This document shows, one piece after another, positions 1-32,923 of a stretch of DNA of 32,923 nt. This DNA comes from Bdellovibrionota bacterium. Its GTDB lineage: Bacteria > Bdellovibrionota_C > UBA2361 > JBIKWN01. The stretch spans positions 1 to 32,923 of the forward strand of contig JBIKWN010000023.1 in assembly GCA_044356295.1 (NCBI GenBank), read 5' to 3'. A program made the position numbers and the translations under genes. Under the pieces are notes generated by a model that did no database searches, was not told the origin of the DNA, and worked only from the letters and a program-made list of their open reading frames with translations. Positions within the stretch are counted from its first letter, which is position 1; each line of letters opens with the position of its first letter.

Positions 1-784
1 TAGCTAGGTTGTCACTTGAAAGAGGTATATTTAGCTTTTTTATCTTTAAAACAAGTGCTAATAGATTTTCTTCCTTTGGGATTTCGCTAAACTCCTTACT
101 TCTTAGGAAGGTATCAATACGTTCATCTTGAAGCGCAGCATCAATCTCTAAAACCGTATTTAATGGGAGGTTGACCATACCAATATCCGCCTTTGCAACG
201 CTTCCACACATAGAGGGAAGTCCTGTGTAGATACTCCCGAGGTTATCACTTGAAAGAGGTATTTTTAGCTTTTTGATCTTTTGAACAAATGCAGAAAGCT
301 TTTCATCCCTATGAATATCATTGAATTCATCTGAGTCAAAGTATCTTGTAACTTCTTCATTGTGAAGACACCGACGAAGGTTGATAAAATCAGAAAGTGT
401 AAGATCTACTTTTTTAATCGAGGAAAAACATTTTTTTACCTTTGATAAGAATGTCGAAAAATTAACTGTTCCAATATTAATATCATTGTGAACAAGATAT
501 TCTAATAACTCTCGATGTGGGTCGTTACTTTTAGCGAGCCGCATTTCTAAAAGATCATCTGCAGCTATTCTGGCTATCGCAGCATCTAGAAGTTTTTTAT
601 TTCCTTTTTGATGTGACAACCATTTATCAATAGCTTCTCCATTAGTAATAAAAAACTCAAATGATGGATCGCTTTTTAATGATTGGTCATGATGACCGCC
701 AATGCTTATTGATAACTCAGGAAATTCAGAAAGCTCAGGAAGCTTGGAACTTCTTTTTGGTGAAACTTGAGTAGCCCCCGACAT
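1..784 (-). CDS. Hypothetical protein with ~78-aa internal repeats (partial, runs off the left edge)
   Basis: Manual translation from ATG at 784 is open to base 1 (MSGATQVSPKRSSKLPELSEF...). KIKKLKIPLSSDNL and KIKKLNIPLSSDNL recur 234 nt apart. Absent from the ORF track because its stop lies outside the window. Confidence 0.8.
   Translation of the reverse strand, partial: MSGATQVSPKRSSKLPELSEFPELSISIGGHHDQSLKSDPSFEFFITNGEAIDKWLSHQKGNKKLLDAAIARIAADDLLEMRLAKSNDPHRELLEYLVHNDINIGTVNFSTFLSKVKKCFSSIKKVDLTLSDFINLRRCLHNEEVTRYFDSDEFNDIHRDEKLSAFVQKIKKLKIPLSSDNLGSIYTGLPSMCGSVAKADIGMVNLPLNTVLEIDAALQDERIDTFLRSKEFSEIPKEENLLALVLKIKKLNIPLSSDNLA
7..281. repeat. Intragenic direct repeat, copies at 7-47 and 241-281 (38/41 nt identical, 234-nt period)
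   Basis: ggttgtcacttgaaagaggtatatttagcttttttatcttt vs ggttatcacttgaaagaggtatttttagctttttgatcttt. Confidence 0.9.
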
Positions 785-963
785 ACTGCTGACCTAAATG
801 AAAATTGATTCAATACGATCTTTACATCGCTAACGGCTTAGCCCTTTGCCTCAATTAGTCGATAACGGTGATATGCTCTTGATGGGCAAGTTGTTGTATA
901 ACTACGTATGCCCGATGTGGGTCAATTTATGGGTTACTGACGAAAAAGATTTTACCAGTATTA

Positions 964-1365
964 TCAACCCCTTACCCGGTAGCTACTCCAACTCACCTGC
1001 CCTTCTTCAACAAGTTTTTTAAGCTTTTTCTGAGATTCTGATAATTTTGAATTGCCGCTTTTGACTTCAATAAAGGTAATCCCCTCATCTGGATCAAAAT
1101 AGATAAAATCAATTGGTTGTCCGATAAATTGCAGTGAGGTGCCAGGTTTTTGAATATCAACAGGGAAATCATCTAATAGAGGCGCAATGGATTCTACGAC
1201 TCTTCCAACACGAACTTCTGAACTTTTTTTCTGATGTAAAATCTTTTCTACTTCTTTATCAAATGAGAAAAGATACCACGCGATTCTTCTTCCAAAAATA
1301 AAAAGCAAAACAACAATAAGTCCTAGTAAAACATAGACTCCTTCTGTTGTAAGATAGTCAGACAT
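964..1365 (-). CDS. Holliday junction resolvase-like PD-(D/E)xK endonuclease (Endonuc_Holl family) with N-terminal membrane anchor
   Basis: N-terminal hydrophobic helix; motifs GRVVESIAP, FIGQPIDFIYF, FIEVKSG, LSESQKKLK typical of this family. Confidence 0.8.
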   Translation of the reverse strand: MSDYLTTEGVYVLLGLIVVLLFIFGRRIAWYLFSFDKEVEKILHQKKSSEVRVGRVVESIAPLLDDFPVDIQKPGTSLQFIGQPIDFIYFDPDEGITFIEVKSGNSKLSESQKKLKKLVEEGQVSWSSYRVRG

Positions 1366-1369
1366 ACTG

Positions 1370-2077
1370 TTAGATTTTTTTCAGTGCACCACCAGGCTGC
1401 ATTTCAAAACTTACATCAAGGCGACTTGCTAGTTGCATTGAGTGAGTTACCACAATCATTAAATTATGAAGGCGCTGATTCATTGAACGCAGTATCTCGA
1501 ATACACTCTCGGCGTTTTTCTGATCTAGATTTCCTGTCGGCTCATCCAACAGTATTAAGCTTGGATTTAGGCTTAGTGCTCTGGCAATTGCTACCCGTTG
1601 CTGTTCACCACCAGAGAGCATTCGTGGAAGGTGTGATGCTCGGTCATATAAACCTACAGCATCCAACAGAAGTAGCGCTTCTTTCTGTGCTGCTGCATCG
1701 CTCTTTCCTGCAATTACTAAAGGCATAGCAACATTTTCAACTGCAGAAAATTCTGGAAGCAGATGATGAAACTGAAACACAAATCCAATTTTTGATCCTC
1801 GAAAATTAGATAACGTATCACCACTTAATGCAGATAATTCAGTGTCATCAAAAAAGATCGAACCTGTATTTGGTTTATCAAGTCCTCCTAAAAGTTGAAG
1901 AAGCGTTGATTTACCGACACCAGAACTTCCGACGATCCCGACTAATCCTTTTTCTGGGAAAAGAAAATTTACGTCGTCGATTACTTTTAGCTCTCGCAAA
2001 GATTTCTGTTCTACCGACTTAGCTAGTTCACTGCCATCTTGGTAGCTTTTTGAAAGATTTATAAGTTCTAGCCTCAT
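1370..2077 (-). CDS. lolD: Lipoprotein-releasing ABC transporter ATP-binding protein
   Basis: Walker A GSSGVGKS, GFVFQFHHLLPEFSAVENV, LSGGEQQRVAIARAL, DEPTGNLD; overlaps the lolC/E stop (ATGA). Confidence 0.93.
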   Translation of the reverse strand: MRLELINLSKSYQDGSELAKSVEQKSLRELKVIDDVNFLFPEKGLVGIVGSSGVGKSTLLQLLGGLDKPNTGSIFFDDTELSALSGDTLSNFRGSKIGFVFQFHHLLPEFSAVENVAMPLVIAGKSDAAAQKEALLLLDAVGLYDRASHLPRMLSGGEQQRVAIARALSLNPSLILLDEPTGNLDQKNAESVFEILRSMNQRLHNLMIVVTHSMQLASRLDVSFEMQPGGALKKI

Positions 2078-3354
2078 GAACGAAGTACCTCGCTTGGATG
2101 GAGGCTGCTCGCCCTCTTTGCAGGATAGAGCGTTGCCAAAAGACAGATAAGAAATGAAGCAAGCCCAACAACAAAAAAGTTAAACGGAATAATTCGTATT
2201 GGAACTTGGCTCATCTGAAAAATTCTTTCATCAAGAGGAAATCCATATACTTGCAAAACTTTACAGCCAATAAATGCAAGGATTAAACCAGAAACAGTTC
2301 CGATTGCACCGATTACTGCGCCTTGCATCTGAAAAATTCGCCGTACACTTTTATCAGTTGCACCAAGCGTCTTTAAAACTGCTATATCTTTTCTCTTTTC
2401 AAGGACAATCATTACTAAGGTACTAATAATTGAAAAACTTGCTAGGACAACGAGTAAAAGTAAGACAATAAAGTAAACTCGTTTTTCTAGTCTAATTGCT
2501 TCCCAAAGCGGTTTGTTTTGTTCAGTCCAGTCTTGTGCATAAAACTGACCTTCAAAATCATTCAACGCTTCCATAATGTTTTTAGTGATGATTTGCGACC
2601 TATCAATATTCTTAATACGAACTTCAAGCCCGTTGACGCCGTATCCAAGTTTAAAAAACTTTTGGGATTCAACCATGTCAACGTACGCTACACCTGATTC
2701 GTATTCGACTAGTCCTGAATTATACGTACCAACGATGACAAATCTTCGAAACTTCGGAACAAGCCCAAGAGGTGTCGATGTAACATTACTAGAAAGAAGC
2801 GAGATAACCTGCCCTGATACAAGTCCATATGAGCGTGACAATTCTTTTCCTACCAAAATCCCAGGAAGGTTTATCATCTCGGTTTTGCCATCTTCATCCA
2901 TTATCTCAACTGGTTTTGGATGAAAAAGATCTTCAGTTGCTGTTGGAAATTGTTTTGTGTACCCGTCTAGTTCTTGCGTGCTGCCACTATTGGGTGTAAT
3001 CCCGCGTATCAAAAGACCGACTGATTTATTATCAATTTTTATCAGCGCTTGGTTATAGGTAAAAGGGGAAACCGAAACTACTTCATCAATTTTTTCGAGA
3101 CGTGATTTTATCTTTTCCCACTCCGAAAGACTGCCTGCAACTTGCCGCACAACGACATGAGAATTCGCACCAACAATTTTTTCTTTAAGCTCTGACTCGA
3201 ATCCAGTCATAATTGCCATGGTGATATTAAGGACAGTCACACCAAGTGCAACGCCAATAATAGATATAATGGTAAGAATCGTAATAAACGCTTCACCTCT
3301 TCGTGACCAAAGATAGCGAAGTGCAATTTTTTTACTAAATTCGAAGCTGCTCAA
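2074..3354 (-). CDS. lolE: Lipoprotein-releasing ABC transporter permease (LolC/LolE family)
   Basis: IALRYL start, TM1 followed by AIMTGFESELKEKI, periplasmic domain, C-terminal FtsX-type TMs (EKRKDIAVLKTLGA, LYPAKRAS); TTG start. Confidence 0.9.
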   Translation of the reverse strand: MSSFEFSKKIALRYLWSRRGEAFITILTIISIIGVALGVTVLNITMAIMTGFESELKEKIVGANSHVVVRQVAGSLSEWEKIKSRLEKIDEVVSVSPFTYNQALIKIDNKSVGLLIRGITPNSGSTQELDGYTKQFPTATEDLFHPKPVEIMDEDGKTEMINLPGILVGKELSRSYGLVSGQVISLLSSNVTSTPLGLVPKFRRFVIVGTYNSGLVEYESGVAYVDMVESQKFFKLGYGVNGLEVRIKNIDRSQIITKNIMEALNDFEGQFYAQDWTEQNKPLWEAIRLEKRVYFIVLLLLVVLASFSIISTLVMIVLEKRKDIAVLKTLGATDKSVRRIFQMQGAVIGAIGTVSGLILAFIGCKVLQVYGFPLDERIFQMSQVPIRIIPFNFFVVGLASFLICLLATLYPAKRASSLHPSEVLRS

Positions 3355-3370
3355 TTGTATCGTCTCAAAA

Positions 3371-4837
3371 CTAACTTTCAGGTTTTAACTGCGGAAACAG
3401 CAAAACGTCCCTAATAGTTTGACAGTTCGTAAGCAGCATCACCAGACGGTCAATACCGATCCCCTCTCCTGCTGTTGGTGGTAACCCAATTTCAAGGGCT
3501 TTCAAGAAATCTTCGTCTACATCAGAAGCCTCTTCATCACCTTTCTCTTTTCTTGCAGCTTGGGCTTCAAAACGTTCACGCTGATCTTGGGCATCATTAA
3601 GCTCTGAGAAAGCATTCGCTATCTCCATTCCCGCGATGATGAGCTCAAATCTATCAGTAACCTCAGGGTCGCCTTTGGTTCTGCGAGCAAGTGGAGATAT
3701 CGAATACGGATGATGAGTAATAAATGTTGGATTAATACATTTTGGTTCAACAAGCTCACCCCAAAGGGCTTCGAGGCATCGTCCCCAATCATTTTTATCA
3801 TTGAGTTGAATTTTATGTTCAGCTGCAACTTTATGGATTGAAGCTAAATCTCGCAGATTGACCTCTTTAGAAACCCCACCGATAACATGGATACTTTCCT
3901 GCATTGAAAGCCGTGGCCATGGACCTTTGAAATCTACGGTTTCTTCACAGTACTGAATCTGTAAAGAATCATTCACTAACAAACAAAGACTTGTTAGTAA
4001 CTCTTCAGTCAGATTCATGAGGTCATGAAACGTTGCATAGGCTTGATAAAACTCAATCGAAGTAAATTCAGGATTATGTTTTTTTGAAAGTCCTTCATTA
4101 CGAAAAATTCGTCCGATCTCGTAGACCCTATCAAGACCACCAACCACAAGTTTTTTTAGTGGAAGCTCTGTAGCGATACGTAGATACATATCAACACCAA
4201 GAGCATTATGATGAGTTTTAAACGGTTTAGCTGTTGCTCCTCCTGCAATACTTTGAAGCGTTGGTGTATCAACTTCTAAGTAATTACGAGAATCTAAAAA
4301 GGTTCGGATAGCAGTAATAATTTTAGCTCGTTTTCTAAAAATTTCTCGCCCTTCATAGTTTGAGATGAGATCTAGATATCGATGTCTGTATCGACTTTCA
4401 ACATCGGTAAGCCCCGCCCATTTCTCTGGAAGAGTATGAAGCGCTTTTGTTAGTAACCGAATTTTTTCAACATGCAGAGTTTTTTCACCTGTTTTCGTAA
4501 CAAACAAAAATCCGTGTGCTTCTACAATGTCACCTAGATCATAGGTTTTAAACTGTTCGAACGCTTCATCACCAATATCATCTTTTCTGACATATATTTG
4601 AAACTTCGTCGAAGTATCAAGGAGGTGACAAAATGAGGCTTTCCCCATTAATCGAAAATTCACTATTCGCCCAGCAACCGAAAAGTATTGCTTTGTATCA
4701 GGGGTAAACTCAGTAGCTAAAATCTCGCTTCCAAGCGCTGTAACTTTGACATCATTAGGGTAGTCAAAGCCATTAGCTCGCAGCTGTTCAAGTTTTTCAA
4801 AACGGACTTTTTCAAAGGTATTTAATTCTTCACTCAC
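3371..4837 (-). CDS. lysS: Lysine--tRNA ligase (class II)
   Basis: OB anticodon-binding domain, [39 protein letters not shown]. Confidence 0.98.
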
Positions 4838-5021
4838 ACGGTAGAGATTAAAGCAAAGAGGCGGGAAAGAAAACTATTTGAAATTATTGCTAATTTTGAT
4901 TTTTCTTTACCATAAAAACTTACTCCAACACGAGCTAACCCTTCGAAATAACGTATGAATATTCATATAAATAAATATTGAAATTTTAGACTAAGAATTA
5001 GAAGGTGCGTATCATAAAGCA

Positions 5022-6989
5022 ATGCGATTTCTCCCAGTTACAGACCAGACTAAATCAAACCCTAATACTGCTTTAGAACAGACTCAGAGCGATGACATAG
5101 CTTCATTAACGCTTCCCGAACGACTAGCTAAAGTATTAACAGTACCTTTCAATGAAATACTTCCAACAGTTCAGGGTAAGGAAATAAAAGCTCCGATCGG
5201 TGCTAAAAGCGCAGATGCATTTTCCAAAAATGAAAGTCTCCCCAAATTATTTGGGAAACTTGTTATAGATTTAGCAGCAACGGACCCTAAATTATTTACT
5301 GCCCGTTTCGGTGTTGCTGTACTCTCTGCTTTTTCATGGATTGCACTTGCAAAAGCAGGAAGTACTTTTACCCATGCCTTAGCTGTCTCTGATGCAGTAA
5401 AAGGTTTTCCATTTACAGAATCATTCCAAGCAATGGGGGTTGGCGCGCTAGCAGTTATTATTAAAAAATCACAAGATTTTCTTGCTCTTGAGCATGATAA
5501 AAACATTCAAAAATATACTTTTTCAAAAATCTTAAATCTTGTCACAGGTGTTCCTGCTCATCTCATTCGTGATAAAAAATTAAGTAAAGCATTAGATGAT
5601 TTGAAACGTCATGAATTCTCATTGAAGGAACTTTCGAAAGCTAGTTTTGGAATGGTGCAAGCAGCACTAATGGCAACGATTGCCGGTATTGCATTGGCTA
5701 CTAAAAATCCCCTCCTTACTTTTATCTGTATTGGTGGTCCTGCGATACTGATGCTTATCAATCAACAAAGAGCTGCAAAACGAAACCAAGAAGCTTTTGA
5801 TAGTACGTCCCTCGATCAAAGACAAGTAAACTACGGTCGCCAAACCGCATTTAAACCTCAAGCTCTAGAGATGCTCAAATCTTTTGGAACCGTTGGCAAA
5901 TATGTTAAGGGAATAGCTGATCGAGCATCAAGAATCGAAGATACCAAACATAAAGCATCAAAAAAGAATTTTTATGAAGGCTTACTGTCAACCTCAATGT
6001 TAGAAGGTGCTGGCCTTGTGGGGGGTGGACTCTATGCAGCGCTTACGATGCCATTCACTCAATTTTTATACACCACATTTTTAATTAAAGCCGCACAGAG
6101 TGCTGTAACATTATTTTCAGATAATACAGGTGTTATTCTTGAAAAACTTGATGCTGTAAAACTATTTAATGGTTTAGCTGACCACATCGGTACATTAAAG
6201 GGTGAAAAAGTTGATGTAAATCTTACAGCGGCACCTGAAATCAAAATTAAAAATTTATCGTTTACCTATCCTGGCAAAAAAAATCCTGCGCTTGAGGTTC
6301 AAGACCTTACGATACCGAAAGGTGCCAAAGTTTATGTCTGTGGACCAAGTGGAGCCGGCAAAACGACACTTGTAAAACTCATTGCTGGATACCTCGTACC
6401 TCAAGAAGGTTCGATTCTTGTAGGTGACTTTGATACAAGAACAAATTTTGTTCATTGTGCAATCGTTCCACAGGATGGTGAGGATTTTATTGGAGCTCGA
6501 TTCAGAGACATAATCGAACTTGGAAGTACAAACGAATCTACAAGAACTTTTCATGACGCAGCCCAATTAGCAGGATTCGACCAAATACTTAGAGACATGG
6601 GTGAAAAATCACAATCTGATATTCCAGGTTCAGAGCACATTCATGGTGGTTCATTTCCGCATGGTACCGATCTGTCGGGTGGACAAAAACAAAGATTAAA
6701 AATAGCTATGGCAGCATATAGTGGTGCTCCACTTATGTTTCTTGATGAACCGTGTGCTGGACTGGATATTGATGCAACAAATGCTATTAAAAATACACTG
6801 AACGGATTCAAAGGTGAAACAACAGTCATTCACGTTGAACATAATGCAAGTGCAGGGACTGATGCAGACTTAATCATCGTCGTAGAGGAAGGAAAAATTT
6901 CTGATATAGGCACTCATGATGAGCTTATGCGCCTCGGTAATAACTACTATTCACATTCATATAACGAGCAAAAAGCTCAATTTATATAA
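5022..6989 (+). CDS. ABC exporter, fused permease and ATP-binding domain (divergent)
   Basis: N-terminal TM segments; Walker A GPSGAGKT, signature LSGGQ, Walker B LMFLDEP, H-loop VEH, GTHDELM tail. Confidence 0.88.
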   Translation: MRFLPVTDQTKSNPNTALEQTQSDDIASLTLPERLAKVLTVPFNEILPTVQGKEIKAPIGAKSADAFSKNESLPKLFGKLVIDLAATDPKLFTARFGVAVLSAFSWIALAKAGSTFTHALAVSDAVKGFPFTESFQAMGVGALAVIIKKSQDFLALEHDKNIQKYTFSKILNLVTGVPAHLIRDKKLSKALDDLKRHEFSLKELSKASFGMVQAALMATIAGIALATKNPLLTFICIGGPAILMLINQQRAAKRNQEAFDSTSLDQRQVNYGRQTAFKPQALEMLKSFGTVGKYVKGIADRASRIEDTKHKASKKNFYEGLLSTSMLEGAGLVGGGLYAALTMPFTQFLYTTFLIKAAQSAVTLFSDNTGVILEKLDAVKLFNGLADHIGTLKGEKVDVNLTAAPEIKIKNLSFTYPGKKNPALEVQDLTIPKGAKVYVCGPSGAGKTTLVKLIAGYLVPQEGSILVGDFDTRTNFVHCAIVPQDGEDFIGARFRDIIELGSTNESTRTFHDAAQLAGFDQILRDMGEKSQSDIPGSEHIHGGSFPHGTDLSGGQKQRLKIAMAAYSGAPLMFLDEPCAGLDIDATNAIKNTLNGFKGETTVIHVEHNASAGTDADLIIVVEEGKISDIGTHDELMRLGNNYYSHSYNEQKAQFI

Positions 6990-6998
6990 TCTCTAGAG

Positions 6999-8309
6999 TT
7001 ACTCATTTATGAAAGCTTTATTCTGAAGTTCTTCAGGTGCACTTTGACATGCGCCGGCGTAGGCACAGTTTGAACATATCGTAGCCATTCCCTTTTTCGA
7101 CATTCTTGCATCATCCCAATGTGTCAAAAAATCTTCTTGATTGAATGTTATTTCACCATCATGAATGGTAAATGCTTTTCTGAGCTCTCTTACGTTATCT
7201 TCAATCTGTAAACTCACTAAGTTTAATGAAGCGCTATCAAACGCAATTACCGTCGTACGTTCTTCAAGACTTAATGATGCATCAGGAGAAGTATAGACAA
7301 ATTTCGCTTCAATATCTGCTGGCGTAAGATCCTTGTGTTTTTGCATCATGTAGTGAGAATAGATTCCACCCTGTAATGCATGTTTACTTATCAAAAACGG
7401 GCTTAGTCTTCTTTCATTTCTGTCCAGTCGCATTGCACCAGTTTTCCAGTCATAGATTTCCAATCGTCTATCACCTTCTATAGGAATATTTTCAGTTGAA
7501 TGAAAATATGAAAAATCGATGCCTGCATAAATTGTTACAGGAATTCCATCTACTTCTTGTAAAAAAGTTGGTACAGATTGGACTTCATAATCTTCATCCA
7601 GTTCGACATCCGCCCAATATTCAGGAGAAACGGATCCTTTTATAATTTGAGGGATAAAAATATCACGATAAAAAATCGTTAGTGAGTTTCTAATTTTTTC
7701 CTCCGCCTCAAGAAACTTTTCATCAAAATGCATCTGGCGAAAGCGGTTTTCAAATTGATGCTCAATTAATCTGAAATGTTGGGCGGAATCCCGAAATGTT
7801 GCTCCGTGACTTAGCGACACTTCTCGGTATGTTCGAAATCTTTTAATTGCTTCTTCAATAACATCTTCAAACTGAAGATTATTATTTGTTACTGATTCTT
7901 TTATCGCACTGTACACTGGATCTTTATAATCAGGGCTCGCAACTGCTCGGGTATAATCTCTCCAAACAAACAATGAATGAGCGATAATATTATGAACTAA
8001 TGTACCAACGAGTAGTGGCAAGGAATTTAAACTTTTACCTCTGGATATATATTTTGTAAGTTCATCTGCCTCTGGATGGTCGGCACCATACGATGCTGGT
8101 CCACCAAAATACCATGATTGCCTTTGACATAATGGCTCTGCTCTTGAAAATGACCAGCTACTTTTATAACTTTCAATGCCATCAATCCGGTACTCGTCAA
8201 GACTTTTGCCTTCGAAACGAGAAGACACACGAAGAGGACGAACATATTGAGGACCAATGACATGTCCAAATTCATTATTCTCTTGATTTTTATTAAGATC
8301 TACGTTCAT
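6999..8309 (-). CDS. PD-(D/E)xK nuclease, Cas4/AddB/RecB-like, probably Fe-S binding
   Basis: SFS...CQRQ (first Cys), GTLVHNII, AGIDF (motif II), IYDWKTG (motif III), QGGIY, C-terminal CSNCAYAGAC (CxxC-x5-C). Confidence 0.85.
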   Translation of the reverse strand: MNVDLNKNQENNEFGHVIGPQYVRPLRVSSRFEGKSLDEYRIDGIESYKSSWSFSRAEPLCQRQSWYFGGPASYGADHPEADELTKYISRGKSLNSLPLLVGTLVHNIIAHSLFVWRDYTRAVASPDYKDPVYSAIKESVTNNNLQFEDVIEEAIKRFRTYREVSLSHGATFRDSAQHFRLIEHQFENRFRQMHFDEKFLEAEEKIRNSLTIFYRDIFIPQIIKGSVSPEYWADVELDEDYEVQSVPTFLQEVDGIPVTIYAGIDFSYFHSTENIPIEGDRRLEIYDWKTGAMRLDRNERRLSPFLISKHALQGGIYSHYMMQKHKDLTPADIEAKFVYTSPDASLSLEERTTVIAFDSASLNLVSLQIEDNVRELRKAFTIHDGEITFNQEDFLTHWDDARMSKKGMATICSNCAYAGACQSAPEELQNKAFINE

Positions 8310-9553
8310 GGCTTTTTCTCGGTTACGACGCCAGCTATTGAATAATTATCTTGGTACGGATCAGTATCAACAAGAATACTAAATGGTGTTCCTCTTTTTG
8401 TTTCTTCTGTAATTAATCCTAAAATATTTTCAGGACATTGAAAGGTGCATTTCTCGCCAGACTTTCCAATCAGTTCTACTTTCAGACAGGCAGCATCAAT
8501 TTTATTCACAACAAGTGCAGGAATAATCGCTATCGGTGCTCTGCGACCTTTTCCAAAGAAATGATATCGTTTAAGTGATTCTTTCATCTGATGATGAAGT
8601 TCATTTAGACTACAAACAATTGTTGGAGATGGCATAGCGTCTGTTTGAAGTGTAACAGTCATGTCGCGCAATGCGTTAAAAAGAATTTTACTTCGTTCAA
8701 GGTTAGTTTCATTAAAAAACGACACAACCTTGGCAGACTCTCCAGCTATTACCGCATAAGCAACTACTTCGGCGATTTGTTTCAGAAGATAAAAGTTCTC
8801 TACCTCTTTTCCGAGTGAGGATTTTACAGATTGAATCCACACTGGAGCCGACTTCATATTAGTATTTAATATTCGTAAAGATGCTTCAATAAAAGATCCA
8901 GAAACTTCATCAATTTTTCTTGTTGAGGATAAAATTCCCAATGCTCCACATAGTATTGATGTTGAGTCAGATACTTTTAACGATTGAGGAATTGTTTTTT
9001 GGCGGAATTTATTTATTGCAGACTTTTCGGCAAGCGATAGTATTTCTGTATTATTTTGGCGAAGTCTATACCCATCATCTTTCTGCGAAAATGCAATCTG
9101 ATTGTTTGTTGTACCTATGATTCCCGTAAATGTCTTGCTCGGTGCTTCGAAAAAACTACCACTATAATGAGCTATAAAGATATTTGGATCTAACTGTGAC
9201 TTTTCAATATCATCCATAAAAAGCACAAGCACCCGTAACTGCTTTTGCTGCCAATTTTGACACTCATGGTAAAGAGCAAATAAAGCATCAGCAGATTTTT
9301 CAACAACGAGAACAATATCTCTTTGCTCAGCAATTACTTTTCTTATGGAATCTTGTGATAAAGAAGTTCTGAAATTGGGAAACTTAAGTTCTGGTGGGCA
9401 TGCAAACGCATCGGGAAGAGAAACTCCGTTTAGAGCTTGCTGTATTCTGATATCAACGGGAGATCCAAAATTTCCCGTTTTTAAGTAATACTCTATGGTT
9501 TGTTGTAAATCTTCAGTCCAATTATGAACAGAAGACGGAGCAAGGACACTCAT
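8306..9553 (-). CDS. Hypothetical protein (415 aa), middle gene of the helicase/nuclease operon
   Basis: Long ORF; starts 1 nt after the upstream stop and overlaps the downstream start (ATGA at 8306-8309); no recognisable catalytic motif. Confidence 0.75.
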   Translation of the reverse strand: MSVLAPSSVHNWTEDLQQTIEYYLKTGNFGSPVDIRIQQALNGVSLPDAFACPPELKFPNFRTSLSQDSIRKVIAEQRDIVLVVEKSADALFALYHECQNWQQKQLRVLVLFMDDIEKSQLDPNIFIAHYSGSFFEAPSKTFTGIIGTTNNQIAFSQKDDGYRLRQNNTEILSLAEKSAINKFRQKTIPQSLKVSDSTSILCGALGILSSTRKIDEVSGSFIEASLRILNTNMKSAPVWIQSVKSSLGKEVENFYLLKQIAEVVAYAVIAGESAKVVSFFNETNLERSKILFNALRDMTVTLQTDAMPSPTIVCSLNELHHQMKESLKRYHFFGKGRRAPIAIIPALVVNKIDAACLKVELIGKSGEKCTFQCPENILGLITEETKRGTPFSILVDTDPYQDNYSIAGVVTEKKP

Positions 9554-9554
9554 G

Positions 9555-12500
9555 TTAATCTTTCCTCCTCATCTTATACCTACCAATCAACGCAGCTCTC
9601 TCTTCAAAAGATCCGGCCGAAAATATAACGTACCGAACAGGAAGTCTTCGTTCTCCTTTTTCTCTTCCAGCTCTACCAGCATACTGTTTCTGCTCAATAA
9701 AACTGGAAAGTGGAGAGAATTCAATTACCATTCCTACGGTTGTATCATGTCCTTTTAAGAGTGCACTTGTTCCAACGACCCACGTTATTTCATCATTATG
9801 AAGTTTGGTGAGCGCTTCTTTGATTAAGGATTTTTCATTTTCTTTTTTAATATGGTTTCCACCGATTCCTGCAGAACAAACCTCTCTGCCGAAAAACATA
9901 TTTAATCTTTCTGCTAGAAATCGCGCGTGCTCAGTTGTTTGAGTGTAGATCATTCCCTTTCTATTTGGAGTTTCAATAGAATCCCTGAATAACGTCTTTA
10001 AAAGGATACTTTCTTTAGGGTGATCGATATGTTCTTTTTGTAAGAGCTTTGTTCTGATGGTATCAAGATCTAGTGGCTTTAAAGTACATAAATCCTCCAG
10101 TGTAATAGTTCCCGCAGGGGTATTATTACAAACAAGGCTTAGGGCATGTCGACACATCGGATCAAGTAATAGATATGCCCATGGATCTTTATGTATCGAA
10201 AGTTCTTTTAGGGTTAGCTGCCTTCCTTTAAATCCTCTTTCACTCATAAACTCGATCCACTCTGAGTGATACGTATTAATTTTTTCTATCGTACACCAAA
10301 CACCACGAGAAATTAGTTCATCTCTAATTTGAAGGGCAATATGAGCGGATTTTAAATATAAAAAGCTCTCGTAGTCTCCTTCTCCAGCTAACCCAGCTAT
10401 TGCTTTGCCAATGACTCCGGCAGGGATTTTTTCGGATCGCTTTAGTTGAGTCCTCAATTTTGTGGGTCTTGAAAATCTATCACGAGTTTTCTTGCCAGGA
10501 TTGTATTCTTTATCTAAGAGCCAATCAGGAAGTTCAGATAACTTCATGTGAGCATAGCTCGATAACTTCAAGTCGACGGTAGCAAAATCTGAAGATAACT
10601 GAACTGGAATCGGTACATATCTGATCGATTTTTGTCCTTTACTCATGTAGGTATCAAAAAGCTTCAAGTCTTTCATGAGTCTTTGACGACCATCATTTTG
10701 ATTTTCAGAAGGTGTAGCATCAAGGAGCGTAAAAGGAACACCCTGCATAAATGTTTGGTGCGCTATAGAAATTAAAGAGTGTCCTTCAGATGGAAGAAAT
10801 GTTTGGATACGCCTCTCTCTTCTACCAACTTCACTTCCGCCTTCATCTGCAATGACATGATCAGTATTCTTAAGAATAATTCTTCCGGACTGAATATCAT
10901 TCCGGAATGTTTGGTACGTCATAACGTAGAGCGTTGAAACTGATTTTTGTTTTTCATATATTTTTGATCGTTTTTCTGGGGTTATTTTTCCACCCATCGC
11001 GATAATTGACCCTTCAGGAATTGTTGTATATTCAAGTGCCTGATTTTTCACCTGCGCAATCAAGGACTGCGTCGGAACTAAGTGATACTGGTTTCCTCCT
11101 CGGTCAAGGACTCGTCCAAATATTCCAAATGATACAAAAGTTTTTCCGCCATTGGTGTCCATCCAAATAAGCGTTCGCGGTTGACGACAAGCAAATTCAA
11201 TTGCATTAGCCTGTCTCGGTCGGAAAGAGATCTTATCCTTACGAAAAACTCCTTTGGTATATTCGTGAAACTGTTCGGATGTGTCAATTTTTTCATCCCT
11301 AAAATCAAGTGCTTCATTTTGAGGAACTAAAAGTTTCCTACGATTTTGTTTTATTTTATTTATGGTATTAGGAGACTGTTCTTTTTTTGAAAATAATTTT
11401 ACATTATTTCTATTTAATTGATGATCATAAGGTGGTGCCAGTGATCCATCGCCGCTTCGTCCAGGAATAGCAAAATTACTATCTGGATCGAATCCCCCAT
11501 TTATATAAAATGCGAGCTTACCAGTCTCGACGCCAACCAAATTGGTAAATGAACGTAGTAAATCAGGGTCGCCAAGATCATAGGTACCAACGACAACTGT
11601 TTTCATCGCCTCATTAAAGGAATCTTGTGGAACAGAAAAGTGAAGTTCATCAAGCATCTTATCTAGTCTTTGATGAAGCACTTCTTGATTAGATTGAGGC
11701 AGATTAGACCAAAGGCTACTTAAAAGTTCTTTAATTGACGACCGAGTAACCAAGTCAATTTGAGATTCTGAAACATCTCCATATTTGCCACTATACCGCT
11801 CACCCCACTCTACTTTTTCTTTTACTATTTCAATCAACTTATTGAGTCGCGCTATTTGTGGAAGGAGGTCGTCTCTTTTTTCTCGCAATCCTTCCACATA
11901 ATGTTGATCACATGAAGCAAGCTGTTCCATTAAATCTTCTAATGAAAATTTATCTAATTGATCATCTGTAAGATCGCATGATTGTCTTTGAAAAGATGGA
12001 GAAATAATAATATCTTTATGCTCTGCGATAGAAGCAAGATACCCTCTAAGATCCAATGTAGAATCTAGTTGAAGTTCATTACTATATGTTCCCAAAAACT
12101 GTAGGGCATCATCTAACTTAGAAAATTCTGCTTTTTCTAATACTGCTATTGCTTTATGTGCTTCTGCTTCATTACTAGCACTTTTATGAATTAATAGTCT
12201 CGCCTGCCGAGAGGATATTTCGATTTCTTGATGAATTATTGAAGCAGATCCATGCATCCCTTCATACGATAATGCTCCGGTAGCAAGTTTTCGTGAAATT
12301 GCTGCTTGAATTTTTCGTCTTCTAAGTAATGAATCACTTAATGATCCTGTATATTGTGCATCAAGCTGCTTTGAAACTGTATCTATATCCTCCATCAGAT
12401 TATCAAGCGTATCTGGGATTGCTTCAAATGCTGTATCAGAGATCTTATCTTGTTCTTGGTAAATAATTCGTAGCGTTTCACAGTCAGCAACCATGTATTC

Positions 12501-14345
12501 TATGTTGCCACTTGCAGTAGGTCGTATGTCCCAGTTTTTTCTTGGTAAGCTTTTATTTAATGATCTTCCATAGGGATCCAAGAGCTTGAATTGATTATCA
12601 AGACTGTGTCCTGGCAGGCATGGAAGATAACCTCGACTAAAAACTGCAGTATCATAAGCCCCAACACCGTGTCCAACGAAATGTCCAAAGAATACATTAT
12701 TTTCAAAGGGATGATTCTGCTCAACGATTACTTTTGAAGGGTCTCTAAAGAGTGTATTTAATTTCGATATATCGAGTGGATGAAACATATCAAAGAGATA
12801 GGTAACTTTTTCATTTTCTCCAAGTATCTGGATGAAACTTGATCGAAGACTTCCATTGACTGAGACATTTTCTGAATCGACAAAGATAAAATCTTCTTTT
12901 ACTAGTGAATCGATTGCGTCATCAGCTTCGTTTTGAGACACAATCATGCGGTAAGGGAATTCGGTACTAAATTGATTTTCTAAGGGCTCAACCGGAGTAT
13001 CAGGACGAGGAGGTCGAAATAATGGACAAAATGCTTTTATAACAAAGACTGGGGGACCTTCACCAGAACGTCTAATCTTTCCAATAAAAGCACCCCTTTT
13101 CCCAGGATCAAGTTCAGGAACTGAGTACGTACAATGAGCCAGTGCGGAAATGACTCTGCCATTTACTCTCAGTTTTAACTTGGTACTACCACTCGACAAA
13201 AGTTGTGAGCCAGCAATGATGCAATCAGGAATTAAATAGACTGTATCCCGATGTAATGTAGAAAAATCAGTTACTGATAAATCGACGATAGGAAAATCAC
13301 TAAAAATGCTCGATACAGTTCCGTCAAGTTTGACAATTGGTGATAATCCATCAAGGTGATGTTTTAAATGATGTACGCCTTGTTGGCTATTTGTACATCG
13401 TGAAAAAAGGGAATTTTCATCACCAAACAAAGCACCCTTCATAAGGTCCCACTTTGTCTCATCAGTAAATAATTCAAACGATGATGGCTTAGTCGAATAA
13501 ACCGACTTAACTCTTATAGAGTTTTTTATAAGTAACAATCTTAGATCATTTGAAAGTGGAAGTTGGAGTTGATCTTTACCTTCAATATGTTCAGCTAATT
13601 CAGATACAATTGATCCTAATTCTTTATAAGCATTAAAAAAAACAAACCCAAAAGGTGTCCATGTAACACATACGTTGCCTTCGGGCATGACGCCAAATAA
13701 TTTGTAGATCTGTTCATTTGAAAATTCCTTTACTGTGCCATCCGTACCACTAAGTTCCGGAATTTTTTCTACTAATTTTTTATAAGCAGATACTCGTTCA
13801 TTGACAATACATCCAAGGACAAACGTTATCTCCTCAACAGGTGGATGATTAGTGAAAAAGTCTACATCCCTCGTTACAGCATGCTTTATCCCGGAATGAA
13901 TTCTTTGAGGTAGAATATCAGAAATTCGAGATTGATGATTCTTACGACTGATGCCCTGCATTATCTTTGTAAGAGCATCTTCTACCTCTGAATGTACTTT
14001 TACTGTTTTTTTCCGTTGATCAGCTATTTTTAGAATCAATAATTTTTGTGGGTGATCTAAGTTAAGCTCAGCAGGAAATTTTTTATCTAGAAACGATCTT
14101 GTTTTTGCATCCCATGGTTTTGAAAAAATGTAATCTTTCTGTTCCTTAGATAAGGATTGAATAATATTTTTTCCAATTTCTATCAGATCGCTCTTGATAC
14201 TTCTTACATCAATTAAATCAGAGATATCCCAATTCTTTGATGGCTGGGAAGGAAGAGCGCCAAGTACAACGCCAACATCAGGTCGTAGCTGAAATTGATC
14301 AGAAAAGGGTAAATGAGGTTGTTGATCAACCTTGGATTTTCGCAT
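9555..14345 (-). CDS. Large fusion of an RNase D-like DEDDy 3'-5' exonuclease and a Hef/Mph1-like SF2 helicase
   Basis: Exonuclease motifs FVDSE, QNHPFE, YDT, WDIRP, YMVAD. Helicase motifs RPRQ, DTNGGKT, LVPTQSL, TYQTFRND, IADEG, DATP, HPK, MIYTQT, GTSALLKGHD, QYAGRAGR. Confidence 0.8.
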   Translation of the reverse strand: MRKSKVDQQPHLPFSDQFQLRPDVGVVLGALPSQPSKNWDISDLIDVRSIKSDLIEIGKNIIQSLSKEQKDYIFSKPWDAKTRSFLDKKFPAELNLDHPQKLLILKIADQRKKTVKVHSEVEDALTKIMQGISRKNHQSRISDILPQRIHSGIKHAVTRDVDFFTNHPPVEEITFVLGCIVNERVSAYKKLVEKIPELSGTDGTVKEFSNEQIYKLFGVMPEGNVCVTWTPFGFVFFNAYKELGSIVSELAEHIEGKDQLQLPLSNDLRLLLIKNSIRVKSVYSTKPSSFELFTDETKWDLMKGALFGDENSLFSRCTNSQQGVHHLKHHLDGLSPIVKLDGTVSSIFSDFPIVDLSVTDFSTLHRDTVYLIPDCIIAGSQLLSSGSTKLKLRVNGRVISALAHCTYSVPELDPGKRGAFIGKIRRSGEGPPVFVIKAFCPLFRPPRPDTPVEPLENQFSTEFPYRMIVSQNEADDAIDSLVKEDFIFVDSENVSVNGSLRSSFIQILGENEKVTYLFDMFHPLDISKLNTLFRDPSKVIVEQNHPFENNVFFGHFVGHGVGAYDTAVFSRGYLPCLPGHSLDNQFKLLDPYGRSLNKSLPRKNWDIRPTASGNIEYMVADCETLRIIYQEQDKISDTAFEAIPDTLDNLMEDIDTVSKQLDAQYTGSLSDSLLRRRKIQAAISRKLATGALSYEGMHGSASIIHQEIEISSRQARLLIHKSASNEAEAHKAIAVLEKAEFSKLDDALQFLGTYSNELQLDSTLDLRGYLASIAEHKDIIISPSFQRQSCDLTDDQLDKFSLEDLMEQLASCDQHYVEGLREKRDDLLPQIARLNKLIEIVKEKVEWGERYSGKYGDVSESQIDLVTRSSIKELLSSLWSNLPQSNQEVLHQRLDKMLDELHFSVPQDSFNEAMKTVVVGTYDLGDPDLLRSFTNLVGVETGKLAFYINGGFDPDSNFAIPGRSGDGSLAPPYDHQLNRNNVKLFSKKEQSPNTINKIKQNRRKLLVPQNEALDFRDEKIDTSEQFHEYTKGVFRKDKISFRPRQANAIEFACRQPRTLIWMDTNGGKTFVSFGIFGRVLDRGGNQYHLVPTQSLIAQVKNQALEYTTIPEGSIIAMGGKITPEKRSKIYEKQKSVSTLYVMTYQTFRNDIQSGRIILKNTDHVIADEGGSEVGRRERRIQTFLPSEGHSLISIAHQTFMQGVPFTLLDATPSENQNDGRQRLMKDLKLFDTYMSKGQKSIRYVPIPVQLSSDFATVDLKLSSYAHMKLSELPDWLLDKEYNPGKKTRDRFSRPTKLRTQLKRSEKIPAGVIGKAIAGLAGEGDYESFLYLKSAHIALQIRDELISRGVWCTIEKINTYHSEWIEFMSERGFKGRQLTLKELSIHKDPWAYLLLDPMCRHALSLVCNNTPAGTITLEDLCTLKPLDLDTIRTKLLQKEHIDHPKESILLKTLFRDSIETPNRKGMIYTQTTEHARFLAERLNMFFGREVCSAGIGGNHIKKENEKSLIKEALTKLHNDEITWVVGTSALLKGHDTTVGMVIEFSPLSSFIEQKQYAGRAGREKGERRLPVRYVIFSAGSFEERAALIGRYKMRRKD

Positions 14346-14392
14346 TTTTTAATGGCGTTTATTGAAATTTTGCAAATAATTACAGACACATA

Positions 14393-14420
14393 ATTATACT
14401 TTGTATACCGTCTTACTCAA
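14393..14420 (-). promoter_or_regulatory. Putative sigma70 promoter of the helicase/nuclease operon
   Basis: Minus strand reads TTGAGT-16 nt-TATAAT, ending 47 nt upstream of the ATG at 14345; an ACTCA-N9-TGAGT inverted pair (14415-14433) overlaps the -35. Confidence 0.55.
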
Positions 14421-14578
14421 ATTTATTATGAGTTGAAATCAGGCAACTCTTTATCTTTAAAAATGTCTAAAAAATGGGGAAATTGTTCATTTTTGAGTTT
14501 TCTATTCGATTAAGACTCTCTACTTTTTGGGGATCAGATCAACTATTGGATGTATGACTGTTTATCCCATGTATGGCT

Positions 14579-15073
14579 TTACCTCGGAGAGTCTGTTCGC
14601 CATGAACTAGGCTGGCATGAAATAACTGGAGCTGTACGCTTACGAGAGGAAGAATTCAATCCACAACGATCAAAGTTATGTGGAGGATTATATACACCAT
14701 AACAGGTTTTGTTATCCTTTCTAGTAAAGGCAAAATGACGTGTGCCATTCTCGCACCCTGAGGTCACATTGAAGGTAAAAGTGGCTTTTTTGCCGGCTTT
14801 GATTTTTTTACTTCCACGCCACCTGACACTGTAGGGAAGGGTGATATAAATATCCCCAAAAGTTTTTTGTACAGTGCTCGCATGAACTTTAGTAATTGTT
14901 ATGTCTCCTGCATCTTTTGGGACTTTATAGGTAACTTGGCAAGGGCAAGCACACGCCTCGCTTACTATAGCTGAAAAGATTACAAAGGAGAGAAAAACTG
15001 AAGCTATTTTCACAAGAACCCCTACTGACAAATAAAAAATAAATCGCCGGACATTTAAGGTCTTGAGTACCAT
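14579..15073 (-). CDS. Hypothetical exported Cys-rich protein (start may be GTG at 15013)
   Basis: Signal-peptide-like KIASVFLSFVIFSAIVSEACA followed by a beta-rich mature region with several Cys. Confidence 0.6.
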   Translation of the reverse strand: MVLKTLNVRRFIFYLSVGVLVKIASVFLSFVIFSAIVSEACACPCQVTYKVPKDAGDITITKVHASTVQKTFGDIYITLPYSVRWRGSKKIKAGKKATFTFNVTSGCENGTRHFAFTRKDNKTCYGVYNPPHNFDRCGLNSSSRKRTAPVISCQPSSWRTDSPR

Positions 15074-15216
15074 ATTTCTGCACTAAACTGAAACAATATC
15101 TTGCCTCCGCTACGAAAAGCATTATGACCAGTGAGTGTTATTGAGAGGAACGAAAAGTGAGCTGTATTTCGCGGATTTAATTTGAATACCATCCGAACCT
15201 AGGTTAGCTTTAACCC

Positions 15217-16392
15217 ATGCAGTTGAACCTTAAACAGGTAGAGTTACCTATATCGAGTTATTCTTTTGAGCCCCATGAAGTTTTTCCTTCTGGATTAGAT
15301 ACTGGCTTTGTATCTACACGAAAAGCTACCTTCGATACGCTTGGTGAAGGAAATCCTGATGATTTTAGCTTTAGTTACATCCTTTATCCTTATAAAAGAG
15401 ACCCCCAAACAGGTGTTGTAAATATAGGTTCAAATAAAATTCCAATTTGTTCATATCAAGGTAAAAAATTCCTAAGTAGAACTCCAATAGATTATAGAGG
15501 TGATTCGCTCCTCTTTTCGGAAGTTACAATTGATACATTAGGAAGGACACCTCACACACAAAGATTTGGTGTTATGCGACTAACTGAATCAGGCGCCGAA
15601 TTAACAGATATTTCCTATTTACAAGAGGGTCGAATCCCTTTTCAAATGATTACTAGAGATTCTGTTTTTACTGTTGCTCAGTCATTTGCTAGTGGATTAC
15701 CCGAGACGCATCCCGACCCTCAAATATTAGTTTTAGGAGACAATGAAGATCGATTATCTCTGAAAGAAAAATTTGCTGGTCTTTTAGGCTCACTTGCATC
15801 TCTACCTCTCGCATTTAGCCCTGGACCAATCTCTGAGTATGGACTCTTTCTTGGTATAGACCCAGAAAATTCTGATCAACTAGGATATTTTATTCAAGAT
15901 CGAAAAAGTGAACGATTCTTTTTGCATGGATATATTCCCCCATTTGATGAGGAAACGATGCCCAATAAACATTGCATTAATGAAGACGGAATAGTGGTCG
16001 GACTTTATCTCGACAGCGATGACAGTTCTTTTCATCCCATGACTTGGAATCGTTATGGATATACACAGGCTCTGAGGATTCCAGAAAATCACAAAGGAAG
16101 TGAAATATACATCACTGGGATAACAAGTATATTTATTGCTGGTGAAAAATATAGTTTTGTATCTGCTGAATTTGTAGATCACACGAGTCGCTCTTCTCCC
16201 TATGGGTGGATTATCGATGATAATTTCTTTGGAGAAGGTTTTGCTGCGACTCCATTTCCATTAGATTTTCAAGATGCAATCCCATCTCAATTAAAATCAG
16301 TACACCAAGGTGGTATTACTTTATTACAGTATGAAAATTTTCCAGGAAAAGTCTCTACGGGAATATTTTCACCAACGATGGTATCGTTATAA
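15217..16392 (+). CDS. Hypothetical protein, possibly beta-propeller-like
   Basis: 391-aa ORF; INEDGIVVG and ITGIT segments resemble HAF-type repeats. Confidence 0.6.
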   Translation: MQLNLKQVELPISSYSFEPHEVFPSGLDTGFVSTRKATFDTLGEGNPDDFSFSYILYPYKRDPQTGVVNIGSNKIPICSYQGKKFLSRTPIDYRGDSLLFSEVTIDTLGRTPHTQRFGVMRLTESGAELTDISYLQEGRIPFQMITRDSVFTVAQSFASGLPETHPDPQILVLGDNEDRLSLKEKFAGLLGSLASLPLAFSPGPISEYGLFLGIDPENSDQLGYFIQDRKSERFFLHGYIPPFDEETMPNKHCINEDGIVVGLYLDSDDSSFHPMTWNRYGYTQALRIPENHKGSEIYITGITSIFIAGEKYSFVSAEFVDHTSRSSPYGWIIDDNFFGEGFAATPFPLDFQDAIPSQLKSVHQGGITLLQYENFPGKVSTGIFSPTMVSL

Positions 16393-16403
16393 AAATCAAC
16401 AGT

Positions 16404-17522
16404 TCAAAGATATTTCTTAAGATGAGCTGTCATCCGATCAACGATACTTTCTCGTGATGAATGCACTTCATGATCACCAAGCAAAACGATAAATTCAGCT
16501 TCAGGAAATAGCTTTCTTCCTTCCTTAATATCCTCTACTGGAATTACTGAATCAGATGCCATGGTAATCATCTGAACATCTTTGGAATCTGTTTTAGAAA
16601 CTCTTCCAATTGGGGAATGAACTGACAGTGCCTGACGCAAAAGGCTAGGATCGATTTCTGTATTTGCTTCTCTTTTTAACGCAGCCTCAGTTACGGTTGA
16701 CATATCAAAGAACGGTAAAAGATTCACTATAAATGACAAAGGTTCAATCGTAGACCAAAGTGTTGTTAGATAGGAACCAAGGCTTATTCCAAATGCCCCA
16801 AATTTTTTCAATCCAAGGGCTCTAAGGATTAACTTTAGTTGCCGTAGGTCAGAAACACCTTGCAAAATTGCTTCATTCGTTAAAAAAAGATTTGCACTTG
16901 GAAACACGGAGTGCCCAATATCTCGAAATTCACTGGTAAGCCTTCTTCCATGAAATGGAAGTTCGAAAATTGCGACATTAAATCCTAAGCGGAAAAAGAA
17001 ACCAGGCATAAATGTCAGTGCATTAATTTTTTGATCCCCCATTGTCCAACCTGGAACAGCAATCATTGTAGGACGGTTTTCATTATGAGTATGCTTCCAG
17101 AGTCTCACGCGAACCGTTTTATTTTCTGGAATTGCAACGTGGATTTTTTTATTAGATGAATGTATCGGTTGATATGAACTTTCAAACTCAATATCGACAA
17201 TTTCTCCATCTGCTGATAATCCATGAACTGGAATTACCTTTGGAGCGAATACTCCTTTTGGCGATATAAATGGCTCTTTTATAGTGGAATAGAATGCTGC
17301 CGTTGATCTGAGTGCTTCATTAGAGAGCCCTGCAATCAGTGGAGCAAAATTCAGAGGTACTGCATCTGTTGTAATTCTAGAAAAAAATTTCTCGAGCTCC
17401 TCGCCACCTTGTAAGGTCAAACGCTCAACGCTACTAAGCCGTGCTGCCTTGTCATCTGAAAGGTGACAGAAATCCTCAAAATCGGTGAATTGCTTTCCCA
17501 CTGTCTCTGATCTATCGGTCAA
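16404..17522 (-). CDS. Alpha/beta hydrolase
   Basis: Nucleophile elbow GISLG, ELPFHGRR, Asp in DSVIP, His in GDH. Confidence 0.85.
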   Translation of the reverse strand: MTDRSETVGKQFTDFEDFCHLSDDKAARLSSVERLTLQGGEELEKFFSRITTDAVPLNFAPLIAGLSNEALRSTAAFYSTIKEPFISPKGVFAPKVIPVHGLSADGEIVDIEFESSYQPIHSSNKKIHVAIPENKTVRVRLWKHTHNENRPTMIAVPGWTMGDQKINALTFMPGFFFRLGFNVAIFELPFHGRRLTSEFRDIGHSVFPSANLFLTNEAILQGVSDLRQLKLILRALGLKKFGAFGISLGSYLTTLWSTIEPLSFIVNLLPFFDMSTVTEAALKREANTEIDPSLLRQALSVHSPIGRVSKTDSKDVQMITMASDSVIPVEDIKEGRKLFPEAEFIVLLGDHEVHSSRESIVDRMTAHLKKYL

Positions 17523-17659
17523 AAAGAGAGAAGTATTAATATAATTAAAGGTTTTCTACGAAAATTTCTGAGAAAACGTTTTTTTCATGGATTTTCGTTT
17601 ACTTGCCCCTCATACGAGTCATCTGCGACAATCAAATGAGTATTTCTAAATATGTAACA

Positions 17660-17896
17660 ATGAACGAAGAAACTAAAAAAAGATCAAAAGATCCACTCGA
17701 GGGAGTCACCCTCGAAATGCTACTGACGGAACTGGTCGAGAACGTAGGATGGCAAAAACTCGGGAAGCAGATCTCTATCAATTGCTTTAATAGCGATCCA
17801 AGTATTTCATCGAGTCTAAAATTTCTGAGACGTACTCCATGGGCAAGAACTAAAGTTGAAAAATTCTACTTAGATTATTTGAAATCTAAAAAATAA
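17660..17896 (+). CDS. VF530 (DUF2132) family putative DNA-binding protein
   Basis: DPLEGVTLE..GW..L...I.INCF..DPSISSSLKFLRRTPWARTKVE family signature; ATG at 17660 preferred over TTG at 17603. Confidence 0.9.
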   Translation: MNEETKKRSKDPLEGVTLEMLLTELVENVGWQKLGKQISINCFNSDPSISSSLKFLRRTPWARTKVEKFYLDYLKSKK

Positions 17897-17906
17897 GTTA
17901 AAACGT

Positions 17907-18263
17907 ATGAACAATTACCGTTTAGTCTATTCAACCGATCCGAAGCTCAATAAAAAATGTCCGAAGTGTTCTGAACTTCTGGCTTCTTGTAATTGTGCAG
18001 ATGAATCGAAATTACCTGAGCGAATTTCAACACGTCTACAAATTGAAAAAGCTAAACGTGGTGGAAAAACTGTTACTGTTTTAAAAGAACTTCCTAAAGT
18101 GAATGAATTTTTAAAAAGCCTTTGTAAGGAATTAAAAAATTCTTGTGGTACTGGTGGGACATTTGGAATTTCTGATGTTGAAGGGTATATCGAGATTCAG
18201 GGTGATTTTCGGGAGAAGATTCGAGACATACTTAAAAAGAAAAACTATCTAGTGAAAGGTTAA
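17907..18263 (+). CDS. yciH: Translation initiation factor SUI1/eIF1 homolog YciH
   Basis: LVYSTD, CxxC...CxC, RGGKTVT, LK..CG.GGT, IEIQGD. Confidence 0.92.
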   Translation: MNNYRLVYSTDPKLNKKCPKCSELLASCNCADESKLPERISTRLQIEKAKRGGKTVTVLKELPKVNEFLKSLCKELKNSCGTGGTFGISDVEGYIEIQGDFREKIRDILKKKNYLVKG

Positions 18264-18282
18264 AGCATTAATCACCCCACCC

Positions 18283-18358
18283 CCGTGACCTTGAGCGTAG
18301 GCGTGAGCGTGACCAAAATGATTTCGCTCACGCCTACGCTCACGGTCAGGGTCACGGG
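18283..18358. repeat. Long inverted repeat built from CGTGAS-like hexamers between convergent yciH and apt
   Basis: Arm ccgtgaccttgagcgtaggcgtgagcg (18283-18309) pairs with cgctcacgcctacgctcacggtcaggg (18325-18351), 25/27 match. Confidence 0.85.
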
Positions 18359-18385
18359 TAGAAACACGTGGAGAAATTCTTAAGC

Positions 18386-18898
18386 TTAGTATTCAATCAA
18401 ACAATTAACATCATACCCTTTCAAAAGGTCACGACCATGCAAAAACCCAAGCTCTATCGCAAATATAAAACCAGCAACAGAAGCTCCAACATTTTCAACA
18501 AGAGTTGCTGCCCCTTTAGCAGTTCCACCAGTAGCAAGCAGGTCATCAATAATAATAACCCTGTCGTTTGTATGCACACCATCTTCGTGCATTTCGAGTT
18601 TTCCAGATCCATATTCAAGAGAATACTCAATCGCTACGGATTTATAAGGCAGCTTTCCTGGCTTACGAATCGGTATAAATGGAAGCTTTAACTGCATTGC
18701 AATCGGAACAGCAAACAAAAATCCTCTCGATTCAATAGCAGTAATAACTGTTGGGTTTTTTGATCGTGCTATTTCAGACATCTGATCAATACAGTAGGCA
18801 AAAGCCTTAGGGTCTTTCAGAAGTGGCGTAATATCACGGAACAATATTCCTGGTTTTGGAAAGTCAGGGATATCACGAATGTATTGCTTAAGATCCAT
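18386..18898 (-). CDS. apt: Adenine phosphoribosyltransferase
   Basis: IPDFPKPGILFRDITPLL, ESRGF, RKPGKLP, YSLEYG, IIDDLLATGGT. Confidence 0.98.
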   Translation of the reverse strand: MDLKQYIRDIPDFPKPGILFRDITPLLKDPKAFAYCIDQMSEIARSKNPTVITAIESRGFLFAVPIAMQLKLPFIPIRKPGKLPYKSVAIEYSLEYGSGKLEMHEDGVHTNDRVIIIDDLLATGGTAKGAATLVENVGASVAGFIFAIELGFLHGRDLLKGYDVNCLIEY

Positions 18899-18973
18899 AT
18901 CTTTTTTTACTCCTAAACGAAATTTTTTTTAGTATTTAACTCTGATTAAATTTATTTTCTTATGAAAAAAACA

Positions 18974-20419
18974 TTACTGGGCAACAATTCGTCCTACTAA
19001 GTCATACCCAGAAACCTCAGTAATCTCAACAGGCACAATTTCTCCGATAAGATTCGCGGTATCAACCTCAGAATCATTAATAATCACACTTCCATCAACT
19101 TCAGGAGCCTGAAAACTAGCTCTTCCTGAAAGCAAAAGGTCAGTTTCCTCATGAGGTCCCTCAATCAATACCGGGATAGTCTGACCAATATAAGATTGAT
19201 TTGCTTCAAATGCTACTTCTTGCTGAGCCGCCATAACGCGTTTTCTGCGACTTTCTTTCTCTTTTTTGGCGACATGCCCTTCAAAACTAAAGCTTTCAGC
19301 TTCTTTTTCAGGACTATACGTAAACACACCGACATTTGAGAAATGTCCTTCGCTTACAAATGAAACTAGATCATCAATATCTTCTTTAGTTTCCCCGGGG
19401 AAGCCTACAATAAATGTAGTACGAATCTGAACATTCGGAGCAGTTTTTTTAATCATTTCTACAATCGTTCGGGGTGAATATTTTCCGATAGGACGTTTCA
19501 TGATTTTTAATACTCGATCACTTGAGTGCTGCAAAGGAATATCTATGTATTTTACAATTGAGGGAAGATCCTTGATTGCATTAATCAACGCCTCATCTGT
19601 TCCTACTGGATAAGCATAGAGTAGCCGTATCCAATCAACTGCCTTATCTTTATCAAGCCCTTCAAGAAGTGTAATAAGCCTTCCATCTTCTTTTCTATCA
19701 AACCCAAAATGAGTTAAATCCTGTGCAACAAGGTTTATCTCTCGAACCCCTTGTCGACCTAATTCCTTCACTTCATTTCTTATCGATTCAATAGAGCGAC
19801 TTCGCATCTCACCACGAATTTTAGGAATAATACAGAACGTGCATGGCCTGTTACACCCTTCAGATATTTTTACATATGCAGTGTGACGTTTCGTTGCAAG
19901 ATGCCGAGGCATCGTCTCGTCATAAAGAAAATATGGACGACCTGCTGCTTGTAAGTTTTCATGAAGTTCTGATGTTACTGCTTCACCAACTCGTAAAAGA
20001 TCTGAGGTCAAAATAAATTCATCGACTTCAGGAAGTGTCTTTTTCATCTCGTCTCGGTAACGCTCTACCGCACATCCTGCTACTATAAGCCGACGAAGTC
20101 GTCCCTGTTTTTTAAATTCTGAAACTGAAAGGATTGCTTCAATACTCTCATTAACAGAGCTCTCTAAAAATCCACAGGTATTCACTACTGCAACATCTGC
20201 ATTGGCAACATCGGAAACGATTTCATAACCGTAATTTTGAAGTACTCCAAGCATCACTTCAGAATCAACCTGATTTTTTGCACAACCAAGAGTAATAACC
20301 GAAGCCTTCCCTCGAAACTCATTCTTCGCTGTAACATCTTCAGGAACCTGAACGTTAACTCGCACTTGCGTTGAGCACTCTCCGCCCTCTTTAAAAACTT
20401 GTAATGATGATTTGCTCAC
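18974..20419 (-). CDS. rimO: Ribosomal protein S12 methylthiotransferase
   Basis: LGCAKNQVDSE, NTCGF, radical SAM motif EGCNRPCTFC, QAPEVDG, C-terminal TRAM domain. Confidence 0.96.
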   Translation of the reverse strand: MSKSSLQVFKEGGECSTQVRVNVQVPEDVTAKNEFRGKASVITLGCAKNQVDSEVMLGVLQNYGYEIVSDVANADVAVVNTCGFLESSVNESIEAILSVSEFKKQGRLRRLIVAGCAVERYRDEMKKTLPEVDEFILTSDLLRVGEAVTSELHENLQAAGRPYFLYDETMPRHLATKRHTAYVKISEGCNRPCTFCIIPKIRGEMRSRSIESIRNEVKELGRQGVREINLVAQDLTHFGFDRKEDGRLITLLEGLDKDKAVDWIRLLYAYPVGTDEALINAIKDLPSIVKYIDIPLQHSSDRVLKIMKRPIGKYSPRTIVEMIKKTAPNVQIRTTFIVGFPGETKEDIDDLVSFVSEGHFSNVGVFTYSPEKEAESFSFEGHVAKKEKESRRKRVMAAQQEVAFEANQSYIGQTIPVLIEGPHEETDLLLSGRASFQAPEVDGSVIINDSEVDTANLIGEIVPVEITEVSGYDLVGRIVAQ

Positions 20420-21117
20420 TTCTCTTTCCTTTTATCATGTACATCTATGCCCTTTGGGAAATCTGGATCGAACACAGATGATTCTTGAGGCGCATTAATT
20501 TGAGGCTGTTTAAAAAGCACCGAAGTTACATTACCAGAGGTATCAACAACACGCCCCCCTGCTGGGAACTGATCTCCACTTTTAACTAGGAGTTTTAGCT
20601 CTTTTAAACTAACTCCAGAATCTTCAGTAGCTTTTTGGTTTTTAGGCTTAAGCGTCAGAACCTCACCTGAAGCTGCCTTGCATGATGATACCATGTTAAA
20701 ATCCTTATCCAAGTTCCCAAGCCCCATGATAAAAGCAACGGGAAGCTCAGTGATAAGTATTGAAGATAGTTCATCTATTACGAGCTGTTTTTCGTTTGGT
20801 TGAAAGAAATACGCAGTCGTTCCATTAAGTAAAAAAGTTTGCTCTTCCGGCGAATGATAGTTCCATTTCATTTTACCAGGTTTTTGAAAATAGACTTTTC
20901 CTTGACTTATTTCACTCATATCAAGCGATGCAAGATAGGATTCTTGTTCAAAAAGAGCTTCTACTGAATTTGTGGCTTGGTACCGGGTTTGTACTTCTGA
21001 AAGTCGCACACCGGAACTATTCTTTTTGCTCTCTAAACAATCAAATGCTCTGGATTGTGCAAAAGATGTCGCTGTTAGTGCTCCAGTTAAAAGTACTGCA
21101 ATCAATAAGTGTTTCAC
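20416..21117 (-). CDS. lolA: Outer membrane lipoprotein carrier protein
   Basis: Signal peptide; F.Q...G.VYFQKPGKMKWNY..PEEQ LolA signature. Confidence 0.85.
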   Translation of the reverse strand: MKHLLIAVLLTGALTATSFAQSRAFDCLESKKNSSGVRLSEVQTRYQATNSVEALFEQESYLASLDMSEISQGKVYFQKPGKMKWNYHSPEEQTFLLNGTTAYFFQPNEKQLVIDELSSILITELPVAFIMGLGNLDKDFNMVSSCKAASGEVLTLKPKNQKATEDSGVSLKELKLLVKSGDQFPAGGRVVDTSGNVTSVLFKQPQINAPQESSVFDPDFPKGIDVHDKRKEK

Positions 21118-21758
21118 AATGATCCTCCAAAAAATTCTTTTATCGCTCGCATTCCAAGTGACCCAACTTTATGTCCAACTGGATCCGTTACCAATGTTAC
21201 AGAGACTCCTCTTTCTTCTAAGAATATTTTTCCATCCTCTGCGCGAGTCAGTGGAACTATTTTATCTTCAGAACCATGTGCGATGAGTACAGCAGGTTTC
21301 ATAAAACTTTTCTTCAACGCATCTTCGTCATGTTTTTTAATAACAAATCCTGCAAGTATCCCAAGCTTCTCAAAAAGCTCTGGTTCTCTTTGCAATAACA
21401 CAGACAATGCACCCGAGCCTTGCGAAAAACCTAACGCATGAATAGTGGTTGTAAATCCAAGCATCTCAAAAACTTCTTCAATAAAATTTCTCAGTTTTTT
21501 GACGCCTATTTCAATCATTTCATCGGTAATTTCACCCTCTACTTTCCACCAACTAAAACCACCTATTGAATCCTCTTCTGGAGCTTGGACTGAAATAACG
21601 ATTGCCTTTTGAGGAAGACTTCTTCGAAAAGCCCACATAACGTCAACATTACCTGCACGTCCATGGACAAGTAAAAATAGCGGGAGCTCGGCTCGGCTCG
21701 CCACATCTGACGCTGATTCAGGTATATCTATTCGGTAGACAAGGGAGAGTTCTTTCAT
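21114..21758 (-). CDS. Phospholipase/carboxylesterase family alpha/beta hydrolase
   Basis: VHGRAG, GFSQG, IAHGSEDKIVP, GHKV. Confidence 0.9.
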   Translation of the reverse strand: MKELSLVYRIDIPESASDVASRAELPLFLLVHGRAGNVDVMWAFRRSLPQKAIVISVQAPEEDSIGGFSWWKVEGEITDEMIEIGVKKLRNFIEEVFEMLGFTTTIHALGFSQGSGALSVLLQREPELFEKLGILAGFVIKKHDEDALKKSFMKPAVLIAHGSEDKIVPLTRAEDGKIFLEERGVSVTLVTDPVGHKVGSLGMRAIKEFFGGSL

Positions 21759-21790
21759 AAGTCAAGAAGCGCTATACTACCAGAAATTAC

Positions 21791-22672
21791 GTGACAAAGG
21801 CTAAACTCCAACAATTCTCAGTTTTTCTGCTCTGCTTCTGTGTGGTGATAATCCTATGGGGTGCGTGGGTACGTATTTCAGGCTCAGGGGATGGATGCGG
21901 TAAACATTGGCCACTTTGTCATGGAGAACTTTTTCCAGCCGGCTCTTGGTATCTGAGAATACAAACTTGGATTGAATATGCTCACCGCGCTAAGTCGGGA
22001 TTATTTGGGATACTTATCTTTATTCATTCATTCTTAGTCTGGCGTTCGATGCCGTCGCTTAGGCATTTTGCTGCAGCAACTTCTATCTTTACCATAACTG
22101 AAGCACTATTTGGTGCTGTACTAGTTCTTGGCGGCTACGTGCACACGGATCAATCCATTGGTCGTGCAATAGTTATTGCTTTTCATTTAGGAAATACACT
22201 TCTCCTTGTTGGAAGCATCACTGCACTGTGGTGGGCGTTATCTATTGAAGATTTTCAAGAAAAATTTTGGGACTGCGTTAAGAAACTTTCAGTTCCATTT
22301 AGTATTATTTTTCTGATAGCCGTTACTGGTGCATGGGCAGCTCTTAGCACAACACTTTTCCCTATTACCTCAATTTCCGAAGGGCTCATTTCAGATTTTT
22401 CAGAAACAAGTCATTTTTTAGAAAGAATTAAGATTATTCATCCTATTTTTGCTGTGAGTGGTGCATATCTTTTATGGGTACATAGCAGTAAAAAAATAAA
22501 TAAACTCTCTGCACTGCTACTTACTGAAGTTATTTTTGGAGTCACTACTTTGTTATTTCATAGCCCCGTTTGGATGAAATTAGGTCATTTATTGCTCGCC
22601 CAATTAGTTTGGATAGGCTTTGTAGAACAGACTTTGAATAATAAATCAGTAAAAGACCGAGACGGAAAATAA
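21791..22672 (+). CDS. ctaA: COX15/CtaA heme A synthase family protein
   Basis: GAWVRISGSGDGCGKHWPLCHG, IEYAHR, conserved His residues in TM helices. Confidence 0.85.
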   Translation: MTKAKLQQFSVFLLCFCVVIILWGAWVRISGSGDGCGKHWPLCHGELFPAGSWYLRIQTWIEYAHRAKSGLFGILIFIHSFLVWRSMPSLRHFAAATSIFTITEALFGAVLVLGGYVHTDQSIGRAIVIAFHLGNTLLLVGSITALWWALSIEDFQEKFWDCVKKLSVPFSIIFLIAVTGAWAALSTTLFPITSISEGLISDFSETSHFLERIKIIHPIFAVSGAYLLWVHSSKKINKLSALLLTEVIFGVTTLLFHSPVWMKLGHLLLAQLVWIGFVEQTLNNKSVKDRDGK

Positions 22673-22730
22673 AAAACCATCGTTCTATTTTTGGCATTAA
22701 TCTAAGAAACCTTCCTCTTTTGAACTAGGC

Positions 22731-22764
22731 AAAAAGAAACCCCCTTGAATTTCTTCAAAGGGGC
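22731..22764 (-). terminator. Rho-independent terminator
   Basis: Minus strand CCCCTTTGAA-gaaa-TTCAAGGGGG followed by TTTCTTTTT. Confidence 0.75.
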
Positions 22765-22779
22765 TTCAACTACAATAAA

Positions 22780-22817
22780 GAAAAAAACCGCTTCGAGTTA
22801 GTACTGCATCTCGAAGC
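22780..22817 (-). terminator. Probable terminator hairpin just downstream of the histone-like gene
   Basis: gcttcgag (22790-22797) pairs with ctcgaagc (22810-22817); minus strand continues GGTTTTTTT. Confidence 0.55.
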
Positions 22818-22829
22818 AGAAGATAAAAA

Positions 22830-22976
22830 TTATCTTCTTTTAGCAGCTTTTCTCTTAGGCGCAGCTTTTTTAGCTGTAGCTTTCTTAGCAGTACGCTTAG
22901 GAGCAGCTTTCTTAGCAGTTGCTTTCTTTGTTGTACGCTTAGGTGCTGCTTTTTTTGCAGTTTTTTTAGTTGCCAT
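22830..22976 (-). CDS. Small histone H1-like Lys/Ala-rich protein (48 aa)
   Basis: MATKKTAKKAAPKRTTKKATAKKAAPKRTAKKATAKKAAPKRKAAKRR*; GGAG RBS upstream; downstream terminators. Confidence 0.88.
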   Translation of the reverse strand: MATKKTAKKAAPKRTTKKATAKKAAPKRTAKKATAKKAAPKRKAAKRR

Positions 22977-23150
22977 TTTTATTCTCCACACAATTTATAT
23001 AAATCAGTAAAAAAAGTTCGTACTACTTACAACTAACGAAACATCTTTTTACTCAAACACTGTCCCTATTCTTCACATGTGCGAAAGATATGCGCAAGAT
23101 AATAATTTTTCCCCTTGAGTATTTTTTCAAATCATTCGATTACATAGGTA

Positions 23151-24074
23151 ATGACTTCAAACGATGATAGTGGCAATTCCAGTTGGGAACATGCCCGAGC
23201 ATATGCAAATTTACTTGGTACTGTACCAAGCTCTTTCACAACATCTATCCGACAACTGAAAGCTGATAGTGACAAATGCGGTGCCTTATCACGACCAACT
23301 ATGTTTCAAGCTAACCGTCTTTGTCATTCACCTAGTTTAAGCGCTTCACTTTTAAGTGCGGCAAAAATATATTTTCCCGAGAAACAAATTACCGAAGACA
23401 CGCAACTCGTAACACAACTTCCCCCAGAATCTCTTGCCGGTCTTCTTGGAACTGCATTCATGTACTGTCGCGCAAAAAAACTCGCTAATGAAGAAGAATG
23501 GGCACAGTACGCAAAGATCATACCAAACCGAATTGAGATTGGTGGGATCGTAGGAAAGACAATACCGCGTATTGGGGTTACAAAAGGAATTCTTTCAGCT
23601 ATTTTTGATACAATTGCACTAACCGCTTTTCATCTTCATGATAAGAAAGGATTTACAGAATATCGCAGATTTCTTAAAAATAAATCGAAACGAGAAGACC
23701 TAACATATGAATTAGATAGATGGGGCTGTACGAGATATAATGTTGCCTCAATTCTGATTCAGGGTCTTGGTTTTGGAGTAGACTTCTCGAATGCTTATGC
23801 TATTGGCATGCTTGCATCCGACGCAGAAGAGAAATCTCTTTCTGGTGAAGCGTATTGTTTCCGTATAACTCGTGTTTGGATTGATTCACTCGAACTTACT
23901 GGCTCAGAACCTGACAGGGCAATGAGAGTTGAGTACTATCCGGAAGCACCAGATCTAGCAACACTCAGATCACATTCAACAAGAGTAAAAGAATCCCCTG
24001 GCACATCATGCTGGCTTGATAAAACTAAAAAAGATATGGAAAACATCGAAGAACACCTTGAAGGTGAAGGTTAA
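23151..24074 (+). CDS. Hypothetical protein with degenerate HDOD-like domain
   Basis: GILSAIFDTIALTAF and ELDRWGCTRYNVASILIQGLGF align loosely with the HDOD AGLLHDIG and E...G.DHAE.GA.L...W patterns. Confidence 0.55.
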   Translation: MTSNDDSGNSSWEHARAYANLLGTVPSSFTTSIRQLKADSDKCGALSRPTMFQANRLCHSPSLSASLLSAAKIYFPEKQITEDTQLVTQLPPESLAGLLGTAFMYCRAKKLANEEEWAQYAKIIPNRIEIGGIVGKTIPRIGVTKGILSAIFDTIALTAFHLHDKKGFTEYRRFLKNKSKREDLTYELDRWGCTRYNVASILIQGLGFGVDFSNAYAIGMLASDAEEKSLSGEAYCFRITRVWIDSLELTGSEPDRAMRVEYYPEAPDLATLRSHSTRVKESPGTSCWLDKTKKDMENIEEHLEGEG

Positions 24075-24086
24075 TACCCCCTCCCC

Positions 24087-24548
24087 TTAGAACTCTCCAA
24101 GGGTTCGTTCTAGAATGCCATCGCGAATAAAACGTGCAATATTTTTTGCATTCAATTGCGCATTCGATTGAAATTGTGGAACACGCGACTGACAGCTAAC
24201 TGAATATGAAAGATGCCCCTGCTCATCAGGAGCGGTGTAAGTGATTTTATAAACAAAATTCGGAGTTGCACTTGAAAAGCTACTATTTGTTTCTTTGAAA
24301 GAAGCTTTTAACTCTCCCTTGAAGAAAAATTGCAATCTTTCTCGAACGGCAATTGCTTCGGTCATTGGGATTGAAACTGTTGTTGGGAATAAGGATACAG
24401 TCTCTTGAACAACCTCTTTATTAGATTGATAGGTAAGCTTTGGGCTTGAAGAGTCGATAGATATTTCGGTGCAAGAGGACAGAAAAACAGCTGCAAAAAT
24501 GGTCAGAAGACCAGATCTACAGCTGTTTTTAATTCGAATCTGGGTCAC
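24087..24548 (-). CDS. Hypothetical lipoprotein
   Basis: Hydrophobic stretch ending in the lipobox LSSC. Confidence 0.65.
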   Translation of the reverse strand: MTQIRIKNSCRSGLLTIFAAVFLSSCTEISIDSSSPKLTYQSNKEVVQETVSLFPTTVSIPMTEAIAVRERLQFFFKGELKASFKETNSSFSSATPNFVYKITYTAPDEQGHLSYSVSCQSRVPQFQSNAQLNAKNIARFIRDGILERTLGEF

Positions 24549-24567
24549 GCAATGATTCTATTGAAAC

Positions 24568-24948
24568 TTATGAAAAACTGCTGCCACAACCACAAGTTCT
24601 TTTTGCATTTGGGTTGCTAAATTTAAATCCAGTTCCGTTTAATCCAGATAGATAATCAACGACTGTTCCTTTCAAGTATCCAGCACTGATTGAATCAACC
24701 AGGACTTTTACACCGTCAAATTCAAGTTCAAGATCGCCCATACGGACTTCTTTATCGAAATCTAATGCATATTGGTAACCTGAGCATCCACCACCTTGAA
24801 CTGAAACACGAAGAGCATCGCCTTCTTCGCCTTCAGCAGCTATGGCATTTCTTACTGCTTCGATTGCTGCAGGTGTTAAAAATATTGGTGACTCTTCTGT
24901 TGGGGTAAATGATGAGCCGTCGTTTCCAGGAATTGTTTGTCCTTCCAT
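24568..24948 (-). CDS. erpA: A-type Fe-S cluster carrier (ErpA/IscA/HesB family)
   Basis: LRVSVQGGGCSGYQY, NPNAKRTCGCGSSF. Confidence 0.92.
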   Translation of the reverse strand: MEGQTIPGNDGSSFTPTEESPIFLTPAAIEAVRNAIAAEGEEGDALRVSVQGGGCSGYQYALDFDKEVRMGDLELEFDGVKVLVDSISAGYLKGTVVDYLSGLNGTGFKFSNPNAKRTCGCGSSFS

Positions 24949-25075
24949 TTTTTACCTTTAAAAATCTATGGTTATAGCTAAATTGTACCGGTTCGAGAAA
25001 ATGCTTGTCAATGAATCTTCAAAACGAAATATGGTTGGTTTGAGGTATTGGCGCGCGAGTTTGTCAGGGTTGAGT

Positions 25076-25096
25076 TCATGCCTACGCTCACGGTCA
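25076..25096. repeat. Single-arm copy of the hexamer-unit repeat
   Basis: tcatgcctacgctcacggtca matches 18328-18348 at 20/21 nt. Confidence 0.75.
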
Positions 25097-25139
25097 TGGC
25101 AAATGGAAATCAAGATTAGGTGATTTTTTATGGTAAAAG

Positions 25140-25217
25140 TTTATAACGCGAAGGTCGCGAAGTACGCGAAGAAAAATATCAATTACTTCGGGTACTTCGC
25201 GACCTTCGCGTTATAAA
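25140..25217. repeat. Near-perfect 32-bp inverted repeat built from 9-mer CGCGAAG units
   Basis: Arms 25140-25171 and 25186-25217 match at 31/32 with a 14-nt AT-rich loop. Confidence 0.92.
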
Positions 25218-25324
25218 GTAAGATCTAAAACCACCACCATCGCCATTCGGTACACCCTCATTCGTCATGCTTTAGCTCATGTAAAACCCAAAATCTGACG
25301 AACGTATAGGTCAGAGGATGAGCA

Positions 25325-26200
25325 TTGGACAAATTATTGTTGCTTATAGTTAGTGCATTTTTTGTAAATCTGTTCCCAAATTCAGGGTGGGCGGATCCTC
25401 GCGCAAGCTTAGGGAGTAATCAAAAATCCTTCCTCAATTCTGAAATAGTAACAACCTATTCTGCGGTAAGTCTTCCTAAAGGCGGTATGATTCATCTAAG
25501 TTCTCAAAAAAATTTCATGCCTATTAATGACTTAGTTACAGAAAGCATTCAAAAAACACATAAAGAACTCGAATCTCTTTTGGGTCCACTTCCAATGTTG
25601 AGTGTACAGGTAAAGCTGATGACTCCAGATGTTTTTACTCTTTCAACTGGTGTTCCAAGCTGGACAAACGCACTTTATTTCGACGATACAATTATTATTC
25701 CGATAAATCAGAAGGAACTAAACGAAGCGGAATTAGTTCGATCCGTACGACATGAATTTACACATGCAGTGATCCATAACCTTACAGATGGCAAATGCCC
25801 AGGGTGGCTCGATGAAGGATTAGCTCAGTTTATGGAAGGCACACCTAATCCATTAATGAGACTTGCATTGATGCAGTGGCTCGAGAAAAATCCTCCAGTT
25901 CCTTTTCAGCTCCTTCAGAAAGGATTTACAAAGTTAAATAAAAAATTTGTTGCTCCTGCGTATGCTCAATCACTGTGGGCAGCCAACATCTTAATTCATC
26001 AGAAAGGATTTTTAAAAATTAGAAACTTTTTTGATCAACTAAAAAAAGGCACGAAAGACCCTTATACGATAACACTCGATACTACTGAAGCAGGATTTGA
26101 AGAAAGTGTTAGTTGTGGTTTAAAAAACAAAGGGTGCATGACTGACATTGCACAATGCAGCTGTCCTAAAGAGCTCACAAAAGAAAAATCGTTCGCTTAA
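25325..26200 (+). CDS. Exported zinc metallopeptidase (peptidase MA-like/gluzincin)
   Basis: Signal peptide; HEFTH followed by PGWLDEGLA; YAQS motif. Confidence 0.85.
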   Translation: MDKLLLLIVSAFFVNLFPNSGWADPRASLGSNQKSFLNSEIVTTYSAVSLPKGGMIHLSSQKNFMPINDLVTESIQKTHKELESLLGPLPMLSVQVKLMTPDVFTLSTGVPSWTNALYFDDTIIIPINQKELNEAELVRSVRHEFTHAVIHNLTDGKCPGWLDEGLAQFMEGTPNPLMRLALMQWLEKNPPVPFQLLQKGFTKLNKKFVAPAYAQSLWAANILIHQKGFLKIRNFFDQLKKGTKDPYTITLDTTEAGFEESVSCGLKNKGCMTDIAQCSCPKELTKEKSFA

Positions 26201-26538
26201 ATATTTTTAAAAGACTCAGCAATCCGCTTAAAAAGAATCAACTGATTTTTAAAGTCTTCCAGTAGCTCACTACTACCTTCCATCGAGCCTGACTTCCCTT
26301 TGTTCTCAAGATTAAACGCTGCGGCATGACAAGACATGGCACCTATGTTTCCAAAAGCACTTTTCATTGCATGTGCAGCCTCTGCTAGTGCTTTTGCATT
26401 GCCAGATGAAATTGCATTTTCGATTGTAATAAGTCTTTCATCAGCATCTTGAAAAGCAATATCAAAAAGCTCAACTAAAAGATCCTTGTCATATGCAACT
26501 CGATCCATAGCTCCTGCTTGGTCAAAAATTACGCTCAT
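26197..26538 (-). CDS. Stand-alone Hpt (histidine phosphotransfer) domain protein
   Basis: [14 protein letters not shown]...LE Hpt signature. Confidence 0.9.
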
Positions 26539-27677
26539 TCTAGGATCTCCTTTGCAATTACTATTCTTTGAATCTGGCTTGTGCCTTCATAAATCTGCAT
26601 CAATTTTGCATCTCTCATTAATTTCTCAACAGGATAATCTTTTGTATAGCCGTATCCCCCGAAAATCTGTACGGCATCAGTGGTAACTTCCATTGCCATA
26701 TCCGCTGCAAAAAGCTTACCCATACTTGACATTAAGCTTGCTTTTTTACCAGCATCTAACATGTTGGCAGAACGATGTGTTAATAGTCTTGCAGCTTCAA
26801 TTTTTGTAGCCATATCAGCCAACATAAATTGGATACCTTGAAATGATGCAATCTCTTTTCCAAACTGTTTGCGTTGTTTGGCGTAATCCCGTGCGTATTC
26901 AAAAGCTGCACGTGCAATACCAACAGCGATGATTGCAGTAAGTGGGCGACTTGCATCAAGGGTTGCCATTGCAACTTTGAATCCCTCTCCTTCTTTCCCA
27001 ATAAGATTTTCTTTTGGAACTTTGACGTTATCAAATGTTAAAGACACGGTATTCGAACATCGCTGACCTAATTTATTTTCATGATGTCCCCTTGTAATAC
27101 CAGGAGCATCAGCAGGAATTACAAGACAACAGATACCTTTATGTTTTTTAGTTTTATCGATAGAACCAAACACAGTAAACTGACTTGCGTATTGTCCATT
27201 CGAGATCCATTGCTTTGATCCTGTGACAAGATAGTGATCTCCAGCATCGGTAATTTGGGTTTGAATACCACCAGCATCTGAACCTGCTCCAGGTTCTGTA
27301 AGTCCAAAGGAAGCAAATAATCCATTTGACGTTATCGGTTCTATAAATTTCTTTTTCTGTTCAGCTGTTCCACATAAATGAATTGGTAACAGTGCAAGGT
27401 CATTTGCAACCATGGATGTGGTAACTCCAGCACAACCTGCTGCGAACTCTTCAACAACTAAACATGAATCCAAGAATGAAAGCCCAGTACCACCGTAATC
27501 AGAGGACTGTAAAACATTCAAAAACCCAAATGAATGCGCCTTTGAAATGATTGAAGCAGGAAACTCAGAGAGCTCATCTAGGCGGGCAGCATGAGGAATC
27601 ACCTCGGCTTTAACAAACTTCCTTGCTTCTGCTTGGAGAGCAATCTGCTCTTCGGTAAGACCAAAATTATTCGTCAT
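26535..27677 (-). CDS. Acyl-CoA dehydrogenase
   Basis: [41 protein letters not shown]. Confidence 0.96.
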
Positions 27678-27760
27678 ATAGTTACTATAAGTTTAAGGTG
27701 AAGTGAGGGTTTGTACCATTGATTAATTGAGCTTCATTGTTGTCTCAATTAATCAAAAAT

Positions 27761-27789
27761 AAAAAAAGGCCTGATTAACAGACCTTTTT
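27761..27789. terminator. Intrinsic terminator after the IclR gene (possibly bidirectional)
   Basis: AAAAAAAGGCCTG-attaa-CAGACCTTTTT. Confidence 0.65.
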
Positions 27790-27811
27790 GAAGTATAAGA
27801 AAATTACAGAA

Positions 27812-28687
27812 TTATGTTCTGGCAATTCTTCCTAAAAGTGCTTGATTAATCTGACTAGATGCAATTACAGAAGCACTATTTACCGCTTCTTCTTTTGCCG
27901 CAGAATCAGATGAGACCTCTTTCTCAATAGCAGATACTAGACCTTTCGCAACAGCACCAAGACTGGTTGACAACTCTACTACAGCCGCATCAAGAATAGG
28001 TTGAATCTGCTCAAGTTTAGCTCTGTACTGAGGAACAAGAATCTCGATAGACCCAACAATTTCGCCACCAGCTCCGCGTACTAATTTAGAAACAGTAACA
28101 ACATCTGCCTCGGTAACACCTTTATCAATCACTTGACCAGTTGAACGTAGCTCTCCTAGTTGATTTTTAATTGCAGCATCTTGAGGAGTATTCGAAGAAA
28201 GTATTTCTGCTAGGGAAGCATCAGAAACTTGGGCTAATAAAAGACGGCCTACAGCACAATTTTTAGCACCAATTACCGAACCATTTCTAGAGGTAACTTT
28301 TACAGCTTTTTTGGACTCAACAGTAACTGGGAAATAAACTTGATTATTCTTGAGTGTTGCAAAACTAACTGTCTCACCCAAAGTTTCAGCAGCTTGGCGA
28401 AGGATTGGAAATGCACGACTGACAAGAGTGCTTTGTTGAATAAAAGATTGTCCTAACTGCAAACAACGTACACTTAGTCGATAGTCTTCAGTATCTTTAT
28501 TTTGTTCAACGTAGCCACGTAGCTCAAGCGTTGCAAGCAAACGAAATACATTATTTTTATGAAGCTTTAATCTTTTAGAAAGCTCAGTTACCCCAATTTC
28601 TTGACCTGACTTTACAAGTTCCTCAAGCACATCGATCGCATGAGACACTGATTGAATAAGGTAATTTGCTTTTTCGCGTTTAACCAT
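27812..28687 (-). CDS. IclR family transcriptional regulator
   Basis: IQSVSHAIDVLE, HTH GVTELSKRLKLHKNNVFRLLATLE..GYV; ATG at 28687 preferred over TTG at 28729. Confidence 0.9.
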   Translation of the reverse strand: MVKREKANYLIQSVSHAIDVLEELVKSGQEIGVTELSKRLKLHKNNVFRLLATLELRGYVEQNKDTEDYRLSVRCLQLGQSFIQQSTLVSRAFPILRQAAETLGETVSFATLKNNQVYFPVTVESKKAVKVTSRNGSVIGAKNCAVGRLLLAQVSDASLAEILSSNTPQDAAIKNQLGELRSTGQVIDKGVTEADVVTVSKLVRGAGGEIVGSIEILVPQYRAKLEQIQPILDAAVVELSTSLGAVAKGLVSAIEKEVSSDSAAKEEAVNSASVIASSQINQALLGRIART

Positions 28688-28846
28688 GTTGAGCCTACTC
28701 TTTAATTTGCATCCAATAAACTGCCCCAAAACGGGGTTCCACTATGTTTTATAGGTTATATCAAGGGCTTACCTATCTTTGCAATTGGTTATTTTTCAAA
28801 AGCTAAAAAATACAATGCTTTCAACCCTGAAAGCTTAGAAATATCC

Positions 28847-30394
28847 CTATTCCCACTCAATTGTCGCAGGCGGCTTACTCGAGATATCCAAAACGACTCT
28901 ATTAATCCCTTTCACCGAATTGATAATCTTATTGGAAACCCTTTGAAGAAGGTCTTGTGGTAAGTATGCCCAATCAGCAGTCATACCATCATCAGAGTGT
29001 ACTGCTCGAAGGCAGATTGCTTGCTCGTATGTTCGGCCATCACCCATAACACCTACTGACTTAACAGGAAGAAGGACAGCAAAGCTTTGCCATAAAGTTT
29101 TGTATAGTCCTGCACTTCTGATTTCATCCATGAAAATTTTATCAGCGTCTTGAAGCAATGCTAACTTCTCAGCAGTGATATCACCTAAGATTCTTACTGC
29201 AAGCCCTGGTCCTGGAAATGGTTGCCTAGAAAGAATTGAATCGGGCACATCAAGATCTTTCCCCATGAGTCGCACTTCGTCTTTAAAGAGTTCTCTGAGT
29301 GGTTCGATTAATTTAAATTGTAATTTTTCTGGAAGCCCACCCACGTTATGGTGAGTTTTAATTGTTGCAGAAGGACCTCTTACTGAAAAACTTTCAATAA
29401 CATCTGGGTATAGTGTGCCTTGAACAAGATGAGACACTTTCGATATTTTTTTCGCTTCTCTTTCAAAGACTTCAACAAATACTCGCCCTATTATTTTTCT
29501 TTTTTGTTCAGGATCGGTCACTCCTTTCAATTCAGAGAGGAACTCATTGGTTGCATTGACGGGCACAAGATTCAAACCAAGTCCTGAATTCCCCAAGAGC
29601 TCAACAACTTCTTTTGCTTCATCTTTTCGCAGTAAGCCATTATCGACAAAAATGCATGTCAGCCTTTTTCCGATGGCACGGTGGACAAGTGCTGCAGCAA
29701 CGGTTGAATCAACGCCACCACTTAATCCACAGATTACATTTGCTTCTGCTGGGACTTCGCTACGGATTTTTTCAATCTGCTCTTCAATGAAATTTCCAGC
29801 AGTCCAATCAGGTTTAATTTTTGCAACATTAAAAAGGAAATTTGAAAGCATCTTTTTACCTTCAGCAGTGTGTACTACTTCTGGGTGATACTGGACGCAG
29901 TAAATATTTTTCTCGGTATTACCGATTGCAGCAATCGGAGCACCGTGTGATTTTGCAAGAAGTGAATAACCTTTTGGCAAAGCTACAACATGATCTCCGT
30001 GACTCATCCAAACAGTAGATTTTGATCCAATTTTAAAATCAGTAAAAATTCCTTTATCAGAAACTATTTCTAATTCAGCTCTTCCATACTCACGACTTTC
30101 TCCTGCAGCAAGTTCACCGCCATAAAGATGTGCAACAAGCTGCATACCGTAGCAAATACCAAAGGTTGGCAAACCAACATCCAACCATTTTGCATCAAAC
30201 GGTGGAGCATCTTCATCCCGAACTGATGCAGGACCACCAGATAAAATTAATGCTTGATATGATTTTAAATTGAGTTCAGAAGGTGCTGTCGTGCAAGGTT
30301 TGATTTCACTATAGACACCCATCTCACGGATTCGACGGGCAATAAGTTGAGTAAATTGAGAGCCGAAATCGAGGATAAGAACGGATGAATGCAT
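28847..30394 (-). CDS. guaA: GMP synthase (glutamine-hydrolysing)
   Basis: [45 protein letters not shown]. Confidence 0.98.
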
Positions 30395-30436
30395 GGTGTA
30401 AAGCCTATCAAAAAATAAGCATCCGGTCGAACTACA

Positions 30437-31453
30437 TCATGTCGTGGTGAGGGACTGAAGTCGACGTTCGATTTCTTGCGCTACTTCTAGAGGATTGTAA
30501 CTTTGACCACTACCACCAGCTCGTCTATCGGAGCCTGCATTCCAGCGCCCACCCCATCCAGGAACTATCTCTGATAGTTTTAAATCGTGGAGGCTTAACG
30601 ATTGCTCCATGCCTTTGGTGGTTAAGCGAATTCTGGTTACAGGATTATCATCGACAGTTTGAACAAGAATTACGACTGATTGCGTTTGAAATAAGTCGGA
30701 ATACATCTCTCCTGCAAGTGCCTCATTGGCTTGTACGAGTGCTACATGGTCAAGTGAGGTAACATGATCTGAATTGTTGGTAATTTCCATTGCACGAAGT
30801 CTCGCAGTTTGGCGACTTAAAAGTGCTTCAGATGCAATCGGATGAAGTTTATTTCCTGCTAAAAGATCAATCAGTGCAATTGCAGAAAAATGATAATCTA
30901 ATTTTTTATCGAGACCTTGCAAAAGATCTGAAATAACATTTGCAGCCCCAGTATGATCAGCGGCTATGACAGCGGCTCCGAATAATTCCTCTTCCGGCGG
31001 AAGAACTCCTGCCATAATAAGCGACGAGATCATCGAATCAGCATCAGTATGATTGATAAAAATAGGTACGTTTGGATCTATACCGAATGTAGTTACATGT
31101 TGAATTGCTAAATTACCACTCGATATCATTTTCCTCATCTGAGTAAGGTCAGCATGGTGATCAATATTAAATATACTGTCTTTAAGAATCCCACCGGGTT
31201 GAACTTGCCCATCTTCAAAACCATCAACATAAAAATCACAGGCATATACTAAACCCTCTGGAACAACGCTTCGAATATCTGCTTGAGTCACTCTTGAAGC
31301 AGTAGGAAAAAGCGTTTTGAGTCTTCCCGATTCTAGAAATGCTGCTAAACGAGCTTTGGCTTCCCGAGAATCTTCCATTGACCAGAGAGGTAATGTTTTA
31401 GACAGAGGGCAGTGGCTTAACGCCTGTGATGGATCTGATGATGGGGATGGCAT
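30437..31453 (-). CDS. DHH-like putative phosphoesterase with rearranged motif order
   Basis: CDF, NIDHH, NHTDAD, ADHTG and C-terminal GWGGR motifs. Confidence 0.6.
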   Translation of the reverse strand: MPSPSSDPSQALSHCPLSKTLPLWSMEDSREAKARLAAFLESGRLKTLFPTASRVTQADIRSVVPEGLVYACDFYVDGFEDGQVQPGGILKDSIFNIDHHADLTQMRKMISSGNLAIQHVTTFGIDPNVPIFINHTDADSMISSLIMAGVLPPEEELFGAAVIAADHTGAANVISDLLQGLDKKLDYHFSAIALIDLLAGNKLHPIASEALLSRQTARLRAMEITNNSDHVTSLDHVALVQANEALAGEMYSDLFQTQSVVILVQTVDDNPVTRIRLTTKGMEQSLSLHDLKLSEIVPGWGGRWNAGSDRRAGGSGQSYNPLEVAQEIERRLQSLTTT

Positions 31454-31628
31454 ACTTAATAATCTATTTATATCTCATGAAGAGGGTACCGAGGCTAAAT
31501 GAACTACGCAAAAAATTTATTTCTGTTAAATCTTCATATTTATTGAAGATTTTTTTCTGACGAAATTAAACTTAATATTTGAGGTATGGTAGGATTTCGT
31601 CGCTTTAAAGTTTTAATTGGTGCTGTTT

Positions 31629-32735
31629 ATGGGAATCTCAACAGAATTTAGAAAAAATGCCTTCCAAAAAATTGTAACAATACCTTCAAAGAAACTCTCT
31701 TCATCATCAACCTATGGCTCACCTTTTGCTGGTGCCGAATCAATCAAAGCTACTGATGCAGACCTCTACTGGCAGACCGTATGCGATCTTGGTGCGTACT
31801 TCAGACTAAAGCTCCTTAATCACTTCAATCCTACTGATACAGGGCGTGTTGATCCTTCAAAAATGGAATTTCCAAAAGTATGTATTACTTTAGGAAGTGG
31901 GCTCGATGCTTTTGGAGAAACTATTCAAGACCCACTGATCATTAAATATAACAACCTTCCTGGGCTTGAATTTATGGAGCTTGGTAATGTTCCTGGTCAT
32001 AAAAAATGCCTGATTGCTGGCAGACTTCAAGATGGTACTCCTGTTGTTGCACTTTCGGGAAGGATTCATACCTATGAAAGAAACGGAAATGTTGATGAAT
32101 CAGCATTACTAACCGCCGCTATTCTAGATGCTGGTATTCATAACCTTATTCTCACCAATGCTGCTGGAAGTCTTGATCCAAATCATCTTCCTGGTACCGT
32201 TATGCTTGCAACTAGCATCGCGAAAGAAACTGTTCCGAACTTTGGTTCGGGACTACAACACCCATATGCAGGGGATCTTTTTTATCCTGCACACGTTGTC
32301 TGTACTGAGTTTCACGAACGTTTAGGTGCAATCGCTGCTGAACTTGGTATTCGCACCTTTGAAGGGTCATACATTCAGTATCCAGGAAGACGATATGAAT
32401 TTCCTGCTGAAATAGCACGCCTCGCCAATGAACGACAACAAATGTTGCAAGGACCTTATGCAAAATTTGCTCCAGGGGCTGTTGGAATGTCAACTGGGCA
32501 TGAAGTAGAAGCTGCATGTCAGCATGCAACTCGTCCTGAATTCAACGGTGAACATGCATTACCACTCCCTCGAGTCGTTATACTTTCTACAATAACAAAT
32601 TTAGGTGCGGGACTTTCTGATAAACCACCAAGTCATGATGAAGTTAAGGAAGAGGGGGAAAAAATTGCACCACTACATGTTCAACTTCTTACCGATCTTG
32701 TAGGTATGATGAACGAAGAGCGAGTGGCAGCATAA
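31629..32735 (+). CDS. punA: Purine nucleoside phosphorylase (trimeric PNP-I/xanthosine phosphorylase family), divergent
   Basis: LGSGL, VPGH, GRIHTYE, LTNAAG, AVGMST..EV, ITN.GAG, SHDEV; ATG at 31629 preferred over TTG at 31617. Confidence 0.85.
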   Translation: MGISTEFRKNAFQKIVTIPSKKLSSSSTYGSPFAGAESIKATDADLYWQTVCDLGAYFRLKLLNHFNPTDTGRVDPSKMEFPKVCITLGSGLDAFGETIQDPLIIKYNNLPGLEFMELGNVPGHKKCLIAGRLQDGTPVVALSGRIHTYERNGNVDESALLTAAILDAGIHNLILTNAAGSLDPNHLPGTVMLATSIAKETVPNFGSGLQHPYAGDLFYPAHVVCTEFHERLGAIAAELGIRTFEGSYIQYPGRRYEFPAEIARLANERQQMLQGPYAKFAPGAVGMSTGHEVEAACQHATRPEFNGEHALPLPRVVILSTITNLGAGLSDKPPSHDEVKEEGEKIAPLHVQLLTDLVGMMNEERVAA

Positions 32736-32757
32736 CTATACTCGGTATAGTTTCTTT
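32734..32757 (+). terminator. Possible terminator hairpin between convergent genes
   Basis: aactatac-tcg-gtatagtt followed by tcttt. Confidence 0.45.
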
Positions 32758-32921
32758 GCTCGGACATAGTGATAGCGAAGATGCACTGAAAGAAACCACA
32801 AGGTTTCGTCGAGGTTACAATCACCTACTCTTGGATGATTGAATACGAAATAATCCCAAACTGCTGGGTTAGTACATTCAGGTTGAGATAACATTTTACT
32901 TAATTCAGTACGCAGTAATTC
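32736..32921 (-). CDS. 3' end of a DinB/DUF1569-like protein (partial, start lies outside the window)
   Basis: Open frame ...FNHPRVGDCNLDETLWFLSVHLRYHYVRAKKLYRV*; HP..G and H...H pattern of the DinB C-terminus. Confidence 0.65.
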   Translation of the reverse strand, partial: ELLRTELSKMLSQPECTNPAVWDYFVFNHPRVGDCNLDETLWFLSVHLRYHYVRAKKLYRV

Positions 32922-32923
32922 CC

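Follow-up and report, generated by a model that had tools for sequence, protein, structure and literature searches.

A three-gene helicase-nuclease operon on a strain-specific island of a lake bacterium: a candidate machine for processing DNA ends or branched DNA

Results and Discussion

We describe a compact operon of three genes, here called A, B and C, which encode an exonuclease-helicase fusion, a protein that appears to be a remote RecJ relative devoid of catalytic motifs, and a Cas4-like nuclease. The operon is located in a window of 32,923 nucleotides (the whole stretch of DNA that was analysed) from an uncultured lake bacterium. Judged by sequence comparison, the operon is a form, diverged and in part fused, of a module which recurs in related (reportedly Bdellovibrionota) genomes. 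We give slightly less than even odds (a probability of about 0.45) to the reading that the three proteins act as a dual-polarity helicase-nuclease which processes DNA ends or stalled and branched DNA.

Gene structure of the operon

Three tightly packed ORFs on the minus strand were obtained from the ORF listing of the window: gene A (9555..14345, 1596 aa), gene B (8306..9553, 415 aa) and gene C (6999..8309, 436 aa). An earlier sequence-only reading had taken them to be co-oriented and translationally coupled, and this is correct. The A/B junction reads TAA-C-ATG, with the single base 9554 between the genes and an AGGAGG 10 nt ahead of the ATG of gene B, and the B/C junction is an ATGA stop/start overlap (8306-8309). 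The same reading had proposed a sigma70-like promoter. Such a site is present on the minus strand (14393..14420; TTGAGT-16-TATAAT, 10 of 12 positions matching), 47 nt upstream of the ATG of gene A and within an intergenic region of 233 bp. However, the region holds no excess of sites of this type (23 versus 26.8 +/- 5.2 in shuffles), so that a promoter at this position is plausible but the site is not significant when taken alone.

In an independent lake-water run, contigs span all 30 bins of positions 4000-18000. Among the strain differences listed from three other runs, to which 18 further differences have to be added, 11 of 15 are synonymous in gene A, 4 of 5 in gene B and all 3 in the neighbouring ABC gene, and none of those listed is an indel inside a gene. 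Genes A, B and C are real and intact, and they are under purifying selection.

In protein A a DEDDy exonuclease is fused to a Hef-like helicase

Protein A carries a DEDDy 3'-5' exonuclease domain (residues 465-633; 12447..12953, minus strand) and a C-terminal SF2 helicase of the Hef/FANCM/RIG-I clade (residues 1031-1596; 9558..11255, minus strand). The linker between them (residues 634-1030; 11256..12446, minus strand) shares homology, over part of its length, with the extension found C-terminally in relatives' stand-alone exonucleases. For the N-terminal region (residues 1-460; 12966..14345, minus strand), to which no fold is assigned, searches gave no Pfam, NCBIfam or PHROG match and no usable Atlas match; these 460 residues stand outside the scheme proposed below.

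The exonuclease fold, already suspected from the sequence, is confirmed by a Pfam match to DNA_pol_A_exo1 (PF01612, residues 465-631, E 1.3e-8) and by intact motifs (D490/E492, E548, D565, Y617/D621), which align with those of relatives' exonucleases and of the RNase D-like protein of the same genome. In BLASTP, residues 546-898 of A align with residues 337-693 of exo_G002 (22% identity, E 2.7e-5).

In the helicase part, Pfam detects ResIII/DEAD (residues 1039-1168, E 7e-10 and 1.1e-7) and Helicase_C (residues 1452-1561, E 5.3e-5). The catalytic residues K1068, D1167/E1168 and R1558/R1561 are intact, the motifs reading GGKT (K1068), DEGG (1167), DATP, DHPK (1441) and GRAGR (1556). The core is of the Hef type with its two RecA lobes split by an insertion of ~270 aa, and this insertion as well as the DHPK motif align with relatives' helicases. 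The best NCBIfam match is Hef (NF010337, E 1e-22 in two stretches), scoring 80 bits against a cut-off of 610. Protein A alone matches the Pyrococcus Hef helicase structure (PDB 1wp9) with E 2.2e-15, and a profile of 10 sequences (A and relatives' helicases) does so with E 7.9e-76; the next matches of the profile are an ancestral Dicer helicase, FANCM, LGP2/RIG-I and Dicer. By these comparisons the helicase is closest to archaeal Hef, in line with the initial assignment to a Hef-like SF2 type. Its family matches (DEAD, ResIII, Helicase_C, Hef) include no UvrD family, and the motor was rightly set apart from the SF1 type of AddAB and RecBCD. There is no ERCC4 family among the Pfam matches of A, which speaks against a C-terminal ERCC4/XPF nuclease domain as in Hef. 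Assignment as a WRN-type exonuclease-helicase was considered and rejected: the DEDDy domain is present, but RecQ (TIGR00614) reaches only E 0.081.

An RNA substrate is conceivable, since the DEDDy domain is similar to RNase D and RNA helicases are among the members of the helicase clade. The operon might then encode a complex for RNA processing or surveillance, with an RNase D-like exonuclease and a RIG-I/Dicer-clade helicase acting on structured RNA, and the nuclease partners might trim RNA or RNA-DNA hybrids. The domain also matches RNase D-type proteins, and TIGR01388 (rnd) matches the exonucleases of relatives. In the order, A matches 63 places; 39 of these matches lie in its exonuclease region, all but one of them in open frames of ~220-420 aa, and RIG-I, MDA5, LGP2 and Dicer are strong matches of the helicase profile. 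However, the top structural relative, Hef, is a DNA fork helicase, RecJ and the Fe-S nucleases of the Cas4/AddB type are DNA enzymes, and an RNase D-like gene exists separately in this genome. We consider such a complex improbable, and the trimming of RNA or hybrids by its partners equally so.

Protein B resembles a degenerate RecJ

The sequence-only reading had called B an unknown protein. This is correct insofar as it has no significant Pfam family (RecJ_OB scores E 0.08) and no homologue was detected anywhere searched, but remote similarities point to RecJ (DHH/DHHA1/OB). The best 10 Atlas feature matches are all DHH/RecJ clusters (score 0.88), and the structure matches are RecJ (TM 0.46-0.47). 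When aligned by hhalign to 36 RecJ sequences, residues 164-362 of B are collinear with residues 346-541 of RecJ (E 1.4e-4); the score of 40.8 is reached by none of 150 shuffles (mean 16.4, sd 2.7, maximum 27.7). In BLASTP, B also aligns with the OB region of one RecJ-helicase fusion (E 3.6e-4). The TIGR00644 model matches only the housekeeping RecJ in this genome and so misses B.

Motifs were compared in an L-INS-i alignment with the 36 RecJ sequences, which is uncertain at such a distance. In this alignment DFDVDG is replaced by QQALNG, DHH by DDI and GGH by AGE, the region of motif IV is deleted, and ~100 aa are deleted relative to RecJ. The RecJ paralogues of relatives retain the DxD, DHH and GGH motifs. 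Altogether, there are weak but consistent indications that B is a remote RecJ-like protein which has lost the DHH catalytic motifs.

Protein C is a Cas4-like nuclease

The prediction that C is a Cas4-like PD-(D/E)xK nuclease with a signature of the Fe-S type is upheld by a match to PDDEXK_1 (PF12705, residues 278-422, E 5.1e-6), by intact nuclease motifs (D265, D287-x-K289, Q313..Y317) and by four cysteines, one N-terminal (C61) and three C-terminal (C412, C415, C421). Motifs and cysteines are invariant among C, P0004 and the relative from G036, and an Fe-S cluster is predicted from the four-Cys signature. The RecB-like D...DxK...QxxxY motifs and this arrangement of cysteines are shared with Cas4, but no cas families were found by Pfam among the 25 other ORFs of the window. 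AddB has a PD-(D/E)xK nuclease whose Fe-S cluster shows the same cysteine pattern. Protein C has one relative at 40% identity among the searches made; with its 436 aa it exceeds the length of its distant metagenome relatives (~300 aa). Nucleases of this type are found elsewhere as stand-alone genes in unrelated contexts.

The operon is a version of a recurrent module

No full-length homologue of A was found anywhere searched, and the exact triad was found nowhere else searched. The combination, which had been suggested to be new, does not stand alone: it is a diverged form of a recurrent module in which a Hef-like helicase is fused or adjacent to a second RecJ, in some cases behind a DEDDy exonuclease. 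The gene order of the window recurs in G002, with products of 740 aa (exonuclease), 630 aa (helicase) and 597 aa (RecJ), and in G019 (599, 652 and 611 aa, respectively). RecJ-helicase fusions (1036-1462 aa) occur in 15 genomes, which is Rosetta-stone evidence for a joint action of helicase and RecJ part. Identity among module members is 17-30%, and the helicase of A is 17-21% identical to 9 members (alignment A3); it is as similar to relatives' helicases as these are among themselves (23% over 535 aa with hel_G022, E 7e-17). The window version differs from the module by its exonuclease-helicase fusion, its dead RecJ and the added nuclease. This helicase-plus-RecJ gene family is apparently undescribed, and we found no name for it in print.

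A conserved linkage of the triad, for which the sequence-only reading had proposed a test, did not emerge from the searches made, as B is without a homologue and C has one relative at 40% identity. Because the exact triad was found nowhere else, the case for C working with A and B depends on the operon structure and on the locus in G036, where a C-like nuclease is paired with a Hef-like helicase. It has to be considered that the genes are neighbours by an accident of island assembly, or that B is a functionless remnant in decay, much like a pseudogene; the orphan status of B, the loss of all its RecJ catalytic motifs and the solitary occurrence of C-type nucleases elsewhere would be explained. 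However, this is hard to reconcile with the 1-nt gap and the 4-nt overlap, with a gene order that matches the exonuclease-helicase-RecJ operons of relatives, with the intact frame and mostly synonymous differences of B, and with the equivalent pairing in G036. We regard it as very improbable.

The operon lies on a strain-specific island

A break in synteny against congeners delimits a lineage-specific island of ~11.5 kb (4885..16400), which contains the triad together with an ABC gene and a pair of orphan ORFs. Synteny to the same-genus contig G002:C117 extends to window position 4884 and resumes at 16407, while that to G001:C48 extends to 4677 and resumes at 16710; the island with the triad is missing at the syntenic site of both. 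The housekeeping neighbours are 88% identical in G002 and 73% in G001. Because G002 (aaRS 88%) is nearer to the genome of the window than G001 (73%), an insertion is more parsimonious than two losses. Neither a tRNA nor flanking repeats were found at the island (4885..16400), and the GC content is flat across it. The place of the triad within an insertion would favour an accessory role.

The triad had been described as sitting among orphan genes. This is true for the two cargo ORFs, one of 164 aa (14579..15073, minus strand; Cys-rich, with one N-terminal hydrophobic segment) and one of 391 aa (15217..16392, plus strand), neither of which has a Pfam or other family match, but a 372-aa ORF of the window is conserved in the congeners. 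The ABC gene (5022..6989, plus strand) is convergent with gene C and codes for a protein of 655 aa that is hydrophobic in its N-terminal half and contains an ABC ATPase domain. Its best relative, in G036, shares 29% identity with it over residues 81-643 (E 7.5e-56); there, the gene and the start of a Hef-like helicase gene overlap, and this helicase gene adjoins the sole relative of C in the phylum. In five other genomes the same type of ABC protein has no Hef-like helicase or C-like neighbours. The ABC protein is a possible fourth component of the system.

The island raises the question of a dedicated defence against phages or plasmids. In such a system A would sense or load on invading DNA, the exonuclease of A and the Cas4-like nuclease C would destroy it, and B would be an adaptor or sensor. 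Besides the insertion, the turnover of the module between congeners would fit, as G002 carries a different variant elsewhere, at a locus that holds no module in the genome of the window. The extreme divergence of the triad proteins, which is near orphan level, would also fit, and helicases with several nucleases are a common defence architecture. However, fusion-type relatives lie between housekeeping genes with shared synteny, and no recognisable defence, integrase or toxin-antitoxin genes were found in the window or at annotated related loci. None of the ~14 annotated related loci adjoins a recognisable defence gene. In PADLOC-DB v2.0.0, A matches PbeA and PsyrT at 29 bits in the helicase core only, B has no match, and C weakly matches Aga_Cas4-like (E 0.006-0.008), so that the operon indeed corresponds to no named defence system represented there. 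Searches of 50,697 phage records and of IMG/VR gave no relatives, and one of 72,556 plasmid records gave none beyond a single helicase-core match. We consider dedicated defence possible but less likely than not.

A candidate machine for DNA ends and forks

Our preferred reading, a helicase-nuclease for DNA ends or stalled and branched DNA, can be compared with several known systems. In eukaryotic resection WRN, a DEDDy exonuclease-helicase, acts with DNA2, an Fe-S PD-(D/E)xK nuclease. The likeness consists of an exonuclease N-terminal to a helicase in one chain and of a partner nuclease of the Cas4/AddB/Dna2 iron-staple type, but the helicase of A is not a RecQ and lacks RQC/HRDC, and the systems are not orthologous. 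AddAB and RecBCD likewise combine a motor with nucleases of both polarities, and the task expected of the operon, to resect or destroy linear DNA, is also theirs. Their motor is SF1 UvrD-type, whereas that of A is of the SF2 Hef clade and the 3'-5' activity would come from the DEDDy domain; apart from the shared nuclease superfamily, the sequences showed no detectable relationship. The 93.6%-complete genome yielded no RecB above cut-off, no RecC and no AddB-size PD-(D/E)xK protein, but the complementarity with AddAB is not clean, as several module genomes also have AddB-size proteins and several genomes have neither.

Archaeal Hef, the closest solved structure to the helicase of A, is described as binding and stimulating the RecJ-like nuclease HAN (PMC5717133). 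In Thermococcus kodakarensis, a Hef-type SF2 helicase works with a protein of the RecJ/DHH family (PMC5717133, PMC6158738). In that account HAN's activity as a nuclease is needed, whereas B lacks the catalytic motifs; A has a DEDDy exonuclease instead of Hef's ERCC4 nuclease domain, the Cas4-like nuclease is extra, and the host is bacterial. A bacterial fusion of an N-terminal 3'-5' exonuclease to an SF2 helicase is described for Staphylococcus aureus DinG (PMC12345164), but by this description DinG is an XPD-family helicase, whereas A belongs to the Hef/FANCM clade and has two partner genes. The same three activities have been described in print, where a helicase, a paralogue of RecJ and a nuclease resembling Cas4 are each reported to limit a foreign plasmid; that helicase is SF1 UvrD and that RecJ paralogue presumably active, and the window differs in both.

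We infer that A, B and C form one ATP-driven complex. The Hef/FANCM-type motor of A would displace a strand whose free 3' end is degraded by the DEDDy exonuclease of the same polypeptide, while C would take the 5' strand. B, which seems to keep the DHHA1-OB part without the DHH active site, would most likely be an ssDNA-binding adaptor on the helicase. Ancestrally, the order may have been DEDDy exonuclease, Hef-like helicase and active RecJ paralogue; in the lineage of the window the first two genes would have fused, the RecJ decayed, and a Cas4-like nuclease, expected to have the same polarity, been added. The role would resemble that of AddAB/RecBCD, archaeal Hef-HAN or eukaryotic WRN-DNA2, and the resection or degradation of linear DNA could be of use in repair and, as happens with RecBCD, eliminate linear DNA of foreign origin as well. 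The island insertion, the turnover between congeners and the low identity of members (17-30%) are more in keeping with a gene for accessory or defence functions than with one for repair.

A bolder reading, which we consider rather unlikely, is that the operon is a mobile-island machine built from archaeal- and eukaryotic-type parts and founds a new class of defence systems that degrade invader DNA. If this were true, a Hef/FANCM motor would have been fused to a WRN-like exonuclease and joined by a Dna2/Cas4-type iron-sulfur nuclease and a dead RecJ, with the latter serving the helicase as Cdc45 serves CMG. The RecJ-helicase fusion family of these (reportedly predatory) bacteria would then be the housekeeping ancestor of the system.

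Gene organisation and domains

ORF calling placed three genes on the minus strand, exactly at the coordinates which the sequence-only reading had claimed: gene A (9555..14345; 1596 aa), gene B (8306..9553; 415 aa) and gene C (6999..8309; 436 aa). The tight packing described there is also seen in the junction sequences, with a gap of 1 nt between A and B (TAA-C-ATG) and an ATGA overlap of the B stop codon with the C start codon. An AGGAGG is located 10 nt upstream of the start codon of B, and 9 nt separate the end of C from the stop codon of a convergent ABC gene. A sigma70-like promoter had been proposed upstream of the operon. A corresponding site, TTGAGT-16-TATAAT, is present 47 nt upstream of A, but such sites are not enriched in the region (23, compared to 26.8 +/- 5.2 in shuffled sequences) and it is thus only a candidate promoter. 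In the lake sequencing run X3, 8 substitutions and 4 small indels are clustered within 60 bp (14409-14468), in an intergenic stretch that spans the candidate -35 box and the bases directly before it, while differences in the flanking genes are mostly synonymous.

Protein A combines a DNA_pol_A_exo1 domain (residues 465-631, Pfam E 1.3e-8) with ResIII / DEAD (1039-1168, E 7e-10 / 1.1e-7) and Helicase_C domains (1452-1561, E 5.3e-5). Its top NCBIfam match is Hef (E 1e-22, 80 bits versus a cut-off of 610), and the only solved structure matched by A alone is the Hef helicase from Pyrococcus (1wp9, E 2.2e-15). According to the alignment with relatives, the motifs of the DEDDy exonuclease (D490/E492, E548, D565, Y617/D621) and of the helicase (K1068 in GGKT, D1167-E1168, DATP, GRAGR) are intact, and a DHPK motif precedes the second RecA lobe. 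Matches in PHROGs were confined to helicase families, and an ESM Atlas search with residues 1-460 gave no usable match. Protein C carries a PDDEXK_1 domain (278-422, Pfam E 5.1e-6). It has D265, D287-x-K289, Q313..Y317 and four cysteines (C61, C412, C415, C421) in common with two relatives, which is the pattern of RecB-like, Cas4 and AddB nucleases.

Gene B as a probable RecJ derivative

Protein B has no significant Pfam family, the RecJ_OB match to residues 314-360 being at E 0.08. In the ESM Atlas, the ten clusters nearest to it by features, among those assigned to a family, all belong to DHH/RecJ, at a feature score of 0.88, which is below the 0.9 mark, and its Atlas model compares to RecJ clusters with a TM of 0.46-0.47. 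B was compared by hhalign to an alignment of 36 RecJ proteins from related genomes (30 housekeeping RecJ and 6 RecJ paralogues), which resulted in a collinear match of residues 164-362 with RecJ 346-541 (E 1.4e-4, probability 53%). The score was 40.8, compared to a mean of 16.4 (sd 2.7) and a maximum of 27.7 among 150 shuffles, and to 19.6 for reversed B. In addition, BLASTP aligned B with the OB portion of a fused RecJ-helicase from a relative (E 3.6e-4). A single-sequence AlphaFold2 model reached a pLDDT of 33, too low to be of use.

In the L-INS-i alignment, which is uncertain at such a distance, B is collinear with RecJ and its catalytic motifs are gone: DFDVDG is replaced by QQALNG, DHH by DDI and GGH by AGE, and a segment of about 100 aa with motif IV is deleted. 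The sequence FGKGRRAP retains the PFGxGNPxP signature ahead of the OB fold. The RecJ paralogues of relatives retain every catalytic motif. We read B as a RecJ derivative which is catalytically dead.

A helicase-RecJ module in related genomes

All 31 related genomes searched for RecJ have the housekeeping gene, and seven of them have a second, sub-threshold RecJ (G002, G006, G017, G018, G019, G022, G029). Annotation of these seven loci revealed a module of a Hef-like helicase and a RecJ paralogue, fused or adjacent, with or without a DEDDy exonuclease; Hef is the top NCBIfam match for the helicase in each of them. In G002, which belongs to the same genus, overlapping genes code for a DEDDy exonuclease (740 aa), a helicase (630 aa) and a RecJ paralogue (597 aa), and the same order is found in G019 (599, 652 and 611 aa). 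The helicase is accompanied by RecJ in G029 (664 and 595 aa) and by the exonuclease in G006 (695 and 663 aa), while in G022 the helicase (674 aa) is convergent with RecJ (646 aa). In G018 and G017, RecJ and helicase are fused into proteins of 1271 and 1251 aa.

Further RecJ-helicase fusions of 1036-1462 aa were found by BLAST to both parts (G058, G062, G066, G067, G073, G089), and others from the coordinates of the two parts within one open frame (G053, G055, G057, G069, G075, G077, G078), so that 15 of 124 related genomes carry a fusion. The fusion proteins consist of a full RecJ (DHH, DHHA1 and OB, with intact motifs) and a Hef-like helicase (proteins of 1250-1460 aa at contig loci L058:6465-10415, L059:7964-12229, L060:1499-5881, L061:6484-10224, L062:2124-6299, L063:6317-10219, L051:3877-7692 and L052:5202-8957). 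Their genes are often found in a conserved housekeeping setting. Adjacent helicase-RecJ pairs, which also occur in G043 and G085, number at least 6 among the 124 genomes. Overall, counting G006 and G036, a Hef-like helicase is linked to a nuclease gene in 23 or more of the 123 genomes other than that of the window. In a sample of 201 genomes taken from the phylum to which a Myxococcales MAG belongs, with six candidates scored per genome, none matched a module helicase at E 1e-10.

Module members are highly divergent (17-30% identity). The helicase of A is as similar to the module helicases as these are among themselves (e.g. 23% over 535 aa to that of G022, E 7e-17), and residues 546-898 of A align with residues 337-693 of the G002 exonuclease (E 2.7e-5), reaching beyond the catalytic domain. 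A profile built from ten module helicases matched 1wp9 at E 7.9e-76, followed by an ancestral Dicer helicase, FANCM, LGP2, RIG-I, MDA5 and Dicer. We consider it improbable that the role of the triad concerns RNA.

The module loci and the homology of the A and B parts indicate that the window operon is an exonuclease-helicase-RecJ operon with three changes: judged from these alignments, the first two genes have been fused, the RecJ has been inactivated and a Cas4-like nuclease has been appended. With respect to conserved linkage, which the sequence-only reading had singled out for homologue searches, the exact triad was found nowhere else in the collections searched, but linkage of helicase and RecJ, with or without the exonuclease, is recurrent.

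Distribution and strain variation of the triad

B has no homologue but itself among the 5.8 billion clusters of a word-indexed search. In phmmer against 1.84 billion representatives only B itself and two weak, repeat-like matches in several stretches to residues 67-117 were found, and in 41 related genomes it occurs once, in its own genome. For A, a word-based search did not find full-length relatives, the representative of its cluster is a fragment of 114 aa, and matches in 91 genomes from the order of the window genome are at the domain level only. C has one relative, P0004, encoded on a 6.9-kb JGI contig (40% identity at 96% coverage), and among 124 genomes it was detected in two, the window genome and G036 (E 9e-5). 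A metagenome scan with C and P0004 as queries gave no match. A second metagenome scan yielded 20 distant nucleases, each about 300 aa long, and the 36 ORFs annotated at ten of their loci include no helicase neighbour. On two metagenome contigs, possibly from related organisms, a distant C relative of about 305 aa is directly followed by a 320-aa DHH-DHHA1 (NrnA-like) gene (L088:3486-5682, L074:440-2824), a further case in which a PD-(D/E)xK nuclease is paired with a DHH protein. Two matches from a genome-collection scan are in another frame and were dismissed as chance. In phage, plasmid and IMG/VR collections, no triad relative was found beyond one helicase-core match on a Salinibaculum plasmid.

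The triad DNA is nearly whole (0.81 of sampled words) in a lake-water run of another study, contigs of which cover all 30 bins of region 4000-18000, and further lake runs contain part of it. No RNA runs are listed among the runs containing triad DNA. Of the listed strain differences of three runs, 15 fall in A (11 synonymous), five in B (four synonymous) and three in the ABC gene (all synonymous); the listed indels are confined to the intergenic stretch 14445-14468. We conclude that the triad genes are genuine and subject to selection; the evidence for this is good and not exhaustive, as 18 more differences exist beyond those counted and the contigs are of low depth. An apparent joint from 6704 to 7705 was disregarded since it is supported by 21 letters on each side, from a single contig of foreign appearance.

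A lineage-specific island

Synteny with both congeners extends up to position 4884 and resumes at 16407 (G002) and 16710 (G001), so that a segment of about 11.5 kb is specific to the window lineage. Besides the triad and the ABC gene, it contains two orphan ORFs without family match, one coding for a Cys-rich protein of 164 aa with one N-terminal hydrophobic segment (14579-15073) and the other for a protein of 391 aa (15217-16392). As G002 is closer to the window genome than G001 by aminoacyl-tRNA synthetase identity (88% and 73%), parsimony favours a single insertion over two losses. A mobile-element origin was considered and is unsupported: there is no tRNA, flanking repeat, integrase-like Pfam match or GC shift. 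A second, small lineage-specific difference is found nearby, where 885 bp with a SUI1/YciH gene (17907-18263) at 17510-18395 correspond to 237 bp in G002. Elsewhere in the window, a LolD/LolC-like ABC pair is directly followed downstream by a gene (964-1365) that codes for 133 aa and has an Endonuc_Holl / VRR-NUC domain (E 9e-16).

The ABC gene (5022-6989) codes for 655 aa. Proteins of this family, which have about 655-730 aa and a hydrophobic N-terminal half without a Pfam membrane domain match, occur in 10 of 124 genomes (e.g. L018:12395-14434 and contigs L066-L070). In G036, which has the closest relative, the ABC gene overlaps the beginning of a gene for a Hef-like helicase; this helicase gene adjoins a UvrD gene and the only relative of C in the 124-genome phylum sample. 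At all five other loci examined there are no module neighbours. The ABC protein is therefore listed only as a possible component, and an obligatory partnership was rejected as unproven.

In G002, the module adjoins glycosyltransferase and ABC-2 genes, of which the window genome has a syntenic copy (74% nucleotide identity) without the module. The fusion genes of genus g8 are located among housekeeping genes with shared synteny, next to acyl-CoA carboxylase (G058, G066) or Mur ligase (G062, G067). Among the annotated neighbours in the window and at the module loci examined, no recognisable defence gene was found. PADLOC returned only 29-bit helicase-core matches and Cas4-like matches at E 0.006, in agreement with the earlier failure to recognise a named system. 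A dedicated role of the triad in defence would fit its position on a lineage-specific island, the turnover of the module between congeners and the divergence of module members; weighed against the lack of defence neighbours at annotated loci and of any genuine PADLOC match, it seems to us rather unlikely.

Repair background

RecB above the cut-off and RecC were not found in the window genome, which is 93.6% complete, and its only PD-(D/E)xK_1 proteins are C and a protein of 351 aa. By these searches, the genome appears to be without RecBCD and AddAB. In the phylum sample, RecC was found in 2 of 124 genomes, one of them above the cut-off. AddB-size PD-(D/E)xK proteins (about 900-1000 aa) are common in this sample; they were not found in the window genome, G001, G002 and G036. 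Since AddB-size proteins coexist with the module in several genomes while several others have neither, complementarity of module and AddAB is only a hint and is unsupported as a rule.

Proposed function and significance

We propose, with a probability of roughly 0.45, that A, B and C form a helicase-nuclease complex for the processing of DNA ends or forks; its formation, its substrate and the strand polarities are inferred. The Hef-type motor of A would unwind or remodel DNA, its fused DEDDy domain would degrade the 3'-ended strand and the Cas4-like Fe-S nuclease C the 5' strand, while the dead RecJ B would bind single-stranded DNA and the helicase through its OB/DHHA1 remnant. The main argument for a physical association is provided by the RecJ-helicase fusions in relatives. 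For B together with the helicase of A, given as an alignment of 10 rows, complex prediction scored 0.02, which counts neither for nor against the complex. That the three genes do not cooperate is, in our opinion, very improbable. A precedent for helicase-RecJ association is the Hef-HAN interaction in Thermococcus (PMC5717133). The bacterial fusions and pairs mirror this archaeal partnership from a different angle.

Helicase-nuclease machines are known in general; it is the chassis and the part list of the triad that are new. Full-text searches of the main texts of openly available papers turned up neither a Hef-like helicase of bacteria that is linked to RecJ, nor a RecJ-helicase fusion, nor the triad. 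Hef/FANCM-type helicases have been studied as fork-repair motors of archaea and eukaryotes. The module points to a bacterial branch of this clade which is physically tied to RecJ-like nucleases, and the window operon suggests how such a module is rebuilt, by gene fusion, loss of the RecJ active site and recruitment of a Cas4-type nuclease. Should the triad act against phages or plasmids, it would be a new defence system. Provided that the proposed complex assembles, it would represent an end-processing machine of the helicase-nuclease kind with an SF2 chassis, perhaps of a new type, and a tractable case of a pseudo-nuclease serving as helicase accessory, like Cdc45.

Follow-up and report, generated by a model that had tools for sequence, protein, structure and literature searches.

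In archaea and eukaryotes, the rescue of stalled replication forks depends centrally on Hef, FANCM and Mph1, enzymes that, as far as we are aware, are usually treated as being without bacterial counterparts. Pairing of a bacterial SF2 helicase with a DnaQ-like 3′-5′ exonuclease for DNA repair is exemplified by MrfA-MrfB. DinG of Staphylococcus and Bacillus is described (PMC3270479) as a bacterial SF2 helicase that carries an N-terminal DEDD exonuclease domain and acts in DNA repair. Archaeal HAN, by two other accounts (PMC5717133; PMC6158738), is a RecJ-like 3′-5′ exonuclease whose binding partner Hef stimulates it, and a part in the repair of stalled forks has been attributed to it.

The locus considered here lies in a window of 32,923 nucleotides (the whole stretch of DNA that was analysed) from a lake-water, predatory-type member of the Bdellovibrionota, and centres on P0001, a giant protein in which a predicted DEDDy exonuclease precedes a helicase (Table 1). 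The helicase falls in the same SF2 clade as Hef, shares its motif style (TPQ..ND, HPK, Q.xGRxGR) and contains a homologous insertion, but P0001 is without the ERCC4/XPF nuclease and HhH2 domains of Hef (Pfam), ends 39 aa after motif VI, has an insertion of 231 aa against about 175, and scores 80.1 bits on the NCBIfam Hef equivalog (PRK13766), far below its cut-off of 610. As in the Hef-HAN system, the helicase is of Hef type and its partners are a 3′-5′ exonuclease and RecJ-family proteins, although the 3′-5′ exonuclease of P0001 is a DEDDy domain in cis whereas HAN is a DHH protein in trans.

The order of the two activities recalls WRN, a likeness already drawn in an earlier note on this DNA, which set WRN apart by its RecQ helicase, and the exonuclease family profile matches the WRN exonuclease (E 2.6e-15 for the full-length chain and 1.2e-13 for the exonuclease domain). 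The WRN helicase, however, is RecQ-type and accompanied by RQC and HRDC domains, while that of P0001 is Hef-type; no RecQ-family, RQC or HRDC match was found in P0001 with Pfam and NCBIfam, nor any RecQ in a PDB search with the helicase part. P0001 differs further from WRN in the 457 aa ahead of the exonuclease and the ∼390 aa between exonuclease and helicase, and the two fusions arose independently. For DinG and MrfA, helicase homology to P0001 is limited to the SF2 core, and DinG is set apart by an XPD-type Fe-S 5′-3′ helicase and a DEDDh/epsilon-like exonuclease. AddAB and RecBCD likewise combine a helicase motor with nucleases for both strand polarities, and the P0159 protein encoded alongside P0001 shares the AddB/Cas4-type Fe-S PD-(D/E)XK signature; their motors, in contrast, are SF1 (UvrD-like) and they are without a DEDDy domain. 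No large PDDEXK_1-bearing ORFs of AddAB/RecB type were found in the host genome. Across the phylum, AddB-like genes co-occur with the Hef-like helicase in many genomes, and the idea that the module substitutes for AddAB was rejected on that ground.

Table 1. Positions of the fused gene, its regions and the surrounding features in the window
Feature	Residues	Coordinates	Strand	Basis or remark
P0001, exonuclease-helicase fusion	1-1596	9555..14345	-	1596 aa, ATG start; coordinates include stop
N-terminal region, orphan	1-457	12975..14345	-	final ∼100 aa beta-rich by eye
DEDDy 3′-5′ exonuclease domain (predicted)	∼458-640	12426..12974	-	Pfam, alignment, family profile
Post-exonuclease module, helical	∼641-900	11646..12425	-	two copies of G-x-x-Y-E/S-G-x-x-G
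Linker, exonuclease module to helicase	∼901-1029	11259..11645	-	outside both family profiles
Helicase RecA1	∼1030-1230	10656..11258	-	motifs Q to III
Inter-RecA insertion, enlarged Hef-type helical domain	∼1231-1440	10026..10655	-	length, hhalign
Helicase RecA2	∼1441-1596	9558..10025	-	HPK, motifs V and VI, 39-aa tail
P0158, probable RecJ-like protein without DHH motif	415 aa	8306..9553	-	occupies RecJ position of related operons
P0159, Cas4/AddB-type PD-(D/E)XK nuclease, four conserved cysteines	436 aa	6999..8309	-	Pfam, alignment
ABC-type ATPase, N-terminal half hydrophobic	655 aa	5022..6989	+	Pfam ABC_tran
Strain-specific stretch, ∼11.5 kb, six ORFs		4885..16400	.	between lysS and alpha/beta-hydrolase gene

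The reading frame of P0001

The window belongs to a metagenome-assembled genome, and in the same-genus genome G002 the exonuclease and helicase are encoded by separate genes with a 71-nt overlap, a combination that could point to two overlapping genes merged by an assembly error or frameshift. Such an artefact is extremely improbable, since independent contigs from two other studies span the exonuclease-helicase junction and read through it without indels. The contigs of X2 are 100% identical to the window over nt 10769-12127 with 0 indels, and those of X3 are 95-99% identical over nt 11339-11591, 11707-11874 and 11914-12457, again with 0 indels. X3 differs from P0001 in 17 codons, 11 of which are changed synonymously; the N-terminal region shows three synonymous changes (codons 400-402), and in the linker four of six changed codons are non-synonymous. 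P0001 is a real gene under purifying selection.

A word-based homologue search with the whole protein returned P0001 itself and nothing else, no full-length relatives were present among 1.84 billion representative proteins, and a related-locus search found none for P0001 and none for P0004, a RecJ-exonuclease fusion, while the same kind of search with a narrower helicase alignment gave three loci. The architecture had been called unusual for bacteria; this stands for the fused layout, which is unique in everything searched, but not for the pairing, which is known as adjacent genes in relatives. Novelty thus resides in the fusing of genes that are conserved neighbours, not in the exonuclease-helicase partnership as such. 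The earlier note had not mentioned the orphan N-terminus, the nucleases encoded in the same operon or the island on which the gene lies.

The N-terminal region has no match in Pfam, NCBIfam, PADLOC or PHROGs, gave nothing usable in the ESM Atlas and, in a word-based search with the N-terminal 460 aa, nothing beyond itself. It was also unmatched by a RecJ profile and by a profile of helicase-associated exonuclease proteins, and its interpretation as a degenerate RecJ was rejected, there being no signal (hhalign E 0.38).

Exonuclease and helicase domains

The Pfam domain DNA_pol_A_exo1 is matched at aa 465-631 (E 1.3e-8; 35.3 bits, cut-off 23.6; spanning positions 1-167 of the 173 in the profile), and the exonuclease family profile matches NrnC, Rrp6, the Pol I exonuclease, RNase D and the WRN exonuclease in the PDB, so that the domain can be assigned on profile evidence to the DEDDy, DnaQ-like exonucleases of the RNase D/Rrp6/WRN-exo group. 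D490, E492, E548, Y617 and D621 are the putative catalytic residues, with D565 as an additional invariant aspartate. The ExoI (D490/E492) and ExoIII (Y617/D621) columns are conserved in 11-12 of 12 relatives; the ExoII residue is a glutamate (E548) and not an aspartate, is invariant in all 12 and lines up with the aspartate in the ‘FD’ of the best match of known structure. These motifs lie where they had been reported, with FVDSE at aa 488-492 (nt 12870-12884), QNHPFE ending at E548, YDT at D565-T566, WDIRP at W605 and YMVAD at aa 617-621 (nt 12483-12497). The label ‘RNase D-like’ given earlier suits the catalytic domain but not the remainder of the protein, in which HRDC was not detected among the Pfam matches at E <= 0.01, and P0001 is not an RNase D proper. 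The module that follows the exonuclease is common to helicase-associated exonuclease proteins, while short rnd-like proteins have a single copy of its repeated motif. An HMM of five helicase-associated exonuclease proteins matches P0001 from aa 458 to ∼878-888 (E 8e-25), and the corresponding profile comparison gives an hhalign probability of 98.6% over 419 columns.

In the helicase part, Pfam detects ResIII/DEAD at aa 1039-1168 and Helicase_C at aa 1452-1561, the latter narrowly above its cut-off (23.9 against 23.5 bits). The RecA1 domain displays Q1045, motif I (G1067, K1068, T1069), motif Ia (P1091, T1092), motif II (D1167, E1168, GG) and motif III (A1210, TP), and RecA2 displays HPK (1442-1444), motif V (T1526 S ... 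G1532. D1534) and motif VI (Q1554 YAG R1558 AG R1561); the series from Q1045 (nt ∼11213) to R1561 (nt ∼9663), including HPK, agrees with the positions first reported. A PDB sequence search with this part found Hef of P. furiosus (1wp9) at E 6.7e-17, the next match being at E 0.069, and the helicase family profile recovered Hef (7e-93) and FANCM (9e-58), then LGP2, MDA5, RIG-I and Dicer, all of which precede other SF2 helicases. The distance from motif III to HPK, 231 residues in P0001, is 156-210 (mostly 165-190) in 98 shorter-insertion sequences, one sequence at 205 being counted as short, and 237-326 in 17 long-insertion sequences. The insertion of the long class aligns with the classical Hef insertion (hhalign 97.1%, E 6e-11, 165 columns), and the HPK of P0001 aligns to that of Hef. 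The proposed membership of the Hef/FANCM/RIG-I/Dicer clade, with a homologous insertion ending in HPK, is therefore upheld by the PDB search, the family profile and hhalign.

The same comparisons raise the question of substrate. An RNA processing or decay machine, built from a RIG-I/Dicer-type helicase and an RNase D/Rrp6-type exoribonuclease in the manner of Mtr4 with Rrp6, would be in keeping with the presence of NrnC, Rrp6 and RNase D among the best solved matches of the exonuclease profile, with the strong helicase-profile matches to LGP2, MDA5, RIG-I and Dicer, and with the reported degradation of ssRNA also by HAN (PMC6158738). It is nevertheless improbable, as the nearest helicase relatives, Hef and FANCM, are DNA enzymes and the exonuclease profile extends to the WRN and Pol I exonucleases. 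The recurrent partners described below, moreover, are RecJ and Cas4/AddB-type nucleases, which are DNA enzymes.

Several helicase positions of P0001 depart from those of its relatives. Motif II reads DEGG, with G1170 in place of the H found in 111 of 116 relatives, and DEGG occurs in none of the 116 others, which have DExH/D/Q; motif V has LK for EE and motif VI has QY for QR. Altogether, P0001 is at variance with its relatives in 17 of 49 highly conserved helicase columns, and its translocation may consequently be poorly coupled to ATP hydrolysis. The P0001 helicase scores E 9e-136 against profile A4, which includes P0001 itself, and shares at most ∼24-28% identity even with the same-genus family member; in the tree it sits on a very long branch with the long-insertion group, outside the classical Hef clade (support 100). 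The changed motifs, the long branch and the seeming loss of DHH from the partner P0158 would suit a dead or decaying relic, a fused copy drifting without unwinding or degrading anything. That P0001 is such a relic is decidedly improbable: Walker A K1068, Walker B D1167/E1168, motif VI R1558/R1561 and all exonuclease metal ligands are intact, the 4.8-kb frame is open, the second strain has synonymous changes in 11 of 17 altered codons and no indels, and the operon junctions are tight.

A bacterial branch of Hef-like helicases and its nuclease partners

Helicases of this type had been taken to be mostly archaeal or eukaryotic, a view that needs amending in the light of the occurrence of the long-insertion Hef-like family in 58 of 124 Bdellovibrionota genomes, and in 25 of the 36 genomes of the best-sampled family within the phylum. 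Bacterial members are annotated as ‘ERCC4-related helicase’ (COG1111), and a literature search outside subscription journals found no account of bacterial Hef-like helicases or of their RecJ or exonuclease fusions.

Gene neighbours were surveyed at 57 loci, excluding that of P0001 itself and using a RecJ model free of helicase columns. RecJ-helicase fusions account for 20 loci and a separate RecJ-like neighbouring gene for 11; a neighbouring DEDDy-exonuclease gene is present at five, among them those of the same-genus genomes G002 and G019, where the gene order is exonuclease, helicase, RecJ, and a P0159-like (Cas4-like PD-(D/E)XK) nuclease gene is present at eight. Fusion or adjacency to nucleases of RecJ-type, DEDDy or Cas4-like character was found at 40 of the 57. 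P0001 resembles the other members of the family in insertion length, short C-terminal tail, profile score and tree position and in its partners, namely a DEDDy exonuclease, a RecJ-like protein and a PD-(D/E)XK nuclease, but the DEGG motif II and the fused exonuclease set it apart, exonuclease-helicase fusion being seen at none of the 57 other loci. RecJ-exonuclease fusions exist as well (P0004 and P0118), and all three pairwise fusions of helicase, RecJ and exonuclease therefore occur.

In relatives the two parts of P0001 are encoded by neighbouring genes, an arrangement suggesting that they act jointly in a machine that processes DNA. We propose, with a probability of roughly one half, that P0001 is a natural ‘Rosetta-stone’ fusion within a helicase/DEDDy/RecJ-type module, and that it is a subunit of a helicase-driven, dual-polarity nuclease for stalled forks or DNA ends. 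The gene module is widespread in Bdellovibrionota and, as far as our searches show, undescribed.

Operon partners, island context and possible roles

P0158 starts 1 nt past the P0001 stop codon, and P0159 overlaps P0158 by 4 nt. P0158 gave no Pfam match, DHH and DHHA1 included, found only itself in a word-based search and is present in one of 124 phylum genomes, its own. In the ESM Atlas it is placed near DHH/RecJ clusters by features (0.85-0.88) and structure (TM 0.46-0.47), all below the tool's bar, and against the RecJ profile hhalign gives E 0.0046 at a probability of 7.6%, in an alignment where GTTN aligns, QNN occupies the DHH position and FGKGRRAP lies over the RecJ FGxGNPxP. Judging by these weak similarities, P0158 is probably an inactivated RecJ-like protein. 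P0159, detected in two of 124 phylum genomes, matches Pfam PDDEXK_1 with 27 bits, above the cut-off of 22, and displays the D...D/E-x-K, Q-x3-Y motif layout with one N-terminal cysteine and a C-terminal C-x2-C-x5-C; C61, H106, D265, D287-W-K289, Q313, Y317, C412, C415 and C421 are invariant in all five aligned sequences, and the cysteines are, by analogy with the family, putative Fe-S cluster ligands. Over its full length the ABC protein is homologous (E 1.3e-57, aa 81-643) to an ABC gene product of genome G036, whose gene overlaps the helicase gene; ABC and PD-(D/E)XK genes both lie beside the helicase in that genome, and the ABC ATPase is a possible fourth component.

In the proposed mechanism, the helicase domain would bind branched or double-stranded DNA and translocate in the ATP-driven manner of Hef and FANCM, and the freed 3′-ended strand would be degraded by the DEDDy domain of P0001 itself. 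The co-translated Cas4-like Fe-S nuclease P0159 would handle the 5′-ended strand, and P0158, having lost DHH, may be a subunit that binds ssDNA or acts as a scaffold without catalytic activity, the whole forming a bacterial analogue of archaeal Hef with its 3′-5′ exonuclease partner HAN. Counting against this explanation are the altered helicase motifs, the RNA enzymes among the nearest solved relatives of the exonuclease, the weakness of the RecJ signals in P0158, the orphan N-terminus, the AddB-like genes of many helicase-bearing genomes, and the island site and orphan status of all three operon proteins, which fit defence at least as well as repair.

The stretch that contains these genes is missing from the same-genus genomes G002 and G001, in which the flanking genes are ∼315 bp and ∼620 bp apart. 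Its GC content is that of the flanks; no tRNA, integrase or convincing flanking repeats were found in it, and promoter and terminator scans gave nothing above chance. PADLOC-DB v2 returned no system-level match for P0001, P0158, P0159 or their relatives. P0159 showed a Cas4-like match (0.006), P0158 none, and the G002 exonuclease protein a weak likeness to the exonuclease part of BrxHI.

The island might encode an anti-phage or anti-plasmid defence in which foreign DNA is unwound and then destroyed by the exonuclease and the Cas4-like nuclease, much as in Hachiman or Cas3. Its absence from both related genomes, the near-orphan character of P0001, P0158 and P0159, the long branch and fast divergence of the helicase, the patchy distribution and shuffled domain combinations of the family, and an Eco57I-type methyltransferase gene adjoining the helicase of one relative are all compatible with such a role, as are the weak PADLOC likenesses of P0001 to PbeA (9.8e-8) and PsyrT (1e-7) and that of the G002 protein to BrxHI. 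The PADLOC matches, however, are to generic helicase motifs, and the island is without other recognized defence genes, an integrase or mobile-element marks; several annotated relatives of the module sit among housekeeping genes (infC, argS, trpE/G), and a family so common in its best-sampled group looks more like a core function. We regard defence as rather unlikely, and slightly favour a role in repairing or recombining the cell's own DNA over one in attacking foreign DNA.

An extension of the Rosetta-stone reading is offered tentatively, at odds short of even. Many Bdellovibrionota, together with metagenome bacteria of other phyla, may possess a counterpart of the Hef-HAN and FANCM fork-processing systems in the form of a complex of Hef-like translocase, RecJ-type nuclease and DEDDy exonuclease, physical association of the three parts being suggested by the three pairwise gene fusions. 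The copy in the window would then be a horizontally moving, fast-evolving derivative in which RecJ was inactivated, the Cas4-like nuclease and ABC ATPase were recruited and a new 457-aa domain was acquired. Such a derivative may have been turned against foreign DNA. Were the island copy to act in defence, the system would be new and made of repair parts.

The Hef/FANCM clade thus has a large bacterial branch that is systematically linked to nucleases, and P0001 is the one fusion that directly ties a DEDDy exonuclease to the helicase. The predicted machine of a helicase plus two nucleases is open to testing, and P0001, WRN-like in layout with a Hef motor, would provide a compact single-chain model for the coupling of unwinding to 3′-5′ degradation.

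Domain organization of the fusion protein

The stretch of DNA encoding P0001, the exonuclease-helicase fusion under study, was also found in lake-water metagenome assemblies, in which contigs from a second study (100% identical) and a third (95-99% identical) jointly span the point where exonuclease meets helicase, without insertions or deletions. Both the gene and its fused state are genuine, not artefactual. Seventeen codons differ between the third-study contigs and P0001, 11 of them synonymously, and four of the six non-synonymous changes lie within the linker (aa 969-991). This variant (window 11339-13182) differs by 18 substitutions in ~1150 nt (identity about 98%), and its recovery from the third study indicates that at least two strains carry the fusion, in different samples. 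The source organism belongs to Bdellovibrionota and is uncultured; its LysS shares 73% identity with the LysS of a MAG carrying that label.

Features of the fusion gene and its surroundings (window coordinates in nt)
Feature	Position	Strand	Remarks
P0001 ORF	9555..14345	minus	1596 aa, ATG start
P0001 DNA_pol_A_exo1 3'-5' exonuclease domain	aa 465-631		Pfam E 1.3e-8; 35.3 bits vs cut-off 23.6
P0001 ResIII/DEAD	aa 1039-1168		Pfam
P0001 Helicase_C	aa 1452-1561		Pfam
P0160	14579-15073	minus	164 aa; no family; hydrophobic N-terminus, cysteine-rich
P0161	15217-16392	plus	391 aa; no family
Endonuc_Holl ORF	964-1365	minus	133 aa; Pfam E 9e-16, VRR_NUC weakly; adjoins lolD-like ABC gene

All motifs quoted for P0001 in the earlier note were recovered where it had placed them. 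When aa 440-1020 are aligned with 12 relatives (six from the search of representative sequences and six rnd-like proteins of ~320-357 aa from related genomes), ExoI D490 and E492 and ExoIII Y617 and D621 fall in conserved columns. The ExoII motif is F-E (E548), not F-D, in a column that aligns with the D of 'FD' in the best solved match; since this Glu is kept in all 12 relatives, it is a family trait and not decay. The exonuclease family profile matched 45 distinct PDB sequences, led by a reconstructed diDNase ancestor, NrnC, Rrp6, the Pol I exonuclease, RNase D (1yt3, E 1e-18) and the WRN exonuclease. The description 'RNase D-like DEDDy exonuclease' holds for the catalytic domain and residues, with RNase D among the profile matches, but not for an HRDC domain, none being detected by Pfam. 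Where an RNase D-type HRDC would stand, aa ~641-900 form a helical module with two copies of a G-x-x-Y-E/S-G-x-x-G motif, which is present singly in short rnd-like proteins and in duplicate in exonuclease proteins of ~650 aa. The ~320-357-aa rnd-like DEDDy proteins constitute one family in the source genome (C85:26556-27452) and related genomes (loci L002-L007), with an invariant ExoII 'HNAxFE' (Glu for Asp) and a C-terminal 'GAPxYEGxFGxAS' motif replacing HRDC domains.

The helicase segment had Pyrococcus furiosus Hef as its sole significant match among all PDB sequences (E 6.7e-17; next 0.069), and the top NCBIfam model for P0001 was 'Hef nuclease' (E 1e-22), at 80 bits far under the equivalog cut-off of 610. 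A profile of 21 long-insertion helicases, P0001 included, matched Hef (7e-93), FANCM (9e-58) and LGP2 (2e-54), then ancestral Dicer helicase, MDA5, RIG-I and Dicer, all ranking before other SF2 helicases. In a 117-sequence alignment, two classes are distinguished by the motif III-HPK spacing: a shorter-insertion class of 98 sequences (156-210 residues, mostly 165-190, a single sequence at 205 being assigned here) and a long-insertion class of 17 (237-326 residues) with short C-tails, in which P0001 is placed on account of its 231 residues and 39-aa tail. By hhalign (97.1%, E 6e-11, 165 columns), the long insertion shares homology with the insertion domain of Hef; together with the PDB searches, this bears out the claim of a Hef/FANCM and RIG-I/Dicer-type helicase. 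A quick maximum-likelihood tree of 61 rows unites the classical Hef sequences in one clade (support 100). P0001 lies outside it among bacterial sequences, grouping weakly (support 87) with the helicase of G002, a same-genus genome, and a few others; its exact position is unsure because of its very long branch (1.67). P0001 retains 32 of the 49 helicase columns with conservation of 85% or more, including Walker A, Walker B D-E and the motif VI arginines. Motif II is DEGG (H1170 to G), against DExH, DExD or DExQ in all 116 others; other departures are motif V EE to LK and R1555 to Y.

A unique fusion within a bacterial helicase family

An exhaustive HMMER search of 1.84 billion representatives with aa 400-1596 gave 256 matches at E <= 1e-3, the only one under 1e-30 being a fragment of 114 aa that matches the C-terminus of P0001 itself exactly. 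Of the 150 matches listed, eight align with the exonuclease part (E < 1e-5), and none of the eight carries a helicase: four of them measure 256-329 aa, and in the other four Pfam identifies exonuclease domains, in some cases alongside RecJ domains, but none of helicase type. Word-based search and a species-genome scan found no relative of P0001, and 41 related genomes yielded domain-level matches only, in frames of 322-1275 aa.

The long-insertion profile (E <= 1e-20) detected members in 58/124 phylum genomes (37/73 high-quality ones), P0001 being its only match in the source genome. Such helicases, which the earlier note took to be mostly archaeal or eukaryotic, are thus not rare in bacteria. 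At loci from the 57 other genomes, custom HMMs were used to score ORFs lying up to two genes away from the helicase, and representative cases were borne out by Pfam. A RecJ-helicase fusion occurs at 20 loci and a separate RecJ-like neighbour at 11; the helicase is adjoined by a ~500-aa PD-(D/E)XK protein at eight, a DNA_pol_A_exo1 protein (599-980 aa) at five and an ABC gene like that in the window at two. Seventeen, several on short contigs, have none of the scored partners. An exonuclease-helicase fusion occurs at none, and the architecture, already considered unusual for bacteria, has no second example at these loci or among the matches listed from the representatives. P0001 is a unique fusion, a variant within known helicase-nuclease DNA processors.

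P0001 aa 458-888 are homologous to the helicase-associated exonuclease proteins (HMM E 8e-25; hhalign 98.6%, 419 columns). In G002 and the related genome G019, overlapping genes are ordered exonuclease, helicase, RecJ, and two representative matches, P0004 and P0118, are RecJ-exonuclease fusions. Every one of the three pairwise fusions of helicase, DEDDy exonuclease and RecJ is thus observed, which by the classical argument suggests that the three components act together.

Proteins without a Pfam family adjoin Hef-like helicase genes in two related genomes, G021 (L101:4626-7436, 936 aa) and G006 (L100:6662-9358, 898 aa); they are mutually homologous (E ~1e-17) and may represent another recurrent partner. 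In genus g8 (loci L114-L116, L137, L140, L141, L143), helicases of 1025-1220 aa bear a ~400-500-aa N-terminal extension without a Pfam family, and a ~500-600-aa PD-(D/E)XK gene resembling P0159 (see below) adjoins in 7/8 loci of the subgroup (not L146).

Operon partners and the island

The P0158 gene starts 1 nt past the P0001 stop and is overlapped by that of P0159 by 4 nt. P0159 (436 aa), to which the ~500-aa helicase neighbours are homologous, contains a PDDEXK_1 domain (Pfam) and shares with four helicase-adjacent homologues invariant D265, D287-W-K289, Q313, Y317, C61, C412, C415 and C421, a residue pattern that is a Cas4/AddB-type signature. P0158 (415 aa), found in its own genome alone among 124 of the phylum, has no Pfam family and no relative by word-based search. 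Its ESM-Atlas matches by feature (0.85-0.88) and structure (TM 0.46-0.47) are all DHH/RecJ clusters, each under the tool's confidence bar; hhalign against a RecJ profile gave E 0.0046, and MAFFT alignment with RecJ sets GTTN on GTTN, QNN at the DHH site and FGKGRRAP on FGxGNPxP. As a lead, P0158 is probably a RecJ-like protein without catalytic residues.

The source genome (93.6% complete) has only two PDDEXK_1 matches, P0159 and a 351-aa ORF on C55, and no AddA/AddB/RecB-sized ORF with this domain was found in it. AddB-like ORFs are present in many helicase-bearing genomes, and a module serving as a simple AddAB replacement was rejected.

Between lysS and an alpha/beta-hydrolase gene the window holds ~11.5 kb (about nt 4885-16400), compared with ~315 bp in G002 and ~620 bp in G001, both of the same genus. 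Neither a tRNA nor an integrase was found at this island, and flanking repeats and a shift in GC are likewise lacking. Over its full length, the island's divergent ABC gene (5022..6989) is homologous (E 1.3e-57) to one overlapping the helicase gene in the related genome G036, where a P0159 homologue (E 7e-10) also occurs. P0160 and P0161, like the remaining island, are missing from the same-genus genomes. Endonuc_Holl, detected elsewhere in the window, is an endonuclease related to archaeal Holliday junction resolvase.

Proposed mechanism

Domain identities, catalytic-residue retention, operon structure and the recurrent association of this helicase family with RecJ, DEDDy and Cas4-like nucleases are established; the mechanistic steps are extrapolated from the Hef, FANCM, DEDDy exonuclease, Cas4/AddB and RecJ families. 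The helicase would translocate on branched or duplex DNA at the expense of ATP, the fused exonuclease would degrade the freed 3' strand in the 3'-5' direction, P0159 would process the 5' strand, and P0158 might serve as a scaffold or ssDNA-binding protein. The closest functional precedent is archaeal Hef with HAN, a RecJ-like 3'-5' exonuclease described in two reports as binding Hef, being stimulated by it and being implicated in stalled-fork repair (PMC5717133, PMC6158738). Against this mechanism stand the degenerate motif II, the RNA enzymes among the relatives of the exonuclease and the unexplained N-terminus of P0001.

The island context also counts against it, fitting a defence role equally well, although PADLOC yields generic helicase-motif matches only. 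An Eco57I-type N6-methyltransferase/restriction-modification gene (L104:10238-12358) and ~700-aa ORFs beside an 843-aa Hef-like helicase in the related genome G003 hint that in at least one relative the helicase lies in a defence island. The literature covered, in which few subscription journals are represented, yielded no account of Hef-like helicases from bacteria or of their RecJ/exonuclease fusions. P0001 suggests the existence in bacteria of an uncharacterised module akin to Hef-HAN.
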